IMG/VR virus record: IMGVR_UViG_2740892431_000022
DNA length: 35,244 nt
Reading direction: 5' to 3' (one strand)
Origin: a virus
Taxonomy: Duplodnaviria > Heunggongvirae > Uroviricota > Caudoviricetes
In this document: piece after piece, positions 1-35,244 of the stretch
How the letters are laid out: every line of letters starts with the position of its first letter
Position numbering within the stretch: the stretch's first letter is position 1
The notes under the pieces: generated by a model
Told to the model about the DNA's origin: nothing
Databases searched by the model: none
The model's input: the letters and a program-made list of their open reading frames with translations, nothing else
Translations under genes and position numbers: made by a program

Positions 1-751
1 GTGCAGCACGAGACAAAAATGGAAAACCAGAGCTGGTTGAAAAAACTCGCACGCCGCCTGGGGCCTGGTCATATCGTTAATCTCTGCTTTATCGTGGTAT
101 TGCTTTTTTCCACCTTGCTCACCTGGCGTGAAGTGGTGGTGCTGGAAGATGCCTATATCTCCAGCCAGCGTAATCATCTGGAAAACGTAGCCAACGCGCT
201 CGATAAGCATTTGCAGTATAACGTCGACAAACTGATCTTTTTGCGTAATGGCATGCGCGAAGCTCTCGTGGCGCCACTGGATTTCACCTCTCTGCGTAAT
301 GCCGTAACCGAGTTCGAACAGCATCGCGACGAGCACACCTGGCAAATCGAACTCAACCGACGGCGCACCCTGCCAGTCAATGGCGTATCGGATGCATTAG
401 TCAGCGAGGGGAATCTCCTGTCTCGCGAAAATGAAAGCCTCGACAATGAAATTACCGCTGCACTGGAAGTTGGTTACTTGCTGCGACTGGCGCACAACTC
501 CTCGTCGATGGTTGAACAGGCGGTGTATGTCTCGCGTGCTGGATTTTACGTTTCGACGCTGCCGACCTTGTTTACGCGCAATGTACCAACGCGTTATTAC
601 GGCTATGTCACCCAACCCTGGTTTATCGGCCATTCACAACGAGAAAATCGTCACCGCGCGGTACGCTGGTTCACTTCGCAACCGGAACACGCCAGCAATA
701 CTGAACCGCAGGTTACCGTCAGTGTTCCGGTAGACAGTAATAACTACTGGT
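1..751 (+). pseudogene. dgcQ: 5' fragment of a diguanylate cyclase sensor gene (DgcQ/YedQ-like), interrupted by prophage insertion
   Basis: N-terminal TM helix plus periplasmic domain matching my recollection of E. coli DgcQ up to ...VPVDSNNYW; the frame then runs into 13 unrelated codons ([13 protein letters not shown]) and a stop at 790-792; no second TM or GGDEF domain. Identity is recalled, not searched. Confidence 0.6.
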
Positions 752-800
752 TGATCAGACATGAGATAAATGAAGGGGGATCCGTGAGATAAATAACGAA
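752..800. repeat. Prophage terminal region with two direct copies of TGAGATAAAT (762-771, 785-794); candidate transposase-binding sites
   Basis: Direct 10-bp repeat spaced 23 bp immediately inside the putative end; a looser third copy GATAGATAAG lies at 858-867. Confidence 0.45.
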
Positions 801-874
801 TTGGAGTGGGTTAACATGGGTTCTGGTGAACAGAACTGAAATTCTTTTCCGCTATACGATAGATAAGTCGGGCA

Positions 875-904
875 TTGAAATCATCCTTCCTGGCAACTTA
901 GAAT
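875..904 (+). promoter_or_regulatory. Putative sigma70-type promoter TTGAAA-N18-TAGAAT
   Basis: TTGAAA at 875-880 and TAGAAT at 899-904, about 45 bp upstream of a small ORF that has an AAGGA ribosome-binding site. Confidence 0.3.
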
Positions 905-947
905 CGAGTTTGCTGAAACATGACCCGTAACAAAAAGGATGATTCCA

Positions 948-1109
948 ATGACTACTCAAAACAATAAGCATGACAGCCTGGATTACTCAGAAAAGCCCAA
1001 AAGCAAGCACATTGTGACGTTCGAGCGCGATTCCGGTAGAAAAGGAGAATCGTCTTCCTCTGCCAATAAAACCACTATGCCGGCAGCTCCTGCTCCAGGG
1101 AAAAAATAA
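948..1109 (+). CDS. Small hydrophilic hypothetical protein (53 aa)
   Basis: ATG at 948 preceded by AAGGA at 8-nt spacing; hand-translated as MTTQNNKHDSLDYSEKPKSKHIVTFERDSGRKGESSSSANKTTMPAAPAPGKK; below the ORF-track size cutoff; convergent with the 1113..1746 gene. Confidence 0.3.
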   Translation: MTTQNNKHDSLDYSEKPKSKHIVTFERDSGRKGESSSSANKTTMPAAPAPGKK

Positions 1110-1112
1110 ACA

Positions 1113-1746
1113 TCATTCATCGTTCGTTGCACGAACGCGCCTGATCTCCACTCTGGCAATCTGATCTGCTGGAATATAGGTTGCCAGAGCTCCCCAGTAC
1201 TTATCAACCACGCCTTTATACTCTTCCCATTCGTTACTTCCTGAAGGGCTGCTGTGCGTGACGTAAAGAACCATATCGCCTTTATTTCCCAGGGTAAACG
1301 GACCGTTAGGCCACTCTTCAAAGTTCCCTGGCAGCCGTGACATCATACCGGAACCATCGCGAAGAATCACTCTGACCTCGGTGACGCTGAAGCCTGTTTG
1401 ATCAAACATTGCCTGCCATGCTGAGCTGGTATTGTCAGACCATGAAATATCATTATTCCACAGTAATCTGTACATCCATTTGCGACCGTACCTGCGCCAC
1501 CACGCACCGCATGTAACGGCACACAGAAGTGCTGGGGGGGTTGCCAGCCAGGCATTCAGACCTGCCCACATAACAGCCTGGTAAGCCATCATTGCTGTCA
1601 GGCCAAAAATCAGCGAAGAAAAAGTCACCTCAATGGGTTTGTGGTGATCCTTCAGCCCCACATTCGCAATAAAATACCCAATATAGCCACTGGTCAGGGT
1701 CACCAGTGTTGCCCATGGCAGATTTAATAACGAAACGTCAAACATA
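1113..1746 (-). CDS. Polytopic membrane protein (about 3 TM helices plus a roughly 110-aa C-terminal domain), cargo gene at the prophage end
   Basis: ORF 1113..1823; start assigned to the ATG at 1746 (MFDVSLL...) preceded by GGGAGA; hydrophobic helices LPWATLVTLTSGYIGYFIANVGL, VTFSSLIFGLTAMMAYQAVMWAGL and WLATPPALLCAVTCGAWW; no family recognised. Confidence 0.7.
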
Positions 1747-1780
1747 TTTTCTCCCTGCATCCTGAATATTACATAGAGAG

Positions 1781-1813
1781 CATAAAAAAAGCACGGTAAA
1801 GGGTCTACCGTGC
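1781..1813 (-). terminator. Rho-independent terminator downstream of the Mor-like gene
   Basis: On the minus-strand RNA: 8-bp stem GCACGGUA/UACCGUGC (1792-1799 with 1806-1813), 6-nt loop, then a run of 7 U (plus-strand A-run 1785-1791). Confidence 0.7.
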
Positions 1814-1859
1814 TCTTATACAATAAGGAGATTTTTGAAAGGACTTTAACAAGCAGGAA

Positions 1860-2258
1860 TTATCTGGATTTGTTAACGTCTTTCGTCTCCTCTGGCAGAT
1901 CTTCATCAAACAACCTGCCCTGCATCCGATCCAGTTCTTCTTTTCTGACCCGCTTAACCACGCTGTAGACCCACTGAAGCGAAACACCAAAATTGCGGGC
2001 CAGTTCGTGGTGGTTGCGTCCGTTAAACTCCCTGAAGATTTCCCGGTCGCGCTGACTGACCTTCCATACCATGCCCATCGGGAAATAAACGTTTTGCCCG
2101 CCCCAGACCTGCATCATTCGGTTCGCGACGGCCTGACCAATCTGGTCGGCAATTGCGGGCTCAATATCAATAATCTCGCGAACGGTCTCAGAGGTATGCT
2201 GTGCCAGTTCCACCAGGAGTTCCGGCCCTTTACTTCGAAACTGATTCAGGTCGCTCAT
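1860..2258 (-). CDS. mor: Mor/C-family transcriptional activator (middle operon regulator-like)
   Basis: Family signature ...GGQNVYFPMG...RDREIFREFNGRNHHELARNFGVSLQWVYSVVKRVR; GGGAG ribosome-binding site upstream; last gene of the early operon. Confidence 0.88.
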   Translation of the reverse strand: MSDLNQFRSKGPELLVELAQHTSETVREIIDIEPAIADQIGQAVANRMMQVWGGQNVYFPMGMVWKVSQRDREIFREFNGRNHHELARNFGVSLQWVYSVVKRVRKEELDRMQGRLFDEDLPEETKDVNKSR

Positions 2259-2682
2259 GTTTTACTCCCGCAGCTCTGCGCTGCCACTTCTTCAGTTTCT
2301 CAATAACACTGCTTGCCTGTTCAGTATTGAGCCAGCGCAGGGCGCTGATGCCCGTTTCCCGCTTGATCCACCGCGCTAATGCATTTTCTGAACGGTCACG
2401 AACAATGCCGGCAGCAGCCATTTCAAGCCATAGCGCACGGATTTTCCTGGACTGCGGATGGTTATCCAGCGGTAAACCGGAGCTGGCTTTTCTGGCAGGC
2501 TTAACGCGAAAGCCTTTCCTTTTCATGGATTCCAGCACGCAGTTTAGTTGTGTGGTATCCATTCCTTTGGTTGAGGCTTTACCGGTCAGCCCCTGTAACA
2601 TCTGGCGGTAGGTGTCTTCATCCATACCCAGTTCATTACGGGCAATATGAATGAGCTGGATAAGACGTTGTTTAGTCATCAT
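2230..2682 (-). CDS. gemA: GemA-like protein (Mu gp16 family)
   Basis: MMTKQRLIQLIHIARNELGMDEDTYRQML...KRKGF matches the Mu gp16/GemA pattern; AAAGGAG ribosome-binding site before tandem ATGs at 2682 and 2679. Confidence 0.8.
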   Translation of the reverse strand: MMTKQRLIQLIHIARNELGMDEDTYRQMLQGLTGKASTKGMDTTQLNCVLESMKRKGFRVKPARKASSGLPLDNHPQSRKIRALWLEMAAAGIVRDRSENALARWIKRETGISALRWLNTEQASSVIEKLKKWQRRAAGVKHERPESVSK

Positions 2683-2887
2683 CGTTGCTCCTTTTACCTG
2701 CGCCACCGATATAATCGACATATAAAGGAAGCGCCACAGGCCAGCACAGGAACATCACCGACCAGCTAATCCAGTAGCCGGCACCACTGTAACGTGAATA
2801 AAACCCTGAACGGCGGTGCAGTTCAGCAGTACACCAACCGACAAAACAATACCAGAACAGGGCACATACAACAGATTCAGCCGTCAT
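2672..2887 (-). CDS. Small hydrophobic protein (71 aa)
   Basis: Internal ATG at 2887 of ORF 2672..3043, preceded by GGGGGGA; hydrophobic core VVCALFWYCFVGW / WISWSVMFLCWPVALPLYV. Confidence 0.4.
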   Translation of the reverse strand: MTAESVVCALFWYCFVGWCTAELHRRSGFYSRYSGAGYWISWSVMFLCWPVALPLYVDYIGGAGKRSNDDD

Positions 2888-3107
2888 TCTGAATATCCCC
2901 CCAACTGATATGAATATTACGGGCAGCAATGACAGGGTCGTTATTCCACCATGCACCTGACATGTATTTTTCAACCTGTTCGCGTCCGGCAATAACACCA
3001 ATTGTGATCCCCGGCCTGACGTTCTTAAAAAAGGCGCGGGCAAAAAGGTATCTGGCAGATATTCGGCAGGCTTTTAATTTCCGGCTGTTACCTGATAGCG
3101 TAATCAT
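2877..3107 (-). CDS. Hypothetical early protein (76 aa)
   Basis: ATG overlaps the stop of the upstream gene in an ATGA arrangement (3104-3107), suggesting translational coupling. Confidence 0.45.
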   Translation of the reverse strand: MITLSGNSRKLKACRISARYLFARAFFKNVRPGITIGVIAGREQVEKYMSGAWWNNDPVIAARNIHISWGDIQNDG

Positions 3108-3787
3108 CTGGCCTCCAGTTTCTGTTGTTCCTGCCCACTGACCGGGCGGTGCAGTCTGACGTTCTGCCCTTCACGAAACCCCGCATAGCGCGAGGCGTCG
3201 CCATTGCGGCTTCTTCCCGGTTTACGCGCCCTGGTGGTTTGCGTCTGCGGGTATTTATGTTCCAGCCACTGCTGCATCAGTTCACGCTCATCATCGGTCA
3301 GGGCAAAGGACTGTATTTCACTGATAACGGCCAGCACCCAGCCTTCGGCAAACTGGTCTCCACGGCTGGTGCGGGTGGCGGTTTTTATTCTTTTGTTCTG
3401 TGCACTGATATACTGCTGACGCGCCTTTTTCAGCTGACGGGCCAGCACTTCCCAGGTGTATGCAGCCAGTGCCGCACGTTCCCGGTTGCCGTAGAACCCC
3501 ACAGACGGGTGCGTGCCGGGGTGAATGATGGAGTTAACACCAAATACCTCGCGGATGATGTTCATCAGGCCCAGCATGTAGCGCGGTGGACGGAGACTGC
3601 CTGTCGGCCAGTAGTGACTGATGGTTTCATCAATATCACTCATAGCAATGTCGGAATGTGTGATGCCGTGAACATCCATCAGTTTACGGGCTCGGCGCAG
3701 TGCCAGAGCGGCCTCGTGCGGGTTGCCGGATGCGGCCAGCGCCAGCAACTTTTTCAGTTTCTCAATGTGTTTATTCTGGTCTGTCAT
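3104..3787 (-). CDS. Early protein with a DUF2786-like N-terminal motif
   Basis: KLKKLLALAASGNPHEAALALRRARKLM motif; start placed at the ATG at 3787 (MTDQNK...), which overlaps the stop of the 3784..3999 gene as ATGA; alternative start at 3823. Confidence 0.65.
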   Translation of the reverse strand: MTDQNKHIEKLKKLLALAASGNPHEAALALRRARKLMDVHGITHSDIAMSDIDETISHYWPTGSLRPPRYMLGLMNIIREVFGVNSIIHPGTHPSVGFYGNRERAALAAYTWEVLARQLKKARQQYISAQNKRIKTATRTSRGDQFAEGWVLAVISEIQSFALTDDERELMQQWLEHKYPQTQTTRARKPGRSRNGDASRYAGFREGQNVRLHRPVSGQEQQKLEAR

Positions 3788-3999
3788 TGTTCTGTATCTC
3801 CGGTATTTTTCTGCCGTTTCCATGCCCGGACAGCGTCGGACAGCTCTTTCAGGCTGTATGCTGCTTTAAGCTTTTCCCATAACCACTGTGTTGTTATGTG
3901 CATCAGCAGGGCAGCCAGGGCTGCCCCCGCACTGAGGCATGTCGCCAGGCCAGTAAGAATCAGTGTCCATGCGGTGATTTCCCTGAGTATGTCAGCCAT
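3784..3999 (-). CDS. Small membrane protein (71 aa)
   Basis: GGGAGG ribosome-binding site 5 nt before the ATG at 3999; one predicted TM helix (WTLILTGLATCLSAGAALAALLM). Confidence 0.55.
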   Translation of the reverse strand: MADILREITAWTLILTGLATCLSAGAALAALLMHITTQWLWEKLKAAYSLKELSDAVRAWKRQKNTGDTEQ

Positions 4000-4013
4000 T
4001 GAATGCCTCCCGG

Positions 4014-4310
4014 TTACTCGTTCGTGTAAATCACGCCCAGTCGTGCAGCCAGACGTTCCAGTTTTTTCTGTTTGTGGAAGTCAATCAGCCGGTCCATCCC
4101 CTGAAGGCGCAGTTGCTCTGTCATGATTTCCACGTCTGCCAGCTCTGCCGCGAGGTCACTTTCGCTGCCCTGTCCGTTCAGGTTGCGGGCGGCACTGGCC
4201 GCCAGTTCAGCGGCCTCTTCTGCCAGTTTCAGGGCCTGTGCGTCCGGCCCGAAACGCTGCAGGGCCAGACGGTAGAGGGCGGTGCGGGTGAGTTCGGTGT
4301 TTCGTGTCAT
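4014..4310 (-). CDS. MazG-like nucleotide pyrophosphohydrolase domain protein (98 aa)
   Basis: EEAAELA...ELADV acidic motif pattern typical of the MazG/HisE all-alpha NTP pyrophosphatase fold; GAGGG ribosome-binding site. Confidence 0.55.
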   Translation of the reverse strand: MTRNTELTRTALYRLALQRFGPDAQALKLAEEAAELAASAARNLNGQGSESDLAAELADVEIMTEQLRLQGMDRLIDFHKQKKLERLAARLGVIYTNE

Positions 4311-4319
4311 GCCGCGCCC

Positions 4320-4592
4320 TCAGTGCTTCCGGCTGACGGTGATGTGCAGGCCGCCTTCTGCAGTGGTTTCCATCCGGTACGGCACCTCATGCTCTGCCGT
4401 GTGGGTGAGTGTGTTCATCAGTACCTGCAGGGCAGCCTCCTTTCCGTTGGTCGCCACAATGGCCTGTGTGGCCATGCTGATTAGCGCCGTCAGGACGTGA
4501 TTCACATCGGTGAGGTCGCGGCATTCACACTCGTTGACATAGTGTTCAACAAGGGTTCGGGTGCGCTGTCGTGCTTCCTGTGGGGTAATCAT
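4320..4592 (-). CDS. Hypothetical early protein (90 aa)
   Basis: GGGAGG ribosome-binding site; ATGA overlap with the stop of the upstream Zn-ribbon gene. Confidence 0.6.
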   Translation of the reverse strand: MITPQEARQRTRTLVEHYVNECECRDLTDVNHVLTALISMATQAIVATNGKEAALQVLMNTLTHTAEHEVPYRMETTAEGGLHITVSRKH

Positions 4593-4783
4593 TGCGCGTC
4601 CTCCCTGTCAGGGCGGGAGAATTCCATGACGGGCACGTCCGCCGAAAAATGCTGGCTGCAGTACGGGCAGACCAGGGTGACACGTACTGCAGGTATGTGA
4701 TACTTACCGGACATCACGGCGATGGCGCTGTGAAAACGCAGGGCTGTTATATCCCTCTCGCACTGAATACATTTAAATATCAT
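4589..4783 (-). CDS. Zn-ribbon protein (CxxC...CxxC, 64 aa)
   Basis: Cys pairs at residues 5/8 and 39/42 (CIQC ... CPYC); GAGGAG ribosome-binding site. Confidence 0.6.
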   Translation of the reverse strand: MIFKCIQCERDITALRFHSAIAVMSGKYHIPAVRVTLVCPYCSQHFSADVPVMEFSRPDREDAQ

Positions 4784-4880
4784 AATTTAATTCTCCTCTG
4801 TTTCCGGCGTGCAGAAGCCCACGGCGCTGACGCCGGAATAAAAAAGAAAATGTTTTTATTAAATAATTAACGTGGTGTGT

Positions 4881-5411
4881 TTACTGCACATCCTGCTCAA
4901 AAGGAATTATTGAAAAATCCTCAATGTCGCTTTTAATGGAAATACCGGGAATATTTTTCACGGCCTCTTTTTCATTCAGAATGGCATCTTTATTTATTTC
5001 CTCCTTTACACGAATAAAGCGCTCAAGCCCCAGACGTCTCAGCAGTTCAATGACATTATCCGCCCCGCGAATGCTGACTGACGGCGGACGGTTTCGCCAC
5101 TGCACCTCGCCGGTGGTGAGGTTAGCGAACTTCACCTTCCCGTTGCCGGTCAGTTCATCACGGTGCGCCTCACACCATGTCTGGATACCGGACTGCAGTT
5201 CGGCCATGCGTTTTTTCAGGCTCTCGGTGAGCGGGGCATAACGTGCAGTGATGTCGCCAATGGTGTCATTCATTTCTGTTTCAGCCCTGACCAGTTCACG
5301 TTGCGCGTCACCAAGCAGTCTGATTCCCTCAATGACCTCTTCGCGTGTCCCCGGCACCCAGAGTGCTGCTGCGGCTTTGATACGTTTTGCCCCTTTTGTA
5401 CTTTTTGCCAT
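4881..5411 (-). CDS. gam: Host-nuclease inhibitor Gam (Mu Gam family)
   Basis: MAKSTKGAKRIKAAAA...WCEAHRDELTGNGKVKFANLTTGEVQWRNRPPSVSIRG...FIRVKEEINKDAIL...EDFSIIPFEQ closely follows my recollection of Mu Gam. Confidence 0.88.
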   Translation of the reverse strand: MAKSTKGAKRIKAAAALWVPGTREEVIEGIRLLGDAQRELVRAETEMNDTIGDITARYAPLTESLKKRMAELQSGIQTWCEAHRDELTGNGKVKFANLTTGEVQWRNRPPSVSIRGADNVIELLRRLGLERFIRVKEEINKDAILNEKEAVKNIPGISIKSDIEDFSIIPFEQDVQ

Positions 5412-5438
5412 ATTTTATGACTCCTCCTGTTGTGCTGA

Positions 5439-5708
5439 TTACCACAAAGATTCCGGCCACACGACGCGACAGCCGTGCAGTTCGAAAACGCCCTGACGGA
5501 AATATCCCCTGTGGTCATGTCCGGTATACAGATAACAGGCCTTTCCCTGCTCAAGCATGCGCATGCAATGCGCACTCCGGGAAACGCGGATGACAGGTTT
5601 GTTACCCCTGATGGTGATGCTTTGTACATCCGTGTTCGTCGCCTTAAGCGCCATAATGGCTGACTGCACTTTGCTGATTTGCTGGTTGATACCTGTGGTG
5701 GATTTCAT
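5439..5708 (-). CDS. Hypothetical early protein (89 aa); positional analogue of the Mu kil/cim region
   Basis: AAAGGGG ribosome-binding site; start abuts the stop of B; no family recognised. Confidence 0.55.
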   Translation of the reverse strand: MKSTTGINQQISKVQSAIMALKATNTDVQSITIRGNKPVIRVSRSAHCMRMLEQGKACYLYTGHDHRGYFRQGVFELHGCRVVWPESLW

Positions 5709-5710
5709 TA

Positions 5711-6877
5711 TTAAACCCCTTTGACAACGTCAGCGTTGACCTGTGGAACCCCGATTTCAGCGGCCAGATTCATGGCGGCTATCACCAGGTTACTGACGGC
5801 CAGCGGATACAGCAGGCTGACCATATTTTTACGATGACTTCCCGGATTGCTCAGGCGGGCACGTATGGCATCCACTGCGCTGGCGTCCATAATGTCCGTC
5901 AGTTGTTTACCGGCCCGTTGCAGTTTGAACGTCAGAAATTCTTCAAGGTTATTGTCCAGAGGCAGAAGTTCGACCACCTCACAACGCTGAACGACTTCAC
6001 GGACTTCCATATTGCGTTCAGACAGTTTTGTCGCCAGTTCCGGCTGGCCAATCAGCACGATGGACAGCAGTTTTTTGAAACCGGACTCCAGCTCAAAAAA
6101 GCGTTTGAGGTGTTTCAGTGTCGGAATGGGCAGACTGTGGGCCTCCTCAATCACCAAAACGTGGCTGAACCCCGCCTGGCTGCTGTCTTTCAGGACGCGA
6201 TGCAACTGGCGAAAGCGGGCGTCCTGACTGCGTCTGATGCTTTCCAGTGGTGCGATGGTACTGATAATGGCTTCGGCAATCGCTGCTGCCTTCAGGGTTT
6301 TCCCTTTCACATCGTTGTCTTCCATAGCGATGATGTATGGCTCGATAACAATTACCGGCGCATTCTCGCGGTTGATACGTTCAGTCAGGTCGCGGCGCAG
6401 CGTGGATTTACCCGCACCGGACTCACCGATGACGGCCATAAACCCACCATGACGGGCTGTCTGGTACAACGCCTCACGCACGTAGCGAATGTCCGGGGTG
6501 GTGAACACATCATCAGAACCCTGCATGGCTTCATCGGCGAACGGGTCACGGAAAAGACCAAACGCTTTTTTGGTTGCTGGAAATAACACCTGTTTTTTGA
6601 GTAACATATTCTCTTCCTCACTGAGGCTCGTTTTATCTGTGGTACCCGCTGTACGGGGCGTGGCTGCGCCCTGTACAGCATCAAAACTCTTCGTTGTATC
6701 AATCCCCTGACTTTCCAGCCAGGACGCAAGACGCCGGCGCACTTCTCCGGGGCTGGTGCGGGGCCACGCGTTATGATTCACAATCTGGGCCAGCGTGGCC
6801 TCAGAAACATCGACAGCTCTCGCCACCACCGCCTGTGGGATACGGGCCTCTTTCAGTTGCTGCTTCAGTACCAGCAT
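5711..6877 (-). CDS. Transposition ATPase B (MuB-like AAA+ protein)
   Basis: N-terminal HTH-like segment, Walker A GESGAGKST, Walker B-like VLVIEEAH; start placed at the ATG at 6877 with a strong GAGGAGGAA ribosome-binding site (ORF extends to 6916). Confidence 0.88.
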   Translation of the reverse strand: MLVLKQQLKEARIPQAVVARAVDVSEATLAQIVNHNAWPRTSPGEVRRRLASWLESQGIDTTKSFDAVQGAATPRTAGTTDKTSLSEEENMLLKKQVLFPATKKAFGLFRDPFADEAMQGSDDVFTTPDIRYVREALYQTARHGGFMAVIGESGAGKSTLRRDLTERINRENAPVIVIEPYIIAMEDNDVKGKTLKAAAIAEAIISTIAPLESIRRSQDARFRQLHRVLKDSSQAGFSHVLVIEEAHSLPIPTLKHLKRFFELESGFKKLLSIVLIGQPELATKLSERNMEVREVVQRCEVVELLPLDNNLEEFLTFKLQRAGKQLTDIMDASAVDAIRARLSNPGSHRKNMVSLLYPLAVSNLVIAAMNLAAEIGVPQVNADVVKGV

Positions 6878-6887
6878 GTTTTCCTCC

Positions 6888-8657
6888 TCAGTTGCCGTTA
6901 ACAATGCTGATAACACTGCTGCGTGCCGGCGTGGTCAGCGTGGCCATGACTTCATCCAGTGCAGCTTCCGGTACGCCGTCCGGGTACTGTGCCGTTAACT
7001 GGCGGTAATGTTCCGGCGTCCAGGTAAGGCCGTCGGCGCTGAACTTATCGCGCAGGGCTTTCGCGGCCTCCACATGAGTCATGGGACGTTGTTCAGTGCG
7101 CGGCCCGCGTACGTCAGAGGCCTGACCACGCTTCGGCATATAGGCCGGAAGTGTGGTGTCGTCGATATGTTTATACGGGTCAAGCCGCCCGCCGAACGGC
7201 AGCGCCTTCGCCTTGCGTGCGGCGGCTGCATCTGCGGCGTTGTCTGTACCGGTAACCAGCGCTTCAGTTTCTTTTGCCGCCATCTGTGCCGAGGTTTCCG
7301 GCAGGGCTTTGTAACTTTCGCCAAATACCGCCGCGCCTTCAGCAAAGCCAAACTCGTTCTTTCTGACCTCTTCGACCAGGAAGAACGTCTCGTGGCCGTC
7401 CTCACCGGTCAGAACCACCTGTGCCACATCGCTGCGCCATGGGTTACGGGTAATCATCAGTTTTTCACCAACCAGTACGCCCGGTACCGTTGATACGTCA
7501 AATTCAGTGCCCCGGAACGAGACACGAAGTTTTGGCGTGACTTTGCGGAGTTCTGGTGCCGCCACAGCCAGTTCACGACATACCTCAACGGAAGGCGCTT
7601 TTTTCAGCTGCTCAGCAGTAATCTTCAGCCAGATATCCGTGCGGGTTTTACCGTGGCGGCTGTGAACAGCCGTGGCGTTAAAGTGGCTGCGCCATTTCGC
7701 GGCCAGCGCGTTGAGTTCTTCCAGACTGTGAACCGGCCGGAACTTCAGCCCCGGCTCCAGCTTGCGTTCGATAATGTCACGCGCCTTTTCCACCTGTCCG
7801 GTGGCGCGGGCGTTATGCGGCTTGTGCGCTATCAGGTCGATGCCCAGTGAGCGGCACATGTTTTTCGTCATACCCGCGGTGTTTGCCGAGCCGGGGTCGA
7901 GATAGAGTATTTTCGGCACGCCGTGCAGCACGTCTGCGCCGCCACGCTCCTGCATGGCGTTGATAAGCACAGAACACAGGTTCTCACCTGATTCCGCGCC
8001 CGTCACATACTCAACGTAAATCCAGCCGCTGGCATGGTCGGTAATCTCGTAACTCCACACGCGGTCACTGGCGATACGGGCAAGGTTAGCGGGCTTGTTC
8101 TTGTAGAACTTCGCGCTGTCCATCACCTGCAGCCCTTTATGTCCATTGCTCAGGTAGTAAAGCGTGCAGAGTGAGGCGTCAATCTGCCAGACATGATTGG
8201 GATGCAGACTGGCCACTTCGGTATGTGGTGCAGGGGCATCCAGTTGTTCCGGGTGCAGGCCATAGTTACGCAGAGCACGGCTGATGGCATCTTCAGACAA
8301 CGGGAAAAACTCACTGGTGGTTTCATCTGTTCTGCCTGCGGTGATAAAGCCGTTAGCCCGCAGGGTTTCCACTGCATCTGCGATGGAATAGAGACGCTTA
8401 CCGTTCTTGCGGGTGGCCTCACGCAGTGTGGCAGATATCAGCGCGGCTTCGTCGCGGGTCAGGGCGCTGCGCCCGGCATCGGCGCGTTTTTTGCGTTTAT
8501 CAGTCACAGAGACCTCCTTCAGCCTGCGCAGCAGAGTGGCGCGGGACATGCCAAGTTCAGCACAGGCAGCGTCGTATATTGCACCGCGTTTACCATGCCC
8601 CGCGTCACGTGCCGCGCGGGCGACATAAACCAGTCGTTCAGTCAGGGCAGCATTCAT
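6888..8657 (-). CDS. Mu-type DDE transposase A
   Basis: 589 aa; N-terminal DNA-binding region, central rve-like core (...HVWQIDAS..., ...LYLDPGSANTAG...) and C-terminal region; GGAGG ribosome-binding site; immediately upstream of B. Confidence 0.92.
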   Translation of the reverse strand: MNAALTERLVYVARAARDAGHGKRGAIYDAACAELGMSRATLLRRLKEVSVTDKRKKRADAGRSALTRDEAALISATLREATRKNGKRLYSIADAVETLRANGFITAGRTDETTSEFFPLSEDAISRALRNYGLHPEQLDAPAPHTEVASLHPNHVWQIDASLCTLYYLSNGHKGLQVMDSAKFYKNKPANLARIASDRVWSYEITDHASGWIYVEYVTGAESGENLCSVLINAMQERGGADVLHGVPKILYLDPGSANTAGMTKNMCRSLGIDLIAHKPHNARATGQVEKARDIIERKLEPGLKFRPVHSLEELNALAAKWRSHFNATAVHSRHGKTRTDIWLKITAEQLKKAPSVEVCRELAVAAPELRKVTPKLRVSFRGTEFDVSTVPGVLVGEKLMITRNPWRSDVAQVVLTGEDGHETFFLVEEVRKNEFGFAEGAAVFGESYKALPETSAQMAAKETEALVTGTDNAADAAAARKAKALPFGGRLDPYKHIDDTTLPAYMPKRGQASDVRGPRTEQRPMTHVEAAKALRDKFSADGLTWTPEHYRQLTAQYPDGVPEAALDEVMATLTTPARSSVISIVNGN

Positions 8658-8660
8658 TGG

Positions 8661-9575
8661 TTATGCCTCCAGCCCGTTAATCTGTGGCGTCGGCTCAGTC
8701 AGCCATGAAGGCGCTGCATTGCCTGTTGGCTCGTCCGGCAGGTCAAATGTGGAGCGCAGGCTACGCGCTGTGCTTTCCAGTTGACAGACCAGGCCTGCCA
8801 TGAAGTCTCTGGGGGTATCAATCATGTTTTCAGCACAATATGCGCACAGCGTCTCAAAAGCGCTGGACAGTCGGACGGCGATAGCAGATTCCGCCTCAAC
8901 CGCTAATGCTGTTACTTCCGCCCGCAGCTTCTTAACCTCCTCATCAGGCTCAGGCGGCTGAATACGGGATTTCTTCTCCAGTCTGGTGGAGAGTGAATCT
9001 ATTTTTTCATTTTTGTCGGCGAGTACGCGCTGTTGTGCTGCGTTGGTTTCGCGCGCTTCGCGCAGGGCCTGACGCAATTCACGTACTGACATGCGATCAA
9101 CGTCGTCAAGCGTCAGGCCGGCAACTGTGCCGCCGTCGGCCAATTCATCAAGTTCTTCATTATCCAGAACCATCAGGTCGTACAGTTTGGCTTTCCCCAA
9201 AACGCTCAACGTTGAGCGTTTTGTTGGCTCATCACCTTCTCCCAAAAACTTCATACTGGCTTGCATCATGCGGCGAGCAACTTGTGGTGCAAGTCCGAGT
9301 TCATTTTCTAAAATGTTTGTAAAATCACCGTGTGGCTCATTTTCTTTTAAGATGATCAGCCGCTTACCCGCTTCCAGCATAGATTCAGCACTCTGCGCCA
9401 TATAAAAACGTGCTTCGTGAACAATGCGATCACGTTCATAAGGCAGTCCATCACCAAACTGCTGCATAATTTCCATGCGATGCTGTGTCATAGCGTTCAA
9501 ATTGACATTGATGTTATCTGACAGCGGAACCTCAACATTCAGTTCAGTGTTAACGGGTGATTTGGTGCGTCCCAT
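8661..9575 (-). CDS. Early protein, acidic with a predicted coiled coil (304 aa), function unknown
   Basis: AAGGAG ribosome-binding site; lies between the regulators and A; no confident family assignment. Confidence 0.7.
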   Translation of the reverse strand: MGRTKSPVNTELNVEVPLSDNINVNLNAMTQHRMEIMQQFGDGLPYERDRIVHEARFYMAQSAESMLEAGKRLIILKENEPHGDFTNILENELGLAPQVARRMMQASMKFLGEGDEPTKRSTLSVLGKAKLYDLMVLDNEELDELADGGTVAGLTLDDVDRMSVRELRQALREARETNAAQQRVLADKNEKIDSLSTRLEKKSRIQPPEPDEEVKKLRAEVTALAVEAESAIAVRLSSAFETLCAYCAENMIDTPRDFMAGLVCQLESTARSLRSTFDLPDEPTGNAAPSWLTEPTPQINGLEA

Positions 9576-9585
9576 TGATTACTCC

Positions 9586-9894
9586 TTACAAACGACTACC
9601 TGAAATAACTCGTTGGTTGATTTCGTTAATACGATCCTGTGCACGCGCCATCTCGTGACTGTGAGCCATGGCGATCTGTAGTAACTGGATTCCCGGTGCG
9701 AAACGTCCGTTCTCTAATTTCATGGCCAGTCCCTCTTCAATAAGGGTATTAAGTGCTCGATTGATATTCGCCGGGGACTCCCCCAGGGCTGATGCCAGTT
9801 CACCGTTAGAAACACCGTTCAGAGCATGACCGCGTAGAGCTTTGAGTACACGTAGGATGCGGGTCCCAGAACTGGAAATATTTACTTTACTCAT
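9586..9894 (-). CDS. Winged-helix (IclR/MarR-like) DNA-binding protein
   Basis: ...SGTRILRVLKALRGHALNGVSNGELASALGESPANINRALNTLIEEGL... resembles a wHTH; start at 9894 (MSKVN...) preferred over 9957; neither start has a strong ribosome-binding site. Confidence 0.55.
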   Translation of the reverse strand: MSKVNISSSGTRILRVLKALRGHALNGVSNGELASALGESPANINRALNTLIEEGLAMKLENGRFAPGIQLLQIAMAHSHEMARAQDRINEINQRVISGSRL

Positions 9895-9910
9895 GTCACA
9901 TTTCCATTTT

Positions 9911-9941
9911 TGCAATATGTGATAACCTGTTGCATATGTGG
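9911..9941. promoter_or_regulatory. Direct repeats TGCAATATGTG (9911-9921) and TGCATATGTGG (9931-9941), spaced 20 bp
   Basis: Related copies at 10154-10163 (TGCAATGATG) and 10172-10181 (ATATGTGATA) in the divergent promoter region. Confidence 0.35.
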
Positions 9942-9946
9942 AAAAT

Positions 9947-10135
9947 TTATGCCGCATTTGACGTGGGTTTTAATCCCAGTTTTACGGCAATTTCATGGGC
10001 TTTGCCGTAACGAGCTTTGGTCTGTCCATTGAGAACACGATAGACCTCATTGCGGCTGTAGCCGTGTTCTTCGGCCCAGCGGGTAAACGTGATACCACGC
10101 TGACGGAAGAGATTTTTAACTTGTTCGGAAGTCAT
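9947..10135 (-). CDS. ner: Ner-like DNA-binding protein (Ner/Nlp family)
   Basis: 62 aa; ...FTRWAEEHGYSRNEVYRVL...GKAHEIAVKLGLKP parallels the Mu Ner HTH and C-terminal segment; AAAGGAGA ribosome-binding site; first gene of the leftward operon. Confidence 0.75.
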   Translation of the reverse strand: MTSEQVKNLFRQRGITFTRWAEEHGYSRNEVYRVLNGQTKARYGKAHEIAVKLGLKPTSNAA

Positions 10136-10182
10136 TGTTGTCTCCTTTGTTGATGCAATGATGTTTGTTTTATATGTGATAG

Positions 10183-10211
10183 ATTATGAGAACTATTGTT
10201 CTCATTGTCAA
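10183..10211 (-). promoter_or_regulatory. Early promoter Pe (minus strand): -35 TTGACA, 17-bp spacer, -10 CATAAT
   Basis: Reverse complement of 10206-10211 is TTGACA and of 10183-10188 is CATAAT; about 45 nt upstream of the ner-like ATG. Confidence 0.6.
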
Positions 10212-10214
10212 TGA
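10186..10214. promoter_or_regulatory. Operator-like palindromes overlapping Pe
   Basis: ATGAGAAC-tatt-GTTCTCAT (10186-10205, 8-bp arms) fills the Pe spacer; TCATTG-t-CAATGA (10202-10214) overlaps the -35. Confidence 0.55.
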
Positions 10215-10221
10215 GGTTTGT

Positions 10222-10647
10222 GTGAATTTTGATTCTCTTTGCGCGTCGCGGTTCAAAGCTGAGCGTTCGCGGTTATCACTCAAGCAGGCTGAAGTAGCAG
10301 CCCTTTGTGGCGTTTCAAGAGAAATGTGGGGGAAATATGAACGAGGGGTTGCTGTTCCCGGAGGTGAGTTACTTGCAGCCTTTGCAAGAATTGGGGCCAA
10401 TGTACAGTTCATTCTTACCGGGGAGTCATCAGGTATAACTTTATCACGTGATGAAATGGAGTTACTGCAGCACTACCGGCAGGCACCATTACAGGTCAAA
10501 GGTTCAGTTTTGTCGGCCTTGACTACTGGCTCCTCCAGAGAACGGGCGGAACAGGTTATTCATGGAGATGTTCTGGGGAATGTTATCAAAGGTAACGTAA
10601 CCATAGGAACAGGTGGAATAATGAACAAAAATACCAAGAGAAGATGA
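10222..10647 (+). CDS. XRE-family HTH repressor-like protein
   Basis: HTH ...LSLKQAEVAALCGVSREMWGKYERG...; divergent from the ner-A-B operon; GTG at 10222 has GAGG 5 nt upstream; the ORF-track ATG at 10186 lies inside the operator palindrome (a leaderless start there is not excluded). Confidence 0.7.
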   Translation: MNFDSLCASRFKAERSRLSLKQAEVAALCGVSREMWGKYERGVAVPGGELLAAFARIGANVQFILTGESSGITLSRDEMELLQHYRQAPLQVKGSVLSALTTGSSRERAEQVIHGDVLGNVIKGNVTIGTGGIMNKNTKRR

Positions 10648-11630
10648 GTAAAGAGAAGCAAACAGTTAACGGGGATGTGGGTAACGTTGTCAGCGGTGAT
10701 GTTACCATTCATAACTATTCTGCTGACATACTTCCTTCGGCCCAGCAACCAATTTCGTTGCTGCAAAAACGCGATTTACACAGATTGATGGATGAATTGG
10801 TTGATCTGGGGGAAAGTAAGCGCGAGCTATGGATGACGATCCACACGAAACTTAATACCAAAACAGTTAATGAAATGACTGCGGCTGATTATCATGGTGC
10901 GGTTGAGATCCTTCAGAGATATGCACAACAGATCCAGAATATGAAGGACTGTAATCTTCTGGTCAGCAAAATAATGGCGCTTACTGACCCTGGGTATCGT
11001 CTTGACCGTGACAGATACTGTCTGAAGCATTTCGGTACAACCCATCTTAAAGGCCTAGACAAAGAGCAGTTGCAGGCTGTGTTTGGTTATTTTGATGATC
11101 TGCTGAATATTCGTGATGAGAGTAAAACTCTATCACCTCCATCGGAAAGCGGTGCAAAATCAGTCGCAACTGTACCAACCAGAAGCTGGAAGCCTCATGT
11201 AGTAGTGTTGGGGGGAGTGTTAGTTCTTGTAGCAATATTTTTCGTGGGAATGATTGTGTTCGCTGGTAAATGGGGAAATGCCAAAGCAGTAGCTTCTACT
11301 GAAACCAGCGTTTTTAACATTAAAACCAACGATAAAATAATAGAAGATTCCATCCCCGCACTGCGCAGCATGTTTCCAGGGTTAAATAAGTACTCAGATG
11401 ATTTCCATTCGGTTTCAAGCTACAAGCAAAAAACGGGCTGGCATACCCTTAAATTTACTGTATCAGCAAAGGCATCCGTCCCCGAAAATTATAGTGTTAA
11501 GGGCAAGGTTTGTTACATTAACATAAGCCCTGATGGTAGTTATGCTCGGGTTTTGACTGCTCCATGTCGTTCACTGCTACTTGATCAGCAAAGCACTCCT
11601 GACAGTAAATACCGTTTTATTCTTAAATAG
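10644..11630 (+). CDS. Single-pass membrane protein (328 aa), unknown function
   Basis: ATG overlaps the repressor stop (ATGA); roughly 180-aa N-terminal domain, one TM (HVVVLGGVLVLVAIFFVGMIVFAG), roughly 120-aa C-terminal domain with two Cys; sampled GC about 33-47 percent. Confidence 0.75.
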   Translation: MSKEKQTVNGDVGNVVSGDVTIHNYSADILPSAQQPISLLQKRDLHRLMDELVDLGESKRELWMTIHTKLNTKTVNEMTAADYHGAVEILQRYAQQIQNMKDCNLLVSKIMALTDPGYRLDRDRYCLKHFGTTHLKGLDKEQLQAVFGYFDDLLNIRDESKTLSPPSESGAKSVATVPTRSWKPHVVVLGGVLVLVAIFFVGMIVFAGKWGNAKAVASTETSVFNIKTNDKIIEDSIPALRSMFPGLNKYSDDFHSVSSYKQKTGWHTLKFTVSAKASVPENYSVKGKVCYINISPDGSYARVLTAPCRSLLLDQQSTPDSKYRFILK

Positions 11631-11720
11631 AAAATAACAGCTGAATTACCATGGGATCAGAAAAAAGACAAAGGCGGCATCATGCTGCGTTCTGAAATTT
11701 TAATGTAAAAGGTGATGAAC

Positions 11721-12302
11721 ATGGCAGGGATTCAGGTTATCGCAGGAAGTTTTCCTAAAGGGTGGGCAAGCATGGGGTTCGGTACCATCGTGTTTGCCAA
11801 AAAACCAAAACAAGGCTTTCCTGAAAATATTGTATTAAATCTGAAAGAAGAGCTTTTATCGATTGAACTTGCGGATAGTGAAGAGGAAAACCGTATAGGT
11901 AAGGCGGCAGGCGCAGGTTTGCTTGGTGGATTAATCTTTGGTGGTGCAGGGTTGGTCATTGGAGGTTTGCTTGGTGCGGCGGACAAGACGAAAAAAACTA
12001 TCACTTTTAAGGCAATGTTTACGGGAAATAGGTTACTTCTGGCTAAAACAGATTCAAAAACTTTTGTAAAACTTCAGTCAATTGCTGCTGATAATGCCCA
12101 TAACGCATCTGTAATCAACATGAAGCAAACTAATAGGGGCGATGTTTCTTCTCGTAAACAACTAACAGAAAATCCACAGCAGCAAGACTTACCTGCGCCC
12201 GCTACAACAGTAAAAATGACTGCCAAAGATAAGTTAGAATCGGCTCTTGGGCTGGGAATCATCGTTATAGCTGTTTGGGCAATAATACACTTCTTTTTTT
12301 AG
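11721..12302 (+). CDS. Glycine-zipper membrane protein (about 193 aa), unknown function
   Basis: AAGGTGA ribosome-binding site before the ATG at 11721 (ORF opens at 11712); AAGAGLLGGLIFGGAGLVIGGLLGAA segment plus C-terminal hydrophobic helix LGLGIIVIAVWAIIHFFF. Confidence 0.7.
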   Translation: MAGIQVIAGSFPKGWASMGFGTIVFAKKPKQGFPENIVLNLKEELLSIELADSEEENRIGKAAGAGLLGGLIFGGAGLVIGGLLGAADKTKKTITFKAMFTGNRLLLAKTDSKTFVKLQSIAADNAHNASVINMKQTNRGDVSSRKQLTENPQQQDLPAPATTVKMTAKDKLESALGLGIIVIAVWAIIHFFF

Positions 12303-12304
12303 TG

Positions 12305-12328
12305 CAGCCCTTCAGGGCTGTTTCTGTT
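12305..12328 (+). terminator. Putative rho-independent terminator after the cargo operon
   Basis: Stem CAGCCC/GGGCTG (12305-12310 with 12315-12320), loop TTCA, then TTTCTGTT. Confidence 0.5.
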
Positions 12329-12339
12329 CAGGAGGTATC

Positions 12340-12816
12340 TTAAGGATTATCCGGGGCGTTTTCCTGTTTGCCGTACTTCGGAGACGAACAACATTCTGTT
12401 GGCTGACCGGTGAGTTTACGTAACTCCTTCATGAGCAGCTCCTGATCGTAAACTGTCATCAGTGCCGCAATGGTGGCATGCAGTGCATCGGGCAGTATCC
12501 AGGGTTGCCGGCCCGTGGGGCATATAACATCCAGCAGCTCATTCGTCCGACAGATACGCTCCTCGCCGTATGACAACAGGCCCTGTCCCGTGTATTCCTC
12601 TAGCCTGATCACTGTGCCACCCCGTGGCTTCTGCCAGGTCGTCAGATCTTCGCCATTCATACGGCGCTCATTCTCCACGTCAGCAGCATCGACAATGACG
12701 CTGTTTCCGAGTTCCTGTTTCACCATCTCTTCTATCCGCGCCAGTACGTAACTTTTACCGCTGCCCACAGGACCGGACACAGTGACAGTGATGACCGGAT
12801 TCAGTGTGTGCGTCAT
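12340..12816 (-). CDS. Small P-loop NTPase or kinase-like protein (158 aa)
   Basis: Walker A GPVGSGKS at residues 15-22, then VIVDAAD; AGGAGA ribosome-binding site; opposite strand to both neighbours. Confidence 0.75.
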   Translation of the reverse strand: MTHTLNPVITVTVSGPVGSGKSYVLARIEEMVKQELGNSVIVDAADVENERRMNGEDLTTWQKPRGGTVIRLEEYTGQGLLSYGEERICRTNELLDVICPTGRQPWILPDALHATIAALMTVYDQELLMKELRKLTGQPTECCSSPKYGKQENAPDNP

Positions 12817-12877
12817 ATCGTATTCTCCTCTGTGAATAATTCATCGTTTATCCTGCACATCCCGTATCCCCGGCTCT

Positions 12878-12927
12878 CTTAACGCGCTTTAAAATCCTTC
12901 GCGCCCTGTATTTGTGATGCTGTCTCC
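12878..12927 (+). promoter_or_regulatory. Putative late promoter for the lysis operon
   Basis: CTTAA (12878-12882), TTAAAATC (12889-12896) and CTGTCTCC (12920-12927); the same arrangement recurs upstream of two other late operons. Confidence 0.4.
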
Positions 12928-12946
12928 ACCAAACGAGGAGACACAC

Positions 12947-13297
12947 ATGAAAAACCTGAAAAAATTCATTCCCCCTGTTAAAAAACCTCGCCTCAGCGGC
13001 TGGCTGCTGACCTCAGTGCTGTTGCTGGGCACCATCGCTCTGGTCTCACCACAGCAGCTGCCTGTTGTGATCTACAAGCTGGCACTCATCACGCTGGCAG
13101 CAGTGCTGGGTTACTGGCTTGACCGTTCGCTCTTCCCCAAAGCCCGTCCCGGTCAGTACCTGAAACATGACGACAGGCTGATGGCTGAAGGGCGTTTCCC
13201 GGTACAGACCGGCCTTCACCTGGTGTTTTCTGCTGCGTTAATCCGCCGTGCACTGATTGTTGCAGCGGTCTGCCTGGCTGTTGCGATGGGGCTTTAA
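12947..13297 (+). CDS. Putative holin (3 TM, 116 aa)
   Basis: GAGGAG ribosome-binding site; three hydrophobic helices; immediately upstream of the endolysin. Confidence 0.6.
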   Translation: MKNLKKFIPPVKKPRLSGWLLTSVLLLGTIALVSPQQLPVVIYKLALITLAAVLGYWLDRSLFPKARPGQYLKHDDRLMAEGRFPVQTGLHLVFSAALIRRALIVAAVCLAVAMGL

Positions 13298-13299
13298 TC

Positions 13300-14040
13300 A
13301 TGAACTGGCCGCAGATCACCTGGATTGTATGCATGTCCCTGAAACTGGCTTTCGAAGCCTTTCGGGTCTTCATCAGAACCGAACGCCTGTCAGTCCGCGC
13401 CGGGACCTTTCTGGTTCATATGGCATGGGTATTCTTTGTCGCAATGTTGCTCTGGTGTGGCGGCTTTTTCAGCCAGGCATGCGCAGCACAACCTCCGCAG
13501 GCTGCGCTGCAGTATCGCGATGATGTGATCCGTAATGCCCGGCTTGAATGGGGACTGTCTGCGCCGGTGGCCGATTTCGCCGCGCAACTGCATCAGGAAA
13601 GCGGCTGGCGACCTGATGCGATCTCGCCGGCTGGCGCTCAGGGACTGGCGCAGTTCATGCCTGCCACTGCCGACTGGATAAGCCAGTTGATACCGATGCT
13701 GAGCAGTCGTGAGCCGTTTAATCCGGCATGGGCTATCCGGGCGCTGGTCAGCTATGACCGCTGGCTGTGGCAGCGTGTCAGCGCCGCCAGTGACTGCGAG
13801 CGTATGGCCATGACACTGTCGGGCTATAACGGTGGTCTGGGCTGGGTACAACGGGACAGGCGGCTTGCATCACAGAAAGGTCTGGACAGCACCCGCTGGT
13901 TCGGACATGTCGCCACGGTGAATGCCGGACGCAATGCGGCCAGCTGGCGGGAGAACCGCCATTATCCGCAGCGCATCCTGCGCGAACTGGCACCGCGATA
14001 TCTCACATGGGGAGGCAGCAGTTGTGTGGCATCTGGTTAA
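13300..14040 (+). CDS. Endolysin, lytic transglycosylase with an N-terminal signal-anchor (SAR-like) segment
   Basis: SLT-type motif ...LHQESGWRPDAISPAGAQGLAQFMPATA...; hydrophobic N-terminal segment WVFFVAMLLWCGGFF. Confidence 0.8.
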   Translation: MNWPQITWIVCMSLKLAFEAFRVFIRTERLSVRAGTFLVHMAWVFFVAMLLWCGGFFSQACAAQPPQAALQYRDDVIRNARLEWGLSAPVADFAAQLHQESGWRPDAISPAGAQGLAQFMPATADWISQLIPMLSSREPFNPAWAIRALVSYDRWLWQRVSAASDCERMAMTLSGYNGGLGWVQRDRRLASQKGLDSTRWFGHVATVNAGRNAASWRENRHYPQRILRELAPRYLTWGGSSCVASG

Positions 14041-14674
14041 AAAGCTGCCGTGGCGCGGCATTCTGCTGGCCATTCTTATCAATGCCTTTCTGGTCGGCCT
14101 GTATGCCATGGGATACAGAAGTGGTCATGACTCTGCAAAGCGTGACGGTGATACCGCGCTCAGTCAGTTGCAGTCAGCATTTGACGCGTACAAAACGGAG
14201 CAGGCAACGCTTGAGAATGCTGCGCTGCGGGCCTGGGCCAGACGGTATCAGGAGCAGGTGGCCGCCGGGCAGCGGGCTGAAGCCGGTTATCTTGAGCAGA
14301 TTGCTCAACTGGAGAGCCGGAACAAACAACTACAGGGGCAAATTAACGATGTCACACAGCGCTGGATTGATGAAAAAGGTAAGAGTCATCCCATTGAGTG
14401 CGTGTTTACTCGCGGTTTCGTGCGCCAGTACAACGCCGCACTCGGGTATGACAACGCATCTGTCGACACCGGTCATTCAGACTCAGTTGCCGCCACTGGC
14501 ACCCGCTCTGGCACAGCGACCGGGCAACCTGAAACCACTGACACCCGGTTACGCGATTCGGGTGTCTCCCAGCGTGACGTTCTCGCCAACATCATCGACA
14601 ACGCAGGACAATGTCGTCGCTGGCGGAACCAGATAAACGCGTTACTGGATGAACGGGAAGGATTACAGAAATGA
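14024..14674 (+). CDS. Rz-like inner-membrane spanin
   Basis: GTG at 14024 with GGAGG 8 nt upstream; N-terminal TM (ILLAILINAFLVGLYAMGY) then coiled-coil region. Confidence 0.65.
   Translation: MWHLVKKLPWRGILLAILINAFLVGLYAMGYRSGHDSAKRDGDTALSQLQSAFDAYKTEQATLENAALRAWARRYQEQVAAGQRAEAGYLEQIAQLESRNKQLQGQINDVTQRWIDEKGKSHPIECVFTRGFVRQYNAALGYDNASVDTGHSDSVAATGTRSGTATGQPETTDTRLRDSGVSQRDVLANIIDNAGQCRRWRNQINALLDEREGLQK
14370..14636 (+). CDS. Rz1-like outer-membrane lipoprotein spanin, embedded in the +1 frame of Rz
   Basis: MKKVRVIPLSACLLAVSC with lipobox-like AVSC followed by a Pro-rich sequence; lies wholly inside 14024..14674. Confidence 0.65.
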   Translation: MKKVRVIPLSACLLAVSCASTTPHSGMTTHLSTPVIQTQLPPLAPALAQRPGNLKPLTPGYAIRVSPSVTFSPTSSTTQDNVVAGGTR

Positions 14675-14997
14675 CACTGCAGGTTGAATTCTGGACGGTG
14701 GTGAGTTTTTTGCTCACCTTCATGGGGTTTGTGGGAGGGCTCGCCAAATGGTTGTTCAGTAAAACAGAAGAACGCCAGGCGGCACGATTCGCCTCTCTTG
14801 AACAGGCCCTGCAACAGTCCGCATCCAACTGGGGCGAGCTGGAAAAAGAATTTATGCGATTTAAAGCGGATTTACCGCTGAATTATGTCCGTCGCGAGGA
14901 TTATATCCGTGGCCAGACAGTCATCGAGGCCAAACTGGACGCGCTTTATAACAAACTGGAAGTGGTACAGCAGTACCGCAATACCGGAGGTCAATAA
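14671..14997 (+). CDS. Small membrane protein with coiled coil (108 aa)
   Basis: ATGA overlap with the Rz stop; one TM (FWTVVSFLLTFMGFVGGLAKWLF). Confidence 0.6.
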   Translation: MTLQVEFWTVVSFLLTFMGFVGGLAKWLFSKTEERQAARFASLEQALQQSASNWGELEKEFMRFKADLPLNYVRREDYIRGQTVIEAKLDALYNKLEVVQQYRNTGGQ

Positions 14998-15308
14998 TGG
15001 TCGATATTACCCGGGTACGCCGCGAATCCCTGCGCTGGAGTCTGCTGGTTGCCCTGAACAAAACCCGCCCTTACACCGCCAGCGAAACGTTGCTGCTGGA
15101 CGTGTCCCGCGCCATCTACCCGGACACCACGCAACTGGAGCTGCGCCGGGAGCTTGATTATCTGGCAGATCGCAAAATGGTGGAGCTGGAGAAGAGACCG
15201 TCCGGTGACTGGTTTGCCGATCTGAGTCGCCTTGGTGTGGATATTGTGGAATACACCGTGGAATGCGGCCCGGGTATTGCCCGACCGGAAAAATACTGGA
15301 GTGAGTGA
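14997..15308 (+). CDS. Hypothetical protein (103 aa), possible winged helix
   Basis: Coupled ORF between the lysis genes and the terminase genes; no family recognised. Confidence 0.55.
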   Translation: MVDITRVRRESLRWSLLVALNKTRPYTASETLLLDVSRAIYPDTTQLELRRELDYLADRKMVELEKRPSGDWFADLSRLGVDIVEYTVECGPGIARPEKYWSE

Positions 15309-15310
15309 TT

Positions 15311-15853
15311 ATGGGACGTCGCAGCAGCATTGATTCTCTGCCGACGGATGTCCGCCGCTGGCTGGAGCGGGCGCTGACGGAGAATAATTTCACCGGCTAT
15401 GCTGAACTTGAAAGTTTGTTAAAAGAGAGGGGATATGTGATAACCCGCTCCTCCCTGCAGCGGTTCGGCTACAAAATGGAGCAGCAACTGGCCCGTGTTC
15501 GTGCGGCAACTGAAGCAGCCAGGCTGATGGCTCGTGAAGCGGGGGATGATGCGGATGACCGTTCTGCGGGACTGATGACGTTGATCCAGACGGAGATGAT
15601 CGACATCCTGATGCGTCTGCAACAAGTCAGTGACGAGAATGATCCGACTGATCGGGCGAAATTGCTGGCCACCGCTTCCCGCAATATTGCGACCCTGACC
15701 CGCGCCTCTGTCAATCTCAAGCGTTTTCAGAGTGAGGTCAAGGAAAAAGCAGAACTTGCAGCGAATGCGGCCGAGAAAATTGCCCGTAAGGGCGGATTGT
15801 CAAGCGACGCAGTACAGGCACTTCGTCGCGAGATTCTGGGGATTGCCACATGA
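15311..15853 (+). CDS. Mu gp27-like protein (DUF3486-type, putative small terminase subunit)
   Basis: MGRRSSIDSLPTDVRRWLERAL... N-terminus; immediately upstream of the large terminase. Confidence 0.7.
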   Translation: MGRRSSIDSLPTDVRRWLERALTENNFTGYAELESLLKERGYVITRSSLQRFGYKMEQQLARVRAATEAARLMAREAGDDADDRSAGLMTLIQTEMIDILMRLQQVSDENDPTDRAKLLATASRNIATLTRASVNLKRFQSEVKEKAELAANAAEKIARKGGLSSDAVQALRREILGIAT

Positions 15854-17373
15854 GCCAGTTCACGCCGGTAATACCAGACACTTCCGGTTATGATGCCCCT
15901 CCCGTTCTGTTGCCCTACCAGCAGCGCTGGGTGGCAGATGCCTCTCCGCTTAAGGTGATAGAAAAGAGCCGTCGTACCGGTATTACATGGGCTGAGGCAT
16001 CCGATAACGTACTGACCGCCGCCTCTTCTGCGCCAGCAGGCGGGATGAATGTGTATTACATCGCTTATAACCAGGACATGACCGTCGAATACATTCAGGC
16101 GTGTGCGATGTGGGCACGGGCATTCAACTATGCGGCCAGTGAAATTGAAGAAGGATTCTGGGAAGAGGACGACGACGACAAACACATCAAGACTTACACC
16201 ATCAAATTTCCTGACTCCGGCTTTCGTATTGTTGCGCTCTCCAGCCGCCCGTCTAACCTGCGTGGCCGTCAGGGTATTATTGTTATCGACGAAGCGGCGT
16301 TCCATGAGCAACTGGACGAACTGCTGAAAGCGGCGCTGGCGATGCTTATCTGGGGGGGAAAGGTACGCGTTATCTCCACCCATGACGGTGACGACAATCC
16401 GTTCAATACGCTTATCGGGGATATCCGTGCCGGACGTCAGGGAGGCAGCGTACATCGCATCACTTTCCGGGAAGCCGTATCTGAGGGGCTGTTCCGGCGC
16501 GTCTGTCTGCGCACCGGGAAGGAATGGTCAGAGGCATCCGAGCAGGCCTGGATGGCGTCGGTGTACAAATTCTACGCTGCCGGCGCATCCGAAGAGCTTG
16601 ACTGTATTCCGGTCAACGGTGGCGGCGCCTGGCTGTCCCGTGCCCTGATAGAGTCCCGCATGTCCGCTGATACGCCGGTATTGCGTCTGACCTGTCAGGA
16701 AGGTTATGAACTGCTGTCTGATGAGGTTCGCTTCCACGAGACACAGGACTGGCTTGATGAGCATCTGAAACCCTTGCTGGAGGCACTCCCCGCTGATGCC
16801 CGCTCTTTCCTGGGGCGCGACTTTGGCCGTAGCGGTGATTTGTCGGTGGACTATCCCCTGCTGCAGGAGAAGAACCTGGTACGACGCGTGCCATTCGTAC
16901 TGGAGCTGCGTAACGTGCCGTTCAGACAGCAGGAGCAAATCACCTGGTATCTGATGGATGGCCTGCCCGGTCTACTGGGTGCAGCGTTTGATGCCCGTGG
17001 TAATGGTGCCTATCTGGCTGAATACGCCATGCAGCGCTACGGCTCCAGCCGGGTTCAGCAGGTGATGCCAACTGAAGGCTGGTACCGGGAGCATATGCCT
17101 CCGGTCAAAGCTGCACTGGAAGACGGTAACCTGGTGGACTTACCAAAGGATGAAGACACACTGGATGACCTGCGGGCCGTTCAGGTGGTGAACGGTGTCC
17201 CCCGCGTGCCGGAGCAACGCTCAAAAGCAAAGGCTGACGGTGGTAAACGCCACGGGGATTCAGCCATCGCACTGGCGCTGGCGTATTTCGCCAGCCGTGA
17301 AATTAACAAAGGGCCGGTGAAGGCAAGCTCACGCCGTCGTCGTCAGGCGGCCCGTATGCTGGAGGGATTCTGA
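15850..17373 (+). CDS. Terminase large subunit (Mu gp28-like)
   Basis: 507 aa; ATPase-like N-terminal region and nuclease-like C-terminal region (...IVIDEAAFH...); conserved position. Confidence 0.88.
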   Translation: MSQFTPVIPDTSGYDAPPVLLPYQQRWVADASPLKVIEKSRRTGITWAEASDNVLTAASSAPAGGMNVYYIAYNQDMTVEYIQACAMWARAFNYAASEIEEGFWEEDDDDKHIKTYTIKFPDSGFRIVALSSRPSNLRGRQGIIVIDEAAFHEQLDELLKAALAMLIWGGKVRVISTHDGDDNPFNTLIGDIRAGRQGGSVHRITFREAVSEGLFRRVCLRTGKEWSEASEQAWMASVYKFYAAGASEELDCIPVNGGGAWLSRALIESRMSADTPVLRLTCQEGYELLSDEVRFHETQDWLDEHLKPLLEALPADARSFLGRDFGRSGDLSVDYPLLQEKNLVRRVPFVLELRNVPFRQQEQITWYLMDGLPGLLGAAFDARGNGAYLAEYAMQRYGSSRVQQVMPTEGWYREHMPPVKAALEDGNLVDLPKDEDTLDDLRAVQVVNGVPRVPEQRSKAKADGGKRHGDSAIALALAYFASREINKGPVKASSRRRRQAARMLEGF

Positions 17374-18866
17374 TGGCGAGGGGTATCTGGGTTTCACCCG
17401 ATGAATTTGTTGCTTTTTCTGAGCCTCAGAAATCACTGACCGCGCAGATTGCCTCCCGCAGCCGCGCGATCGACTTTTACGGACTGGGCATGTATCTGCC
17501 CAATCCTGATCCCATTCTCAAGGCTCAGGGACGGGATATCCGTATCTACCGCGAACTGCGCACCGACCCGCTGGTCGGGGGCTGTATCCGCAGACGTAAA
17601 GCAGCGCTCAAATCGCTGGAGCGTGGACTGGAGCGTGGTCACGCCTCTGCCCGGGTCTTCCGTTTCATCCGCGACATGCTCGACGATCTGGATCTGTCCC
17701 GCATCATCGGTGAAATGAGCGATGCCGTGCTCTACGGGTATCAGCCCTGTGAAATCATGTGGGGCCGTTCGGTCAGGGCGTGGGCGGTGACGGATATTGT
17801 CGGCAAACCGCCTGAGTGGTTTCAGTTTGATACGGACAACTGCCTGCGCTTCCGGGCGCGTGATGCGGGTGTGGAGGGTGAGCTGCTGTCACCGTCAAAA
17901 TTCGTGGTGCCGGCACAGGATGCCTCGTATGACAATCCTTACGGTTTCCCTGACCTGTCCATGTGCTTCTGGCCGGTCGCCTTCAAGAAAGGCGGGATGA
18001 AATTCTGGCTCCGCTTTGCCGAAAAGTTTGGCTCCCCGTGGGTGATCGGTAAGCACCCGAGGGGCGCAAATGATGCAGAGATTGAAAAACTGCTGGACTC
18101 CATGGAGCAGATGGTGGAGGACGCGGTGGCCGCCATCCCCGATGACAGCAGTATTGAGCTCAGGGCAGCGGATGGCAAGGCAGACAGCAGCGAGGTATTT
18201 CGCGAGCTGATCACACTGTCACGCAGTGAGATCTCCATTGCATTACTCGGTCAGAATCAGACCACGGAAGCGAACAGTAACAAGGCCTCTGCACAGGCCG
18301 GGCTGGAGGTAACGGCTGATATCCGCGATGCGGATGCGGACATCATTCAGGCGGCAGTGAATCAGGTCATCAGAACGGTGGTCACCCTGAACTTCGGCGA
18401 TGTGCCGTGTCCGGTCTGGGCCATGTGGGAACAGGAGGCCATTGATGACACCCGCGCCACCCGCGACGAAAAACTCACCCGCGCGGGACTGCGCCTGACC
18501 CCGCAGTACTTCATGCGGGAGTACCAGCTGCAGGAGGGGGATATTGACCTCTCTGATGCACCGGTTGCGGACGGGGCAGTGCCTGCGGAATTTGCCGAGG
18601 CGATAAGCGCCGATCATGATGCACAACAGCAGCTTGACGACGCGCTGGACATTCTGATGAACGGAGGTGTGTTAAATGGCACGCTGGAACCCGTCCTGGC
18701 ACCTCTGTTTAAGCGGGTCGAAAATGGGGTTAACCCGTCTGAGCTGCTGGGCGAACTGGCGGAGCTCTACCCTCAGATGAACACGGACGATCTGCAGGAA
18801 CGGTTGGCCCGCATTCTCTTTGTGGCAAATATCTGGGGGCGTCTGCATGAGCGTGACAACGGCTGA
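17373..18866 (+). CDS. Portal protein (Mu gp29-like, DUF935-type)
   Basis: 497 aa following the terminase; N-terminus MARGIWVSPDEF... typical of Mu-type portals. Confidence 0.88.
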   Translation: MARGIWVSPDEFVAFSEPQKSLTAQIASRSRAIDFYGLGMYLPNPDPILKAQGRDIRIYRELRTDPLVGGCIRRRKAALKSLERGLERGHASARVFRFIRDMLDDLDLSRIIGEMSDAVLYGYQPCEIMWGRSVRAWAVTDIVGKPPEWFQFDTDNCLRFRARDAGVEGELLSPSKFVVPAQDASYDNPYGFPDLSMCFWPVAFKKGGMKFWLRFAEKFGSPWVIGKHPRGANDAEIEKLLDSMEQMVEDAVAAIPDDSSIELRAADGKADSSEVFRELITLSRSEISIALLGQNQTTEANSNKASAQAGLEVTADIRDADADIIQAAVNQVIRTVVTLNFGDVPCPVWAMWEQEAIDDTRATRDEKLTRAGLRLTPQYFMREYQLQEGDIDLSDAPVADGAVPAEFAEAISADHDAQQQLDDALDILMNGGVLNGTLEPVLAPLFKRVENGVNPSELLGELAELYPQMNTDDLQERLARILFVANIWGRLHERDNG

Positions 18867-19668
18867 ACTGGCGTACTGCATGACGCTTCCCCCGAAGCGG
18901 GCAGTCAGTTACCTGAAGTCCAAAGGGTATCAGATTACCTGGGACTGGGAAGAAATGTGGCAGGAGGCCCATGCCCGCGCCTTTACCGTTGCTAAAGTGA
19001 CCCGCCTGGATATCCTGGAAGATATTCGCGGGGCACTGCAGCAGGCTGTCGATGAAGGAAAAACCGATCGCTGGTTCCGGCAGGAGCTGGAGCCGGTGCT
19101 GAAGCGTAAGGGATGGTGGGGACCACGTGACACGACTGACCCGGTAACGGGTAAGCCGGTCACCATTCAGCAGGGCAGTCCGTGGCGGCTCGATACCATC
19201 TTTCGCACCAATATGTCCGTACTCTACAGCGCCGGTCGTTGGGCGGAACAGATGGAAAACGTCGACGACAGGCCGTACTGGATGTATACCGGCATCAACG
19301 ACAGCCATACCCGCAGGAGCCATCTGGCGCTGCATGGTCTGGTGCTGCGCTGGGATGACCCGTTCTGGCAGGCATTTTACCCGCCGAACGGCTGGCGCTG
19401 CCGCTGTAGTGTGATTGCCCTGAGTGCGGCGGATGTACGTGCCCGTGGCCTGAAGGTTATCAGCTCCGGCTCTGCCATGGGCCAGGAACTGAAACTGGTC
19501 TCAGAGAAAACCGGCGAAATGCGGAACGTGGCCACCTTTAATACCGGCACCACGAAGGTGACCACCGACGTCGGCTGGTCTTATGCACCGGGGGCAGCAT
19601 ACCGTCCCGACCTGGCCCGCTATCAGGGTACGCTTCAGCCACTGGCACAACAGGAACTGAGAGGATAA
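18847..19668 (+). CDS. Head morphogenesis protein (Mu F-like)
   Basis: Start at the ATG at 18847 (MSVTTAEL...), overlapping the portal stop; Mu F/SPP1 gp7-like order and length. Confidence 0.8.
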   Translation: MSVTTAELAYCMTLPPKRAVSYLKSKGYQITWDWEEMWQEAHARAFTVAKVTRLDILEDIRGALQQAVDEGKTDRWFRQELEPVLKRKGWWGPRDTTDPVTGKPVTIQQGSPWRLDTIFRTNMSVLYSAGRWAEQMENVDDRPYWMYTGINDSHTRRSHLALHGLVLRWDDPFWQAFYPPNGWRCRCSVIALSAADVRARGLKVISSGSAMGQELKLVSEKTGEMRNVATFNTGTTKVTTDVGWSYAPGAAYRPDLARYQGTLQPLAQQELRG

Positions 19669-19670
19669 CA

Positions 19671-20129
19671 ATGGCTTCCGATAACCTGGTCAGTATCACC
19701 ATTAACGATAAATCCCTGCGCCGGAGCCTCCGTGCGCTGGATCTTGCTGCCACAGACCTGGAGCCCGCGATGCGCAAAATCGCCGGAACCCTGCTGGCGG
19801 AAACACAGTTTAACTTTCTTGATGAGGGGCGTCCGGGGTGGATCCCCTCGCTGGCAGCGGAAGAACGTGACGGGCAGACACTGCAGGATACCGGGCGTCT
19901 GATGGGGTCAGTATCAACCGACCATGACGACCGGCAGGCTGTTGTGGGGACCAACGTTGTTTACGGTGCCATTCACCAGTTCGGGGGTAAAACGGGGCGT
20001 AATGAGTCTGTTGAACTTCCGGCCCGCCCGTTCCTGCCGGTGACGGGGGATGGAGAACTACAGCCTGAAGTGGTAATCCCCATCCTCGATACCATTGTCC
20101 GCCATCTTGAATCAGCGGCCCGTCGCTGA
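19671..20129 (+). CDS. Virion morphogenesis protein (Mu G-like)
   Basis: 152 aa directly after the F-like gene. Confidence 0.75.
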   Translation: MASDNLVSITINDKSLRRSLRALDLAATDLEPAMRKIAGTLLAETQFNFLDEGRPGWIPSLAAEERDGQTLQDTGRLMGSVSTDHDDRQAVVGTNVVYGAIHQFGGKTGRNESVELPARPFLPVTGDGELQPEVVIPILDTIVRHLESAARR

Positions 20130-20175
20130 GTTTTCTCTCTTCAGGCGGGTGATTTATCATTGCCAGCGAATGAGG

Positions 20176-20216
20176 GGCTGTATTACCTTTATAAAGGCTT
20201 TACAGCCTCTGTTTTA
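20176..20216 (+). terminator. Putative terminator or structured element after the G-like gene
   Basis: GGCTGTA (20176-20182) pairs with TACAGCC (20201-20207), followed by TCTGTTTTAT; the loop contains the palindrome CCTTTATAAAGG. Confidence 0.4.
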
Positions 20217-20270
20217 TAACCGCCTCCGGTTCACCGCATTGCTTTCCCTGTCCTTCTCCCCTGATGTTTT

Positions 20271-20319
20271 CTAAAGCAGATTAAAATCGCCGGGCCTGCA
20301 TTTCTCACAAACTGTCTCC
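20271..20319 (+). promoter_or_regulatory. Putative late promoter for the head protease/scaffold operon
   Basis: CTAAA (20271-20275), TTAAAATC (20281-20288), CTGTCTCC (20312-20319), with the same 31-bp box spacing as at 12889/12920. Confidence 0.4.
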
Positions 20320-20343
20320 GACAACATAACGCGGGACAGCAAA

Positions 20344-21459
20344 ATGTCAGCCATTCACATTTTTAAAGCCGGTACTCATACCGATATGCACGGCAAAAAA
20401 CTGCCGTTCACGCCAGACGATCTTGCCGCCTGCGTGAAAGCCTATGACCCGTCCGTCCATGAAGCACCACTCGTGATTGGTCATCCCAGAACGGAAGACC
20501 CGGCGTGGGGCTGGGTGAAAGCCCTGTCGCTCAGCGGCGTCGATCTGATGGCAGAGCCTGCCCAGCTGGACCCGCAGTTTGCTGAGATGGTCACCGACGG
20601 ACGATTCAAAAAAGTGTCCGCCTCTTTCTACCTCCCGGATTCACCGTCCAATCCGAAGCCCGGCGTGCTCTACCTTCGCCATGTGGGCTTTCTCGGGGCA
20701 CAGCCACCTTCCGTCAAGGGGCTGAAACAGGTGTCCTTCAGTGAGCAGGAAGAAGGTGTGGTGGAGTTCGCCGACTGGCAGGCCATCACGAATGCCTCCC
20801 TGTGGGGAAAGCTGCGCGATTTTCTGATCGCCCGCTTCAGTCTGGACGAGGCAGAAAAAGTCCTGCCGGAATGGCAGCTCAACAGTCTGCGCGAAGAGGC
20901 GTACCGCGACACACTGTCGCAGGATGCAGCAGGTGCACAATTCAGTGAGACAGGCCCGGGGCCGTCTTCCGCAAGTAACGAGGAATCATCGATGACAAAA
21001 GAAGAGATTGAAGCCCTTCAGGAGGAGAACCGCCGCCTGAAGCAGCAGGCTGCTGATCGCGATGCGCGTGATGCACAGGTCAGACAGGAGCAACTGCATA
21101 AGGACAATGTGGCCTTTGCAGAAAAACTGGTCGCAGAGGGCCGTCTGGCTCCCCGCGCCTCCTCCGTGGTGGTTGCCCTGCTGGATGCCGTCGCCGGTGG
21201 CGACAAGCCGGTGGAGTTTGCTGAGGGGGAAAGCCGCACACCGCTGGCCACCGCCTTTCGTTCATTGCTCTCCGACGGGGAGCCGGTGATGAATTTCGCC
21301 GAACAGGCCACAAAAGAGCGTGTCGGCGACACGGTGAAGGTGGATGTGGCAGAGTTTGCGGAAGCCGATCCTGAGCGTCTGGCCCTGCATCAGAAAGCAG
21401 TGGCCCTGTCCAAAAAAGAAGGCATCAGCTATGAGGCTGCTGTCGCACGCTGCCTGTAA
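20344..21459 (+). CDS. Head maturation protease/scaffold (Mu I-like)
   Basis: 371 aa; N-terminal protease-like domain and C-terminal coiled-coil/acidic scaffold-like region; directly upstream of the major head gene. Confidence 0.82.
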   Translation: MSAIHIFKAGTHTDMHGKKLPFTPDDLAACVKAYDPSVHEAPLVIGHPRTEDPAWGWVKALSLSGVDLMAEPAQLDPQFAEMVTDGRFKKVSASFYLPDSPSNPKPGVLYLRHVGFLGAQPPSVKGLKQVSFSEQEEGVVEFADWQAITNASLWGKLRDFLIARFSLDEAEKVLPEWQLNSLREEAYRDTLSQDAAGAQFSETGPGPSSASNEESSMTKEEIEALQEENRRLKQQAADRDARDAQVRQEQLHKDNVAFAEKLVAEGRLAPRASSVVVALLDAVAGGDKPVEFAEGESRTPLATAFRSLLSDGEPVMNFAEQATKERVGDTVKVDVAEFAEADPERLALHQKAVALSKKEGISYEAAVARCL

Positions 21460-21473
21460 TTTAAGGAGAGAGC

Positions 21474-22427
21474 ATGTCTGATTACTTAAAAGGTAAACGT
21501 GTCGTTGATCCGGTACTGACCAGTATCGCCCGTGGCTATAAAAATGCCGCATTCATCGGCGAACGTATTTTCCCCGTCGTGCTGACGGACAAGGAAGGCG
21601 TGCGTGTACCGACCTTCGGGAAAACCGCCTTTGTGGAATATGACACCGAGCGTGCCGTCGGGGCGGACAGCAATGTTCTGGTCCGTGAAAAAACAGGCAC
21701 GCTGGACCTGGTGCTGGGTGAACACGATCTGGCTGCGCCGGTGGACTATCGCGAGCAGGCGGAGTCCATGTTTAACGAAGAGAGCAAGGCCATCCGTCGC
21801 GCCACGAATGGCGTGAACCTGCGCCGTGAACTTATCGCTGCCCGTCTGGCTCAGGATGAAAAGGTCTACCGTACCGGGCACGTCAAAAAACTGACAGCCA
21901 GTGATCGCTGGGCCGGTGGTAAGGGGGACCCCATCGGGGTGATTGAAGCCGGTATGGAAGCGGTCCGTACGGCCACGGGGCTGCGTCCTAACCTGATGAC
22001 CATGGGGGCCGGCGTGATGGCGCTGCTGAAGTTCCACCCGGCGATTCAGGCCGCCATCGGAGCCAACGAACGCAAGCGCATCACCACAGAAATCCTGCAG
22101 GACCTCTTTCAGATCGAAGAGATCGTCATCGGTGCCCCAGTCTCCCTGCCGTCCATGAAAGCGGCAATGGATAAGAACAGCGTGCCGGCGGATATCTGGG
22201 GAGACAATCTGATGCTGCACTATGTCGGCAAACCGCAGCCGGGGGCGGACAGCGCGGACGAGAACGAGCCGTCCTTCGGCTACACCCTGCGTCGTAAGGG
22301 GATGCCTGTTGCCGACAAATACGACGGAGCCGGTGGCAAGGTGAAGTACTGCCGTTATACCGATATCTACAAAGTCGCCGTGGTTGGTGGCGATGCCGGG
22401 TATCTCATTACCGGTATCAGTAAATAA
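21474..22427 (+). CDS. Major head subunit (Mu T-like)
   Basis: 317 aa; N-terminus MSDYLKGKRVVDPVLTSIARGYKNAAFIGERIFPVV typical of Mu-type major capsid proteins. Confidence 0.88.
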   Translation: MSDYLKGKRVVDPVLTSIARGYKNAAFIGERIFPVVLTDKEGVRVPTFGKTAFVEYDTERAVGADSNVLVREKTGTLDLVLGEHDLAAPVDYREQAESMFNEESKAIRRATNGVNLRRELIAARLAQDEKVYRTGHVKKLTASDRWAGGKGDPIGVIEAGMEAVRTATGLRPNLMTMGAGVMALLKFHPAIQAAIGANERKRITTEILQDLFQIEEIVIGAPVSLPSMKAAMDKNSVPADIWGDNLMLHYVGKPQPGADSADENEPSFGYTLRRKGMPVADKYDGAGGKVKYCRYTDIYKVAVVGGDAGYLITGISK

Positions 22428-22436
22428 GGAGGCGTT

Positions 22437-22775
22437 ATGGGAACCACTCAGCAGGTCATTCTGATCACAACCGTAACGGCAGGGGCAGCACTGGCACAGC
22501 AGCGTTTTGTCGGGGCAGATAATACCCCCTGTAAAGCCGGTGCCGCAGCGCTCGGGGTTGCCGAAGTGGATGCTGTTACCGGCGACAGCACGCCGGTGAG
22601 CGTTCTGGGCATTATTGCTGTCGAGGCCGGGGCCGCTGTCAGCCGTGGTGTGGCTGTTCAGTCAGATGCTCAGGCCAGAGCCGTGCCGCAGTCCGGCGAC
22701 GGTAAATCCTGTGGTATTGCACTTGATGAAGCCGGGGGTGAAGGCGACGTCATTCGTATCCTGCGCGGGGTGTGA
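22437..22775 (+). CDS. Hypothetical head-associated protein (Ala/Val/Gly-rich, 112 aa)
   Basis: ORF directly after the capsid gene. Confidence 0.5.
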   Translation: MGTTQQVILITTVTAGAALAQQRFVGADNTPCKAGAAALGVAEVDAVTGDSTPVSVLGIIAVEAGAAVSRGVAVQSDAQARAVPQSGDGKSCGIALDEAGGEGDVIRILRGV

Positions 22776-22776
22776 C

Positions 22777-23223
22777 ATGTACTGCACCCTGGAGGATTTG
22801 CTTGCGCAGGTGCCGGAGCGGACGCTTATCGAGCTCACCAGTGAAGAGATGGACTTCGACTCACCTGCAACAGTGAATACCCGTGTGGTGGACAGCTGTA
22901 TCCGCTATGCCGACGAGCTGATTGATGCCCATCTGCGCGGACGCTATATCCTGCCACTGGCAGAGATACCGACTGTTCTGCGGGACATTGCCATCACGCT
23001 GGTCCGTTACCGGCTCTACGCCCGCCGCCCGGAAGGTGACCTCCCGGATACGGTGAAGGATGACCACAAAGAAGCGCTGCGGCAACTCAGGGAGTTACGT
23101 GATAACAGGCTCACGCTGGGGCTGCCGTCCACTCAGAAAGATGTGCCTGAGCCTGGCGAGTTTCGTGTACGCAGTCGCCCGGCTACTTTCGGCGGTCGTG
23201 ACGGTTTACTGGAGAAATACTGA
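22777..23223 (+). CDS. Mu gp36-like protein (DUF1320-type)
   Basis: Start at the ATG at 22777 (MYCTLEDLLAQVPERTLIEL...), just after the upstream stop. Confidence 0.7.
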   Translation: MYCTLEDLLAQVPERTLIELTSEEMDFDSPATVNTRVVDSCIRYADELIDAHLRGRYILPLAEIPTVLRDIAITLVRYRLYARRPEGDLPDTVKDDHKEALRQLRELRDNRLTLGLPSTQKDVPEPGEFRVRSRPATFGGRDGLLEKY

Positions 23224-23687
23224 TGAACGTTCTGCCCGTCCTTGATGCGGTACTGGCCCGGTTACGCGAGAAGCTGCCGCAACTGCAGGTGGAGTACTTC
23301 CCGGAGAAACCGGCTGAATATCGCCTGAACCATCCGGTTGGCGCGTTGCTGTTGAGCTATGCCGGTTCGCGCTTTGACAGGCCGGATGATACCGGTGCAG
23401 TGATCCAGTCTCAGACTATCCAGCTCTGCGTCACGGTGGTCTTCCGCCAGCTCAACGGTAAAAAAGGGGCGATTAATGTCCTGGATGCTGTCCGCCGCAT
23501 TCTCGGTGGCCACACCCCGCCCGGCTGCCGCCGCCGTATCTGGCTGACCCGCGAGGTGTTTATCGGTGAAGTCAGGGGGCTGTGGCAGTACGCCCTCGAC
23601 TTCGCGACTGAAAGCGTCTTTATCGAAGACAGCGATTTACCGTCCGGCCCGCTGTTAACCGAAGTGAACTATGAGGAAAGCGAGTGA
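23223..23687 (+). CDS. Mu gp37-like protein (DUF1834-type)
   Basis: 154 aa; coupled to the previous gene. Confidence 0.7.
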   Translation: MNVLPVLDAVLARLREKLPQLQVEYFPEKPAEYRLNHPVGALLLSYAGSRFDRPDDTGAVIQSQTIQLCVTVVFRQLNGKKGAINVLDAVRRILGGHTPPGCRRRIWLTREVFIGEVRGLWQYALDFATESVFIEDSDLPSGPLLTEVNYEESE

Positions 23688-23938
23688 TGAAAGAATACCG
23701 CTATTCCGGCCCGGCCAGCGGCGTCACGCTGTCGGACGGAACCGAAATCCTGCTCTGGCCGGGGAAGACGGTTTCCCTGCCGGAGGAGCATGACTACGTG
23801 AAGGTACTGGTGGCGCTGAAACATCTGACGCCGGTACCTGAAGAGACTAAACCCGCCGGCACACCGGCTGTGCAGTCACCAAAGCGCAGAAGCAGCAGTG
23901 ACAGCGAAGTGAAAACGGAGGACACCCATGGCAGCTAA
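23684..23938 (+). CDS. Hypothetical small protein (84 aa)
   Basis: Coupled ORF upstream of the sheath gene. Confidence 0.5.
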   Translation: MMKEYRYSGPASGVTLSDGTEILLWPGKTVSLPEEHDYVKVLVALKHLTPVPEETKPAGTPAVQSPKRRSSSDSEVKTEDTHGS

Positions 23939-25355
23939 CTATCTGCATGGTCCCGAAACCATTGAGGTGGAAAACGGTGCCCGCCCGGTTAAAACGGTGA
24001 AATCTGCCGTTATTGGCCTGATTGGTACCGCCCCGATGGGGGATGTCAATACGCTGGTACAGTGCCTGTCTGAGAAAGACGCAGCGGCATTTGGCAGCCA
24101 GTTCACCGGCTTTACCATTCCGCAGGCGCTGGATGCGATTTATGACCATGGTGCAGGTATCGTTCTGGTCATTAACGTCCTCGACCCGGCGAAACATAAA
24201 ACGGCGATCGAGGATGAGGTGGTTACCTTTGACAAATCGACAGGGCAGGCCAGACTGGCGCATCCGGTTGTCGCTAATGTGGTGGTGAAAAACAGTGAAG
24301 GCAGCACCTCCCACACGGCGAACACGGACTACCGTGTTGATGCGCAGGCGGGTGTGCTCACGAACCTGGGCAAGGCTATTGAGGCCGGTGGCAGCGTGAA
24401 GGTGAGCTATGAGTACGCGGACCCGTCGAAGGTGACTGCGGCGGACATCATCGGCGGGGTGAACAGCGCCGGAAACCGAACCGGCATGAAGCTGCTTAAC
24501 GACAGCTTCAACCTGTACGGCTATTTCGCCAAAATTCTGATTGCGCCGGTGTTCTGCACCCAGAAGAGTGTCGCAGTTGAGCTTATCGCCATGGCAGAGA
24601 AGCTGGGCGCGGTAACCTACATTGATGCGCCTGTCGGTACCACCTTTGCACAGGCTCTGGCAGGTCGTGGCCCGGAAGGCACCATCAACTTCAATACCAG
24701 CTCCGACCGCGTCCGTCTGTGCTATCCGCATGTGAAGGTATATGACCCGGTGACAAACACAGAGCGTCTGGAGCCGCTCAGCCAGCGTGCAGCAGGTCTG
24801 CGTGCCAGAGTCGATCTGGACAAGGGCTACTGGTGGTCATCCTCCAATCAGGAGATTCTGGGGATCACTGGCGTGGAGCGCCAGCTGTCCGCGATGATTG
24901 ATGACCCGCAGAGTGAGGTGAACCTGCTTAACGAACAGGGGATCACCACGGTATTCAGCAGTTACGGCAGCGGCCTTCGTCTGTGGGGTAACCGGACGGC
25001 AGCATGGCCAACGGTCACCCATATGCGTAACTTTGAGAACGTTCGCCGCACCGGTGATGTGATCAACGAGTCCATTCGTTATTTCAGCCAGCAGTACATC
25101 GACATGCCGATTACTCAGGCGCTGATTGATGCACTGACGGAGTCGGTCAACGCCTACGGTCGCAAAATGACTGGTGATGGTGCGGTACTGGGCTTCCGTT
25201 GCTGGTTTGATCCGGCCCGCAATCCGGAGACGGAGCTGGCCGCCGGGCACCTGTTGCTGAGCTACAAATATACGCCACCACCGCCGCTGGAGCGACTGAC
25301 GTTTGAGACTGAGATCACCTCGGAATACCTGTTAACCCTGAAAGGGGGCAACTGA
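23928..25355 (+). CDS. Tail sheath protein
   Basis: 475 aa; followed immediately by the tube gene; sheath-like length and sequence character. Confidence 0.88.
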   Translation: MAANYLHGPETIEVENGARPVKTVKSAVIGLIGTAPMGDVNTLVQCLSEKDAAAFGSQFTGFTIPQALDAIYDHGAGIVLVINVLDPAKHKTAIEDEVVTFDKSTGQARLAHPVVANVVVKNSEGSTSHTANTDYRVDAQAGVLTNLGKAIEAGGSVKVSYEYADPSKVTAADIIGGVNSAGNRTGMKLLNDSFNLYGYFAKILIAPVFCTQKSVAVELIAMAEKLGAVTYIDAPVGTTFAQALAGRGPEGTINFNTSSDRVRLCYPHVKVYDPVTNTERLEPLSQRAAGLRARVDLDKGYWWSSSNQEILGITGVERQLSAMIDDPQSEVNLLNEQGITTVFSSYGSGLRLWGNRTAAWPTVTHMRNFENVRRTGDVINESIRYFSQQYIDMPITQALIDALTESVNAYGRKMTGDGAVLGFRCWFDPARNPETELAAGHLLLSYKYTPPPPLERLTFETEITSEYLLTLKGGN

Positions 25356-25876
25356 TGTCAAAGATTGAGATAAACCGCATCACGAATGCCAACATCTATC
25401 TGGATGGTACTAACCTGCTGGGACGGGCTGAGGAAGTTAAACTCCCCGATGTCTCCATGATTATGCAGGAACACAAGGCGCTGGGGATGGTGGGTAAGGT
25501 GGAACTCCCGGCTGGTTTTGACAAACTGGAAGGCGAAATCAAATGGAACAGCTTTTACCGCGATGCGATGCTGTCTGCCGCGAACCCGTACAGGTCGCTG
25601 GCACTGCAGTGTCGTTCCAGCGTCCAGCGCTACAGCTCGCAGGGGCTGATTGACGAAATCCCGCTGGTCACCTTCCTGACGATTATGTTCAAGAAGAACC
25701 CGCTGGGGACGTTCAAACAGCACGAGAACGCCGAGTTCTCCAGTAGCTTCACCTGCACGTATATCAGACAGGTACTGGATGGTGAAGAGCTGCTGCAACT
25801 GGACTATCTGGCCAACATCTTCCGGGTCGGCGGTGTTGATCAACTGACTGACTACCGTATCAATATCGGGGGCTGA
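25355..25876 (+). CDS. Tail tube protein
   Basis: 173 aa; ATGA-coupled to the sheath gene. Confidence 0.85.
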   Translation: MSKIEINRITNANIYLDGTNLLGRAEEVKLPDVSMIMQEHKALGMVGKVELPAGFDKLEGEIKWNSFYRDAMLSAANPYRSLALQCRSSVQRYSSQGLIDEIPLVTFLTIMFKKNPLGTFKQHENAEFSSSFTCTYIRQVLDGEELLQLDYLANIFRVGGVDQLTDYRINIGG

Positions 25877-25878
25877 CG

Positions 25879-26160
25879 GTGAGTGTTGAACTGACGGATA
25901 AAGGAGGACGATGTGCGGCACTGGGCATGTCAAATGGTACGTGGTTTACCCTCCTTGATATTCCGGGGGTGGAAACCCTTTTTAATACCCGTAAAACCAA
26001 TGACCCGATTGACTGCACACGTTCAAAGGCCCGCAAACTGGCGGATTTGATTGAAGCATGGGAGCCTCCCGACCACTGGTTCTCCGGCATCGGCAAATCT
26101 GAGGGAAAGACGCTTCTCATCGCTTTCCTGCGTAACTGCAAGGGGTTTCGCACTTGCTGA
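25879..26160 (+). CDS. Hypothetical protein (93 aa, GTG start)
   Basis: ORF between the tube and tail-chaperone genes; followed by a terminator-like hairpin. Confidence 0.45.
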   Translation: MSVELTDKGGRCAALGMSNGTWFTLLDIPGVETLFNTRKTNDPIDCTRSKARKLADLIEAWEPPDHWFSGIGKSEGKTLLIAFLRNCKGFRTC

Positions 26161-26167
26161 CATCACA

Positions 26168-26190
26168 GGGGCTCCGGCCCCTTCTTCTTA
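26168..26190 (+). terminator. Putative rho-independent terminator
   Basis: GGGGC-tccg-GCCCC (26168-26181) followed by TTCTTCTTA. Confidence 0.5.
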
Positions 26191-26236
26191 ATCTCCTTTA
26201 ATATCCGTCACGCGCTTCTCCCGACATACTGCCCTG
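26187..26236 (+). promoter_or_regulatory. Putative late promoter for the tail operon (diverged copy of the late motif)
   Basis: CTTAA (26187-26191), TTAATATC (26198-26205) and CTGCCCTG (26229-26236) at the same spacing as the other two sites. Confidence 0.35.
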
Positions 26237-26257
26237 AACTTACACAGGAGCACAATC

Positions 26258-26593
26258 ATGTCACAGACCCCATCCGATACTTTTAAATTGTCTTATCCCT
26301 TCACCACTGCTGCAGGCACCAGAATTGAGCTGGTTGAACTGAAACGCCTGACGGTAAAAGACCTGAAGCAGGTGCGCAAAATCAGCAAAAACCCGGCAGA
26401 CTGGGACGAACCGCTGATTGCCCGCAGTACTGGTCTTCTCCCGGAAGATCTCGACAATATGGATCTGGCTGATTACCTGCAGTTACAGAAACGATTTCAG
26501 CTCATCACGGGGATGGGTGAGAGCAACCAGGGCGCTGACGCAGGCGCAGGGGCTGCTGGCGAGATGGTTCCGGTTTCAGCCGGGGGAGATTGA
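26258..26593 (+). CDS. Tail assembly chaperone (gpG/gpE-like)
   Basis: 111 aa directly upstream of the tape measure gene; overlapping extension ORF in another frame. Confidence 0.75.
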   Translation: MSQTPSDTFKLSYPFTTAAGTRIELVELKRLTVKDLKQVRKISKNPADWDEPLIARSTGLLPEDLDNMDLADYLQLQKRFQLITGMGESNQGADAGAGAAGEMVPVSAGGD

Positions 26594-26675
26594 TGCCCTC
26601 GATACTGACGATCTGGAGATGTGGCTGGAGCAGGCTGAAGAGCAAATAAAAAGCGAGTACGGCGACAAATCATAG
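26258..26675 (+). CDS. Predicted frameshift-extended chaperone product (gpGT/E+E'-like), shift near 26582-26590
   Basis: Second ORF (26418..26675, frame offset +1/-2) overlaps the 3' end of the chaperone gene; G-run GCC GGG GGA GAT TGA immediately before the stop. Confidence 0.5.
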
Positions 26676-26750
26676 TACAGACAGCCGCCAGTAGCGGCTG
26701 TTCTGCGTTATTCCCTCACGTCTTTTCACCTTCCCCGGAGGTTAACCACT

Positions 26751-29700
26751 ATGTCGGGACAGTTTTCAGTCGGCGTTGTTATCGGCGGGATGATTGGCAG
26801 CACATTCCGTTCTGCAATGAGCGGTACCCGCCGTGCGCTTGATTCCCTGAGCGATACCTCACGCCGCCTGCAGGAACGTCAGAACGCTTTAACCCGTGCA
26901 ACAGAACGTTATGGTCAACTGGGTTCTTCCCGGATGCAGCATCTCAACAGCGAGCTGCTGCGGGTAAGCCGCACCATGGAGCAAATTGAGCGCCAGCAGC
27001 GCCGTCTGTCAGCGGCATCCGCTACCAGTGATGCGCTGAAAGCTAACCGCATGGCGCTGTATGGTCAGGGGATTGAAGCGTATGGCATGGCACAGACTGT
27101 TTATCATACGGTTTCCCCTGCCGTTCAGCAGTCCATGTCTTTTCAGGACAAAATGATTGATATGTCGATCACCGCAAAATATGACAATAAAACGCGGGAT
27201 GCACTTGCCGGACAGATAAAAGGCTGGGCGCTTAAATACAATCAGTATCAGGATGAGCTGCAGGAGGCGGTGGGTTCACTCATCAGCGACAATATTGATA
27301 ATGTGTCAGATATCGGTTTTCTGATGCCGGATATTGCCCGCGCGGCAACGGCAACACGCACGTCTGCTCAGGACTGGGCAAAAGTGGCCGCAGTCTGGCA
27401 AAACTCCCTGAAAGGTGCGGCCAGAGATTTTGGTGCCGTTCAGAATATTATGGCTTATGCCGGTGACCAGGGGTCATTTGAAATCCCGGATCAGGTCAAG
27501 TGGATGCAGTCCCTGGCCCCAATGATGGCGGGTATTGCCAGTGGAAAAGAGGCTGTTGCTGAAATCGGGGCCAGTCTCCAGATAGCAAAAATCGGTGCAG
27601 GTTCCACCGACGAAGCAGCTAATAATTTTAAAAACTTTCTTACCAAAATTTTTGCCCGCGATACTCAGAAACAGTTTGCTGATCTGGGTATTGATTTGCA
27701 GGGATCTATTGCGAGTTATAAAGCTGCGGGGATCTCTCCGATTGAAGGGATGTTGAGTGTTATAGAACGTTACCTCAATGCCAAAAGCCCCGAAGCGCTG
27801 GCCGGCTTCAAATCAGCCATGAAAATAAAGAATGATACGGCAAGAGATGAGGCACTTCAGGCTCTGGCGAAAAACTTTGGTCTGGGCGATATGTTCGCGG
27901 ATATGCAGGTCATGGCATTTATCCGCCCGATGCTGGCCAACATGGACAGATATCGAGAGATCCGTGCCGGTGCTCTCAGGGCTGCGGATAACGATTTGCT
28001 TGCCAGTGCTTATGATCAGCGGCTGAAATCTCCCCTTGAAGCCACTAAAACACTTATGGTCAGCAGTCGCGATCTGGCAATTACGCTGGGCGATCAATTA
28101 GCTCCATCTTTTATTTCTTTGACTCAGGAACTGCTTCCACTCATTCAGGGGGCAAAACACTGGGTAGCGACTCACCCGCAATTTGTCAGTGGGGCTTTTA
28201 AGCTCATCAGTGCGCTCCTTGCGATTAAGATAGCGACTGTTGGTCTCAAACTGGGGCTGAATCTCCTTATTTCCCCCTTTGTAAGTGTCTGGAAAAATGC
28301 TGTTTTACTTCGGGCCAACTGGCTTCGTCTGTCGCTCGCACTGGGGCAAGGCGGTAAGCTCCGCTGGCTGGTGACCGGATTTAGCGCCGTCGCCAGAGGA
28401 GCCAGAACACTGAGTGGCGTGCTCTCCGGGGGGCTGGTTCGCGGAATTATGCTCGCCGGACGTGCTGTTCTCTGGATTGGACGTGCGCTGATGATGAATC
28501 CCATCGGTCTCGTTATCACCGCTGTCGCGGCAGCAGCTTACCTTATCTACCGCAACTGGGGGGCAGTCAGTGGCTGGTTTAAACAGCGCTGGGCAGACAT
28601 TCAGGAAGCCTTTAACGGCGGCATTGTGGGAATTGGTAAGTTACTGATTAACTGGTCGCCGGCAGGCCTGCTCTATAAAGCCTTTGCGGCTGCGCTGAAA
28701 TATTTCGGCGTTGCTCTGCCGGCAAAGTTCACCGACTTCGGTGGCCATCTTATCGACGGTCTGATTAACGGTATCAAAAACAAATGGGGGTCGCTCAAAT
28801 CCAGTGTAACCGGAATGGGTGACAGCATCAGTAGCTGGTTTAAACAGTGCTGGGCTGACATTCAGGAAGCCTTTAACGGCGGTATCGCGGGAACTGGTAA
28901 GCTGCTGATTAACTGGTCGCCGGCAGGTCTGCTCTATAAAGCCTTTGCAGCTGCGCTGAAATATCTTGGTGTTGATCTGCCGGCAAAGTTCACCGACTTC
29001 GGTGGCCATCTTGTCGACGGTCTGATTAACGGTATCAAAAACAAATGGGAGTCGCTCAAATCCAGTGTAACCGGAATGGGTGACAGCATCAGTGGCTGGT
29101 TCAGCGAAAAGCTGGGCATTCATTCGCCGAGCCGCGTGTTTATGGGCTTTGGTGACAATATAAGCTGGTTTAAACAGTGCTGGGCTGACATTCAGGAAGC
29201 CTTTAACGGCGGTATCGCGGGAACTGGTAAGCTGCTGATTAACTGGTCGCCGGCAGGTCTGCTCTATAAAGCCTTTGCAGCTGCGCTGAAATATCTTGGT
29301 GTTGATCTGCCGGCAAAGTTCACCGACTTCGGTGGCCATCTTGTCGACGGTCTGATTAACGGTATCAAAAACAAATGGGAGTCGCTCAAATCCAGTGTAA
29401 CCGGAATGGGTGACAGCATCAGTGGCTGGTTCAGCGAAAAGCTGGGCATTCATTCGCCGAGCCGCGTGTTTATGGGCTTTGGTGACAATATCGCGCAGGG
29501 GGCCGCCATTGGCCTGCAGCGGACCACTCCGCTTGCAGCTCTGGCCGGGCAGCGAATGGCCAGTGAACTGCTCCCCAAAATGCCCGTGAGCATTCAGGGG
29601 CCAGAAATACGGGATAACACTTCAGGTGTTCGCTTCAGTATGCCGTTGCCCGATATCAATGGGTTTATGTCGTCTGCTAAAAATGCGATCGGAGCCGTAA

Positions 29701-30032
29701 TCAATAGTTTGTCTTCCATGCCCGCTATCCCGCTCTCCACCCGGGCATCGATTTTACCAGGGCAACGTCTGGCAAATGAGATGACACCGGATGTTCCCCG
29801 TATCCCCTCGCCTGAAATCATGGCTGCCGGATATTCAGGCCGTGGTGCAGCTGCAACCGGCGGTGGAACGTCTGGTGGTATCCAGGTCAGCTTTAATCCT
29901 CAGTTTTTCCTCAATGGCAGGGAAACCACAGCGCCTGCAGGACTGACTGGTGCCCTGAATATGAGTCTGCATGAGCTGGAAAAAATGCTGGAGCGTCTGC
30001 TGGCTCAGAAACAACGTAAGGAGTACCGCTGA
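26751..30032 (+). CDS. Tail tape measure protein
   Basis: 1093 aa, alpha-helical/hydrophobic character, follows the chaperone pair; contains an internal tandem repeat array. Confidence 0.9.
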   Translation: MSGQFSVGVVIGGMIGSTFRSAMSGTRRALDSLSDTSRRLQERQNALTRATERYGQLGSSRMQHLNSELLRVSRTMEQIERQQRRLSAASATSDALKANRMALYGQGIEAYGMAQTVYHTVSPAVQQSMSFQDKMIDMSITAKYDNKTRDALAGQIKGWALKYNQYQDELQEAVGSLISDNIDNVSDIGFLMPDIARAATATRTSAQDWAKVAAVWQNSLKGAARDFGAVQNIMAYAGDQGSFEIPDQVKWMQSLAPMMAGIASGKEAVAEIGASLQIAKIGAGSTDEAANNFKNFLTKIFARDTQKQFADLGIDLQGSIASYKAAGISPIEGMLSVIERYLNAKSPEALAGFKSAMKIKNDTARDEALQALAKNFGLGDMFADMQVMAFIRPMLANMDRYREIRAGALRAADNDLLASAYDQRLKSPLEATKTLMVSSRDLAITLGDQLAPSFISLTQELLPLIQGAKHWVATHPQFVSGAFKLISALLAIKIATVGLKLGLNLLISPFVSVWKNAVLLRANWLRLSLALGQGGKLRWLVTGFSAVARGARTLSGVLSGGLVRGIMLAGRAVLWIGRALMMNPIGLVITAVAAAAYLIYRNWGAVSGWFKQRWADIQEAFNGGIVGIGKLLINWSPAGLLYKAFAAALKYFGVALPAKFTDFGGHLIDGLINGIKNKWGSLKSSVTGMGDSISSWFKQCWADIQEAFNGGIAGTGKLLINWSPAGLLYKAFAAALKYLGVDLPAKFTDFGGHLVDGLINGIKNKWESLKSSVTGMGDSISGWFSEKLGIHSPSRVFMGFGDNISWFKQCWADIQEAFNGGIAGTGKLLINWSPAGLLYKAFAAALKYLGVDLPAKFTDFGGHLVDGLINGIKNKWESLKSSVTGMGDSISGWFSEKLGIHSPSRVFMGFGDNIAQGAAIGLQRTTPLAALAGQRMASELLPKMPVSIQGPEIRDNTSGVRFSMPLPDINGFMSSAKNAIGAVINSLSSMPAIPLSTRASILPGQRLANEMTPDVPRIPSPEIMAAGYSGRGAAATGGGTSGGIQVSFNPQFFLNGRETTAPAGLTGALNMSLHELEKMLERLLAQKQRKEYR
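28572..29492 (+). repeat. In-frame tandem repeat array inside the tape measure gene
   Basis: Two 330-bp units (28833..29162 and 29163..29492) identical except the last base, preceded by a diverged 261-bp copy (28572..28832); each full unit encodes 110 aa. Confidence 0.85.
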
Positions 30033-30916
30033 TGTTTGCCGTACTGGGTGATATTGAGTTTGAGCTGATTACCTACTGGGACGGCTTCGAGGCCACGTTC
30101 GGCGTCGATTATGCGGAGCATGCCCGCATCGGGGGTAAGCCTGGCCTGCAGTTCGTCGGCGACAGGCTGGACGAAATCCAGATAACTCTGGTTTTCCATC
30201 AGCATTATTGTGTACCCGATGTGGAGCTGGCGAGACTGCGAACAGCCATGAAAGCCCATCAGGCACTGGCGCTGGTCTTCGGCAACGGTGACTATCGCGG
30301 CTGGTTCGTGATTACCGATGTGACTGCAACCAGCGAGCAGACTGACAGTACCGGCAACGTGCTGGCTGTCAGTGCCACCGTGTCTCTCCGGGAATACACC
30401 GGTGACCCGAAAAATCCTCTGCAACCACCGGCAATACGCACGAAGCTCCCGGGTGTCGGGGCGGTCTCCGGTGCCATTCCTTCGCCTTCAGGGGTGGCGC
30501 AGTTCATCCGCAACGGCGTCAACTATGCGAAACAGGCGCAGTCTGTACTCCAGACCACTATCAGCGCCGTTCGGGTGACACAGAAAATGAAGGATAACCC
30601 CGTTGTCGCACTGACCCGTGTGCCGGGGCTGATGAGCGGACTGGGTAATATCTCCGGGGCTCTGGGGAAAAGTGTTCCGGCGTTTAACGCACTCTCTGAA
30701 TCCATGCCCGATGCCATCAGTCTGGCCAGAACAGCCAGCGAAGCAGCCACGTATGTACAGCAGGCACAGTCTGCGCTGAGTGGTGTGGACAAAAGAAATA
30801 TTGCAGGTGCTCTGGATACCGTTTCCGGGCAGCTTAACGCCGCCGGCACAGCATTCAACCGCATGTCTCCGGGATTAAGTGCAATGGCCACCAGAATACT
30901 GACGAGGAGTGTGTGA
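30032..30916 (+). CDS. Tail protein, P2 gpU / Mu N-like
   Basis: Immediately after the tape measure gene; N-terminal ...GKPGLQFVGDRLDEIQITL... resembles the gpU-type pattern; C-terminal Ala/Ser-rich extension. Confidence 0.65.
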   Translation: MFAVLGDIEFELITYWDGFEATFGVDYAEHARIGGKPGLQFVGDRLDEIQITLVFHQHYCVPDVELARLRTAMKAHQALALVFGNGDYRGWFVITDVTATSEQTDSTGNVLAVSATVSLREYTGDPKNPLQPPAIRTKLPGVGAVSGAIPSPSGVAQFIRNGVNYAKQAQSVLQTTISAVRVTQKMKDNPVVALTRVPGLMSGLGNISGALGKSVPAFNALSESMPDAISLARTASEAATYVQQAQSALSGVDKRNIAGALDTVSGQLNAAGTAFNRMSPGLSAMATRILTRSV

Positions 30917-31128
30917 TGTTTCTTGAACATATTACCCGTGACGGAGAGCGCTGGGATTCGCTGGCATGGCAGTACTACGGTGACCCGCTGGGCTATCCCC
31001 GGATTATTGCAGCCAATCCGCACGTGGCCATCACGCCGGTGCTGCCCTCCGGGTTGTTGTTACTGATCCCGGTTATTGAGGCTGAAGATGCCCGTACAGA
31101 AGAGGATATTGCCCCATGGCTGAGATAA
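30916..31128 (+). CDS. Tail protein X-like (LysM-like)
   Basis: About 70 aa; ...ERWDSLAWQYYGDPLGYPRIIAANPHVAITPVLPSGLLLLIP... matches the P2 gpX pattern; GAGGAG ribosome-binding site. Confidence 0.75.
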   Translation: MFLEHITRDGERWDSLAWQYYGDPLGYPRIIAANPHVAITPVLPSGLLLLIPVIEAEDARTEEDIAPWLR

Positions 31129-32270
31129 ACAGTACTGCGCAAGCCACATCAGCGTTAACCGGCGTCAGCGATGTGCTGACGCCGGTATTCACTCTGTGGT
31201 ATCTGCAGAAAAACATCACCTCTGATATCGCGCCTTATGTCACCCGTGTGGTCTGGAGCGATAACATCAAAAATGAGTCCGATACCATTGAGGTGGAGCT
31301 GGACGACACCGATGGCCGCTGGCTGGATAAGTGGTATCCGGGCAAGGGTGACACGCTGACGCTGAAAATGGGTTATCAGGGCGAGAAACTGCTGTCCTGC
31401 GGTACATTCTCAATAGACGAGATCGAAGTGAGTTCGCCCGCGTCCGTTGTCGCTATCCGTGGGGTGGCCACCTCGGTTAACAGTGCTCTGCGGACTAAAT
31501 CCAGCCGTGGTTTTGAGAACACCACGCTGGCAGCTGTTGCGGGGCGGATTGCCAGAAAGCACCGGCTGAAACTGGTGGGCAGCATTGAGTCCATCAGAAT
31601 CGACCGGGTGACCCAGTATGCTGAAACCGACGTGGGTTTTCTGCGCCGGCTGGCCAGCGAGTATGGTTATGCAGTGAAAGTGGTCAGTGACCAGCTGATT
31701 TTTTCTCATCTGGCCACACTGCGCAGTCAGGAGCCGGTCAGGCAGTTAAAACCGCAGGATGTGGCCCGCTTTTCCCTGCGTGACACCATCAACCGGGTCT
31801 ATAAATCTGCAAAGGTAAAACACCAGAAAAGCAGCAGTAAAAAACTGATCGTCTACGAAGCTGATGGTGGTACCCGTGAAAGCGACAAAAAGCTCAAAGG
31901 TGGTAAGGTTACCAGCGCTGACTCACTTAAAGTTAACAGCCGCGTCAGCGACCCGGACAGTGCCCGGATTAAAGCGGATTCAGCACTGGCCAGACATAAC
32001 GAATACCAGCAGAACGGCTCCCTGACGCTGACGGGAACACCTCAACTGACAGCAGGCAACAAAATTGAACTGGTGGGTTTTGGGCAGTTATCCGGGCCAT
32101 GGCTCATAACCACTGCCCGCCATGCGTTTGACCGTAACAGCGGCTACACCACAGAGCTGGAAGTGGCACGGGGGCCAGTCACAAGAGGGAAAAAACAAAA
32201 AACTCAGAAACTCACGGTTTATCACCCGGATGGCAGTACATCGACGGTGATTAAGGAGAAGAAAAAATGA
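31116..32270 (+). CDS. Late control D-like tail/baseplate hub protein (P2 gpD / Mu P-like)
   Basis: 384 aa; conserved position between X and V. Confidence 0.82.
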   Translation: MAEINSTAQATSALTGVSDVLTPVFTLWYLQKNITSDIAPYVTRVVWSDNIKNESDTIEVELDDTDGRWLDKWYPGKGDTLTLKMGYQGEKLLSCGTFSIDEIEVSSPASVVAIRGVATSVNSALRTKSSRGFENTTLAAVAGRIARKHRLKLVGSIESIRIDRVTQYAETDVGFLRRLASEYGYAVKVVSDQLIFSHLATLRSQEPVRQLKPQDVARFSLRDTINRVYKSAKVKHQKSSSKKLIVYEADGGTRESDKKLKGGKVTSADSLKVNSRVSDPDSARIKADSALARHNEYQQNGSLTLTGTPQLTAGNKIELVGFGQLSGPWLITTARHAFDRNSGYTTELEVARGPVTRGKKQKTQKLTVYHPDGSTSTVIKEKKK

Positions 32271-32863
32271 CTGGTGTCACTCGTCAGGTCGGTACGGTCA
32301 GTGCCGTTGATGCCGACAGGGTTCAGGCCCGCGTTCGTCTGCCTGAATGCGATAACCTGCGCACAAACTGGCTTAACGTGCTGCAGCGCAATATCCAGGA
32401 TAACAAAGATTACTGGCTCCCTGACGTGGGGGAGCAGGTTGAGGTGCTGCTCGATGCCAACGGCGAGGATGGTGTTATTCTGGGCGCGGTGTATTCAGAC
32501 GTCGATAAACCACCGTTCAGTGACAAAAATATCCGGGGAACCCGGTTTGCTGATGGTGCAGAGTACAGCTACAACCGGAAGACGCACACTCTGATCATCC
32601 GGGGCGGCATTGAGCATATTGTCATTGAGTGTGGTGCTGATGTGGTATTGAAAACACAGAAAGCCACGATTGACGCACCGGAAACCGAACTTACCGGAGA
32701 TCTGCGTGTCAGGGGTAAACTGATTTACGAAGGAGGCATGGCGGGTTCTGGTGGTGAAGGTGTTACCGCGACCATCCATGGCAATATCGAGATTAAAGGG
32801 AATGCCCATGCCACGGGCAGTATGTTGTCTGATGGCGAAAACTCCAGCCACCACTCCCACTGA
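32267..32863 (+). CDS. Baseplate spike protein (gpV-like)
   Basis: 198 aa; ATGA-coupled; Gly-rich C-terminal region. Confidence 0.82.
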   Translation: MTGVTRQVGTVSAVDADRVQARVRLPECDNLRTNWLNVLQRNIQDNKDYWLPDVGEQVEVLLDANGEDGVILGAVYSDVDKPPFSDKNIRGTRFADGAEYSYNRKTHTLIIRGGIEHIVIECGADVVLKTQKATIDAPETELTGDLRVRGKLIYEGGMAGSGGEGVTATIHGNIEIKGNAHATGSMLSDGENSSHHSH

Positions 32864-32917
32864 GCTTTTTAAACGCCTTTAATATCAGCGTTCCCGCACG
32901 GGGGCAATACTGCCCCC

Positions 32918-33265
32918 ATGAAAACAACCTCAGTATTCTGGCAACCAGCCCTGCAGGCTCCCGGCGAAATTGTCCGGGGGCTGGATGATATCCGGCAGGC
33001 GATTCAAATTATCCTGCGGACTCCCCGCGGCAGCGACCCGCATCGCCCGGAGTTCGGCAGCAATCTGCATCTTTATATCGACTGGCCTGTAGACCGGGCC
33101 ATTCCGCATGTGGTGCGCGAATCCGTCGATGCCATCCGGCGCTGGGAGCCCCGCTGCCAGCTTATGTCAGTTAAACCCGCCGTCGACGGCGAACATCTTA
33201 CGCTCCGGGTGAGCTGGAAAGGCTCAGACGGACAGACCCGGACTCAGGTGCTGCTATGGCGCTGA
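32918..33265 (+). CDS. Baseplate protein W (gpW/gp25-like)
   Basis: 115 aa; conserved position. Confidence 0.82.
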   Translation: MKTTSVFWQPALQAPGEIVRGLDDIRQAIQIILRTPRGSDPHRPEFGSNLHLYIDWPVDRAIPHVVRESVDAIRRWEPRCQLMSVKPAVDGEHLTLRVSWKGSDGQTRTQVLLWR

Positions 33266-34359
33266 CAGAACCCGATTTTATTGAACGCGATGCCGACAAA
33301 ATCACGGCAGAAATGATTGCGAAGTATGAAGCGGATACCGGCAAAACGCTGTACCCGGCACAGGCAGAACGTCTGCTGATTGATCTGTGGGCCTATCGCG
33401 AAATGCTGGTCAGGGTTGCGGTACAGGAGGCAGCAAAGCAGAATCTGGTCGCCTTTGCCCGTGAGCCGATGATTGATTACCTCGGTGAACTGGTTGGTGT
33501 ATACCGTCTTGCCGCGCAGCCTGCCACCACCACGCTCCAGTTCTCCGTAGATGAGGCACTGGCCATTGATGTGCTGATCCCGGCAGGCACCCGCGTCAGC
33601 GCTTCCGACAGCGTTATTTTTGCCACCGATACAGATGTGGTACTGAAGGCCGGATTGCTGCTGGTCAATGTCACGTCCACCTGTACCGAACCCGGTACCG
33701 CTGGTAACGGCTGGCAACCTGCGCAGGTCAGTCAGTTACTCGATGAGATTGATAACGTCGACCTGCTGGTGAGCAATCTGACGGCCAGTTCCGGCGGTTC
33801 AGAACAGGAAGACGATGACAGGCTCCGGGAGCGTATCAGGCTGGCCCCGGAGTCATTCACCAATGCCGGAAGCCGTGGCGCATACCGCTTTCATGCCATG
33901 CAGGCCCATCCCAACATTGTCGATGTTGCTGTGCTTTCCCCGGTTCCCGGGACCGTAGATCTGTATCCGCTGCTCAGTACCGGTCTGCCGGACGGCGGTG
34001 TTCTCACGCTGGTAGAGAGTTTCTGCTCTGATGAGAAAGTCAGGCCACTCACTGATACAGTGCGGGCTAAAACACCAGTGAAGGTGGATTACACCATTGA
34101 AGCCAGGATTACGATCTATCGTGATCAGGATGCCAGGTCTGTAAAAGATGCCGCTAACAGCGCCATACAGAACTGGGTGGCATCACGTGCCGCCACGCTG
34201 GGGCGCGATATTGTCCCCAGCCAGATTATCAGTGCATTGTCCGTTTCCGGGGTGTACCAGGTTGAACTGGTGACACCGGCACTGCGGGTGGTGGCAGAAA
34301 ACGAATGGGCAAACTGTACGGCAATCACTCTTAACATGACTGGAGTGTCTGATGACTGA
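33256..34359 (+). CDS. Baseplate protein J
   Basis: 367 aa; conserved position after W. Confidence 0.85.
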   Translation: MALTEPDFIERDADKITAEMIAKYEADTGKTLYPAQAERLLIDLWAYREMLVRVAVQEAAKQNLVAFAREPMIDYLGELVGVYRLAAQPATTTLQFSVDEALAIDVLIPAGTRVSASDSVIFATDTDVVLKAGLLLVNVTSTCTEPGTAGNGWQPAQVSQLLDEIDNVDLLVSNLTASSGGSEQEDDDRLRERIRLAPESFTNAGSRGAYRFHAMQAHPNIVDVAVLSPVPGTVDLYPLLSTGLPDGGVLTLVESFCSDEKVRPLTDTVRAKTPVKVDYTIEARITIYRDQDARSVKDAANSAIQNWVASRAATLGRDIVPSQIISALSVSGVYQVELVTPALRVVAENEWANCTAITLNMTGVSDD

Positions 34360-34930
34360 GCCATTACAACTCCCGCCACCGCTTGAGGGTGATATCAGTC
34401 TCAGGACGCTGGGAAGACTGGCAGGACGGCTGGATAACATCGACCTGAGCGTACTGATGGTCTTTCTCGTCGATATCGTCGACAGTTCCGCGCTGCCATG
34501 GCTGGGCGAGCAGTTCTCACTGTCTGGCGATGGCTGGGAGCTGGCGGAATCGGACGATGTTCGCCGCATGCTTATAAAAGCAGCCATCGAACTGCACCGG
34601 TATAAAGGGACGCCGTGGTCAATCCGGGAAGTTATCCGCCGTTTTGGCTTTGGTGAAGTGGATCTGATTGAAGGCACAGGTCGTCTCAGTTACGACGGCA
34701 ATCGCAGCTATAACGGACTGTTTGTTCATGGAGATGCAGCCGCCTGGGCAGTTTATCGCGTTATTCTGAAACAGCCCATTACTAACGATCAGGCCGCGAT
34801 GCTGCGTCAGACGCTGGCTGCATTTGCACCGGCCTGCTGCCATCTGGCCAGCCTGGAGTATCAGTCTGTGGCCATTCGCTATAACAATACAGCCATCCAT
34901 GATGGCAGTTATAACCACGGGAGCAGTTGA
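34352..34930 (+). CDS. Tail protein I-like (baseplate)
   Basis: 192 aa between J and the tail-fibre gene. Confidence 0.78.
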   Translation: MTEPLQLPPPLEGDISLRTLGRLAGRLDNIDLSVLMVFLVDIVDSSALPWLGEQFSLSGDGWELAESDDVRRMLIKAAIELHRYKGTPWSIREVIRRFGFGEVDLIEGTGRLSYDGNRSYNGLFVHGDAAAWAVYRVILKQPITNDQAAMLRQTLAAFAPACCHLASLEYQSVAIRYNNTAIHDGSYNHGSS

Positions 34931-34932
34931 TT

Positions 34933-35244
34933 ATGGGAAACCTGAATGAAACAGAAAAGTGGGAAGAAAATATCTATCAACTGGAGACATCAGATCCGGT
35001 TCTGGGTGGTGCAGACGGGATATCAAATCGAGCCCCCCGGCAACTGGCAAACAGGACGAAATGGCTGAAGAAAAAAACGGAGGAAGCCGCACAGTCACTG
35101 GCTGAACACGTACGTTCCCGTAACCACCCGGACGCGACACTGACAGCTAAGGGGTTCACCCAACTGAGCAGTGCCACCAACAGCACCTCTGAAACGCTGG
35201 CCGCCACACCAAAAGCCGTCAAGGCTGCATACGACCTTGCAGCC
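34933..35244 (+). CDS. Tail fibre protein, N-terminal part (continues past the window end)
   Basis: ATG at 34933; open to the window end (104 codons checked by hand); N-terminus MGNLNETEKWEENIYQLETSDPVLGGADGISNRAPRQLANRTKWL typical of conserved tail-fibre N-termini. Confidence 0.8.
   Translation, partial: MGNLNETEKWEENIYQLETSDPVLGGADGISNRAPRQLANRTKWLKKKTEEAAQSLAEHVRSRNHPDATLTAKGFTQLSSATNSTSETLAATPKAVKAAYDLAA

Follow-up and report, generated by a model that had tools for sequence, protein, structure and literature searches.

TG...CA termini are characteristic of BcepMu-related prophages that carry an rve transposase of the Tn552 lineage, as described in the KS10 paper (PMC2628397). In E. coli, 'Prophage 4' of strain ABU 83972 lies in rstB and resembles prophages found in IAI39 and S. 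Typhi (Zdziarski et al. 2010, PMC2928814), and a paper on an avian strain describes a BcepMu-like prophage of 40.8 kb in which a 2.6-kb segment is invertible (PMC11610265). The phenotypes of dgcQ (yedQ) deletions are strain-dependent: in CFT073, removal of yedQ leads to less biofilm on glycerol, a defect complemented by WspR, and in K-12 it increases motility and alters early biofilm (PMC3484386). In S. flexneri 2457T, dgcQ has a stop at codon 56, and c-di-GMP is still made from Met59 when the gene is over-expressed (PMC11327459). Here we analyze a dgcQ allele joined to the end of a prophage in a 35,244-nucleotide viral sequence (Caudoviricetes; IMG/VR record IMGVR_UViG_2740892431_000022), the whole of which is referred to as the window. 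We are highly confident that a BcepMu-type phage inserted into codon 251 of dgcQ with a 6-bp ACTGGT duplication and split the gene, loss of activity being the most likely net effect. A literature search found no paper describing this insertion allele.

The left junction and the truncated DgcQ product

The first-pass annotation of the window, made from the letters alone, had named DgcQ/YedQ as the host reading frame, and had placed its divergence into a phage end starting with TG at nucleotides 751/752. When window nt 1-1500 were queried by megablast against 5426 complete E. coli genomes, 5364 genomes produced matches. In nearly all of them (>5000) only nt 1-751 align, with identities of up to 99.9-100%, and the alignments stop at 751 within a gene annotated as 'cellulose biosynthesis regulator diguanylate cyclase DgcQ'. 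The full 1500 nt are matched in five genomes. Some other genomes match only from approximately nt 748-751 onward, beside unrelated genes such as gudD, and the sequence from 752 is the same element as that found within gudD, yqhA, ybaP and rstB. The identity of the host gene is thus settled by 99.9-100% identity over nt 1-751 and by synteny, the gene order yedI-yodC-dgcQ-yedP being identical in strain SCU-172, which carries the insertion, and in a genome with an intact allele. RefSeq places the dgcQ start at the GTG at window position 1. Across the site, the intact allele reads ...AATAACTACTGGTATGGCGTG (longer stretch: ...GTAATAACTACTGGTATGGCGTGCTGG), and the window reads ...AATAACTACTGGT followed directly by TGATCAGACATGAG (longer stretch: ...GTAATAACTACTGGT, then TGATCAGACATGAGATAAATG). 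Comparison of the two therefore sets the breakpoint exactly at 751/752, with foreign DNA that begins TG, precisely where the annotation had drawn it.

The 5' part of dgcQ (1-751, plus strand; codons 1-250 plus one nucleotide) encodes the cytoplasmic N-terminus, the first transmembrane segment (TM1) and the CHASE7 part of the periplasmic sensor domain. It continues into a chimeric, truncated ORF of 263 aa (1-792, plus strand), in which DgcQ residues 1-250, ending in ...SNNYW, are followed by 13 phage-coded residues and a TAA stop codon at 790-792. This ORF is an interrupted gene and not one that ends at a natural stop of its own. Intact DgcQ is 564 aa long, and Pfam locates CHASE7 at residues 41-227 and GGDEF at residues 398-557. 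Hydropathy peaks mark TM1 at approximately residues 20-47 and TM2 at approximately 355-380 in both the intact allele and the gene reconstituted below, such that the architecture TM1 - periplasmic CHASE7 - TM2 - GGDEF is present in each. From the positions of TM1 and TM2, the break at residue 250 falls inside the periplasmic domain, and both TM2 and GGDEF lie past it. The window ORF keeps only TM1 and CHASE7 (41-227), and a Pfam scan of its 263 residues returned CHASE7 alone, with GGDEF absent. Translation, Pfam and hydropathy therefore agree on the product that had been predicted, which retains TM1 and part of the periplasmic domain, gains 13 phage-derived residues and is devoid of GGDEF. In SCU-172, RefSeq annotates the 5' part of dgcQ as a pseudogene without its C-terminus and flags both halves of the gene as partial pseudogenes.

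The right junction and the 6-bp target duplication

The right end of the prophage was looked for in the window and is absent from it. The window stops inside a tail-fibre gene, and the right end was therefore sought in the five genomes that share the left junction (SCU-172, MSB1_4I, AF3, AF10 and AF14), all of which are closed and 99.9-100% identical to the window at the junction. SCU-172 differs from the window at only six positions up to the start of an extra 330-bp repeat in the latter, and its prophage spans positions 2087 to 39577 of the SCU-172 locus sequence (L001), a length of 37,491 bp. It ends with ...TTTATCGCGCGGCGCATCA and is followed by ACTGGTATGGCGTGCTGG, the continuation of dgcQ; the right junctions of MSB1_4I, AF3, AF10 and AF14 are identical. 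All five read ...GCGCATCA followed by ACTGGTATGG, that is, ACTGGT and then the remaining dgcQ sequence (also written as ...GCGCATCA followed by ACTGGTATGGCGTG). The 3' remainder of dgcQ, which had been expected beyond the right end, is hence present in five genomes, with a direct repeat of the target in front of it. When the prophage is taken out together with one ACTGGT, a 1695-nt ORF of 564 aa is regained, and this differs from an intact allele by 5 nt and 2 aa. ACTGGT is single in the intact allele; in the insertion allele its left copy occupies 746-751, and its right copy lies outside the window, directly past the right end of the prophage.

The duplication had been predicted as the 5-bp sequence CTGGT (747-751), and a direct repeat that contains this sequence does flank the prophage. 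From dgcQ alone, a length of 5 bp (CTGGT) could not be told from one of 6 bp (ACTGGT), as both ...CAA and ...CA were possible ends of the phage. For this reason, the two junctions were also compared in eight more independent insertions, located in gudD, yqhA, ybaP, rstB, an amino-acid permease gene, mdfA and two other sites. The first 25 and the last 25 phage bases are identical across the insertions compared, and each of the eight is flanked by a perfect 6-bp direct repeat (ACATGG, ACAAAT, ACACCT, ACAAAT, CATTCC, GCAAAT, GCATAC and GCTAAT), so that nine of nine independent insertions combine a 6-bp duplication of unrelated sequence with TG...CA ends. In four of these, the terminal CA is not followed by A, and yet all six bases are duplicated, from which it follows that the element ends in CA and that the duplication is 6 bp. 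The predicted repeat thus stands, but its length does not: it is ACTGGT (746-751) rather than CTGGT. Together with the TG...CA ends and the many unrelated sites occupied, the duplication identifies the transposition-type insertion that had been proposed. The duplicated sequences look non-random, with C at position 2 in eight of the nine and [A/G]CAAAT occurring three times (yqhA, rstB and mdfA), which hints at a target-site preference of the BcepMu-type E. coli transposase.

Prophage 4 of ABU 83972 is among the nine insertions compared and belongs to the same family. Its first and last 25 bases are identical to those of the dgcQ prophage, it matches our left-end query (the first 359 bp) at 98.6% and our right-end query (the last 375 bp before the right terminus) at 100%, its duplication is the 6-bp ACAAAT, and it too splits a gene for a membrane sensor. 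It differs in its target, which is rstB and not dgcQ, and represents an independent transposition event.

Two other origins for the dgcQ junction were weighed against transposition. A recombinase could have integrated the element site-specifically at an att site inside dgcQ, as a serine recombinase gene sits at the right end and the five genomes share an identical site. This we regard as extremely improbable, and reject it, on account of the many unrelated sites occupied: the element is found at no fewer than nine of them, the flanks have no sequence in common, and 597 of the 5426 complete E. coli genomes (~11%) contain the 375 bp that precede the right terminus, adjoined by many different host genes. 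The recombinase itself is a 190-aa protein of the resolvase/invertase type located beside oppositely oriented tail-fibre and tail-fibre-assembly genes, and an invertible region of 2.6 kb has been published for a similar E. coli prophage (PMC11610265). The shared site also has another explanation in the history of the carriers. The five were isolated in the USA, Australia and the UK, two of them from human rectal swabs (USA and Australia) and three from blood cultures (UK). In both of the carriers that were checked, SCU-172 and MSB1_4I, a copy of IS1A abuts a 90-nt fliR stub that is followed by yedK; this site spans 43169-43967 in the SCU-172 locus (L001) and 3160-3958 in the MSB1_4I locus (L024), approximately 3 kb past dgcQ and outside the window. 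Relative to the K-12 gene order, this arrangement implies that the genes from fliE to fliR and from yedL to intG are deleted in these two strains. With the IS1-associated fliR deletion in both, the dgcQ insertion is most simply explained as one ancestral event in one lineage, which suggests that the five carriers share the site by common descent rather than through site preference.

The alternative that a chimeric contig joined dgcQ to a prophage from elsewhere draws on a perfect 330-bp duplication in the tape-measure gene of the window, which none of the best 12 matches listed aligns in one piece and which indicates that the assembly may have flaws. We give this explanation next to no credence and reject it because the junctions recur: both are reproduced in five closed genomes from three countries, the 6-bp duplication matches on the two sides, and the gene is reconstituted exactly. 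Transposition accordingly remains our reading of the locus.

A prophage of the BcepMu type

The left terminus of the prophage (752-794, plus strand) starts with 5'-TG (TGATCAG...) and carries two direct repeats, TGAGATAAAT, at 762-771 and 785-794 with a 23-bp spacing. The right end mirrors it, with GCGATAAATG present twice at the same offsets, and we presume that these terminal direct repeats are transposase-binding sites. As in BcepMu, the GAGATAAAT/GCGATAAAT repeats form inverted pairs at equal offsets from both termini. The E. coli element begins TGATCAGACATGAGATAAATG... at its left end and, read as the reverse complement, TGATGCGCCGCGCGATAAATG... at its right end, and the termini of BcepMu read TGAAGAGAGGTGAGATATTTC... 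and TGAAGCGCGGCGCGATATTTC...; in every one of these termini a second copy of the motif occurs 23 bp further in. The two elements thus share TGA... termini with GNGATAWWT repeats at positions 12-20 and 35-43 of both ends.

The gene layout was derived from Pfam and PHROG scans and from the RefSeq annotation of the identical locus, which marks none of the phage genes as a pseudogene. In the window the prophage runs from its left end into the tail-fibre gene (752-35244, plus strand) and is colinear with BcepMu (NC_005882). Transcribed on the minus strand, toward the left end, are two small DNA-binding genes, a gene for a DUF3102 protein, the transposase, an AAA+ protein, Gam, several small ORFs, GemA and Mor. 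The DDE (rve) transposase (6888-8657) is a 589-aa protein of the BcepMu / Tn552-IS1604 type, identified by Pfam rve and by phrog_310 (transposase, E=3e-147), and is paired with an ExeA-like AAA+ transposition ATPase (5711-6877), a functional counterpart of MuB that matches Pfam AAA_22 and phrog_296 ('DNA transposition protein', E=2e-93). GemA/gp16 (2230-2679, Pfam GemA E=7.7e-41) and the Mor-family middle/late transcription activator (1860-2258, Pfam Mor E=3.6e-43) close this operon. In the divergent regulatory region (9586-10647), two small HTH/DNA-binding genes on the minus strand (9586-9894 and 9947-10135) face a repressor-like HTH gene on the plus strand (10186-10647), with matches to phrog_8 and to a CII-like regulator. 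The late region (12947-35244, plus strand; RefSeq) encodes the holin, the SLT endolysin, spanin-region genes, terminase, portal and head proteins, a P2-like sheath, tube, tape measure and baseplate, and the first part of the tail-fibre gene, and is colinear with BcepMu gp21-gp52. The ~3.3 kb beyond the window, known from SCU-172, contain the rest of the tail-fibre gene, an invertible tail-fibre segment with oppositely oriented tail-fibre and tail-fibre-assembly genes, the Gin-like recombinase and the right end.

Two accessory genes lie between the left terminus and mor (948-1745): a 53-aa ORF on the plus strand (948-1109, phrog_15726) and a 210-aa ORF on the minus strand (1113-1745, phrog_12870), both hypothetical proteins in RefSeq. 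Their position at the phage end is like that of moron, or lysogenic-conversion, genes. A further observation concerns the tape-measure ORF (26751-30032), in which a perfect tandem duplication of a 330-bp unit (2.0 copies, 100% identity) occupies 28833-29491. It is in frame, giving a tape-measure protein of 1093 aa compared to 983 aa in SCU-172, and the best 12 E. coli matches listed all align over it in at least two pieces. The duplication may be a genuine expansion, in which case a longer tail would be predicted, or it may be an artefact of the assembly.

Transposase comparisons by tblastn give the same placement as the gene order. Among the matches listed, identity is 99% to PhiKM, 68-69% to the Burkholderia phages BcepMu and phiE255, and 56% to Pseudomonas phage B3; the BcepMu homologue, gp09, is 68.2% identical over 98% of its length. 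The BcepMu-type organization is present nearly gene for gene, with a leftward early operon that ends in GemA-Mor at the left end, a divergent repressor, and rightward lysis, head and P2-like tail genes. Like BcepMu (Bcepmuvirus), which has enterobacterial prophage relatives such as the S. Typhi prophage named with IAI39 in PMC2928814, the element pairs an rve transposase with an ExeA-like AAA+ protein, has Mor and GemA on the minus strand at the left end, follows the same module order and arranges its divergent regulators as gp16/gp17. It is unlike BcepMu in three respects: nucleotide similarity is too low for any megablast match; the two accessory genes are extra, as in BcepMu no gene is annotated in the matching interval and the first annotated gene, mor, starts at nt 365; and the right end carries a Gin-like invertase with an invertible tail-fibre module, whereas an acyltransferase takes this place in BcepMu. 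Transposase homology, colinearity with BcepMu and the shared layout of the termini lead us to classify the element as a BcepMu-type transposable myovirus and not as Mu proper.

In phage Mu, the target duplication is 5 bp. Insertion of a classical Mu (Muvirus) with duplication of CTGGT would account for the TG...CA ends, for the Mor, GemA and Gam homologues, for the Gin-like invertase by the tail-fibre genes and for the presence of CTGGT on both sides of the prophage. The element indeed resembles Mu in these genes and ends, in a presumed replicative-transposition lifestyle with near-random mutagenic insertion, and in a Gin-type switch for tail-fibre inversion. However, its duplication is 6 bp in all nine insertions, four of which have a base other than A past the terminal CA, and this junction comparison refutes the 5-bp duplication. 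Its transposase is of a lineage different from the MuA type: the closest relatives are BcepMu-type, no Mu or D108 record appears among 40 of the 69 tblastn matches, listed so as to span the whole ranking, and Pfam returns rve alone. Finally, its early genes lie on the strand opposite to the late genes, an arrangement shared with BcepMu and B3, whereas Mu transcribes both in one direction, with the early operon read from the c end. A classical Mu insertion is thus a most implausible source of the dgcQ junctions, and the BcepMu-type assignment is retained. A full-text literature search for the duplication length of BcepMu itself returned nothing useful.

The closest deposited phage genomes among the matches listed are Escherichia phage PhiKM (PQ738613), Phi06_2974 B and Klebsiella phage KP12, which differ from the dgcQ element in being phage genome entries and not prophages in place. 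PhiKM is 95.5% identical in nucleotide sequence over 71% of the early region and has no match to the ~1.1 kb at the far left of the prophage (window 752-1899); a literature search found no description of this phage. The left end is also the more variable part across E. coli. In contrast to the 597 genomes that contain the right end, 118 of the 5426 genomes match the 359-bp left-end sequence with at least 80% coverage, and 140 records match this sequence at only 80-90% identity; the tail region is matched by megablast in 656 genomes. The disparity between the two ends describes a family with a conserved right end and tail module and divergent left ends. Nucleotides 10-154 of the left end (window 761-905) are 89.7% identical to a sequence in 67 conjugative plasmids, 63 from E. 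coli and 4 from Klebsiella. In the one plasmid examined, the IncF ColV plasmid pAPEC-O2-211A-ColV, the match (2501-2644) is unannotated and lies between a LysR-family gene and IS1, where it resembles a solitary remnant of the end of a related phage.

Consequences for DgcQ activity and for the lineage

In our reading, a BcepMu-type temperate phage entered codon 251 of dgcQ by DDE-transposase strand transfer and duplicated the 6-bp target ACTGGT; the two junctions, the repeat, the family of the phage and the domains of each gene fragment are demonstrated by the comparisons above. The promoter-proximal fragment would then be expected to yield a 263-aa membrane-anchored CHASE7 stub without the catalytic domain, and the second fragment, the 3' part with TM2 and GGDEF, would be left promoter-less 37.5 kb downstream. 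We infer that loss of DgcQ diguanylate cyclase activity is the most likely net effect, and any phenotype of the insertion is likewise deduced. YedQ is reportedly needed for CsgD-independent cellulose production in strain 1094, a result ascribed to Da Re and Ghigo in 2006. With regard to motility, the fliE-fliR deletion means that the lineage with the dgcQ prophage is probably non-flagellate, which would make any effect of DgcQ on motility moot there.

The 3' fragment keeps an intact GGDEF domain, and such a remnant is not automatically inert, since the internal start in S. flexneri is active. The allele of S. flexneri 2457T is similarly a natural one broken upstream of an intact GGDEF (PMC11327459), but there residue 56 is a nonsense codon and translation re-initiates at Met59 of that same mRNA, whereas here a 37.5-kb prophage separates the dgcQ promoter from the GGDEF part. 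The remnant could conceivably be transcribed from the right end of the phage, by read-through from the recombinase gene or from an outward promoter, and translated from GTG253 or ATG256 into a protein that still makes c-di-GMP without the N-terminal sensor. Consistent with this, the recombinase gene is oriented toward the remnant, with its end ~80 nt short of the junction, and internally initiated DgcQ is active in S. flexneri. We nevertheless consider an active remnant very unlikely. The fragment is cut off from the dgcQ promoter, and a scan of positions 38800-39800 of the SCU-172 locus (L001), between the recombinase region and the remnant, found no sigma-70-like promoter. An in-frame stop 10 codons upstream of the junction means that no fusion with a phage ORF is possible, and this candidate was excluded. 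By eye, no Shine-Dalgarno-like sequence is seen at the usual spacing before ATG256, and none is obvious for GTG253. Finally, ~100 N-terminal residues would have to translocate without TM1 for the native topology to form. Slightly less likely still is the fuller scenario in which phage read-through expresses a DgcQ fragment of residues ~256-564 without the N-terminal sensor, the CHASE7 stub is made separately, and c-di-GMP synthesis becomes deregulated or phage-controlled. If true, this would amount to lysogenic conversion by gene-fragment capture, and the co-occurring IS1-associated loss of fliE-fliR would suggest selection on the motility/sessility network in a lineage with human gut and bloodstream isolates.

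With loss of activity as the preferred outcome, the dgcQ insertion is a clean insertional knockout of an ordinary kind, caused by a phage family that is common and has been described before. It matters little past strain-level annotation and adds one natural dgcQ-disrupted lineage, represented by five closed genomes, that could be used as a natural mutant in work on biofilm and cellulose phenotypes that depend on DgcQ. More useful are two by-products of the analysis, namely that this phage family makes 6-bp and not 5-bp target duplications and that its ends are now precisely defined. Because ~11% of complete E. coli genomes contain its right end, at many different sites, the family is a frequent natural insertional mutagen, the insertions of which annotation pipelines record only as unexplained partial pseudogenes.

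Follow-up and report, generated by a model that had tools for sequence, protein, structure and literature searches.

Tandem 23-bp units, predicted transposase sites, at the left end of a BcepMu/B3-type prophage inserted in Escherichia coli dgcQ

The 5' end of the window (the whole stretch of DNA analyzed, 35,244 nucleotides) is the host gene dgcQ, interrupted by a BcepMu/B3-type transposable prophage whose first base is position 752. Just inside this border lies a pair of direct repeats, TGAGATAAAT, which very probably represent the cores of two tandem units, L1 and L2, predicted to be the transposase sites of the left end. Exact termini, 6-bp target duplications, many insertion loci, inverted right-end copies of identical register, and family-wide conservation were all observed. 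Exact boundaries (first base 752, a 6-bp duplication, and a length of about 37.5 kb) are herewith fixed for a widespread E. coli transposable prophage; automatic annotation had left them unmarked. The end structure as such is already described for BcepMu/B3-type phages, the E. coli prophage is an ordinary new example of it, and the understanding of transposition is unchanged by the result. The features discussed below are the following:

1-751, plus strand: 5' part of host dgcQ (diguanylate cyclase), interrupted by the prophage; identified by megablast
746-751, no strand assigned: left copy of the 6-bp target-site duplication, ACTGGT; from comparison of the empty site and the L001 junction
752-774, plus strand: terminal 23-bp unit L1, with TG at 752-753 and core TGAGATAAAT at 762-771; from termini, alignment, and matrix
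775-797, plus strand: second 23-bp unit L2, with core TGAGATAAAT at 785-794; from matrix and spacing in relatives
797-829, plus strand: four GGGA-like boxes with a period of 10-11 bp, weak here (CGAA, GGGT, GGGT, GGTGA); from the consensus of 24 left ends
837-851, plus strand: palindrome-like TGAAATTCTTTTCCG; the family consensus is TGCAA-N5-TTGCA, and its distance from either end is fixed
858-867, plus strand: ATAGATAAGT, the proposed degenerate third copy, which lacks support as a site; from matrix and alignment
5711-6877, minus strand: AAA+ ATPase (ExeA/GspA-like, AAA_22 type), predicted target-delivery partner; Pfam AAA_22, E = 3.6e-20
6888-8657, minus strand: DDE (rve) transposase TnpA, predicted binder of the repeats; from Pfam and tblastn

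The junction was mapped by comparing the empty site of E. coli ATCC 25922 (L002), which carries an intact dgcQ and reads ...AACTACTGGTATGGCG, with the left junction in the window and the right junction in strain SCU-172 (L001). When positions 1-1300 were searched by megablast against 5,426 complete E. coli genomes, the homology to dgcQ ended at 751. Positions 1-751 alone were matched in 5,364 of these genomes, where they are annotated as dgcQ, and the full 1,300 bases in five only. SCU-172 has the same insertion in dgcQ, with a near-identical prophage and ACTGGT at both flanks. The junction thus defined is 751|752, base 752 being the T of the terminal TG, and the repeats do lie just inside the prophage end, as had been proposed. 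The window stops at 35,244, within the tail genes, and the right end of the prophage lies beyond it; the right end was taken from the near-identical prophage of SCU-172, which spans 37,491 bp from TGATCAG... (window 752) to ...GCGCATCA. The termini 5'-TGATCAG...GCGCATCA-3' were identical in five independent insertions, in dgcQ, gudD, kefF, irp1, and the rhaS region. All five were flanked by a 6-bp target duplication, and the duplicated sequences were different and unrelated: beside ACTGGT in dgcQ, they were ACATGG (gudD), TCCTGT (kefF), GCAAGT (irp1), and GATATT (near rhaS). Nearly full-length matches to the left-end 359 bp came from 118 E. coli genomes and lay in a wide variety of genes. With its varied loci and short target duplications, the prophage behaves as a transposable element with almost random insertion.

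The host genes inactivated by the prophage include dgcQ, gudD, kefF, irp1, and a flagellin gene. The copy in the rhaS region (L006) is a defective prophage: through an internal deletion (33314-35086), a 5'-truncated transposase has become fused to a late gene. Both ends and the 6-bp duplication are retained in this copy, the inner right site of which reads GAGATAAAT instead of GCGATAAAT.

The left end, TGATCAGACATGAGATAAATGAAGGGGGATCCGTGAGATAAATAAC, carries TGAGATAAAT as exact copies at 762-771 and 785-794 on the plus strand, 23 bp apart from start to start, exactly as originally described; counted from 752, they occupy element positions 11-20 and 34-43. The right end of the SCU-172 prophage, read from the outside inward, is TGATGCGCCGCGCGATAAATGCACTCTATCTTGTGCGATAAATGG. 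It bears two inverted copies of the motif, with the core GCGATAAAT present twice and as far from the terminus as the left-end cores, so that the search for inverted copies at the opposite end, the check put forward with the original prediction, came out in its favor. Counted from either terminus, the core G[A/C]GATAAAT spans positions 12-20 and 35-43. That prediction had also taken the arrangement to be the one expected of transposase end-binding sites. The inverted right-end copies and the mapped junction support this, and from the anatomy of the ends and from homology we infer that the transposase is the protein that binds them.

The same layout was recovered in related elements. BcepMu, B3, PM105, and phiSHP3 all begin with TG and have a first core at positions 12-20 and a second one 22-23 bp further inward, at both ends; comparison with the ends of related prophages, likewise suggested at the outset, yielded a common two-site layout. 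Throughout the E. coli element and these four phages, the outermost left site was always of the GAGA type and the outermost right site always of the GCGA type, implying a conserved left/right asymmetry. When 24 non-redundant left ends were aligned with MAFFT, the core fell at positions 11-20. Further relatives were sampled with a transposase alignment, by which one genome of each species was scanned; this yielded 80 loci with a homologous transposase. A strict two-site pattern matched 37 of the 80 loci, in every case past the transposase, on the side and strand expected, and only a single match occurred elsewhere in 3.15 Mb. With a matrix built from the five reference elements only, site pairs were found in 50 of the 80 loci; these are predicted left ends from about 50 other bacterial species. 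TG was present at the predicted terminus of 46 of the 50 pairs, and the spacing was 23 bp in 44. At the thresholds used, the remaining 30 loci, mostly more distant relatives or short contigs, did not yield a site pair. The motif pair is conserved across elements of Enterobacterales, Burkholderia, Pseudomonas, and Stenotrophomonas, and the two-site, 23-bp end architecture is thus common to Burkholderia/Pseudomonas phages and enterobacterial ones. The resulting compact 46-bp definition of an end can be used for finding such prophages or for building mini-elements.

In Oceanospirillum beijerinckii (L080, 3969-4013), a TG-terminated two-site end, TGTAGGGCCGCGAGATATTTCAG...GCGAGATAATT, faces the transposase from about 6 kb upstream, a position that suggests a different element arrangement in that lineage. 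A solo left-end remnant of about 145 bp (window 761-905) was found adjoining a LysR-family gene (6001-6144 in both L010 and L011). It is 88-90% identical, with both TGAGATAAAT cores intact and the first few terminal bases different (TGCATCA...). Left-end matches of 80-90% identity occurred in 196 records. Of all places matched by the left end, 109 were on plasmids; the sampled remnant-bearing records comprised many 190-230-kb plasmids of poultry isolates and also chromosomes.

For a quantitative evaluation, a family weight matrix was trained on 54 sites, from which the E. coli element had been excluded, and applied to 76,600 positions of L001. L2, R2, R1, and L1 ranked 1st, 2nd, 3rd, and 5th, respectively. 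L1 scored 14.3 and L2 18.0, the real sites covering the range of 14.3-18.0, with a 99.9th percentile of 5.0. Two internal matches, TGAGATAAAC, had scores comparable with that of L1, namely 14.4 at 25364-25378 and 13.4 at 31119-31133 (L001 30789-30803), showing that the core alone is not unique to the ends. Both of these are situated at tail-gene junctions. Their high scores are probably due to chance.

Chance also had to be considered for the repeats themselves, as a direct repeat without function could arise in A+T-rich non-coding DNA. Among 200 Markov-1 random windows of the same size, 62% held an exact 10-mer pair within 40 bp (mean 1.39 pairs), and TGAGATAAAT with up to one mismatch was not enriched within the window (4 found versus 1.17 expected). 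The pair alone is thus within chance and was judged by its context; its significance derives from where it lies, from the inverted right-end copies, and from conservation across relatives. A coincidence would not account for a register that is constant relative to a precisely mapped terminus, for inverted copies on the right, or for conservation in four bacterial groups, and we regard it as effectively refuted by the comparative data and scarcely credible. A different matter is the suggested degenerate third copy at 858-867, which, as a spaced third site (L3) for the transposase, would make the layout Mu-like. The ends of Mu carry three transposase sites each, and ATAGATAAGT has 7 of 10 bases in common with the motif. 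However, its best matrix score was 2.6, which is below the 99.9th percentile and at background level. In the alignment of the 24 left ends, the relatives have tGaAA and not a GATAA core in the corresponding column, the right end is without a counterpart, and the non-coding sequence of the B3 left end fits in 123 bp without such a site. Weight matrix and left-end alignment together led us to reject this part of the original prediction, and a third site at this place appears very improbable.

Alternatively, the repeats might be bound by another end-specific protein, such as the small terminase (at a pac site) or a small helix-turn-helix regulator of the early operon, and the transposase would then recognize something else near the tip. 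Several small DNA-binding proteins are indeed encoded by the phage. A pac site, however, is expected at one end only, whereas in five lineages the sites are present at both ends, inverted and in exact register with the cleaved TG/CA terminus; the left-only GGGA array is a better pac candidate. Moreover, each end of Tn552, reportedly the distant relative of this transposase family (PMC2628397), likewise carries two terminal units of 23 bp. Binding by such a protein is therefore considered unlikely, and the repeats are best read as the cores of L1 and L2, the predicted transposase sites.

Apart from the two units, the ends share other conserved elements. The GGGA array follows L2 in the alignment consensus of the 24 non-redundant left ends; it was absent from the six right ends examined. 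TGCAA-N5-TTGCA was found at position 86-87 in five of five left ends and at position 68-69 in six of six right ends, and it is common to the E. coli element, BcepMu, B3, PM105, and phiSHP3; the right copy lies at 38160-38174 of L001. With at most two mismatches, this element occurs only six times in the whole 37.5-kb prophage, and the window's own copy has three mismatches. Tentatively, and with considerable doubt, the GGGA array could be a pac site for the small terminase and the palindrome a site for a dimeric accessory protein in transpososome assembly. By analogy, the role imagined for the palindrome could be likened to that of HU/IHF or of the third site in Mu. A search for IHF sites was negative, as the consensus WATCAANNNNTTR with up to one mismatch did not occur within 200 bp of any of 11 ends, and IHF sites near the ends were rejected. 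A description of the GGGA array or the TGCAA-N5-TTGCA element was not found in the literature covered on BcepMu/B3-type ends.

GATC (Dam) sites are present at 753-756, in the tip (TGATCA), and at 779-782, between the L1 and L2 cores (GGATCC); the first 46 bp of the right end are free of GATC. A DNA adenine methylase is encoded by some sister prophages (L003 and L004) and is absent from the prophage in the window. The terminal GATC is not kept in all relatives, TGATTAG being common.

The predicted binding protein, the 589-residue TnpA, matched only rve in Pfam and none of the MuA domains. In tblastn comparisons, it was 68% identical to the TnpA of BcepMu over 98% of its length and 56% identical to that of B3 (ORF12); it is 99% identical to the transposase of Escherichia phage PhiKM, a Bcepmuvirus. 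The AlphaFold model was poor overall (mean pLDDT 59), with the N-terminal ~135 residues modeled confidently as a three-helix bundle plus a winged helix. The best fold matches of the model in Foldseek were IstA and TnsB (E about 3e-7), and with TM-scores below 0.2, they lend weak support for the general class only. A PDB sequence search with TnpA returned weak matches to retroviral-integrase cores and none to MuA. The best NCBIfam match was IS481, below the family cut-off, and tblastn of TnpA against plasmids gave IS481-family transposases of about 25% identity; Staphylococcus was absent among the matches listed in that search. The AAA+ ATPase gene adjoins the transposase gene and occupies the position of BcepMu gp08 and B3 ORF11; the homologous gene is annotated as "DNA transposition protein" in BcepMu and B3. 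According to the RefSeq annotation of a near-identical prophage, the gene order is that of BcepMu/B3: the early operon runs leftward, Mor adjoins the left end, and the late genes run rightward. The late region combines Mu-like head genes with a P2-like tail.

By analogy with known systems, a mechanism can be proposed. One TnpA protomer would bind each 23-bp unit via its N-terminal helix-turn-helix and winged-helix domains, and four bound protomers, a stoichiometry that we infer from this analogy, would pair the two prophage ends. On each 3' strand, TnpA would introduce a nick behind the terminal CA, and the 3'-OH ends would be joined to target DNA at positions 6 bp apart, giving rise to the 6-bp duplication. 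The adjacent AAA+ ATPase may present the target DNA.

Further observations concern the rest of the prophage. An inward sigma-70-like promoter match at 875-904 (TTGAAA-18-TAGAAT, 10/12) is directed toward a 53-codon open reading frame at 948-1109 (WP_001571575.1). On the opposite strand to this reading frame, 1113-1745 encodes a 210-residue protein without a family match. The tape-measure gene, at 26751-30032 in the window (1,093 residues), is 330 bp longer than that of SCU-172 (L001 26751-29702, 983 residues) and is polymorphic in length, with 3,213 bp in L003, 2,952 bp in L004, and 2,478 bp in L006. Past the end of the window, L001 36394-38164 encodes a Gin/Cin-type serine recombinase and oppositely oriented tail-fiber/assembly genes. 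This right-end segment is of the invertible host-range kind known from Mu and P1, and its orientation in L001 differs from that in L003 and L004.

Among known systems, the closest are the Burkholderia phages BcepMu and phiE255. Imperfect direct repeats of 23 bp at both ends of these phages have been presumed to be transposase sites (Ronning et al. 2010, PMC2920897), and the terminal repeats of BcepMu are credited, as cited elsewhere, to Summer et al. (2004, J Mol Biol 340:49). For BcepMu-type elements, the transposases of which are related to that of Tn552, TnpA sites and termini of the TG...CA form are on record (PMC2628397). The prophage in the window has in common with BcepMu and phiE255 the TG...CA termini and two units per end at a 23-bp phase, with a core G[A/C]GATA at 12-17 and 35-40; with BcepMu, it shares the homologous transposase and the gene order. 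It differs in its host, E. coli, and in its core, which is mostly GATATTT in BcepMu and GATAAAT here, all four cores of the E. coli element being near-perfect copies. At the right end, it has the Gin-type invertase and the invertible tail-fiber segment, where BcepMu has an acyltransferase instead. Members of Beetrevirus (B3, PM105, JBD25, and others) resemble it in the transposase (50-57% identical), the AAA+ partner, the TG termini, and the two-site ends, as well as in the GGGA array of the left end and in TGCAA-N5-TTGCA. B3-type phages are distinguished by a siphovirus-type tail, by more degenerate cores (GAGAAATAC, GCGAAATTT), and by an R1-R2 spacing of 22 bp. Five features by which BcepMu/B3-type elements are recognized, namely rve transposase, AAA+ ATPase, operon layout, TG...CA termini with a target duplication at many unrelated sites, and inverted 23-bp repeats, were all found in the E. 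coli prophage.

Tn552 is not a phage but a 6.5-kb beta-lactamase transposon of Staphylococcus aureus. It was read in plasmid pMW2, the terminus being taken as the break in homology across 1,274 plasmids and the other end as the inverted copy. It too has TG termini and two tandem 23-bp units per end, and its core, ATAWAT at 15-20 and 38-43, is in the same register as in the phage ends. It generates a 7-bp target duplication and carries a transposase and AAA ATPase gene pair. In 1995, Rowland and co-workers reportedly found that purified Tn552 transposase footprints both 23-bp units. The phage-family matrix gave scores of 2.3-2.5 for the terminal units of Tn552 (rank 72-79 of 41,280) and values below zero for the inner units. 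As the units did not attain a significant score, homology of the ends at the sequence level is doubtful. The similarity of TnpA to the Tn552 transposase was marginal, with E = 7e-4 across 46 catalytic-core residues, and the pMW2 copy is frameshifted. Register and unit length thus indicate a shared architecture, with weak similarity at the level of sequence.

With Mu, the prophage shares the life of a transposable phage, TG...CA termini, multiple sites in inverted orientation, an AAA+ target-delivery partner, and near-random insertion, as well as Mor, GemA, Gam, and homologues of head genes. In contrast to that of Mu, its transposase lacks MuA-type domains (Mu DNA-binding, Mu-transposase C-terminal). 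There are two supported sites per end instead of three and a duplication of 6 bp (five of five insertions) instead of 5 bp, and the early operon is inverted relative to that of Mu. The original prediction had noted that the motif differs from the left-end sites of Mu, and this was correct: the highest family-matrix score in the left end of Mu was 6.4, that end resembles the E. coli end in the terminal TG only, and the transposase is of the BcepMu/B3-type rve class. The element works like Mu, yet it stands outside the Mu family.

What the first reader, a model, noticed from the sequence alone, without database searches (positions are those of the whole stretch)
1113..1823. Membrane-protein gene with its own terminator and promoter occupies the slot where Mu carries late activator C
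In Mu, mor is followed by the middle promoter and gene C. Here the Mor-like gene is followed by a strong terminator (1781-1813), an AT-rich promoter-like stretch (1762-1785 on the minus strand, TGTAATATT-type -10) and a 211-aa polytopic membrane protein at the very end of the prophage. This is the typical arrangement of a lysogenic-conversion or exclusion gene; no C-like second Mor/C-family gene is present in the window.
Basis: partly seen in the sequence, partly recalled or inferred. Interest (0 to 1): 0.65.

Follow-up and report, generated by a model that had tools for sequence, protein, structure and literature searches.

The report
Two-gene membrane cassette at prophage end
The gene is real, but it is one half of an optional, uncharacterised two-gene cassette (a small membrane protein plus a tiny proline-rich peptide read from the opposite strand) carried by this Mu-like prophage and by many unrelated mobile elements; it does not replace a missing phage regulator.

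Summary
The window holds a BcepMu-like transposable prophage inserted in E. coli dgcQ, with its end at about 752. After mor (1860-2258, minus) comes a strong intrinsic terminator (1784-1817) and then a 210-aa gene (1113-1745, minus; ATG at 1745, not TTG at 1823). The protein is predicted to have three N-terminal transmembrane helices and a cytoplasmic Sm/LSm-like small beta-barrel. It has no curated family, only phrog_12870 and a weak link to DUF6338.

The "slot of C" idea fails. BcepMu also has a single Mor/C gene as the last gene at its end.

The accessory-gene idea holds. Of 5426 complete E. coli genomes, 640 carry this mor-gemA, 532 have the empty junction and only 118-130 carry the gene. 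Divergent alleles sit in otherwise 97-100% identical phages.

New here: a 53-aa hydrophilic ORF (948-1109, plus) abuts the gene tail-to-tail. It has a conserved sigma-70 promoter (875-904) and ends in a Pro-rich, basic motif. This partner recurs next to homologues in gamma- and alpha-proteobacteria and a Synechococcus phage, in unrelated contexts.

Most likely it is a membrane effector with a peptide or antisense regulator, serving exclusion, abortive infection or addiction. That function is inferred, not shown.

The parts
752..800 (.). Prophage end (junction with the interrupted dgcQ), with two direct copies of TGAGATAAAT (762-771 and 785-794) that are presumably transposase-binding end repeats
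   Evidence: Matches in other genomes, at many different host sites, begin at window 752/753. Positions 752-791 align with the end of the JJ1886, CFSAN051542 and PhiKM prophages. Sequence read. The transposase-binding role is inferred.
819..837 (+). Terminator-like hairpin facing inward, which may block read-in from the host gene
   Evidence: Scan hit (7 pairs, weak T tail). It is not clearly conserved in relatives. Weak evidence.
875..904 (+). Sigma-70 promoter of the small ORF: TTGAAA, 18 nt, TAGAAT
   Evidence: 10/12 match to consensus. Both hexamers are kept in the window, L005, L006, L007, L008 and L010 while surrounding bases differ.
948..1109 (+). Partner gene: a 53-aa hydrophilic peptide (alternative ATG at 939 gives 56 aa) ending ...MPAAPAPGKK, convergent with the membrane gene, with 3 nt between the two stop codons
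   Evidence: Full-length match to phrog_15726, E=1.2e-41. Conserved tail-to-tail partner in about 28 non-redundant loci. Annotated as a hypothetical protein in RefSeq.
1113..1745 (-). 210-aa protein with three predicted transmembrane helices (about 9-29, 40-61, 65-84), a basic juxtamembrane helix (WRRYGRKW) and a C-terminal Sm/LSm-like beta domain (about 108-205)
1751..1755 (-). Shine-Dalgarno GGGAG, 5 nt before ATG 1745
   Evidence: Sequence. A GGAG-like element sits at the same place in homologous loci.
1765..1773 (-). TGTAATATT, a candidate extended -10 element for the membrane gene (unverified)
   Evidence: Sequence only. Not called by the promoter scan and not conserved across lineages.
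1784..1817 (-). Intrinsic terminator ending the early (mor) operon
   Evidence: A hairpin plus T-run is kept in 8 divergent loci with two different stem sequences. The arm sequences occur only here in the window.
1860..2258 (-). mor, the single Mor/C-family activator and last core gene of the early operon
   Evidence: PF08765, E=3.6e-43. It is the only Mor-like ORF in the window. BcepMu gp01 occupies the same position.
1900..2180 (.). Mosaic joint: the zone inside the 3' part of mor where identity to related prophages breaks or decays
   Evidence: Homology to PhiKM, JJ1886 and KP12 stops at 1900-1904. Against L049, identity is 100% down to about 2180 and falls to 55% by 1945.

Best explanation
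Shown. Positions 800-1860 hold an optional two-gene cassette inserted between the last core early gene (mor) and the end of a BcepMu-like transposable prophage. The cassette encodes (a) a 210-aa protein predicted to have three transmembrane helices, N-terminus out and C-terminus in, with a cytoplasmic Sm/SH3-like small beta-barrel, and (b) a convergent 53-aa hydrophilic peptide with short conserved motifs ([DN]-[YF]-[ST]-x-x-P and a C-terminal Pro-rich stretch ending mostly in a basic residue, typically K-K). The peptide gene has a conserved strong sigma-70 promoter. The two stop codons lie within -20 to +7 nt of each other in every lineage, so the two transcripts must overlap at their 3' ends. 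The membrane gene is shielded from the early operon by a conserved terminator.

Inferred. In the lysogen the peptide gene is transcribed constitutively. Its product, and/or its antisense read-through, keeps the membrane protein low or inactive. I suggest the Pro-rich basic tail binds the beta-barrel domain. When this control is lost, for example through infection, host shut-off or loss of the element, or when early-operon read-through raises expression, the membrane protein oligomerises through its Sm-like domain and perturbs the inner membrane. The highly conserved polar face of TM1 is a candidate pore lining. The benefit would be superinfection exclusion, abortive infection, or stabilisation of the element. 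The cassette is not a substitute for Mu C.
For: - Presence/absence polymorphism in near-identical prophages: 532 empty junctions, 118-130 with the cassette, among 640 genomes carrying this mor-gemA.
- Allelic exchange with the joint inside mor.
- BcepMu has nothing after its Mor gene.
- The partner peptide is found tail-to-tail in about 28 of 32 non-redundant loci, from Enterobacterales, Rhizobiales, Sphingobium, metagenomic relatives at 26-33% identity, and at the opposite (3') end of the linear Synechococcus phage Ssp-JY41 record, which adjoins the membrane gene only if that genome is circular or permuted.
- A peptide HMM hit no ORF other than the one abutting the membrane gene, in all ORFs of all loci.
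- Contexts are unrelated: after Mor, inside head/tail modules, beside serine recombinases, and near a reverse transcriptase.
- The peptide promoter hexamers are conserved in 6 divergent loci.
- The positive-inside charge pattern puts the beta domain in the cytoplasm, where a peptide with no signal sequence would also be.
- TM1 and the DHHK loop are the most conserved part, with column identity 0.92-0.94.
- Tandem copies of the peptide ORF in L020, L069, L015 and Ssp-JY41 argue for a protein-level role.
Against: - There is no functional evidence of any kind.
- No hit in PADLOC, NCBIfam or Pfam for either protein, and no literature on DUF6338.
- The hydrophobicity of the helices is only moderate (KD 1.1-1.3), so membrane insertion is predicted, not shown.
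- A few lineages keep an intact membrane gene without a recognisable partner (L009/L054, L011, L072/73), which is awkward for a strict toxin-antitoxin model.
- In Enterobacterales the gene has stayed next to Mor while core genes diverged to 45-78% identity, which also fits a phage-cycle role.
Confidence: 0.4

Rival explanations
1. The membrane protein acts in the phage's own lytic cycle, for example as a holin-like or lysis-timing factor or another inner-membrane helper. It would be made by partial read-through of the early-operon terminator, with the convergent peptide gene tuning it.
For: The gene is co-oriented with the early operon and separated from it only by a terminator. No conserved promoter of its own was found. 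In Enterobacterales it always follows Mor, even where core genes are only 45-78% identical. In other phages it is co-oriented with late structural genes. The three-helix region gives weak Foldseek matches to class III (LydA-type) holins at E 0.02-0.5.
Against: It is absent from about 80% of near-identical E. coli prophages and from BcepMu, PhiKM and KP12. The phage has its own holin (12914-13297, phrog_1528) with further ORFs directly downstream (13300-14040 onward) that may complete a lysis cassette but were not scanned. The cassette also occurs beside recombinases with no phage genes nearby. The holin matches are not significant, and the protein is larger than holins and carries a folded cytoplasmic domain.
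Confidence: 0.2
2. A lysogenic-conversion or superinfection-exclusion membrane protein that acts alone. The small ORF would be an unrelated or purely regulatory neighbour.
For: The slot is variable, the gene sits at the prophage end, and an upstream terminator insulates it. Some lineages keep the membrane gene without the peptide.
Against: The peptide gene accompanies the membrane gene across phyla and contexts, with conserved protein motifs, tandem copies and a conserved promoter. No similarity to known Sie, Imm, Gtr or Cor-type proteins turned up in PHROGs, Pfam or PADLOC.
Confidence: 0.2
3. The gene fills the functional slot of Mu C, that is, it is needed for late transcription in place of a second Mor/C protein.
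For: Only its position after mor and the absence of a second Mor/C ORF.
Against: It has no DNA-binding or Mor domain. BcepMu and 532 E. coli genomes manage with Mor alone and an empty slot. It is predicted to be a membrane protein.
Confidence: 0.02

Closest known systems
Phage 'morons' and prophage accessory cargo genes (for example HK97 gp15, P22 SieA, T4 Imm as membrane-located exclusion proteins)
   Same: Present or absent between near-identical phages. Insulated from neighbouring operons. Located at a module boundary or genome end. Small predicted inner-membrane protein. GC slightly below the phage average (46-50% against 54%).
   Different: No sequence or profile similarity to any of them. 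It is a two-gene convergent unit. The terminator is upstream rather than downstream. Its own promoter is unproven. No exclusion phenotype is known.
Lambda RexA/RexB and other prophage two-component abortive-infection systems with a membrane effector
   Same: Prophage cargo that combines a membrane protein with a cytoplasmic partner. The logic proposed here is that a partner controls a membrane-perturbing protein.
   Different: No homology. RexB has four transmembrane helices and no beta-barrel. RexA is a large sensor, not a 53-aa peptide. The rex genes are co-directional with cI.
Toxin-antitoxin pairs with membrane toxins and 3'-overlapping convergent antitoxin transcripts (type I systems such as txpA/RatA and bsrG/SR4; CptA/YgfX-CptB)
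   Same: Tail-to-tail arrangement that forces 3' transcript overlap. The small partner has a strong conserved promoter while the membrane gene is weakly driven. Carried on mobile elements.
   Different: The membrane protein is 210 aa with a folded domain, whereas type I toxins are under 60 aa. The partner is conserved at the protein level. Three relatives gave only chance-level hits to Cpta_toxin (E=0.037).
MscS-type channels, and TM-plus-beta-barrel effectors such as CBASS Cap15 or short NfeD proteins
   Same: Overall architecture: N-terminal transmembrane helices (three, N-out/C-in, as in MscS) followed by a cytoplasmic small beta-barrel of a type that forms rings in Sm/Hfq and MscS.
Pfam DUF6338 (PF19865) and PHROG 12870 / 15726
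   Same: phrog_12870 and phrog_15726 match the two proteins over their full length. 18 of 33 relatives give sub-threshold to weak DUF6338 hits.
   Different: The window protein itself gives no DUF6338 hit at E up to 1. All three families have unknown function, and DUF6338 is named in only one paper, in passing.

Membership tests
Mor/C family of late-transcription activators (the 'slot of C' reading) | Mor domain (PF08765) with a C-terminal helix-turn-helix | tested here: not met
   The 210-aa protein has no Pfam hit at E up to 0.1. A Mor HMM built from 8 sequences hits only ORF 1860-2258 in the window.
Moron (accessory gene unit in a phage genome) | Present in some and absent from other closely related phages | tested here: met
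   532 genomes have the empty junction, 118-130 have the gene, and 6 have a Gp27-N-like gene. PhiKM, KP12 and BcepMu lack it.
Moron (accessory gene unit in a phage genome) | Own promoter and terminator allowing expression from the repressed prophage | tested here: inconclusive
   The upstream terminator is real and conserved. The membrane gene has only an unconserved extended -10 candidate. The partner ORF has a conserved sigma-70 promoter. No downstream terminator was found for either gene.
Pfam DUF6338 (PF19865) | Score above the gathering threshold (26.5 bits) | tested here: not met
   The window protein gives no hit. 18 of 33 relatives give weak hits, best E=1.4e-6. It is a distant relative at most.
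PHROG 12870 (unknown function) | Full-length profile match | tested here: met
   E=1.9e-133, residues 1-210 against profile positions 1-210.
Holins | Small (about 60-150 aa) transmembrane protein encoded next to the endolysin, with a charged C-terminal tail and no folded soluble domain | tested here: not met
   The protein is 210 aa with a beta domain of about 100 aa. It lies 11 kb from the phage holin at 12914-13297. Foldseek holin matches have E at or above 0.02.
MscS-like mechanosensitive channels | MS_channel domains: pore helix TM3, Sm-like beta domain and alpha-beta domain | tested here: not met
Sm/LSm-like small beta-barrel fold (C-terminal domain) | N-terminal helix followed by a strongly bent five-stranded sheet, with structural similarity to Sm proteins | tested here: met
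Type II toxin-antitoxin module | Two small genes co-transcribed in one operon | tested here: not met
   The genes are convergent in every locus.
Type I toxin-antitoxin module | Small hydrophobic toxin under 60 aa, repressed by an overlapping antisense RNA | tested here: inconclusive
   The toxin-size criterion is not met (210 aa). Forced 3' overlap of convergent transcripts follows from the geometry (gap of -20 to +7 nt), but the RNAs were not observed. The partner is conserved as a protein.
Known anti-phage defence systems (PADLOC-DB v2) | Profile match to a catalogued defence protein | tested here: not met
   No hits for either protein at E up to 0.1.

The most novel reading that the evidence does not exclude
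The pair is a previously undescribed, widely mobile two-component membrane system. A membrane protein with three transmembrane helices forms rings through its Sm-like domain, and its pore or membrane activity is gated by a disordered peptide that docks its [YF]-[ST]-x-x-P motif and Pro-rich, mostly basic C-terminal tail onto the small beta-barrel. Tail-to-tail transcription adds antisense control. It would act as a new kind of abortive-infection, exclusion or addiction module across proteobacteria and cyanobacterial phages.
Probability: 0.3. Interest if true: 0.7.

Novelty: new variant of a known kind. Interest (0 to 1): 0.5.

Why it matters
About one in five prophages of this type in E. coli carry the cassette, and these prophages occur in about 12% of complete E. 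coli genomes, including ST131-type clinical strains. Relatives form roughly 500 sequence clusters on phages and other mobile elements in several phyla, yet neither protein has a name or a tested function.

The pair has a conserved convergent layout, a conserved promoter for the peptide, and divergent alleles in otherwise identical phages. This is the pattern expected of a conflict system such as phage exclusion, abortive infection or addiction. If confirmed, it would add a new membrane-effector architecture and a new type of peptide regulator to the catalogue of prophage-encoded defences.

The analysis also corrects the Mu-based reading of BcepMu-type genomes. One Mor-type activator at the genome end is normal for this group, and the space between it and the end is a cargo slot.

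Tried and rejected
- **Family searches.** Pfam, NCBIfam and PADLOC scans of both proteins gave nothing. A profile search of PDB sequences gave only chance hits at E of 0.66 or higher. Rfam on 600-2400 gave only chance hits at E about 0.8.
- **Fold searches.** The AFDB50 library was unavailable. BFVD gave one uncharacterised full-length match (E=1.4e-4) and non-significant holin matches.
- **Metagenome scans.** I sampled distant relatives one at a time instead.
- **Domain fusions.** Longer family members showed no informative fusion.
- **Terminator arms as a Mor-binding site.** Rejected: the arm sequences occur only once in the window.
- **SD-sequestering pairing in a read-through transcript.** The CCUGC/GCAGG pairing seen is not conserved in L006, so I dropped it.
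- **Charge complementarity of the two C-termini.** Not seen; the membrane protein's tail is usually basic too.
- **KK-stop as the T-run of a terminator for the membrane gene.** Rejected: the nearest hairpin is 13 nt away, and alpha-proteobacterial copies may not give a T-run there (Lys codon use inferred, not checked).
- **Polyproline stalling as the conserved feature.** Weakened: several peptides, including the window's, have no PPP.
- **PhiKM's 114-aa CDS as a slot occupant.** Rejected: it lies beyond the phage end in a permuted record.
- **Literature.** Searches found no paper on this pair or on DUF6338 function.

Full report
**Setting**

The window begins in E. coli dgcQ (CHASE7 domain). 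The gene is interrupted at about 752/753 by a transposable prophage. In other complete E. coli genomes the same sequence starts at window 752/753 but lies in many different host genes, including gudD, zraS, yfiB, ptsP and mdfA. That pattern is expected for random transposition.

- The minus strand from 9957 to 1860 carries an early operon: transposase A, B, Gam, a DUF2786/DUF7168 protein, GemA (PF06252) and Mor (PF08765, E=3.6e-43).
- The plus strand from 10186 carries a repressor-like gene, the holin and the structural genes.
- This is the layout of Burkholderia phage BcepMu. The closest deposited phage, Escherichia phage PhiKM, is classified as a Bcepmuvirus.

**Checking the observation**

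- **The gene.** The mechanical ORF 1113-1823 starts at a TTG and would run through the terminator. The real gene is 1113-1745 (210 aa). It has ATG at 1745 and GGGAG five bases upstream, and all homologues share its N-terminus.
- **The terminator.** The terminator is real. Its arms are 1791-1798 and 1806-1813, followed by seven T on the minus strand. A hairpin plus T-run is kept at the same position in eight enterobacterial prophages whose core proteins are only 45-78% identical. Those prophages use two different stem sequences, which argues that the structure is functional. It ends the early operon, so it is upstream of the gene rather than belonging to it.
- **The proposed promoter.** TGTAATATT (1773-1765) could be an extended -10. 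It has no -35, the scan did not call it, and it is not conserved between lineages.
- **A second Mor/C gene.** A Mor HMM finds no second Mor/C ORF in the window.

**Why the "slot of C" framing fails**

In BcepMu the single Mor/C homologue gp01 is the last gene at the genome end, with nothing after it. Having one activator in this position is therefore normal for the group.

**The slot is variable**

Counts below are among 5426 complete E. coli genomes.

| Slot state | Genomes |
|---|---|
| Carry this mor-gemA segment | 640 |
| Phage end directly joined to mor (empty slot, as in JJ1886 and PhiKM) | 532 |
| Carry the membrane gene | 118-130 |
| Carry a 109-aa gene with the N-terminal part of Mu Gp27 (as in KP12) | 6 |

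- Homology to the empty-slot phages stops at window 1900-1904, inside the last codons of mor.
- IMG/VR prophages L044, L049, L050 and L058 have early genes 97-100% identical to the window. Their Mor is only 78-85% identical and their membrane protein only 68-72%.
- Against L049, DNA identity is 100% down to about 2180 and decays through mor. It is 82-88% over the half of the gene that encodes the transmembrane helices and 45-75% over the other half. It falls to about 40% over the small ORF and rises again to 78% at the phage end.
- The cassette is therefore exchanged as a unit and is dispensable.

**The protein**

- It has no Pfam, NCBIfam or PADLOC hit. It matches phrog_12870 (unknown function) over its full length.
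- Its relatives number 69 clusters at 90% identity and 501 at 50% identity, nearly all 200-215 aa long.
- Eighteen of 33 aligned relatives hit DUF6338 weakly. No functional literature on that family was found.
- AF2 with the 33-sequence alignment gives pLDDT 83.5. The model has helices at 11-27, 37-60 and 65-97, then a beta domain at 119-205.
- The helices are uncharged but only moderately hydrophobic. Charge distribution predicts N-out/C-in, so the beta domain would be cytoplasmic: no K or R at the N-terminus or in loop 2, two in loop 1, and five just after helix 3.
- The most conserved segment is TM1 plus the following loop (LPWATLVTLxxGYxGYxxANVGxxDHHK). It has a polar stripe on one face.

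**The partner gene**

Between the membrane gene and the phage end lies a plus-strand ORF (948-1109, or 939-1109). It encodes a hydrophilic 53-aa peptide ending MPAAPAPGKK and matches phrog_15726. Its stop codon is 3 nt from the stop of the membrane gene.

An equivalent convergent small ORF abuts or overlaps the membrane gene's stop (-20 to +7 nt) in these places:
- Citrobacter, Serratia, Symbiopectobacterium and Salmonella prophages;
- alpha-proteobacterial loci (Rhizobiales, Afipia, Bradyrhizobium, Devosia, Pseudochrobactrum, Ensifer, Sphingobium);
- four of five sampled metagenomic relatives at 26-33% identity;
- probably Synechococcus phage Ssp-JY41, where matching ORFs lie at the other end of the linear record. 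They would adjoin the gene only if the genome is circular or permuted.

All these peptides are 38-60 aa and lack any hydrophobic segment. They share a [DN]-[YF]-[ST]-x-x-P motif and a Pro-rich C-terminus that usually ends in K-K (K/R). Some alleles instead end in D or N-D (PPSRD, PLDND, PAPDKD). Several loci carry two or three tandem copies.

An HMM built from 15 of these peptides was searched against every ORF of at least 25 aa in all loci. It hit only the ORF at this position.

The partner is missing in insect-symbiont prophages (L009/L054, L011, and L023 where the membrane gene is a pseudogene) and in L072/73.

The contexts differ completely between lineages:
- after Mor in Enterobacterales;
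- within head, tail or baseplate modules (L016, L018, L021, L070);
- beside serine recombinases (L013, L017, L024);
- near a reverse transcriptase (L012).

The conserved unit is therefore the gene pair.

**Regulatory anatomy**

- The peptide gene has a promoter TTGAAA-18-TAGAAT at 875-904. Both hexamers are retained in six divergent enterobacterial loci while neighbouring bases vary.
- No comparable conservation exists upstream of the membrane gene.
- There is no room for a terminator between the two stop codons, so the two transcripts must overlap at their 3' ends. This follows from the geometry and was not observed directly.

**Interpretation**

Shown:
- This is an optional, mobile, two-gene cassette placed in a cargo slot between mor and the phage end.
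- It is shielded from the early operon by a terminator.
- The small gene has a conserved promoter.

Inferred:
- The peptide, and/or its antisense transcript, restrains a membrane-active protein.
- The Sm-like domain of that protein would drive oligomerisation.
- The system would serve exclusion, abortive infection or element stabilisation.

I put about 0.4 on this class of mechanism, and much less on the specific idea that the Pro-rich tail docks on the beta-barrel.

The main rival is a role in the phage's own lytic cycle through terminator read-through. Co-orientation with phage operons and the long association with Mor favour it. Dispensability, the presence of the phage's own holin at 12914-13297, and non-phage contexts count against it.

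**Comparison with known systems**

By layout the cassette resembles prophage morons, Rex-like two-component abortive-infection systems, and type I toxin-antitoxin pairs with 3'-overlapping transcripts. By architecture it resembles MscS, Cap15 or NfeD (transmembrane helices plus a small beta-barrel). It meets the defining criteria of none of these (see the membership table). It is best filed as a new variant of prophage accessory cargo whose function is untested.

Noticed in passing
window 1-792: The diguanylate cyclase gene dgcQ (yedQ), a cellulose and biofilm regulator, is interrupted by the prophage after about codon 250. Five complete genomes in the collection share exactly this insertion (H5-H9).
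   Followed up: partly
window 12340-12816 (minus strand): A 158-aa ORF with a P-loop-like N-terminus lies antisense within the plus-strand region just upstream of the holin. It matches phrog_3787 and gives weak AAA/ABC/HerA-type hits. It looks like a second cargo gene.
   Followed up: partly
window 10644-11630 (plus strand): A 328-aa protein follows the repressor-like gene. It matches phrog_10002 over its full length and has weak N-terminal similarity to the flagellar regulator Flk and to a PHROG 'moron membrane protein'. Its function is unknown.
   Followed up: no
window 1900-2180 (inside mor): The recombination joint for cassette exchange lies inside the 3' part of mor. As a result the C-terminal tail of Mor differs between slot states (132 aa here, 129 aa in JJ1886), and Mor is 78-85% identical in phages that are otherwise 97-100% identical.
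   Followed up: yes
L013 6789-7313, L017 6791-7342, L024 8802-9272: In Afipia and Bradyrhizobium a conserved 156-183-aa protein with no Pfam match lies directly upstream of the peptide gene on the same strand. It may be a third component in that lineage. A serine recombinase or HTH_7 gene precedes the membrane gene there.
   Followed up: partly
L012 7129-8460: A 443-aa reverse transcriptase (RVT_1, E=3.9e-21) lies about 500 bp from the cassette in a Rhizobiales genome. It could be a defence-type reverse transcriptase or a group II intron.
   Followed up: no
L020 2008-2339; L069; L075 (Synechococcus phage Ssp-JY41, record end): The Pro-rich peptide ORF occurs as two or three tandem copies in some loci.
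   Followed up: partly
L030 (E. coli FORC_031, NZ_CP013190.1 1930390-1936185): Here the cassette, mor and gemA sit next to a CP4-44-like cbtA/cbeA region. The early genes appear rearranged, with DUF3102 directly after small ORFs, so this is probably a deleted prophage remnant that kept the cassette.
   Followed up: no
window 819-837: A hairpin with a weak T tail faces inward just inside the phage end. It could insulate the prophage from host read-through but is not clearly conserved in relatives.
   Followed up: partly

Follow-up and report, generated by a model that had tools for sequence, protein, structure and literature searches.

The window, that is the whole 35,244-nucleotide stretch of Caudoviricetes DNA that was analysed, carries two divergent sets of genes, the early genes reading leftward between about 10.2 and 1.86 kb and the late genes reading rightward from about 12.9 kb. 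The early genes follow the order Ner-like HTH, IclR-like wHTH, DUF3102, rve-type DDE transposase, AAA+ B-like ATPase, gam, small ORFs, gemA and mor (Table 1). The mor ORF encodes 132 amino acids and runs from an ATG to a TAA. The predicted early promoter Pe sits upstream of the gene for the Ner-like HTH protein (9947-10135), the span from Pe to mor being about 8.3 kb, and the terminator stem just past mor was the best terminator-like site within positions 1-20000 of the window. The gemA-mor order is also present in Mu, BcepMu, B3, JBD25, a Pasteurella phage and a Shewanella phage, and is thus a conserved end of the early operon. Seven small ORFs gave no Pfam match, and no other regulator domain was found among the small early ORFs.

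Table 1. Positions in the window of mor, its neighbours, and the predicted early and late regulatory elements (each late element is given as motif, spacing and -10-like hexamer, with its position weight matrix (PWM) score)
Feature	Position	Strand	Details
mor, sole Mor/C-family transcription activator gene, last of the early operon	1860..2258	-	Pfam PF08765, PHROG 532
gemA homologue, directly upstream of mor	2230..2721	-	Pfam GemA PF06252, E=7.7e-41
Pe, predicted early promoter	10183..10211	-	TTGACA-17-CATAAT; top sigma-70 match in window, 11/12 positions
Intrinsic terminator just past mor	1777..1817	-	14-pair stem 1817..1787, then T-run
IclR-type wHTH gene	9586-9894		
Left-end cargo gene	1113-1745	-	210-aa membrane protein
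Left-end cargo gene	948-1109	+	
P1, predicted late promoter (lysis and packaging)	12879..12921	+	TTAACGCGCTTTAAAATC, 19 nt, GATGCT; PWM 27.6
P2, predicted late promoter (head protease/scaffold and capsid)	20271..20313	+	CTAAAGCAGATTAAAATC, 19 nt, CAAACT; PWM 29.5
P3, predicted late promoter (tail chaperone, tape measure, baseplate)	26188..26230	+	TTAATCTCCTTTAATATC, 19 nt, CATACT; PWM 22.2
P4, predicted late promoter (baseplate W/J, tail fibre)	32869..32911	+	TTAAACGCCTTTAATATC, 19 nt, AATACT; PWM 20.8
P1 reverse face	12850..12892	-	19 nt, CAGGAT; PWM 21.8
Weak motif-like site between mor stop and terminator (doubtful)	1807..1849	-	TTAAAGTCCTTTCAAAAA, 19 nt, CACGGT; PWM 13.9

The call of this gene and its assignment to the Mor/C family, both made in the preliminary description, were found to be correct. 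The protein matched the whole of the Pfam Mor profile (positions 1-107 of 107) with a score of 146.4 bits against a curated cut-off of 24.9 (E=3.6e-43), which places it in the Mor/C family, and it also matched PHROG 532, 'late transcriptional activator'. Its only relatives by sequence among solved PDB structures were those of Mor (1rr7 and 9l0y) and of C (9l0x and 9vw8). Pairwise identity of the window protein is 31% with Mu Mor and 35% with Mu C, at almost the same score for both (about 54 bits), and the two Mu proteins are closer to one another (76.6 bits) than either is to the window protein. In an NJ tree, the window Mor fell in a separate clade (100% bootstrap), outside the group made up of Mu Mor, Mu C and the Vibrio and Shewanella proteins (82%), and did not form a group with Mu Mor that left C out, which argues against orthology with Mu Mor. 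Since Mu Mor and Mu C fall together in a clade from which the protein is excluded, the choice between 'Mor' and 'C' is here one of family name only.

Twelve residues of the window Mor (G53, G54, Y58, P60, G62, F78, G80, N82, E85, L86, Y98 and R105) were invariant in a six-sequence alignment with Mu Mor and C, and both hallmarks of the family were present, the beta-strand linker (GG..Y.P.G) and the C-terminal HTH (F.G.N..EL ... Y ... R). Y58 and P60 align with Y75 and P77 of Mu C, which contact DNA (10.1101/2025.05.02.651988). The recognition helix, SLQWVYS, matches neither that of Mu Mor (TFNTVYK) nor that of Mu C (SQPQIYQ); the form S(L/M)QW(V/I)Y is common to the Mor proteins of those phages that carry the late motif described below, which form one clade with 100% bootstrap. 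Clamp-binding motifs, of which at least one is required, have been described as an N-terminal Qx[D/E][L/M]F and/or a C-terminal QPDLF-like sequence (PMC12867686). The N-terminal MSDLNQF of the window Mor is degenerate and off this consensus, and the motif is supplied by the C-terminal QGRLF, which aligns with QPDLF of Mu C and reads QGKLF or QRDLF in relatives. In about 527 of the 641 E. coli genomes with this mor, homology ends near position 1900 of the window, just past the QGRLF codons, so that the acidic C-terminal tail of Mor and the left-end cargo make up a swappable cassette.

The number of Mor/C genes was assessed using the window protein as a tblastn query and using an HMM built from the window Mor, Mu Mor and Mu C, which was run unfiltered and at maximum sensitivity on all six-frame ORFs. 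No second paralogue better than E=0.45 was found in the window by tblastn. The HMM gave a single match in the window, and likewise a single one when the complete prophage and its flanks (L001, 48 kb) were searched, both at about 1e-55, the next best being at an E-value of about 1 in the window as in the 48 kb, that is, no paralogue. As a control, the identical HMM recovered both Mor and C in Mu. The single Mor/C regulator previously described for the window was thus confirmed, tblastn and the three-sequence profile each giving one homologue and together excluding a second paralogue within it.

The complete prophage was taken from NZ_OZ547117.1, which is 100% identical to the window over its final 5.2 kb and in which the right end of the prophage lies about 3.3 kb past the window. 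To the right of the window lie a tail fibre gene, a tail-fibre assembly gene, an inverted assembly-gene fragment and the gene for a Gin-like recombinase, followed by one half of dgcQ; no regulator gene was found there, either in the annotation of the full prophage or using the Mor+C profile over the 48 kb. The earlier suggestion that a C-like gene might lie beyond the window was therefore abandoned, such a gene being ruled out for the complete prophage by the right-end annotation of NZ_OZ547117.1 and the 48-kb profile scan. The start of the window (1-751) is the N-terminal half of dgcQ (yedQ, a cellulose-regulating diguanylate cyclase) with its CHASE7 domain, the C-terminal half lies at 41557-42504 of L001, and ACTGG(T) is duplicated at both of the junctions by which the prophage splits the gene. 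The two halves of dgcQ and the duplication indicate that the prophage is complete and that it transposed into dgcQ; by the annotation and the profile scan it has exactly one Mor/C gene. It is present in about 640 of 5,426 complete E. coli genomes.

Three further observations concern the prophage as a whole. Two TGAGATAAAT repeats at its left end (about 762-795) and related ATAAATG repeats at its right end are probably transposase-binding sites. The tail fibre gene, the assembly gene, the inverted assembly fragment and the Gin-like recombinase gene stand in a row (L001 37915-41476), an arrangement suggestive of an invertible segment for host range, of the Mu G or P1 C type. At about 29100-29490, within the tape-measure gene (26751-30032; 1093 aa), there is an extra 330-bp tandem copy that the otherwise near-identical prophage of NZ_OZ547117.1 (983 aa annotated) lacks, and a longer tape measure would predict a longer tail.

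With its rve and AAA_22 domains, gam, a gemA-mor left end, divergent early and late genes and a target duplication, the prophage has the characters of the BcepMu/B3 type. The layout is identical to that of BcepMu, in which gp01, a single 'Mu protein C/Mor' homologue, stands at the extreme left end, and the same layout with a single left-end Mor/C gene recurs in phiE255, PhiKM and KP12, the proteins being 51-91% identical. These Bcepmuvirus relatives differ from the window prophage in the cargo genes of the left end and the immunity region; Escherichia phage PhiKM, which is classified in Bcepmuvirus, has 95.5% DNA identity over the early region. We know of no Mor/C regulator of the Bcepmuvirus group that has been tested experimentally. 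The regulator of KP12 was named RdgB by its annotators. RdgB of Pectobacterium carotovorum is a lone chromosomal Mor-family activator that does not lie in an intact transposable phage, and is a reported direct activator of damage-inducible lysis, pectin lyase and bacteriocin genes. The B3-type phages (B3 with ORF1, JBD25, and Fc02 with mor) also carry early and late genes that diverge, and their single mor closes the early operon next to the genome end; their proteins are more distant (about 24-35% identity) and their tails are of the siphovirus type. RNA-seq of Fc02, a phage of the same layout with one mor, placed mor last in the pE operon, with the late clusters on afterwards (PMC9936078).

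The frequency of single regulators was surveyed in 50,697 phage records with the window protein as tblastn query, which gave Mor/C homologues at 99 match places in 85 records. Among the 60 listed of these 85 records, two copies occurred only in Muvirus (Mu, D108, SfMu, Mu-like Yersinia phages and similar), and one copy was found in records from Burkholderia, Pseudomonas, Vibrio, Pasteurella, Shewanella, Klebsiella and others; BcepMu, B3, JBD25, the Pasteurella phage and the Shewanella phage gave one match each. Published work on transposable phages also counts 'the late regulator Mor/C' as one hallmark gene (PMC8705779). The premise implied at the outset, that one regulator is unusual, does not hold among the 60 listed records, and since one regulator is the norm outside Muvirus, the single Mor/C gene is no anomaly.

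Four plus-strand intergenic sites (P1 to P4, Table 1) share an 18-nt motif, YTAA-N6-TTAAWATC, followed at a 19-nt spacing by a -10-like nAnnnT hexamer, with no -35, and with a G/C-rich 6-mer and then a purine after the hexamer. Before this analysis, three or more similar late promoter motifs had been proposed; the motifs are real, and there are four of them. Transcription is predicted to start near 12929 at P1, 20321 at P2 and 26238 at P3, the respective ATG codons being at 12947 (holin), 20344 and 26258. At P4 the hexamer is followed by GCCCCC and then by the gpW ATG (32918), a Shine-Dalgarno sequence is absent between hexamer and ATG (32906-32920), and the transcript, the baseplate W mRNA, is probably leaderless. 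The hexamer-to-ATG distance at P4 is also 6-7 nt in KP12, BcepMu (gp49), the Ralstonia phage and the Pasteurella phage (ORF38). Terminator-like sites lie upstream of P2 (20112-20129 and 20195-20208), and a terminator (26167-26182) abuts the motif of P3. No full sigma-70 promoter was called at P1 to P4, because the -35 position reads ATCnnn, and the -10-like hexamers of all four are weak. No further copy of the motif was found in the full prophage with one mismatch allowed.

As the motif pattern had been derived from the window's own sites, the PWM used to score the window was trained on 12 sites only, from BcepMu, the Ralstonia phage and the Pasteurella phage, none of them from the window. P1 to P4 were among the top five matches in the window, with scores of 20.8-29.5; none of 300 shuffles reached 20.8, the shuffle maxima having a mean of 9.9 and a standard deviation of 2.9. 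Elsewhere in the window the score did not exceed 9.2, besides the reverse face of P1 (21.8) and the site past mor (13.9). The reverse face fronts a divergent P-loop cargo gene (12340-12816, minus strand), and in KP12 a CAGAAT is found at equal spacing before a different, unannotated divergent ORF. We tentatively suggest that the P1 dyad may be a bidirectional activator-dependent promoter, which would drive the cargo gene late. The weak site past mor lies upstream of the membrane-protein cargo gene, in the variable left-end cargo region, a region absent from most related E. coli prophages and from PhiKM. Its position recalls that of the Mu middle promoter, Pm, which overlaps the early terminator; it was rejected as a fifth Pm-like site owing to its marginal score, the location of its hexamer inside the terminator stem and its place in a variable cargo cassette.

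Four syntenic motif sites were also found in Klebsiella KP12, BcepMu, Ralstonia YO107_2 and Pasteurella AFS-2018a, the 19-nt spacing being kept in 20/20 sites across GC-rich and AT-rich genomes and two early-region layouts. KP12 retains the motif and the hexamer but differs in spacer and flanks, P2 included, and P1 is conserved in both PhiKM and KP12. The Pasteurella site is a perfect palindrome, TAAAGCGCTTTA, which identifies the element as a dyad with the half-site TAAAGC. The early region of Pasteurella AFS-2018a is Mu-like and collinear, unlike the BcepMu layout, and despite this different early layout its Mor belongs to the clade of the window Mor (100% bootstrap). The motif thus tracks the Mor clade and not the early-gene set, and this sequence-based correspondence is the main argument that the window Mor would bind the motif. 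A literature search, whose reach did not include the original BcepMu paper (J Mol Biol 2004), found no description of BcepMu-type late promoters.

In Shewanella MuM16-1 the single regulator groups with Mu C, and an element, TAATCCCGAAACC, which resembles Mu Plys, is repeated upstream of the lysis and protease genes. This arrangement fits the idea that lone Mor/C proteins drive late promoters directly, the type of operator following the clade of the protein. In MuM16-1 (L016) a 26-nt repeat, TAATCCCGAAACCTTTCCAATCCGCT, stands upstream of the lysis and protease genes at 10400-10430 and 21968-21995, and it resembles the C-dependent promoters of Mu.

The reading that we consider probable is that of a BcepMu/B3-type prophage in dgcQ in which a single Mor/C activator would run an early-then-late programme, with no middle tier, by activating the late promoters directly. 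Of the two alternatives offered in the preliminary description, the C-like gene past the window fell away, and direct activation of the late promoters by Mor stands as the best-supported reading; judged from gene content, promoter geometry and conservation, all four late promoters are most likely activated directly by the one Mor-family protein. Upon induction, Pe (10211-10183, minus strand) would transcribe the early operon of about 8.3 kb leftward, with mor last before a strong terminator. The Mor-family protein would then bind the dyad YTAA-N6-TTAA (ideally TAAAGC|GCTTTA), centred near -43.5, at the four promoters, and would recruit sigma-70 RNA polymerase as a class-II activator in the manner of Mu Mor at Pm, switching on the lysis/packaging, head, tail and baseplate/fibre operons. 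Recruitment of sigma-70 RNA polymerase has been described for the Mu Mor and C activation complexes using cryo-EM (10.1101/2025.05.02.651988). The delay that a middle tier provides may be replaced by the distal position of mor in its operon and, more speculatively, by clamp dependence through QGRLF. Binding by Mor, activation, start sites and timing are all predictions of this model.

Three other explanations were weighed against direct activation by Mor. The true late activator could be a C-like paralogue outside the window, with Mor acting only at a middle promoter as in Mu. Two paralogues are indeed present in Mu, D108, SfMu and the Mu-like Yersinia phages, and the window stops short of the right end of the prophage; however, the roughly 3.3 kb past the window hold only tail-fibre genes and a recombinase, the HMM gave one match in 48 kb, the complete BcepMu genome also has one Mor/C gene, and only variable cargo lies downstream of mor, so that we give this explanation almost no credence. 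An unrelated second-tier activator, on which or with which Mor would act, is unlikely but less so. It could be a small early ORF, the IclR-like wHTH protein or a gp26-like protein: the seven small ORFs without a Pfam match leave room for a non-homologous co-factor, an IclR-type wHTH gene is present, and there is the marginal motif-like site past mor. Against this, the late motif has half-sites and geometry of the Pm type and travels with the Mor clade although the early regions differ (Pasteurella phage versus BcepMu), and no copy of it stands upstream of any regulator gene.

It was also considered that the motif might not be an activator site at all, but a site for a nucleoid protein, the transposase or a packaging factor, or AT-rich punctuation by terminators. 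The motif is AT-rich and palindromic, it abuts a terminator at P3, and both faces of P1 score well. However, the distance to a -10-like hexamer is fixed at 19 nt in 20/20 sites, the distance from hexamer to start codon is fixed and short, and the ends of the phage carry a different repeat, TGAGATAAAT. Fixed spacing to both hexamer and start codon is expected of a promoter and not of a structural site, and this explanation is accordingly rated very improbable, below that of an unrelated activator.

A single regulator is ordinary for this phage group, and what the analysis adds, modestly, is the regulatory map and the Pm-like character of the late operators. A Mu-centred expectation is corrected: outside Muvirus, transposable phages have as a rule one Mor/C activator, and a lone Mor/C gene is by itself no sign that anything is missing or unusual. 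The by-product is a testable regulatory map with one early promoter, one activator and four (possibly five) predicted activator-dependent late promoters. The Pm-like operators are a starting point for asking how labour was divided between Mor and C after their duplication in Mu, and the prophage offers a second natural system in which the recently reported clamp dependence of Mor/C activators could be tested. A bolder combination of claims is possible but rather doubtful: that a Mor-type operator together with a C-like clamp motif represents the ancestral two-tier circuit, the three-tier cascade of Mu being derived from it by duplication, and that P1 is bidirectional and P4 leaderless. If this were true, Mor of Mu would have kept the ancestral operator but only at Pm, and C would have evolved a new specificity for late promoters; the symmetric site of P1 would fire both ways, making the neighbouring cargo gene late, and P4 would give a leaderless baseplate-W mRNA.

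The late promoters were compared with Pm of Mu. The Mor site at Pm, which was mapped by experiment, covers 16 bp and consists of a pair of 5-bp inverted repeats around a G/C-rich 6-bp spacer; it spans -51 to -36 and is centred at -43.5, in a promoter with a -10 and without a -35 (PMC4287176, PMC4390567). In the Mu sequence the element reads AGTAA-AGCCGG-TTAAT (9173-9188), and TATCCT occupies 9211-9216. The annotated middle promoter (9163-9233) contains the element, which also overlaps the terminator after mor. The window late promoters and Pm coincide in their TAA...TTA half-sites, in the 6-bp spacer and in the 19 nt to the hexamer, and the BcepMu element CTAAAGCCGATTAAA differs from that of Mu, GTAAAGCCGGTTAAT, at 3 of 15 positions. 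Pm scores only 8.7 with the family PWM, and the likeness is therefore limited to the dyad core and the geometry and does not extend to the whole promoter. C sites, in contrast, have the form TTAT-N5-6-ATAA (PMC12867686). No such sites are present at the window late promoters, which argues against orthology with Mu C, and with their YTAA-N6-TTAA sites these promoters are Pm-like and not C-like.

The window gene and protein share features with both of the Mu activators. Like Mu mor (gp17), window mor belongs to the same Pfam family, follows gemA and stands at the end of the early operon with a terminator behind it, much as a terminator overlapping Pm follows mor in Mu. Orthology with Mu Mor is not supported, as there is no second Mor/C gene and only the terminator and variable cargo lie downstream of mor. 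The window protein also lacks the N-terminal extension of about 20 aa and the N-terminal DLF motif of Mu Mor, and its predicted targets are four late operons, whereas Mu Mor acts on one middle operon that encodes the second activator. As with Mu C, the window Mor is the predicted direct activator of four late promoters with a -10 and without a -35, two of them at places equivalent to those of C (lysis and head protease I), and its C-terminal QxxLF with a short tail resembles the QPDLF clamp-binding motif of C (PMC12867686). The two genes differ in their setting, window mor lying in the early operon and Mu C in the Mor-dependent middle operon.

Follow-up and report, generated by a model that had tools for sequence, protein, structure and literature searches.

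In Mtb MazG, Mg2+ is bound by the tetrad E119/E122/E138/D141, and the C. jejuni dUTPase has the tetrad E46/E49/E74/D77 together with Lys and Arg residues that hold the substrate (PMC10014863). Phage-encoded precedents for activity on (p)ppGpp point in both directions. Atd1 of Pectobacterium phage PcCB7V is a single-domain MazG-like protein that dephosphorylates ppGpp with an apparent Km of ~50 uM, depletes (p)ppGpp, and protects against TIR-STING toxicity (bioRxiv 10.1101/2022.06.09.495361). In contrast, the MazG of cyanophage S-PM2 neither binds nor hydrolyzes (p)ppGpp and prefers dGTP and dCTP, and cyanophage MazG has been proposed to tune the nucleotide pool to the needs of phage replication (PMC6850273).

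Canonical MazG proteins (PF03819) are marked by the motifs GCPWD and RHPHVF, which flank the catalytic helices and are both found in all canonical MazG sequences that we aligned. The MazG of E. coli (PDB 3cra) has 263 amino acids and two domains, whereas that of Vibrio phage vB_VcorM_GR7B is an example of a canonical phage MazG with a single domain. Structures have also been solved for MazG-like proteins of only ~90–115 aa: S. solfataricus SSO3215 (1vmg), a MazG conserved in Bacillus (5ie9), B. subtilis YpjD (2gta), and the 'hypothetical protein' entries 2q73/2q5z, which we take to be the integron-cassette iMazG of Vibrio.

The gene described here encodes a protein in the same size range. It lies in a 35,244-nucleotide stretch of viral DNA (Caudoviricetes; IMG/VR record IMGVR_UViG_2740892431_000022), the whole of which is referred to below as the window. 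The ORF consists of 98 codons from ATG to TAA in the window sequence, and is found exactly where the initial annotation had placed it, on the minus strand (no strand had been named). Its full translation is MTRNTELTRTALYRLALQRFGPDAQALKLAEEAAELAASAARNLNGQGSESDLAAELADVEIMTEQLRLQGMDRLIDFHKQKKLERLAARLGVIYTNE, within which the segment LAEEAAELAASAARNLNGQGSESDLAAELADVEIM constitutes the EEAAELA...ELADV pattern that had drawn attention to the gene. The Shine-Dalgarno-like GAGGG in front of the ATG (Table 1) overlaps the TGA (4320-4322) that ends the upstream gene (4320-4592), and 14 nt lie between the stop of the 98-aa gene and the downstream gene (3784-3999), which has its own GGGAGG in front. The orthologue in Klebsiella phage KP12 is identical at 66 of 98 residues (67%), and comparison of the two yields pN of 0.195 and pS of 0.612 (dN/dS ~0.18). 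By these measures the ORF is a translated gene under purifying selection, and we dismissed the idea that it is not a gene on the basis of the dN/dS of 0.18, the ribosome binding site and the homologues. Two plus-strand ORFs (3999-4484 and 4123-4275) overlap the gene. We take these to be by-products because it is the minus-strand frame that has homology, purifying selection and annotation.

The element that carries the gene is a BcepMu-like transposable prophage of E. coli. This identification follows from the window segment 3000-7000, which is 98.6% identical to Escherichia phage PhiKM (classified in Bcepmuvirus), and from the presence of the segment 3900-4700 in 621 of 5,426 complete E. coli genomes (~11%), where it is always chromosomal. 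The genes from 9957 down to 1860 are all on the minus strand, bounded by a promoter-like site and a terminator-like hairpin. The transposase and B-like genes are followed by Gam, three genes for small proteins with no assigned function, and the 98-aa gene. Beyond it lie a membrane-like small protein, a DUF2786/DUF7168 protein, two small proteins, GemA and Mor. The location in the early operon that was originally proposed is therefore borne out by the company the gene keeps in this run. The KP12 orthologue occupies the same slot between a gam-like gene and gemA/mor, and several of its neighbors differ.

Table 1. Positions in the window of the early operon and of the parts of the 98-aa gene.
Feature	Position	Strand	Basis or location
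Early operon, BcepMu-like prophage	1787..10211	(-)	promoter-like site to terminator-like hairpin
Promoter-like site, 11/12 consensus positions	10211-10183	(-)	before gene run
Transposase	6888-8657	(-)	early operon
ExeA/AAA+ B-like protein (B-like ATPase)	5711-6916	(-)	early operon
Gam	4881-5411	(-)	PF07352, E 1.9e-40
Shine-Dalgarno-like GAGGG, 6 nt 5' of ATG	4317..4321	(-)	read from sequence
CDS, 98 aa, probable small single-domain all-alpha NTP pyrophosphohydrolase (MazG/HisE superfamily)	4014..4310	(-)	ORF, phrog_2245, RefSeq, dN/dS, AlphaFold2, BFVD, hhalign
Codons E31-E32-A-A-E35, first metal-binding motif EExxE (predicted), helix 22-44	4206..4220	(-)	conservation; aligned to canonical MazG EExxE
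Codons E56-L-A-D59, second metal-binding motif ExxD (predicted), start of helix 50-91	4134..4145	(-)	conservation; aligned to canonical MazG EELGD
Codons K80-Q-K-K83-L-E-R86, conserved basic patch, C-terminal helix	4053..4073	(-)	conservation; aligned to canonical MazG K-L-x-x-R
GemA	2230-2721	(-)	early operon
Mor	1860-2258	(-)	early operon
Terminator-like hairpin	1817-1787	(-)	end of gene run

Several neighboring genes have features of their own. The 64-aa protein encoded at 4589-4783 (minus strand, phrog_3401) contains two CxxC pairs, CIQC (residues 5–8) and CPYC (residues 39–42), and looks like a small zinc ribbon from its sequence; its gene overlaps the start of the next by 4 nt. The 71-aa protein encoded directly downstream of the 98-aa gene (3784-3999, minus strand, phrog_3958) has one long hydrophobic stretch, ITAWTLILTGLATCLSAGAALAALLMHI, and is probably a small membrane protein that is expressed early. 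The largest uncharacterized gene of the early region (3104-3823, minus strand) encodes a 239-aa protein with DUF2786 and DUF7168 domains (phrog_421), and a gene for 128 aa is found at the corresponding position in KP12. The KP12 sequence itself (OM835952.1, 'Klebsiella phage KP12 clone KP12_2') is filed under Vequintavirinae, yet its 35 kb contain the transposase, B, gam-like, gemA and mor-like genes of a transposable phage of the BcepMu type; it is probably a co-assembled prophage that was filed under the wrong phage.

The family of the 98-aa protein is already recognized in public resources. The protein matches phrog_2245 ('nucleoside triphosphate pyrophosphohydrolase') over residues 1–97 (E 5.5e-34), covering only positions 113–211 of the 218 in that profile, from which it follows that many members are extended at the N terminus relative to the window protein. 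Weaker matches are found to phrog_4856 (E 1.3e-4) and to two PHROGs named 'MazG-like pyrophosphatase'. The RefSeq entry WP_001295929.1 ('nucleoside triphosphate pyrophosphohydrolase family protein') is identical to the window protein, just as phrog_2245 is the same family, and ST131 is among the E. coli genomes in which it is annotated at the corresponding position. Homologues bear the JGI name 'NTP pyrophosphatase (non-canonical NTP hydrolase)'.

The relationship to known domain families is more distant. No match of the window protein to PF03819 (gathering threshold 22 bits) is obtained at E up to 10, and Pfam and NCBIfam scans of it return sub-threshold PRA-PH/HisE matches only. Five relatives that were scanned singly against PF03819 score 17.8–21.2 bits where the cut-off is 22. 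Among 61 members of the family, 19 match Pfam families of this group, 14 of them MazG (best E 2.2e-5), three PRA-PH and two MazG-like; unrelated Pfam families are matched once or twice each. A precomputed Pfam domain is present in 0 of the 120 best profile matches. When the family profile was compared by hhalign with a PF03819-only alignment of diverse single-domain proteins, a significant alignment was obtained (P 1.1e-4, probability 57%, 73 columns) in which EExxE, ExxD and K..KL.R are all in register. This is the only comparison to give a significant in-register profile-profile alignment. No match is obtained by hhalign to E. coli MazG alone or to an alignment of 79 enterobacterial MazG sequences, and hmmsearch with the family profiles is not significant against the E. 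coli, Vibrio phage and Staphylococcus phage MazG proteins. GCPWD and RHPHVF are absent from both the window protein and the family consensus, which has its own conserved motifs, YxxAxxxWGxxxQ and ADVEIMxEQ. Finally, the family profile has weak matches to five MazG-like PDB entries (5ie9, 2q73, 2q5z, 1vmg and 2gta; E 0.017–0.33), none of which is significant singly. In PDB sequence searches run with the protein itself and with three family profiles, no MazG-like entry scored better than E 0.017.

The best nominal PDB match of the profile is to another protein altogether, the N-terminal domain of a STAS protein (3zta, E 4.7e-4). We rejected this entry, along with matches to designed coiled coils, as helical or compositional similarity because the EExxE motif is missing. 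Residues 8–73 of 3zta chain A share an IAD-V-IM-Q segment with the family profile and lack EExxE, and the similarity is probably a chance helical likeness.

Profile support for membership in the all-alpha NTP pyrophosphatase superfamily (MazG, HisE and dimeric dUTPase) is thus moderate rather than overwhelming. Considering all of the evidence, we regard it as very probable that the 98-aa protein belongs there. Our reading is that it represents a distinct subfamily that is captured by no Pfam model, and that it is not a canonical MazG. The MazG/HisE fold named in the initial annotation therefore holds at the level of the superfamily, on the strength of phrog_2245, the RefSeq assignment, the hhalign result and the predicted structure described below. 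It does not hold for the Pfam MazG family proper, given the sub-threshold scores and the missing match to E. coli MazG.

Profile searches show the subfamily to be very large: an exhaustive one recovered 10,443 cluster representatives at E <=1e-3 (1,913 at E <=1e-10), and a second yielded no fewer than 7,941 clusters (90% identity). Most members are 85–110 aa in length, and the closest relatives (65–97% identity) are from Enterobacterales. In an alignment of 103 sequences with 39% mean column identity, the residues G21, Q25, E31, E35, L36, E56, A58, D59, I62, Q66, K83 and L87 are invariant and E32 and R86 reach at least 90% conservation, as does K80 in an alignment of 61 sequences. The pattern EExxE-(12–28)-ExxD is present in 163 of 170 homologue domain sequences. 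In the window protein it takes the form E32-x-x-E35, 20 residues, and E56-x-x-D59, plus an extra glutamate, E31, and this spacing resembles that of the tetrads in Mtb MazG and C. jejuni dUTPase.

Some homologues depart from the typical architecture. Two full-length homologues, P0113 and P0156, are without most of the acidic metal-binding residues (for example AENASKV...ETIADME and AEACNAL...AAAAEVE) and may be inactivated or repurposed. Two others, P0057 (239 aa) and P0052 (209 aa), contain two tandem copies of the small domain, in parallel with the two-domain E. coli MazG. A helical extension of ~65 aa follows the NTP-PPase domain in some enterobacterial homologues of 162–169 aa, including one in Klebsiella phage Kp4866-3 (L090, 4983-5471) and P0012, P0029, P0031 and P0036; the window protein does not have it. 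Pfam scans of the longer homologues revealed no informative fusion partners, and two of these proteins are the tandem duplications of the same domain.

The structure predicted by AlphaFold2 from the 103 sequences has a pLDDT of 93.8, and the five models agree (92.9–93.8). It is all-helical, with helices at residues 9–20, 22–44 and 50–91, such that the C-terminal half is one continuous helix. The two helices that bear the motifs are antiparallel and adjacent, as in a helical hairpin with an acidic metal site. In this monomer model E31, E32 and E35 are in the middle of helix 22–44 and E56 and D59 are near the start of helix 50–91, with K80, K83 and R86 further along the latter in a segment that projects past the hairpin. 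A Foldseek search of the viral models in BFVD gives a best E of 3.3e-4, TM scores of 0.80–0.83 and a probability of 1.0, and the first ten matches are named NTP pyrophosphohydrolase, NTP-PPase-like or putative hydrolase, apart from one unnamed entry. Against the PDB, Foldseek gives nothing significant, with E >1 for the small MazG-like entries. Direct superposition on 1vmg aligns 71 residues at 2.6 A with 27% identity. The monomer model, with three helices of which the long one is C-terminal, does not form a closed four-helix bundle, and a complete active site would therefore need oligomerization. The long exposed C-terminal helix of the model suggests oligomerization as well, and by analogy with other MazG-like proteins the enzyme probably works as a dimer or tetramer.

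Taken together, we estimate a probability of about 0.7 that the gene encodes a small all-alpha NTP pyrophosphohydrolase of the MazG/HisE superfamily that is active in the following manner. The gene would be expressed as part of the prophage's early (transposition/replication) operon. Residues E32, E35, E56 and D59, with the addition of E31, would hold Mg2+ between the two antiparallel helices, and K80, K83 and R86 on the long C-terminal helix would hold the triphosphate. The assignment of these three as triphosphate-binding residues is inferred by analogy with the basic residues of C. jejuni dUTPase (PMC10014863). Attack by water would split an NTP or dNTP into the monophosphate and pyrophosphate, in an active site and helical bundle completed by dimer or tetramer formation. 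The role of such an enzyme would be to remove or bias certain (d)NTPs, non-canonical or unwanted, during transpositional replication of the phage.

The substrate is not readable from the sequence, and our literature search found no enzyme assay for any member of the subfamily. Genomic context provides some indication, although it comes from distant relatives (~35–40% identity), none of them from Mu-like phages. One such homologue is flanked by ThyX and a VapE-type primase, with a PD-(D/E)XK nuclease, a single-stranded DNA-binding protein, DNA polymerase A and DNA methylases encoded upstream. Another follows a DUF927 primase, a helicase, a VRR-NUC nuclease, a DNA methylase and a Mom-like protein, and precedes the terminase. 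This setting among replication and modification genes favors shaping or cleaning of the (d)NTP pool over alarmone hydrolysis, and on such sequence context (d)NTP pool cleaning or biasing appears the likeliest role.

The alternative is that the protein does not serve to clean the pool and is instead a dedicated hydrolase of a nucleotide used in signaling or immunity, for example (p)ppGpp, (p)ppApp, a viperin ddhNTP or a dITP-type signal. We consider this rather unlikely as a whole. The initial annotation had proposed one form of it, in which alarmones are the substrate and the gene serves host takeover or counter-defense. An enzyme of this kind, similar to Atd1, would break down (p)ppGpp or (p)ppApp soon after the prophage is induced or a cell is infected. 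It would thereby weaken the stringent response, as well as any abortive infection or toxin activation that depends on alarmones. Atd1 itself is the precedent (bioRxiv 10.1101/2022.06.09.495361). As described, it shares with the window protein a phage-encoded MazG-like catalytic domain with twin catalytic motifs, and the gene here is expressed with early genes such as gam, from the accessory early region in which Mu-type phages carry host-interaction genes. However, neither PcCB7V nor Atd1 is among the tblastn matches obtained in the phage collection with the window protein or with E. coli MazG, so that no specific relationship is demonstrable, and the subfamily has no detectable similarity to E. 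coli MazG. The distant members are embedded among DNA-replication genes, and the MazG of cyanophage S-PM2 is inert on (p)ppGpp and has its preference for dGTP and dCTP (PMC6850273). The latter is likewise a phage-encoded NTP-PPase of the same superfamily, but it is of the canonical bacterial type and horizontally acquired, and its substrate preference is not transferable to the subfamily described here. Alarmone hydrolysis or counter-defense is thus possible but unsupported, as nothing in the sequence backs it, and we consider an Atd1-like function unlikely.

A triphosphate immune nucleotide, for example the ddhNTP chain terminators made by viperin or a dITP-type signal, might instead be destroyed by the protein as a counter-defense. 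The chemistry is suitable because NTP-PPases cleave modified NTPs, the family is very widespread in phages, and viperin products have been raised by others as possible targets of phage MazG-like proteins (PMC12846349). The proposal is nevertheless speculation, and we consider it improbable. A search of the literature found no published MazG-like anti-viperin enzyme, the loci examined contain no linked anti-defense genes of known type, and there is no PADLOC match in a library that consists of defense proteins and not of counter-defense proteins.

It is also conceivable that the protein is catalytically inert and serves as a helical regulator, adaptor or sponge whose fold is only derived from, or similar to, that of the NTP-PPases. 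The protein is very small, its model is an open three-helix structure, the PDB searches also match unrelated helical proteins (3zta at E 4.7e-4 and the designed coiled coils), and a few homologues such as P0113 and P0156 have lost their acidic residues. Across 103 sequences as diverse as ~39% mean identity, however, E31, E35, E56 and D59 never vary, E32 is more than 90% conserved, and the full motif is retained in 163 of 170 sequences, which is the pattern expected of a metal site and not of a scaffold. An inert protein is accordingly very improbable. We rejected identity with the phosphoribosyl-ATP pyrophosphatase HisE, which is extremely unlikely: both scores fall short of the curated thresholds (PF01503, 15.5 bits for a cut-off of 21.3; TIGR03188, 14.6 for 42.7), family members match MazG more often than PRA-PH (14 vs 3), and all contexts examined are phage regions with no histidine-biosynthesis genes.

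A small NTP pyrophosphohydrolase in this position would be an ordinary finding, as both RefSeq and PHROGs already place the protein in this family and phage genomes routinely carry MazG-like genes. If the enzyme is an ordinary cleaner of the dNTP pool, this analysis adds little to a gene that is already labeled correctly. If a signaling or immune nucleotide were the true substrate, the gene would be a common and overlooked factor by which temperate phages counter defenses or take over the host. Clinical E. coli, ST131 included, commonly carry the prophage. With more than 10,000 cluster representatives in a phage-associated subfamily, a single substrate screen would provide an annotation for thousands of phage genes and tell whether dNTP pools or alarmones and immune nucleotides are the main target of small phage MazG-like proteins.

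Two database records stood out among the matches to E. coli MazG (the pair L009/L055). The MazG encoded on an 'Enterobacter hormaechei' chromosome matches its E. coli K-12 counterpart at 100% identity, and a 'Vagococcus sp.' contig encodes a MazG of enterobacterial type (86% identity). Both records look like mislabeled or contaminated assemblies.

Follow-up and report, generated by a model that had tools for sequence, protein, structure and literature searches.

In the lambdoid phages lambda, 434 and P22, the repressor and early genes are divergently transcribed, and each immunity type has its own operators, which show dyad symmetry and overlap the lytic promoter. In phage Mu, the repressor gene c also diverges from an early operon, in which a small DNA-binding protein, Ner, is encoded first and the transposase genes follow, and the O1-O3 operator region covers roughly 200 bp and includes an IHF site and an enhancer. 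The closest known counterpart of the locus described here is the pE/pC2 region of the Pseudomonas Beetrevirus phages B3 (Braid et al., 2004, as cited in Ramirez-Sanchez et al., 2023) and Fc02. Inactivation of the ts repressor of Fc02 is followed in RNA-seq by a burst of transcription from pE that begins at the ner-like gene (PMC9936078). The predicted pC2 and pE promoters of this phage overlap within a 106-bp regulatory stretch (Ramirez-Sanchez et al., 2023, PMC9936078), and its lysogenic repressor transcript appears to come mainly from a distal promoter, pC1 (PMC9936078). The compact layout with overlapping promoters has already been described in B3/Fc02, and steric repression from a spacer operator is classical. 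No operators defined for B3 or Fc02 were found in the literature examined; the O1 and O2 sites discussed below for these phages are inferred in this analysis.

The locus and its place among known lysogeny switches

The analyzed stretch of 35,244 nucleotides, hereafter the window, is by its sequence relationships an E. coli transposable prophage of the Bcepmuvirus/B3 (B3/BcepMu) type, and its gene content agrees with this assignment. Among phages, Escherichia phage PhiKM (Bcepmuvirus) and Klebsiella KP12 are closest to the window, and the similarity to Pseudomonas phage B3 is weaker. With 100% identity, the region is found in a prophage of E. coli IAI39, CE10, ST131 and other strains; the whole immunity region is present in 127 of 5,426 complete E. 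coli genomes, and several hundred further E. coli genomes, which carry related phages with other immunity regions, match the early-gene side only, at 80-90% identity. The early operon on the minus strand encodes, in order, a gp16-family HTH protein, an IclR-like wHTH protein, a DUF3102 protein, a DDE transposase, an ExeA-family protein that occupies the MuB position, and Gam, and continues onward to Mor. On the plus strand, two unknown ORFs separate an XRE-type HTH gene from the lysis and structural genes. The gap between the divergent repressor and gp16 genes measures 86 bp from start to start, given a repressor start at GTG 10222, and agrees with an earlier note on this DNA, which had described a compact divergent region of less than 90 bp, much shorter than that of Mu. 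This gap is in all likelihood the lysis/lysogeny (immunity) switch of the prophage, a prediction that the relatives support. The corresponding regulatory stretch is short in B3 (85 bp, computed here) and Fc02 (106 bp, PMC9936078) as well.

As in B3 and Fc02, a gp16-family gene in the window is the first gene of a leftward early operon, and the divergent gene encodes an XRE/P22-C2-like repressor. Both phages have promoters of the same design as the window, with a dyad in the spacer: TTGACA-GGTGCAATATTTGGCAC-CACTAT in B3 and TTGACT-ATGGGACTTTGATGTCC-CAATAT in Fc02. The window differs from them in its host, E. coli, and in its immunity specificity, and it contains no counterpart of the B3 ORF15/ORF16 (gene 10, olg1/olg2) block or of the distal pC1 region. 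With the lambdoid phages, the window shares the divergent orientation of repressor and early genes and a Cro/CI-type DNA-binding domain, the nearest one being the N-terminal domain of P22 C2, and its predicted operator O1 has the same general properties as the lambdoid operators. However, the three graded sites of the lambdoid OR are replaced here by one presumably strong operator in the spacer and one weak site; the repressor lacks an S24 autocleavage domain (none was found in a Pfam search); there is no room for an operator-activated PRM-like promoter; and the repressor mRNA is predicted not to be leaderless. Unlike lambdoid Cro, the protein encoded at the Cro position appears to lie outside the immunity cassette and thus could not share the repressor operators. 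The likeness to the c/ner region of Mu is one of role, whereas the repressor is of the XRE/P22-C2 type rather than Mu c, gp16 does not belong to the Ner family, a single strong dyad within 86 bp stands in place of the multi-site operator region, and the switch is located ~8 kb from the left end of the prophage instead of at the prophage end.

The predicted early promoter and predicted spacer operator

A near-consensus sigma-70 promoter, termed Pe, precedes the small first early gene on the minus strand, as the earlier note had read it. The -35 hexamer TTGACA (6/6, 10206-10211) and the -10 hexamer CATAAT (5/6, 10183-10188) are separated by a 17-nt spacer (10205-10189), the distance from the -10 hexamer to the gp16 ATG (10135) is 47 nt, and the predicted transcription start is at ~10175-10177. 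The sequence TTGACA-N17-CATAAT is the sole sigma-70 match of at least 11/12 positions on both strands of the 35-kb window (0.22 expected from 100 dinucleotide shuffles), and Pe is the single match in a consensus promoter scan of 9400-11000. Pe combines near-consensus hexamers with a spacer in the 16-18-nt range, and the position of its hexamers is kept among the relatives while the spacer sequences vary. The leader of the early transcript (10136-10182, minus strand) contains the Shine-Dalgarno sequence GGAG (10142-10145) and a motif conserved between immunity types, which reads ...CATCATTGCATCA on the early strand (10152-10164). A consensus RNA structure was not found by RNAalifold in 24 diverse leaders, and a compensatory change from GCAA/TTGC to ACAA/TTGT in the leader, suspected by eye, was not borne out.

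The inverted repeat with 8-bp arms that the earlier note had seen filling the spacer is present at 10186-10205. This perfect dyad of the form ATGAGAAC-N4-GTTCTCAT, which we term O1, reads ATGAGAAC-TATT-GTTCTCAT (8+4+8) and spans ~-29 to -10 of Pe, that is, the spacer and 3 nt of the -10 hexamer; the relatives carry type-specific dyads at the equivalent place. There are 6 distinct perfect palindromes with 8-bp arms in the window, where ~4.5 hits are expected; since such palindromes are common by chance, the O1 dyad is significant only through its placement in the spacer and through the comparative evidence. At O1, a dyad overlaps the core lytic promoter, the neighbouring gene encodes a Cro/CI-type HTH protein, and the site covaries with the repressor HTH. 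Hence, the region very probably represents the early promoter Pe with the main operator O1 for the divergent XRE-type repressor.

A second copy of O1 with up to three mismatches was not found in the window. The best partial match (12/16, 7968-7987), considered as an extra operator, lies inside the transposase gene and is identical in the heteroimmune phage PhiKM, which indicates that its sequence is set by coding. An O1-like pair of arms, CATTGAGAAC...CCTCATTG, at 10027-10052 in the gp16 gene has a different arm spacing, is conserved in the heteroimmune PhiKM and encodes part of gp16; we treated it as a chance occurrence.

Covariation of the predicted operators with the repressor HTH domain

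For the comparative analysis, 80 IMG/VR loci encoding gp16 relatives were aligned on the gp16 start, which yielded 40 distinct promoter cores. In all 40 cores, -35-like and -10-like hexamers flank a spacer of 16-18 nt, the -10-like hexamer being located ~46-47 nt upstream of the gp16 start in most of them. Palindromes with a score of at least 6 and centred 0-1.5 nt from the spacer centre occur in 22 of these cores, as compared with 2.5% of random 24-mers from the same loci, and ~18 cores contain imperfect dyads only. The spacers carry more than 12 unrelated dyads, for example TATACAC-GATT-GTGTATA, ATCCCAT-TT-ATGGGAT, GTCTAA-TTTT-TTAGAC, GGTATAAATTTATATACC, TGTGAT-N6-ATCACA and AGTTTG-ATTAA-CAAACT. 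The proposal of the earlier note that the lytic promoter has a repressor operator in its spacer is supported by these centred dyads, by their association with the repressor HTH described below and by the RNA-seq data on Fc02 (PMC9936078).

In heteroimmune phages, the homology with the window starts exactly at the Pe -10 hexamer. The gp16 gene and the leader are common to PhiKM and the window, and the homology ends at ~10187, inside this hexamer. Beyond this point PhiKM has the promoter TTGATA-N17-AATAAT, whose spacer is filled by a different perfect 18-bp palindrome, TGCTCATAATTATGAGCA. Such a mosaic boundary at the Pe -10 hexamer places gp16 and the leader outside the immunity cassette.

The divergent ORFs in the relatives encode nearly exclusively small XRE-type HTH proteins, in which an N-terminal HTH domain is combined with a short C-terminal domain that comes in several kinds. 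The window and three relatives (L014, L042 and L059), all four of which share the recognition helix, have the half-sites GAGAAC-N4-GTTC(T/A)C in common; the right half-site is GTTCTC in the window and L059 and GTTCAC in L014 and L042. The repressors of the window, L014 and L042 are 80-95% identical, whereas in L059 the HTH domain is 66% identical to that of the window and the C-terminal domain is unrelated. Conversely, L032 combines a C-terminal domain similar to that of the window with a different HTH and with the operator TGTGAT-N6-ATCACA, and the same operator is found in L077 together with yet another C-terminal domain. In L040 and L073, the operator likewise tracks the HTH and not the C-terminal domain. 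In a Mantel test on 26 types, operator similarity correlates with the identity of the HTH domain (r = 0.68, p = 2e-4) more strongly than with that of the C-terminal domain (r = 0.24); the former correlation is partly confounded by physical linkage, since the operator adjoins the HTH-coding DNA at a distance of ~20 bp and co-inheritance is expected even without interaction. The palindrome of each immunity type follows the N-terminal HTH domain of the repressor, and neither its C-terminal domain nor gp16.

The first early gene (9947-10135, minus strand), called ner-like in the earlier note, encodes a 62-aa HTH protein of the BcepMu gp16 family (TIGR04111, E = 2.8e-27; phrog_925). It matches TIGR04111 over model positions 1-55 of 55 with 94.4 bits (cut-off 34), and the BcepMu gp16 family is the only one for which it passes a curated cut-off; its one Pfam match, HTH_31, is below the cut-off. 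No sequence relatives of gp16 were found in the PDB, Mu Ner included, and no Ner model was matched in Pfam. For a single-sequence structural model of gp16 (pLDDT 81), Foldseek gives weak matches (E of at least 0.18) to the 434 repressor, 434 Cro and further XRE domains, and Ner is absent from the top 50 hits, which are weak overall. Judged by these searches, gp16 is a Cro/CI-type HTH protein that is Cro/Ner-like by position only and not a Ner homologue, so that the name ner-like does not describe its family: similarity to Mu Ner was detectable neither by sequence nor by fold search.

The repressor gene, the probable second operator and the proposed switch

The predicted immunity repressor gene (10222-10647, plus strand) starts with GTG, is preceded by the Shine-Dalgarno sequence GAGG (10213-10216) and encodes a 141-aa protein with an XRE/Cro-CI-type N-terminal HTH (Pfam HTH_31/HTH_3) and a short C-terminal domain. 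Residues 5-70 of this protein align with residues 4-70 of P22 C2, which belong to its N-terminal domain (E = 9e-5). In RefSeq, the repressor starts at ATG 10186 (153 aa), a codon inside O1 for which the earlier note had considered a leaderless mRNA as in lambda PRM. In L014 and L042, however, the ATG at this position is directly followed by an in-frame TGA, whereas GTG 10222 is conserved and preceded 5 nt upstream by a Shine-Dalgarno sequence (GAGG/GGAG/GGGG). Given the in-frame TGA, the conserved GTG with its Shine-Dalgarno sequence and the alignment with P22 C2 from residue 5, the leaderless mRNA is unsupported, and the evidence favours GTG 10222 over the annotated ATG 10186 as the true repressor start.

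Only ~6-30 nt separate the Pe -35 hexamer from the repressor start beyond it in nearly all relatives, so that a proximal repressor promoter could be accommodated only in overlap with Pe and O1. The candidate for such a promoter, Pc (10177-10187, plus strand), has an extended -10 element TGaTAGATT (10177-10185), overlapped by GATTAT (10182-10187). Both -10 candidates overlap the Pe -10 hexamer on the opposite strand, and the predicted Pc transcription start at ~10192-10195 is inside O1, thus Pc would be autorepressed. This geometry is similar to that of bidirectional sigma-70 promoters with overlapping -10 elements (Warman et al., bioRxiv 10.1101/2020.01.31.928960). Read on the opposite strand, the Pe -10 hexamer CATAAT with the C that follows it gives GATTAT, an arrangement that pairs A2 and T6 of the two hexamers; this symmetry is weak evidence, as it is mostly automatic for any xATAAT hexamer. 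The -35 region of Pc is poor, and the extended -10 element is conserved only in the enterobacterial group, where the entire leader is conserved. We assign Pc to 10177-10187 with low to moderate confidence; sequence alone does not discriminate it from other placements, such as a -10 element in the dyad centre or TGcAATGAT (10154-10162). A distal repressor promoter resembling pC1 of Fc02 was not found, as no consensus-like plus-strand site is present in 9400-11000.

The candidate auxiliary operator O2, GTGTGAATTTTGATTCTCTT, at 10220-10239 matches O1 in 11 of 16 arm positions. The centres of O1 and O2 are 34 bp apart, and O2, at ~-63 to -44 relative to Pe, covers codons 1-6 of the repressor gene, the start codon included. 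When the upstream region of each family was scanned with the O1 of the same family, 17 of 22 families had their best match 29-34 bp upstream, on the side of the repressor gene or within it, with a similarity of up to 89% (L077), 82% (L055) and 80% (L074). Similarity to the O1 of the own type exceeds that to the O1 of other types (Mann-Whitney U test, p = 2e-11). The O2-like site of Fc02 is at a distance of 24 bp rather than ~31-34 bp. Moreover, L014 and L042 keep the 21-nt block 10221-10241 without any change, whereas roughly a quarter of the positions in the adjoining coding sequence differ. The 11/16 match is not significant alone, as 9 such matches to O1 are observed in the whole window and 7.8 are expected, and for this reason O2 is called probable rather than established. 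By its position and by the family pattern, the site at 10220-10239, which lies almost entirely outside 10136-10221, is probably a weaker second operator.

Another palindrome, which the earlier note had placed over the -35 hexamer at 10202-10214 as a further operator, does exist and is longer, CTCATTG-T-CAATGAG (10201-10215), but its role as an operator was not supported. It is lost in L014 (CCATTGACAATGA) and L042 (CCGTTGACAGTGA), which have the same immunity, while the Shine-Dalgarno-like GGAG/GGGG is kept there. This palindrome is probably incidental and results from the adjacent location of TTGACA, the O1 arm ATGAG and the Shine-Dalgarno sequence GAGG.

In the switch model that we infer from these data, with predicted transcription start sites, presumed binding of the repressor, a probable role of O2 and a tentative position of Pc, Pe would drive the early operon from the gp16-family HTH gene through the genes for the transposase and the ExeA-family protein, and onward to Mor. 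A repressor dimer bound at O1 (~-29 to -10) would exclude RNA polymerase from Pe and thus keep lysogeny. O2, located ~3 helical turns away over the repressor start, would probably add cooperative binding and/or negative autoregulation. The repressor would be translated from GTG 10222 with a normal Shine-Dalgarno sequence and transcribed from a proximal promoter overlapping Pe and O1, and gp16 would not recognise the repressor operators. Loss of the repressor would then free the near-consensus Pe for the transposition/replication operon. We consider this model as a whole, comprising Pe, O1, O2, the XRE-type repressor and the GTG start, to be well supported and probably correct.

gp16 is a small HTH protein whose gene opens the early operon, which also agrees with another reading of the spacer palindrome, namely as a binding site through which gp16 would silence both divergent promoters in the manner of Mu Ner or lambda Cro. 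Lambdoid Cro shares the operators of the repressor, and the gp16 model weakly resembles 434 Cro as well as the 434 repressor. We regard this reading as highly improbable, since gp16 proteins that are 100% identical occur with different palindromes and thus cannot be their specific binder. The palindromes of L001 (TGCTCATAATTATGAGCA) and L015 (GGTGAGGTAATCTGCACC) are unrelated, those of L026 and L021 also differ, and gp16 and the leader fall beyond the mosaic boundary of the immunity cassette.

A varied sequence with conserved symmetry would also suit a hairpin, and a Pc start within O1 or on its left would place all or part of the dyad in the transcript, just upstream of the repressor Shine-Dalgarno sequence. 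The palindrome might then act as RNA, either as a leader hairpin that affects the stability or translation of the repressor mRNA or as a terminator. We find this just as improbable: in distant phages with different gp16, leader and C-terminal domain, a common half-site coincides exactly with a common HTH recognition helix (the window and L059; L032 and L077), the dyad is locked to the frame of the -35 and -10 hexamers within 0-1.5 nt, and a second, similar copy that forms no hairpin recurs ~3 helical turns away, as is typical of protein operators. In addition, no terminator-like site was found here, and a permissive Rfam scan of 9500-10800 gave no meaningful match. Least probable of all, in our estimation, is a coincidence of a chance promoter with a chance palindrome, the true early promoter and operators being elsewhere, e.g., in the flanking genes. 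The near-chance frequency of 8-bp-arm palindromes in the window would be in line with such a coincidence; however, Pe has no equal among the promoter matches in the window, the 40 cores occupy the same distance from the gp16 start across Enterobacteria, Pseudomonas phages B3 and Fc02 and metagenomic relatives, and RNA-seq puts pE of Fc02 in the equivalent short region (PMC9936078). The repressor operator O1 within Pe is the reading retained here.

Taken further, the comparison tentatively suggests that immunity in the B3/BcepMu-like group may ride on a minimal exchangeable cassette composed of the repressor HTH, O2, the -35 hexamer and O1, with breakpoints at the Pe -10 hexamer and in the interdomain linker of the repressor. 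In this still doubtful scheme, gp16 and its presumed leader target, the TTGCATCA motif, would be outside the cassette and common to heteroimmune phages, anti-repression would not be immunity-specific, unlike that in lambda and Mu, and a single dyad would control two promoters with overlapping -10 elements. The present reconstruction provides a testable map of the lysogeny switch (Pe, O1, O2 and the repressor start) for an E. coli transposable prophage and a correction of the annotated repressor start. It also implies that the protein at the Cro/Ner position of these phages could not work through the repressor operators. The more than 12 natural HTH/operator pairs on one promoter scaffold are possible orthogonal repressor-promoter parts.

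As a separate observation, the DUF3102 gene of the early operon contains a perfect 26-bp palindrome, CAAAACGCTCAAC|GTTGAGCGTTTTG, at 9198-9223, which in the comparison measures 26-28 bp and shows covariation. The DUF3102 protein has no PDB relative, no literature on its function was found, and its single-sequence AlphaFold model has a pLDDT of 45, too low for use; the half-site of the palindrome does not recur in the window beyond chance. In 16 distinct relatives, a palindrome is located at the same DUF3102 codon (~116-118), while its inner sequence and the encoded peptide differ. In these sequences, 96.9% of the cells are paired, as compared with 31-48% in out-of-register controls, and 9 of 14 pairs change on both sides with almost no G-U type intermediates. 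With arms that are otherwise identical, the centre of the palindrome is ACGT in some sequences and GCGC in others. The window and L011 have different DUF3102 palindromes, and their neighbouring wHTH proteins share 96% identity. This pattern points to a DNA-level constraint on dyad symmetry, which may reflect a cis-acting site or a bidirectional hairpin within the coding sequence.

A palindrome within the DUF3102 gene

The early-operon gene for the DUF3102 protein (8661-9575, minus strand) contains a 26-bp perfect palindrome at positions 9198-9223, formed by CAAAACGCTCAAC followed by GTTGAGCGTTTTG. Perfect palindromes of 22-28 bp are found at the equivalent codon (about 116-118) of this gene in relatives, where both the inner sequence and the encoded peptide vary; some DUF3102 homologues, those of the ~312-aa class, do not have it. 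Among 16 distinct sequences, 9 of the 14 pairs covary, 96.9% of the cells are paired, G-U intermediates are nearly absent, and at the centre stands either ACGT or GCGC. The half-site has a single occurrence within the window, and a search for a partner protein of the palindrome found none. The palindrome looks like a gene-embedded cis element at the DNA level or a bidirectional hairpin.

Conserved non-coding elements flanking gp16

The leader of the early transcript contains the motif CATCATTGCATCA (early strand, 10152-10164), which is located 8-10 nt upstream of the Shine-Dalgarno sequence of gp16, the first early gene. This motif is kept in every immunity type and in distant relatives, Pseudomonas phage B3 included, and its TTGCA core is invariant. 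A consensus RNA structure was sought for the leader and none was found. The conserved gp16 protein may bind to this motif; alternatively, the motif may be part of a promoter in the repressor direction, reading TGcAATGAT on the plus strand.

A second conserved block, GTAACAGGTTATCACATATTGCAAAAA (early strand, 9895-9946), occupies the non-coding gap between the gp16 stop codon and the start of the IclR-like wHTH gene. It includes an imperfect 20-nt inverted repeat (9901-9944) and the 10-nt string ATATGTGATA (9915-9924), which is identical to the transcript start of the early promoter Pe (10172-10181), and it may be an internal regulatory site. In PMC9936078, a third promoter is reported for B3 at a position comparable to this gap.

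The alignment of the 589-aa transposase (6888-8657) to PHROG 310 begins only at profile position 129; therefore, the protein lacks the first ~128 positions of this profile and may be devoid of a MuA-like N-terminal enhancer/operator-binding domain. Within the same gene, the sequence CAGAAC-ACAG-GTTCTC (7968-7987) matches the core of the main operator O1 at 11 of 12 positions; this is most likely a coincidence, because the sequence is unchanged in the heteroimmune Escherichia phage PhiKM, where it codes for ...GENLCS...

Repressor start and domain mosaics

The RefSeq/PGAP repressor (WP_001259268.1, 153 aa) starts at ATG 10186, which is probably 12 codons too far upstream: in same-immunity relatives the second codon of this extension (10186-10221) is TGA, and GTG 10222 is kept together with its Shine-Dalgarno sequence. 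The repressors of the phage group (10222-10647 and those of related loci L001-L082) are two-domain mosaics, in which one HTH domain is joined to unrelated C-terminal domains and vice versa. For instance, one C-terminal domain is common to the window and L032 repressors and another to those of L001 and L073. In a few relatives (L063, L066, and L082), the repressor is instead a long LexA-like protein that carries an S24 domain.

The repressor gene and the following ORF (10644-11630) share an ATGA overlap (10644-10647), which suggests their translational coupling. The C-terminal tail of the repressor, HGDVLGNVIKGNVTIG, is similar to the N-terminus of this ORF, NGDVGNVVSGDVTIHNY (region 10560-10720), and the N-terminal region of the ORF has a weak match to Flk (NF007987; E=3.5e-12) that falls far short of the cut-off.

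Follow-up and report, generated by a model that had tools for sequence, protein, structure and literature searches.

What do two membrane-protein genes contribute to a transposable prophage when they directly follow its repressor gene? In the window, by which we mean the whole 35,244-nt stretch of viral DNA analyzed here, a first-pass annotation had read three consecutive genes as an acquired, low-GC cargo cassette recalling lambda cI-rexA-rexB, and had noted, as a second possibility, a membrane signal transducer with control over the repressor. For the second gene (ORF2 in the following), this alternative turned out to be the better supported one: the tail of the repressor and the N-terminus of ORF2 carry motifs that co-vary. 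We consider it on balance probable that the region 10179–12321 is an immunity (lysogeny-control) region with two separable units, the repressor gene together with ORF2, and the third gene, ORF3.

The immunity region and its mosaic setting

The window represents an E. coli transposable prophage of the Bcepmuvirus type, and a 3-kb query (9900–12900) was 99.9% identical to prophages of IAI39, CE10 and ST131. Escherichia phage PhiKM, classified as Bcepmuvirus, is ~96–99% identical to the window across most of the aligned genome, with a short terminase segment at 79%. Identity to PhiKM is 82% at 8771–10187, and no homology to PhiKM was found at 10188–12351. The segment can hence be regarded as a replaceable mosaic module. 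A variable slot among relatives, as the neighborhood check was meant to reveal, was indeed found: the content between the repressor and holin genes differs in PhiKM, Citrobacter, Serratia, Yersinia, Photorhabdus, Klebsiella KP12_2 and E. coli SF-088.

The GC content of the three genes is low, with 47.2% for the HTH gene, 42.8% for ORF2 and 41.9% for ORF3 (GC3 40, 40 and 35%, respectively); the values elsewhere are 58% for the transposase gene, 60% for the SLT gene and 56% for the late region (GC3 63–65%). The low-GC tract is broader than these three genes, however, since it begins at ~9200 and takes in the Ner-like and IclR-HTH early regulators (46–48%). As it thus covers core early regulators, and as the arrangement of the HTH gene with ORF2 is ancestral in the family, low GC is weakened as proof of a recent foreign origin. 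What stands of the cargo claim is the atypical composition and the mobile-cargo-like character of ORF3, but the three genes do not form one cassette. No RNA family was detected in the window with Rfam.

The first of the three genes (10222..10647, + strand) encodes a putative XRE-family lysogeny repressor of 141 aa (Pfam HTH_31, E 4.7e-7; HTH_3, E 8.5e-5), which also matches PHROG transcriptional regulator and repressor families. Its HTH (residues ~20–42) is followed by a conserved helix (77–101) and then by the tail. RefSeq begins the gene at 10186 (153 aa). The GTG at 10222 is probably the correct start, because most homologs begin with MNFDS and positions 10186–10205 belong to a conserved operator palindrome. 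We collected 104 homologs of this HTH protein. The gene is divergent from a gene for a small Ner-like HTH protein (9947..10135, − strand; phrog_925, E 1.3e-32) that opens the leftward early (transposition) operon, followed leftward by IclR-HTH, DUF3102, rve transposase and ExeA genes. In BcepMu, the annotated repressor gp17 is likewise divergent from a gene, gp16, at the position of the Ner-like gene. Judged by position, operator and annotation, the HTH protein is most likely the lysogeny repressor.

A putative sigma-70-like early promoter, Pe, lies at 10183..10211 on the − strand (−35 TTGACA, 10211–10206; −10 CATAAT, 10188–10183). It agrees with the consensus at 11 of 12 positions, the best site within 9500–13100, and this match suggests a promoter function. 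The spacer of Pe contains a predicted operator palindrome, an inverted repeat at 10179..10212 assigned to neither strand, with the core GAGAAC-TATT-GTTCTC (10188–10203), which has no other exact match in the window. The exact core was found in 42 of 122 loci, once per locus and at a constant position upstream of the HTH gene. Among 21 representatives that included all tail classes, the operator was present in every case with 0–3 mismatches, 33–45 nt upstream of the inferred start (34–35 nt in 18 of the 21). Its consensus is G(A/T)GAAC-N4-(G/A)TTC(T/A)C, and both HTH and operator are conserved across the motif classes described below.

Two membrane proteins downstream of the repressor gene

ORF2 (10644..11630, + strand; phrog_10002) encodes a proposed membrane-anchored repressor partner of 328 aa, the counterpart of BcepMu gp18 by position and architecture. 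As described in the first-pass annotation, the two genes overlap by ATGA (10644–10647), the repressor stop being joined with the ORF2 start, and this overlap is predicted to couple their translation. Since the ORF2 reading frame extends back without a stop to 10596, we considered a programmed frameshift joining the repressor to ORF2. It was rejected as a general mechanism because a canonical slippery heptamer is lacking and because the genes are 3–35 nt apart in other loci.

The 24 homologs of ORF2 are from Enterobacterales without exception. An AF2 model (mean pLDDT 75.9) contains two confident domains. The one preceding the membrane is a cytoplasmic helical domain of the Flk_N type (10734..11117, + strand; residues ~31–158). 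The single hydrophobic segment, found in a hydrophobicity scan, is the transmembrane segment (11196..11267, + strand; residues 185–208; AF2 helix 191–204), and beyond it lies a predicted periplasmic alpha/beta domain (11304..11627, + strand; residues ~221–328), with block-mean pLDDT values of 83–94 and >90 over residues 231–320. The earlier description as a protein with one TM and two cysteines is therefore correct; C290 and C308 in the C-terminal domain are invariant, as is C126 in the cytoplasmic one. The predicted topology, with a cytoplasmic N-terminus, one TM and a periplasmic C-terminus, is supported by the invariant cysteines and lipoprotein homologs of the C-terminal domain and by the relationship of the N-terminal domain to the N-terminal region of Flk, which is cytoplasmic. 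ORF2 itself is not Flk: its match to the Flk model NF007987 (E 3.5e-12, 46.3 bits) covers residues 19–147 only and is far below the equivalog cut-off of 353 bits.

The periplasmic domain also occurs alone as a lipoprotein, in P0029, P0033 and P0037, in PhotoMu (locus L006, 5802–6245) and in KP12_2 (locus L123, 2986–3519), and in P0068 it is fused to Ltp repeats (PF07553, E 5.5e-28). Since related prophages encode this domain as a free lipoprotein, ORF2 is probably a fusion protein in which a periplasmic domain, cargo or sensor, is joined to a repressor partner. In KP12_2, the domain adjoins a repressor without the motif; instead of acting as a sensor, it may be unrelated cargo. ORF2 gave no fold match and no defense-system match, the best PADLOC hit having an E-value of only 0.014.

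ORF3 (11721..12302, + strand; phrog_12025) encodes the expected glycine-zipper membrane protein of 193 aa, with zipper residues at 60–87 and a C-terminal TM at 176–193. Its start is most likely the ATG at 11721, with GGTGA 5 nt upstream, and not the GTG at 11712. Neither membrane protein had been recognized initially. Both can now be assigned to recent Pfam families, ORF2 by its Flk_N domain (PF27202) and ORF3 tentatively to PH_gly_zipper (PF27000) via the precomputed matches of its homologs P0239, P0240, P0245, P0246 and P0249 and a weak one on the Citrobacter gene, but both families are uncharacterized. We found no match for ORF3 in PDB, PADLOC or NCBIfam or by tblastn against 50,697 phage records, and its AF2 model (pLDDT 34.6) was unusable. 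In Citrobacter, ORF3 lies downstream of another repressor and without ORF2, while Serratia, Yersinia and E. coli SF-088 possess the HTH gene with ORF2 and lack ORF3. The distribution is that of an independent, separately mobile moron on the repressor strand, and ORF3 is probably a lysogen-expressed membrane protein with a putative role in exclusion or lysogenic conversion.

A terminator had been placed at 12305–12328. We found a terminator-like hairpin at 12304..12321 (+ strand), with a 7-bp stem including 5 GC pairs and then TTCTGTTC, a weak T-run. It is the only one in 9500–13100 and lies where the ORF3 and P-loop genes converge. The latter (12340..12816, − strand; 158 aa) is truncated in its 3′ end where the swapped segment stops on its right side, covering positions 1–157 of the 242-position phrog_3787. 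In PhiKM, to which homology resumes at 12352, the gene is full, with 242 aa. Pfam matches of this protein are to the Walker-A only, and its RefSeq name “ABC transporter ATPase” is unsupported.

A motif shared by repressor and partner

The new observation at this locus is that the repressor tail HGDVLGNVIKGNVTIG (10561..10608, + strand; residues 114–129; motif HMM E 3.8e-10) matches the invariant ORF2 N-terminus NGDVGNVVSGDVTIHN (10668..10715, + strand; residues 9–24; motif HMM E 6.2e-11). The motif comprises ~16 residues, is rich in Gly, Asn and Val, and is followed in the repressor by the basic end NKNTKRR (10624–10644). In ORF2, the residues G10, G13-G18, V20 and I22 are invariant across 18 homologs, and the motif is unchanged down to 44% identity. 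The window's own pair reached a cognate alignment score of 55, rank 1. In a six-frame translation of the window, the motif HMM matched the repressor tail and ORF2 only (next E 5.3), and a third copy elsewhere in the prophage, for instance in an early-operon antirepressor, was not found by this search. The AF2 monomer model shows the ORF2 N-terminus as unstructured (pLDDT ~42). At the DNA level, the coding stretches of both motifs are different at most synonymous positions, which indicates that conservation acts at the protein level.

Repressors and partners were compared across prophages in permutation tests, which leave shared ancestry in because the loci were gathered with the HTH as query and are hence phylogenetically related; for ten loci, the cognate scores summed to 493 versus 281±43 after permutation, a value reached in 0 of 100,000 permutations. 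Sixteen motif classes, each with one representative from beta- and gamma-proteobacterial prophages, gave a cognate mean of 47.8 versus 22.8±7.2 for non-cognate pairs (0 of 200,000 permutations as high), with the cognate partner scoring best in its own row in 13 of 16 classes; residue-shuffled partners scored 20.2±4.4. The sequences themselves diverge widely: locus L011 has NRVAGRDFNENK in repressor tail and partner N-terminus alike, the L081 pair consists of GHRFALGDYHEN and EHRIALGDYYEH, and the L075 pair of GQVSAENIYNIG and GQVAANNIYNIY. Partners are predicted membrane proteins in most loci, with architectures such as Flk_N plus TM, Zn-ribbon plus two TM and other 2-TM forms, the motif coming first in all. 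Repressors with a helical 'LLDNYR...' tail had no matching partner (scores 13–30).

This pattern extends over Enterobacterales, Pasteurellaceae, Orbaceae, Francisella, Thiomicrorhabdus and Burkholderiales and over Mu-like and P2-like prophages; in integrase-type and P2-like prophages (L003, L011, L124), the pair lies between the repressor and integrase genes. Within 5,426 complete E. coli genomes, the HTH gene with ORF2 was present in 127 and ORF3 in 101. Two loci (L018, L090) have a motif-tailed repressor with no detectable downstream partner, and in phage 520873 the partner gene is apparently degraded, so that the partner may be dispensable for repression. Homology to characterized Mu-family core proteins present in all relatives had been named as evidence against the cargo reading. 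The HTH gene with ORF2 comes close to this, but its proteins are uncharacterized and some relatives are without the arrangement. Altogether, a tail motif changing in step with the partner N-terminus suggests that the membrane protein controls the repressor.

Models of repressor control and known systems

Starting from the observed gene layout, motif match, co-variation, conserved operator and domain architecture, we lean toward a model in which membrane-anchored ORF2 binds the repressor tail via the shared motif and thereby governs the availability of the repressor; a physical interaction, the sense in which control runs (inactivation or tethering) and the signal are what we infer. The XRE repressor most likely binds the palindrome GAGAAC-N4-GTTCTC between the −35 and −10 elements of the leftward Pe, and from this position it would shut off the Ner/transposase operon. 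The two motifs would pair directly and homotypically as short beta-strands, and at the inner membrane ORF2 would thereby catch its own repressor, tether it or render it inactive. The supply of available repressor, and with it induction or immunity, would hinge on the state of membrane or envelope, read by the periplasmic domain or by ORF2 clustering. Such a conditional step must be assumed, because repressor and partner are co-translated and a constitutive inhibitor would defeat lysogeny. With a hypervariable, co-evolving motif pair and a constant HTH and operator, each partner would be specific to its own repressor.

In a further version of this model, which we regard as unlikely, the motifs are amyloid-like signaling sequences of the beta-solenoid type that form a prion-like, all-or-none induction switch. 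Clustering or activation of ORF2 would nucleate a cross-beta assembly, which would recruit and template the repressor tail and sequester it irreversibly at the membrane. This could serve prophages with repressors that have no LexA-type cleavage domain, and the hypervariable motif rather than operator recognition would set the specificity of the switch and perhaps of immunity.

BcepMu-like repressors are without a self-cleavage domain, and our literature search found no description of their induction mechanism. A co-translated membrane protein with a co-evolving terminal motif offers a testable route by which the lysis-lysogeny switch could be linked to the cell envelope. The usual picture of an immunity region is also reversed here: the DNA-binding domain and the operator stay constant, and it is a protein-protein motif that diversifies.

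We give a minor share of our confidence to the original reading, a three-gene acquired cassette whose ORF2 and ORF3 would be transcribed together with the repressor, like rexA-rexB with lambda cI, and act jointly in superinfection exclusion or abortive infection. Both genes share their strand with the repressor gene, which ORF2 overlaps, and a single terminator stands at the end; GC is low and the slot variable; ORF3 is moron-like in its independent mobility; and the periplasmic domain of ORF2 corresponds to prophage lipoproteins, once fused to Ltp, a known exclusion lipoprotein family. Moreover, genes co-transcribed with the repressor exclude phages in transposable phage Fc02 (PMC9936078). 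Against a system of the cI-rexAB type stands the lack of any RexA/RexB match in Pfam, PADLOC or NCBIfam and of any PADLOC defense model, with no PADLOC match for ORF3 and only the one at E 0.014 for ORF2. The two genes are unlinked, each being found without the other, and the HTH gene with ORF2 is the family-typical layout, BcepMu included, not free cargo. Exclusion also offers no reason for an ORF2 N-terminus that copies, and co-varies with, the repressor tail.

Binding, as implied by the motif match, is also expected of a toxin-antitoxin or addiction-like module, in which the XRE protein would be antitoxin and autoregulator, its tail neutralizing a membrane-damaging ORF2; once the labile repressor is lost, ORF2 would be set free and kill the cell, resulting in abortive infection or prophage stabilization. 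The antitoxin-first overlapping gene pair with a palindrome in the promoter, weak matches to XRE-antitoxin families (MqsA, HipB-type, PezA) and partners predicted, for most loci, to be small membrane proteins fit such a module. Yet the prophage is complete, its early lytic promoter contains the palindrome at the position of the repressor, the cytoplasmic domains of the partners are diverse and not toxin-like (Flk_N, Zn-ribbon), ORF2 matches no known toxin family in Pfam, PADLOC or NCBIfam, and its homologs viewed in context sit in apparently intact prophages with no orphan toxin loss patterns. We therefore judge this reading to be quite improbable. It is very hard to credit that the resemblance is functionless, a remnant of a gene-junction duplication or a compositional coincidence next to an unrelated membrane protein. 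The motifs are short (~16 aa) and of low complexity (G/N/V), and AF2 leaves the ORF2 N-terminus unstructured, but the synonymous differences, the invariance in homologs down to 44% identity and the scores of cognate pairs (best in 13 of 16 classes, 48 versus 20±4 for shuffled partners, 0 of 200,000 permutations) all speak against chance or a passive remnant.

The closest arrangement is that of BcepMu gp17/gp18, which are likewise divergent from a Ner-like gene, upstream of holin and SLT lysis genes, and encode an XRE HTH repressor and, in a downstream gene overlapping by 4 nt, a single-pass membrane protein; here too, repressor tail and partner N-terminus match (EQVFHGSVGQAVKVEGN and KQEFNKPVGQAIQAGEAN). 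The recognition-helix sequence of gp17 is not that of the window repressor, however, and gp18 has no Pfam match, Flk_N included, and merely a short periplasmic tail. We found no functional characterization of either pair in the literature, and a partial literature search returned no described system of repressor and membrane partner in BcepMu-like or other prophages. Lambda cI-rexA-rexB resembles the window in having extra, presumably lysogen-expressed genes on the repressor-transcript side of the immunity region, but ORF2, with its one TM, has no sequence or architectural likeness to RexA/RexB and is tied to the repressor by the motif, while ORF3 is independently mobile.

The flagellar biosynthesis regulator Flk of Salmonella and E. 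coli is, like ORF2, membrane-anchored, and its N-terminal part matches the cytoplasmic domain of ORF2. ORF2 differs from it by its periplasmic domain, by its N-terminal motif and by its setting, which is a prophage and not a flagellar context. RseA-type membrane anti-sigma factors hold a transcription factor by a cytoplasmic N-terminal domain, followed by one TM and a periplasmic C-terminus. ORF2 has the same topology, but shows no homology, and its proposed bound factor is a repressor, not a sigma factor. In Bacillus subtilis, the phage-like XRE-type repressor SinR is controlled by the product of the adjacent gene, SinI, which copies the C-terminal interaction element of SinR, so that a heteromer replaces the active repressor oligomer. 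Both systems thus combine an XRE repressor with a neighbor-encoded protein bearing a copy of the repressor's C-terminal element. The Sin element is helical, though, SinI is small and soluble, and no prophage switch is involved; the SinI family gave no match in our Pfam scan.

In amyloid signaling motif (BASS) pairs, a C-terminal motif encoded by the upstream gene recurs as an N-terminal motif in the product of the next collinear, often overlapping gene (bioRxiv 10.1101/2020.01.06.895854), and the E. coli Bab/Agp pair, a BASS11 Abi system, is also prophage-borne (10.1101/2020.01.06.895854; 10.1101/2024.11.07.622273). The window pair is without an NLR/STAND or TPR sensor and without a pore-forming effector of the Bell/HeLo type. 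Its C-terminal motif is on a predicted DNA-binding repressor and its N-terminal motif on a membrane protein, and the BASS11 core, with ~25 residues, is longer than the motif. As in BASS, a C-terminal motif is common to the N-terminus of the adjacent collinear gene's product, many motif families match within pairs, and short, beta-prone strands are punctuated by Gly. If the motif templates, the amyloid-signaling principle of an E. coli defense system would extend to the transcriptional control of prophages.

The slot between the two prophage arms

Chromosomal segments of many E. coli strains, IAI39, CE10 and ST131 among them, match the 3-kb region 9900-12900 at 99.9% identity and are annotated in RefSeq as transposable prophage. 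The nearest isolated phage is Escherichia phage PhiKM, classified in Bcepmuvirus. The early operon is directed leftward and contains the genes for a Ner-like protein (9947-10135), an IclR-type HTH protein (9586-9957), a DUF3102 protein (8661-9575) and the rve transposase (6888-8657), further an ExeA-type ATPase, Gam and others. The rightward arm comprises the lysis and structural genes, starting with a holin ORF at 12914 (RefSeq start 12947), with SLT at 13300. Between these arms lie, all on the plus strand, the XRE-family HTH gene (10222-10647), ORF2 (10644-11630), encoding a 328-aa membrane protein, and ORF3 (11721-12302), encoding a 193-aa glycine-zipper membrane protein. The equivalent site of the type phage BcepMu holds the repressor gp17 and genes 18-20. 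From this position, the palindrome upstream of the gene and the BcepMu annotation, we infer that the HTH protein is the lysogeny repressor, acting at the palindrome as operator.

All elements claimed in the first-pass annotation were found in the window: the XRE-HTH ORF, its ATGA overlap with ORF2 (10644-10647), the 328-aa protein with its single TM segment (residues 185-208) and a C-terminal domain bearing two invariant Cys, the glycine-zipper protein (likeliest start ATG 11721, with GGTGA ahead of it) and a terminator-like hairpin at 12304-12321. The GTG start at 10222 matches the MNFDS start of most homologues; we therefore doubt the RefSeq start at 10186, which probably reads through the operator. 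The GC content of the three genes is 42-47% (GC3 35-40%), compared with 56-60% (GC3 63-65%) in the transposase, SLT and late region. The low-GC tract, previously taken for acquired cargo, is thus real but wider than described, starting near 9200 and including core early regulators.

In a blastn comparison, PhiKM and the window share about 96-99% identity across most of the aligned genome, 82% at 8771-10187 and none at 10188-12351. The cassette position of PhiKM is occupied by an unannotated gene for a 118-aa XRE repressor, a Dam methylase gene and small ORFs; this different content at the same site marks the slot as a replaceable mosaic module. The 118-aa protein (PhiKM 29435-29791, plus strand), located at the repressor position without tail motif or membrane partner, is probably the PhiKM repressor, omitted from the deposited annotation. 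The right junction falls within a P-loop gene (12340-12816, minus strand), cut there at its 3′ end and covering 157 of 242 positions of phrog_3787, an uncharacterised phage family. RefSeq names it 'ABC transporter ATPase'; NTPase-family matches are confined to the Walker A region. In BcepMu-like prophages, the site directly 3′ of the repressor or partner gene repeatedly contains small lipoprotein genes from several unrelated families (loci L007, 5058-5456; L009, 5051-5377; L027, 4346-4777; L110, 3362-3742), a pattern typical of exclusion or conversion genes.

At the left end, nucleotides 1-792 (plus strand) belong to a host gene whose product has a CHASE7 periplasmic sensor domain (Pfam E 1.4e-94), which places the prophage end somewhere from about 800 to 1100. 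The first gene of the prophage (1113-1823, minus strand; 236 aa) has no family match and is missing from PhiKM, whose homology begins at 1900; Mor (1860-2258) and GemA (2230-2721) follow.

A motif shared by repressor tails and their partners

The key observation, absent from the first-pass annotation, is a match between the repressor tail and the ORF2 N-terminus. The C-terminal tail HGDVLGNVIKGNVTIG, followed by the basic end NKNTKRR, resembles ORF2 residues 9-24, NGDVGNVVSGDVTIHN, which are invariant in 18 homologues down to 44% identity. A motif HMM searched against the six-frame translation of the 35-kb window yielded exactly two sites (E 4e-10 and 6e-11; next E 5.3). The DNA encoding one site differs from that encoding the other at synonymous positions, indicating that the similarity is kept at the protein level.

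Homologous repressors carry other tails, e.g., VSGxGNRVAGRDYxE or FNGDISGQFAGNQIINNG. In the collected loci (33 genomic and 75 viral loci gathered with the HTH protein as query, plus contig look-up loci), the gene directly 3′ of a motif-tailed repressor encodes a protein starting with the motif of its own repressor. Tail and partner N-terminus both read NRVAGRDFNENK in L011; they read, respectively, GHRFALGDYHEN and EHRIALGDYYEH in L081, GQVSAENIYNIG and GQVAANNIYNIY in L075, and HGGQFSTGTINNY and HGGQFGQVINNY in L098. The remainder of the partner varies (Flk_N plus TM segment, Cys4 zinc ribbon plus two TM segments, or other two-TM proteins); what stays constant is the motif, joined in most loci by a predicted membrane anchor. 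Some motif-tailed repressors had no detectable partner, and repressors of the same HTH family with a helical 'LLDNYR...' tail had no matching one.

Across 16 motif classes, taken from loci of common ancestry that were collected by searching with a single HTH family, the cognate partner scored highest in 13 of 16 rows. The cognate mean was 47.8; non-cognates averaged 22.8±7.2 and residue-shuffled partners 20.2±4.4. The observed cognate sum was reached in none of 200,000 permutations, and a smaller test with 10 loci gave the same result.

BcepMu has the same arrangement: gp17 ends with EQVFHGSVGQAVKVEGN and gp18, annotated as 'membrane protein' and encoded by a gene overlapping that of gp17, starts with KQEFNKPVGQAIQAGEAN. 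Integrase-type and P2-like prophages (L003, L011 and Escherichia phage 520873) have the pair as well, located between the genes for repressor and integrase. In the P2-like phage 520873 (2269-3309) the repressor has an AGRDY-type tail. Its Flk_N partner gene is reduced to a 115-aa fragment, which together with the split integrase suggests that the prophage is decaying and lost the partner first.

In most motif-tailed repressors the motif runs directly into a terminal Lys/Arg cluster (NKNTKRR at 10624-10644; elsewhere HEKKK, NKKNK, GRKRK or GKGKKRK), which is lacking from the partner's copy. The cluster might contact membrane lipids or DNA, or act as a degradation signal.

The palindrome core GAGAAC-TATT-GTTCTC (10188-10203) forms exactly the spacer of the region's best promoter-like site, directed leftward into the early operon. 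In 42 of 122 loci the exact core is present as a single copy, always at this site upstream of the HTH gene. Among 21 representatives covering all tail classes, every one has it with 0-3 mismatches, 33-45 nt upstream of the inferred HTH start (34-35 nt in 18). The recognition-helix region CGVSREMWGKYERG is nearly invariant. Palindrome (loci L003-L122, about -35 from the HTH start) and helix are conserved across hosts from Enterobacterales to Burkholderiales. Thus, HTH and operator are conserved across tail classes whereas the tail-partner motif diversifies. Specificity within the repressor family appears to lie in tail and partner, not in DNA recognition, which raises the question of how heteroimmunity works.

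Composition of ORF2 and distribution of ORF3

Among 1.84 billion representative proteins, a profile search detected 113 ORF2 relatives, most of which match only one half of the protein, N-terminal or C-terminal. The AF2 model (mean pLDDT 75.9) divides ORF2 into three parts. Residues 1-30 are unstructured, residues 31-158 form a helical domain, from which a low-confidence linker leads to the TM segment, and residues 221-328 form an alpha/beta domain; both domains are modelled with confidence. In NCBIfam, the helical domain is similar to the N-terminal part of Flk, a flagellar regulator (E 3.5e-12, with a score well short of the equivalog cut-off), and homologues carry Pfam Flk_N (PF27202). The C-terminal domain also exists as standalone lipoproteins with lipobox signal peptides (P0029, P0033, P0037), in one protein fused to repeats of Ltp, a known exclusion-lipoprotein family (P0068), and, in PhotoMu and Klebsiella KP12_2, as a gene of its own in the same slot. 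These lipoproteins and the TM segment assign the N-terminal domain to the cytoplasm and the C-terminal one to the periplasm. A structure search gave no significant match among solved or viral structures.

Several relatives have, in place of Flk_N, a small motif-bearing partner with a Cys4 zinc ribbon and two TM segments (among them L010, 4421-4780; L025, 4454-4873). Another is Photorhabdus PhotoMu (5417-6245), where the next gene encodes the periplasmic domain of ORF2 as a free lipoprotein, so that ORF2 looks like a fusion of two neighbouring functions.

ORF3 has few homologues, assigned to PH_gly_zipper (PF27000), and no match in PADLOC, NCBIfam, PDB or sequenced phages. In Citrobacter BcepMu-like prophages it follows a different, 121-aa CI-type repressor without ORF2. 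HTH and ORF2 are directly followed by Dam in Serratia, and accompanied by an unrelated 249-aa protein in Yersinia and, at 94.7% identity, by two other genes in E. coli SF-088. Among 5,426 complete E. coli genomes, HTH plus ORF2 occur in 127 and ORF3 in 101. Instead of the single three-gene cassette proposed before, this separate occurrence defines a stable HTH-ORF2 pair and ORF3 as independently mobile cargo. The suggested likeness to RexA/RexB was not borne out, as nothing linked ORF2 or ORF3 to either protein. By its position, ORF3 might reasonably be guessed to have a lysogen-expressed exclusion or conversion function; exclusion by lysogen-expressed genes has a precedent in another transposable phage, Fc02 (PMC9936078).

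Possible control of the repressor and related systems

The functions considered here for the HTH protein, ORF2 and ORF3 are inferred from sequence. Direct, specific pairing of repressor and ORF2 would best explain why the terminal peptides of the two coupled gene products co-vary. ORF2 would hold its own repressor at the inner membrane and could inactivate, buffer or position it. Its anti-sigma-like topology and gene position suggest a control device for a repressor without self-cleavage domain; immA next to immR and sinI next to sinR hold analogous positions. Our literature search, of partial coverage so that an earlier account is possible, found no description of such repressor-membrane partner pairing.

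A C-terminal motif paired with an N-terminal one, collinear overlapping genes and many motif families are also the signature of amyloid signalling pairs (bioRxiv 10.1101/2020.01.06.895854), one of which, Bab/Agp, was recently found to function in an E. coli prophage defence system (10.1101/2024.11.07.622273). The partner domains of the repressor/ORF2 pair are, however, entirely different, and we consider it improbable, and not the default reading, that its motifs constitute an amyloid signalling pair.

Follow-up and report, generated by a model that had tools for sequence, protein, structure and literature searches.

What is to be made of a short peptide motif that stands at the C-terminus of a phage repressor and again at the N-terminus of the membrane protein encoded next to it? 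The question is raised by the immunity region of a BcepMu-like transposable prophage of E. coli, contained in a stretch of 35,244 nucleotides (IMG/VR record IMGVR_UViG_2740892431_000022; hereafter the window), for which a first-pass annotation had proposed two readings of the motif, a common docking or oligomerisation strand and the trace of an ancient fusion or fission. Comparison with related loci favours the former and leaves the latter unsupported: repressor tail and partner N-terminus are one motif family, co-varying under peptide-level selection, and the pair suggests that the lysogeny switch and the cell membrane are directly linked, in a way not described so far, which we outline here as predicted from sequence. 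No paper on this repressor/partner motif module was found in the literature.

The first of the two genes encodes an XRE/Cro-C1-type helix-turn-helix (HTH) protein with Pfam matches to HTH_31 (E 4.7e-7, 30.5 bits, cut-off 27) and HTH_3 (E 8.5e-5, 23.0 bits, cut-off 23). It diverges from Ner-like, IclR-like, DUF3102 and transposase genes, and because the Ner-like gene is the first of the divergent early (transposase) operon, the HTH gene is placed at the position of the immunity repressor. The other marks of an XRE/Cro-C1 immunity repressor are likewise present, as an operator-like inverted repeat and a promoter lie between the diverging genes; the repeat overlaps the strong leftward sigma-70-like promoter (10211..10183) and the annotated repressor ATG. 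The true start is probably the GTG at 10222 (VNFDSL..., giving an ORF of 10222-10647), since most homologs start with MNFDSL and 10186-10212 is operator/promoter DNA. The HTH domain is followed by two helices (residues 88-114) and a disordered tail (residues 115-153, pLDDT below 55 in the AF2 model), which contains the segment ...QVIHGDVLGNVIKGNVTI...; the ORF 10186-10647 ends ...RAEQVIHGDVLGNVIKGNVTIGTGGIMNKNTKRR. According to Pfam the repressor has no S24 peptidase domain, its C-terminus being this 39-residue tail, and it therefore lacks the C-terminal domain that defines autocleaving repressors of the LexA/CI type; PF00717 was found in three distant homologs only (P0090, P0091 and P0100). 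In the absence of an autocleavage domain, the sequence gives no obvious clue to how these prophages are induced.

The repressor stop codon overlaps the start codon of the second gene (ATGA), an arrangement of translational coupling. The partner protein consists of a disordered N-terminal motif (residues 1-29, pLDDT about 42), a helical Flk-like cytoplasmic domain, one transmembrane (TM) helix and a C-terminal alpha/beta domain (Table 1); its ORF of 328 aa starts MSKEKQTVNGDVGNVVSGDVTIHNY, and the N-terminal segment reads ...KQTVNGDVGNVVSGDVTI.... Both motifs thus lie in termini that the AF2 monomer models predict to be disordered and leave unstructured. The helical domain has a distant relative in the N-terminal part of Flk, a flagellar regulator (NCBIfam PRK10715, E 3.5e-12), a match that is confined to residues 19-147 and reaches 46.3 bits, far below the equivalog cut-off of 353. 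Flk resembles the partner in this domain and in its C-terminal membrane anchor, and Flk proteins appear at the weak end of the partner-family search, but those recovered start with MQPISNPGN... and lack the motif, and Flk is chromosomal and unpaired with a repressor. A sub-domain of the helical region also has a faint, non-significant resemblance to the C-terminal domains of Red-beta, RecT and Erf. The alpha/beta domain, which we infer to be periplasmic, is also found as stand-alone proteins of 120-200 aa. Searches with the partner model gave nothing at E <= 0.001 against the PDB and BFVD folds, and a PDB sequence search gave no match. A third gene of the operon was considered as part of the module and rejected, as it is seen only in the closest relatives (near-identical prophages) and so falls outside the conserved two-gene module.

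Table 1. Features of the repressor operon and its control region (positions in the window)
Feature	Position	Strand	Remarks
Ner-like small HTH protein gene	9947..10135	-	phrog_925, 1.3e-32; E. coli IAI39 annotation
Operator-like inverted repeat	10179..10212	.	core ATGAGAAC-N4-GTTCTCAT, inside divergent control region
XRE/Cro-C1-type HTH prophage repressor gene	10186..10647	+	153 aa as annotated; phrog_8; Pfam HTH
Motif copy 1, repressor C-terminal tail, RAEQVIHGDVLGNVIKGNVTI	10543..10605	+	residues 120-140; core GDVLGNVIKGNVTI at 10564-10605
Repressor tail end, GTGGIMNKNTKRR	10606..10644	+	basic cluster last
Partner gene	10644..11630	+	328 aa; phrog_10002; directly downstream of repressor
Motif copy 2, partner N-terminus, KEKQTVNGDVGNVVSGDVTI	10650..10709	+	residues 3-22; core 10671-10709
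Helical cytoplasmic domain	10734..11126	+	residues 31-161, pLDDT above 90
Single transmembrane helix	11196..11267	+	about residues 185-208 by hydrophobicity scan; AF2 helix 187-205
C-terminal alpha/beta domain	11304..11627	+	residues 221-328, pLDDT above 90
Third operon gene	11712..12302	+	196 aa; phrog_12025; glycine-rich, C-terminal TM
Terminator-like stem-loop	12304..12321	+	closes repressor operon

The resemblance noted in the first-pass annotation is borne out by alignment. Pairwise alignment, one of the checks suggested there, gives a significant match between the motif segments: BLASTP of the whole repressor against the whole partner picks out exactly these (11/21 residues identical, 17/21 positive, one gap, E 3e-4), and the Smith-Waterman score of 55 was reached by 2/2000 shuffles of the repressor. 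The partner copy had been assigned to residues 9-24, a location that holds, although the exact span of VNGDV...HNY is residues 8-25; the observation that the underlying DNA differs was also correct, as nucleotide identity is 60% over the aligned codons and 7/11 identical residues use different codons. In a search of 6,816 ORFs (727,416 residues, both strands) from the window and all fetched loci, a profile of the N-terminal 28 residues of 52 partner-family proteins matched 257; the match fell in the first 45 residues of 156 ORFs, in the last 25 residues of 101 and nowhere else, a restriction to protein termini that contradicts a common low-complexity pattern.

Across about 200 related loci the motif occurs in at least 16 variants, and each repressor tail bears the same variant as the N-terminus of the partner encoded downstream of it, so that the two change in step across phage lineages. 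The collection comprises roughly 140 cognate pairs. Examples are NRVAGRDY (pairs at loci L005, L012, L014 and L059), FNGxxxGQFxxxxIIN (L003), GQVxAxNIYNI (L025), HRxALGDY (L099), xxQIGxV (L108 and L031) and AGRDI (L097, L112 and L033). The aligned cognate segments comprise 11-33 residues, typically 15-23. In a test with 15 classes, each represented once, the cognate scores sum to 715 versus 393 +/- 37 when partners are permuted between classes, and none of 100,000 permutations reached 715; even within the NRVAGRDY class cognate pairs score better than non-cognate ones (p about 0.003-0.006). The specificity is not absolute, as in 5/15 classes a non-cognate N-terminus scores at least as well as the cognate one. 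In the reciprocal test from the partner side, for which two narrower alignments were used because the broad partner alignment was too divergent for a locus scan, an XRE repressor lies directly upstream in 64/74 unique loci and carries a matching tail in 63/74. The genes are adjacent, collinear and usually coupled (gap of -23 to +35 nt where tail and N-terminus match), and the module is found in two unrelated groups of temperate phages, Bcepmuvirus-like and P2-like Peduoviridae. A few loci bear a motif-carrying repressor without a matching downstream gene (L015, L023, L026-L028, L073 and L086) or a partner without an upstream XRE gene (L149, L154 and L155), so the tail may also serve a purpose independent of the partner, for example in self-association of the repressor.

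Could the two copies be a functionless relic of their common junction, left by fission of an HTH-membrane fusion or by local duplication or gene conversion, or a chance resemblance of low-complexity sequence? Both copies do abut the same gene junction, and past gene conversion is compatible with the sequence taken by itself, but such an origin is scarcely credible in the light of the comparisons. Chance is rejected by the shuffles and by the permutations alike (2/2000 and 0/100,000). Among 112 partner-family representatives drawn from 1.84 billion proteins none is fused to an N-terminal HTH, the partner domain always beginning at residue 3-60, and partner domains are absent from all 104 repressor homologs. 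Codon usage rejects a recent duplication or gene conversion: 94/165 identical residues in cognate pairs are differently encoded and nucleotide identity is 56%, such that synonymous sites are saturated between the copies while the peptides stay conserved. An old duplication fares no better, since a single such event would have left cognate and non-cognate copies equally similar, which is contrary to observation. The motif is, moreover, almost invariant among 22 partner homologs (down to 44% overall identity) and is the most conserved part of both the partner and the repressor tail, and its profile never matches away from protein termini. The fusion or fission proposed in the first-pass annotation thus finds no support, as fused forms are lacking, spacing and frame of the genes vary, and cognate and non-cognate similarities are unequal. 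Recoding was considered as well and rejected; a -1 frameshift would join the two frames in the window, but no canonical slippery heptamer is present, and the variable spacing and frame among loci argue that recoding is not a conserved feature.

The distribution of the tails is informative in itself. Repressors with the same partner type have tails that are 81-89% identical while their HTH domains are 35-40% identical, and those whose partners bear different motifs have tails 39-50% identical while their HTH domains are 72-79% identical; the tail segregates with the partner type and not with the HTH domain. Repressor evolution thus appears modular, with the DNA-binding domain providing operator specificity and the tail partner specificity. 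The partners are non-homologous outside the motif (Flk-like helical domains, Zn-ribbons and plain 2-TM proteins), and almost all of them have TM segments at the C-terminus, such that motif and membrane anchor are their only common features. Together with the at least 16 co-varying classes and the conservation at the peptide level, this segregation and this limited common ground among unrelated partners are what favour a docking or oligomerisation strand. The same observations bear on the alternative that a third factor (a protease, adaptor, chaperone or other phage protein) recognises both termini without any contact between them. Disordered terminal peptides are typical of degrons and adaptor tags, the unrelated repressor of phage Mu is controlled by ClpXP through its C-terminus, and a few repressors bear the tail without a matching neighbour. 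A shared recogniser is nonetheless very unlikely, because host proteases are conserved whereas at least 16 classes co-vary pairwise in phages of the same hosts (E. coli, Salmonella and Serratia), because the pair has no further conserved gene at its side (the third gene of the operon being limited to close relatives), and because the partners have only the motif and the anchor in common.

On balance, we lean towards the hypothesis that the two peptides are halves of a cognate pairing device, in which the partner would serve as a membrane-anchored anti-repressor or sensor with its specificity set by the motif class. The partner would be held in the inner membrane by its C-terminal TM helix with the N-terminus in the cytoplasm, as in tail-anchored proteins, and repressor tail and partner N-terminus would bind each other directly, most likely by homotypic pairing of beta-strands. 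Stacking in register would account for the retention of the same G, N, V/I and R/D positions in the two copies. The NRVAGRDY class, polar and charged as it is, looks less like a classical beta-aggregation segment. Through contact with the tail the partner would tether or sequester the repressor at the membrane, and the lysogeny switch of a repressor without S24 would then answer to a membrane or envelope cue, for which the additional periplasmic domain of the window type would be the sensor. Binding may be stoichiometric or self-propagating (amyloid-like), control may run in either direction, and we infer an output in induction, immunity, exclusion or toxicity. A variant in which the partner's helical domain offers a pocket to both motifs, the N-terminal copy acting as pseudo-ligand, is unlikely to hold generally, since a matching motif is also borne by Zn-ribbon and plain 2-TM partners, in which the helical domain is missing.

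A more specific and stronger form of direct contact is amyloid-like (prion-like) signalling, in which clustered partners would nucleate a cross-beta fold and template the repressor tails into an aggregate; the repressor would be irreversibly inactivated and the prophage committed to lytic growth, or, in the mirror version, the repressor would trigger the membrane protein. The layout is that of the BASS/FASS amyloid pairs as given in 10.1101/2020.01.06.895854, with shared motifs at the C-terminus of one product and the N-terminus of the other and with collinear genes, overlapping by ATGA in the window; the E. coli pair Bab/Agp (BASS11) has the same layout with short or overlapping spacing (10.1101/2024.11.07.622273). 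The likeness to these pairs, including Bell-domain protein + NLR and fungal HET-S/NWD2, extends to a G/N/Q/V/I-rich motif of about 15-25 aa, to adjacent and often overlapping genes, to resemblance that is greater within than between pairs, to many sequence classes and to one membrane-directed member; the motifs studied here likewise have at least 15 residues, are conserved within pairs and form distinct classes. Their composition is also consistent with amyloid formation: they are about 15-22 residues long, rich in G, N, Q, V and I, located in disordered termini with charged or proline 'gatekeeper' flanks, and free of proline: among 868 motif residues there is not one Pro, Trp or Cys. Conservation falls chiefly on G, N, V, A, I, R, Q and D, and most of the identical positions hold G or N, the pattern that in-register stacking predicts. 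By eye, two classes have a RHIM-like phi-Q-phi-G core (VVQIGSV / SIQIGNV and AIQIGSI / AVQMGNV; compare the G-phi-Q-phi-G of RHIM and BASS3), and many partners have a second, degenerate repeat (NRxAGRDFxE ... xGRDxVNI) where the repressor has one copy.

Against this, the partner has no NB-ARC, NACHT, TPR or WD domain, and the pair includes neither an NLR/STAND protein nor any other receptor known to oligomerise; the C-terminal motif belongs to an XRE HTH repressor and not to a Bell, HeLo or Bab effector. Known pairs combine a pore-forming effector with an NLR/STAND, TPR or PIN sensor in a defence island, whereas here a DNA-binding prophage repressor is combined with a small membrane-anchored protein in a phage immunity region. 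Ten motif peptides searched against Pfam at E up to 10 had no match to its amyloid-motif families (RHIM, HET-s, PP, sigma). The most frequent class (NRVAGRDYNE) contains many R, D and E residues, and with both partners expressed constitutively from a single operon, spontaneous nucleation would have to be tightly held in check. A prion-like switch, in which prophage induction is brought about or prevented by a cross-beta fold that a membrane-anchored sensor seeds in the repressor tail, is accordingly a rather doubtful prospect.

The operon can also be compared with type II toxin-antitoxin systems, in which an HTH antitoxin with a disordered C-terminal tail is encoded directly upstream of, and overlapping with, its partner gene. 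On such a toxin-antitoxin-like or abortive reading the membrane protein would be a toxic or excluding effector neutralised by the disordered tail, and loss or titration of the repressor (on induction or superinfection) would unleash it. Apart from the operon layout, the smaller partners (117-170 aa), with a Zn-ribbon + 2-TM or a plain 2-TM build, resemble holin-type or membrane-perturbing proteins, and phrog_6521 is classed as 'moron / host takeover, membrane protein'. The idea seems quite unlikely, however, as no toxin or defence family was matched in Pfam, NCBIfam or PADLOC, the HTH protein sits at the position of the immunity repressor, and the large Flk-like cytoplasmic and periplasmic domains look regulatory rather than lytic; furthermore, toxins and antitoxins share no motif, so that the homotypic similarity would be left unexplained.

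Regulatory systems offer parallels to the pairing device that we favour. As in anti-sigma/sigma operons of the RseA-RpoE type, a transcription regulator is encoded ahead of, and translationally coupled to, a single-pass membrane protein, whose cytoplasmic N-terminus would hold the regulator and whose periplasmic C-terminal domain could sense a signal; by contrast, the proteins are non-homologous, the regulator here is a repressor and not a sigma factor, anti-sigma and sigma factors share no peptide motif, and most partners here are tail-anchored without a periplasmic domain. Phage anti-repressors (P22 Ant, 186 Tum, the Gifsy antirepressors and VP882 Qtip) inactivate cleavable or non-cleavable repressors by contact or aggregation, which matches the output proposed here. 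The helical domain of a P2-like partner variant (L062) weakly matches phrog_245 'anti-repressor Ant' (4.6e-6 over ~100 residues), a family to which the window partner has no match, and has only sub-threshold Pfam matches, to GemA and ORF6C. Known anti-repressors differ in that they are soluble, their genes stand apart from that of the repressor and are controlled separately (often by LexA), and no motif is shared with the target, whereas the partner is co-transcribed with the repressor and membrane-anchored.

The cognate link between tail and partner would provide a concrete route from the envelope to the lysogeny switch. If the pairing is by homotypic beta-strands, the principle of the shared terminal motif would extend from immune cell-death systems to the control of phage transcription. 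The at least 16 naturally co-evolved classes would provide a stock of short orthogonal pairing tags. Were the prion-like switch to prove true, this would be the first amyloid-type signalling pair to have a transcription factor as its output and the first to lie outside immunity of the NLR/effector kind; it would also supply dozens of orthogonal motif classes, by which an 'induction specificity' is set apart from operator specificity. Two smaller observations may be added. A terminal K/R cluster follows the motif in most classes of repressor tail, and the partner side has no such cluster. Prophages whose repressors lack S24 include Mu-like and P2-like elements of ExPEC (ST131, CE10 and IAI39), Salmonella, Serratia, Pectobacterium, Pseudomonas and others.

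The XRE-type HTH protein (the repressor) and the 328-aa membrane protein encoded directly after it (the partner), compared at full length by BLASTP, align over repressor residues 120-140 and partner residues 3-22 (E = 3e-4; 11 of 21 residues identical, 17 of 21 similar, one gap), a score reached by only 2 of 2,000 shuffles. The first-pass annotation had described a peptide motif shared by the repressor C-terminus and the partner N-terminus over differing DNA, and both points hold: the underlying DNA is 60% identical, with codons differing at 7 of the 11 identical residues. Taken singly, this match is suggestive; it is the other loci that give the case its weight. In the 328-aa protein no stretch is better conserved than KQTVNGDVGNVVSGDVTI.NY across 22 homologs, which reach down to 44% identity. 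The 104 repressor homologs end either in the window-type tail or in a different but related G/N/V/I-rich tail (for example, ...VSGxGNRVAGRDYNENKK, ...QIFNGDISGQFAGNQIINNG..KKNK and ...QTFHGEVGQVVQAEGDIRNK...), usually closed by a lysine/arginine cluster.

With the repressor as query, we collected 38 loci in species genomes and 80 in viral contigs. Reading the gene directly downstream in each, we found that a repressor with such a tail is almost always followed by a protein that starts with the same variant. Cognate pairs (tail / partner N-terminus) include NRVAGRDFNENK / NRVAGRDFNENK, FNGDISGQFAGNQIIN / FNGTAQGQFSSRDIIN, GQVSAENIYNI / GQVAANNIYNI, GHRFALGDYHEN / EHRIALGDYYEH, QHNTGSGVVQIGSVGGN / QHNGGERSIQIGNVTGN and NGAQAAGRNIVN / NGGQAAGRDINN. 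Over 72 unique pairs the median Smith-Waterman score is 50.5 for cognate versus 21 for non-cognate combinations; with one representative for each of 15 motif classes, the cognate scores sum to 715 against 393 +/- 37 when permuted (0 of 100,000 permutations reach 715), the cognate N-terminus not being the single best match in 5 of the 15. Even within the large NRVAGRDY class cognates are closer than non-cognates (p about 0.003-0.006). That cognates resemble each other more than non-cognates do shows that the two copies evolve in concert; after a single ancient duplication, cognate and non-cognate copies should be equally distant. The reciprocal test, which set out from partner-family proteins identified without recourse to the repressor (74 unique loci), placed an XRE-family repressor directly upstream in 64 and a matching tail in 63, and added a further class (QQFNGPVGSVTSGDVVN / QQFNGAVEQVAAGDIKNF). 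Exceptions are a few tails without a matching neighbour and a few partners without an upstream XRE gene. One locus, L029, was left out of the class analysis; its high score (about 3820-3900) reflects a short DNA-level tandem repeat in overlapping frames (VNGCKL..NGCKLTGASS), not the motif.

In 16 cognate pairs the codons differ at 94 of the 165 identical residues and nucleotide identity is 56%, so that recent duplication or gene conversion does not account for the match; the similarity is selected at the peptide level. In six repressors the HTH region is 35-50% identical to that of the window yet the tail is 81-89% identical, and GDVGNV-type partners lie on the same contigs. Two others have an HTH region 72-79% identical and a tail just 39-50% identical; for one of them (P0029, locus L054) the partner starts MTQSFHGDTGVVAGGDVFN, matching its own tail QIFHGSVGQVIKGD. 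By these comparisons the tail follows the partner rather than the DNA-binding domain.

AlphaFold2 predicts for the repressor an HTH domain and two confident helices (residues 88-114) followed by an unstructured tail (115-153, pLDDT below 55). For the partner it predicts a TM helix between two confidently modelled domains, one helical (31-161) and one C-terminal, with residues 1-29 at the N-terminus disordered (pLDDT about 42). The 868 motif residues of 23 pairs are dominated by G, N, V, I, A and Q and include no Pro, Trp or Cys; most positions identical between repressor and partner hold G (44), N (32), V, A, I, R, Q or D, and the flanks are proline-rich or charged, with the K/R cluster ending the repressor side. 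Profile alignment, proposed as a check when the motif was first noted, bears it out: a profile built solely from partner N-termini also matches about half of the repressor homologs in their C-terminal tails, and its matches among 6,816 ORFs are confined to the first 45 or last 25 residues. Repressors usually carry one copy (rarely two, as in P0068 and P0124), and many NRVAGRDY-type partners have a second, degenerate copy 10-15 residues on (NRAAGRDFSE...LIGRDIVNISL, for example; sampled in P0147, P0152, P0168, P0188 and at L005, L012, L062).

Most partners, 190-215 aa long, share one helical domain and carry a TM helix in roughly their last 25 residues; in the window type a C-terminal alpha/beta domain follows the TM helix. 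Others are either Zn-ribbon proteins of 117-120 aa that have two TM segments or plain two-TM proteins. Such varied architectures leave the N-terminal motif and a membrane anchor as the features that partners share. The helical domain has a distant relationship to Flk (E 3.5e-12, far under the family cut-off) and, in a P2-like variant, a faint one to Ant-type anti-repressors (phrog_245, 4.6e-6). Tail-anchored partners would be expected to face the cytoplasm, in line with what is known of Flk. Among 1.84 billion representative proteins searched, the family gave 112 matches; the helical domain starts at residue 3-60 in all of them, and none is fused to an HTH domain, which leaves the ancient fusion or fission once suggested as the motif's origin unsupported. 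The N-termini of the family form a continuum from FxGDVGxVAGxDVxN to GxxNRVAGRDYxE. The alpha/beta domain also occurs in stand-alone proteins of 120-200 aa with an N-terminal hydrophobic segment (P0133, P0139, P0144, P0159-P0165 and others) and therefore appears to be a mobile module, probably periplasmic; no informative structural relative of it was found.

The prophage is transposable and BcepMu-like. About 97 complete E. coli genomes (IAI39, O7:K1 CE10 and ST131 among them) carry it with at least 99% identity, and one isolated phage only, classified as Bcepmuvirus, shares DNA with it. Since the repressor operon diverges from the Ner-like, IclR-like, DUF3102 and transposase genes, the HTH protein occupies the position of the immunity repressor; no S24 peptidase domain was found in it. 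Because most repressor homologs begin MNFDSL, its true start is probably GTG 10222, with 10186-10221 being operator/promoter DNA. The third operon gene, confined to near-identical prophages, encodes a protein with a C-terminal TM helix and a stretch resembling a glycine zipper (GAGLLGGLIFGGAGLVIGGLLGAA). The convergent P-loop protein has only weak, sub-threshold matches to defence ATPases.

Features of the repressor operon and its surroundings
Feature	Position	Strand	Remarks
Ner-like protein, IclR-like regulator, DUF3102 protein, transposase		-	Divergent from repressor operon
25-nt direct repeat	10156 and 10209		76% identical; possible second operator
Inverted repeat, core ATGAGAAC-N4-GTTCTCAT	within 10179-10222		Covers annotated repressor ATG (10186)
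Near-consensus promoter TTGACA-17-CATAAT	10211..10183	leftward	Also covers this ATG
XRE-type HTH protein	10186-10647	+	Gene 1 of three-gene operon
328-aa protein	10644-11630	+	Gene 2; ATG overlaps repressor stop codon (ATGA)
Alpha/beta domain of 328-aa protein	11304-11627		C-terminal
196-aa protein	11712-12302	+	Gene 3; phrog_12025
Terminator-like hairpin	12304-12321		After gene 3
158-aa small P-loop protein	12340-12816	-	Convergent to operon; between it and holin/transglycosylase lysis genes; 'ABC transporter ATPase' in RefSeq

The comparative data confirm the shared motif and generalise it to a conserved two-gene cassette whose terminal motif co-evolves. A full-text literature search found no description of a motif that a prophage repressor has in common with a neighbouring membrane protein, and neither HTH proteins, repressors nor phages come up as a context in a deep-learning survey of amyloid signalling motifs; the cassette thus has no earlier description in the literature searched. 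On the simplest reading the two disordered ends bind each other directly, which would account for terminal position, adjacency, coupling, concerted evolution, HTH independence and partner diversity; a toxin-antitoxin-like arrangement, a third binder shared by both ends and a functionless relic rank lower. The docking or oligomerisation strand proposed in the first-pass annotation is supported at the comparative level, by the co-varying terminal motif. The mechanism we infer for direct binding is homotypic beta-strand stacking of tail and N-terminus; such stacking would make sense of the retention of matching G, N, V/I and R/D positions in the two copies. As the two ends are synthesised consecutively on one mRNA, assembly at synthesis would be favoured. 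In that case the repressor, which lacks an autocleavage domain, would be tethered or sequestered at the inner membrane by the partner, and the partner would serve it as a membrane-anchored anti-repressor or sensor. By analogy, a templated, self-propagating (amyloid-like) version of the contact is possible: amyloid signalling pairs (the BASS Bell protein with an NLR, and E. coli Bab/Agp) are defined by the same gene-pair layout (10.1101/2020.01.06.895854; 10.1101/2024.11.07.622273), but the domains of those systems are absent from both repressor and partner, and the motif matches no Pfam amyloid family.

The gene pair is found in Bcepmuvirus-like transposable prophages of Enterobacterales, Pseudomonas, Gilliamella, a Francisella-like MAG and Burkholderiales, and in P2-like Peduoviridae, where it lies between an Arc-like/Cox-type switch and the integrase. 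Relatives of this prophage type in Lonsdalea and Pseudomonas (L006-L010, L019-L022, L077, L080, L098, L100, L106) encode a repressor that lacks the tail motif and has another C-terminal domain, which is helical (...IYNFLIKEP..VLKLVINH). Their downstream membrane protein starts with an additional helix (DELVAKLS.RLTEEI.NLP) followed by a motif-like segment (ITISVGGDNPGSIHVGSVVNINP / IKIKGDHGNINLGTQ); this arrangement may be an alternative pairing mode. In the P2-like Escherichia phage 520873 (L121, NC_049344.1) the partner, unannotated in the record, is frameshifted into ORFs of 55 and 115 aa (2284-2896), and the repressor upstream keeps its matching tail (NNRIAGRDYNETKGR vs NNRVAGRDFHEKN).
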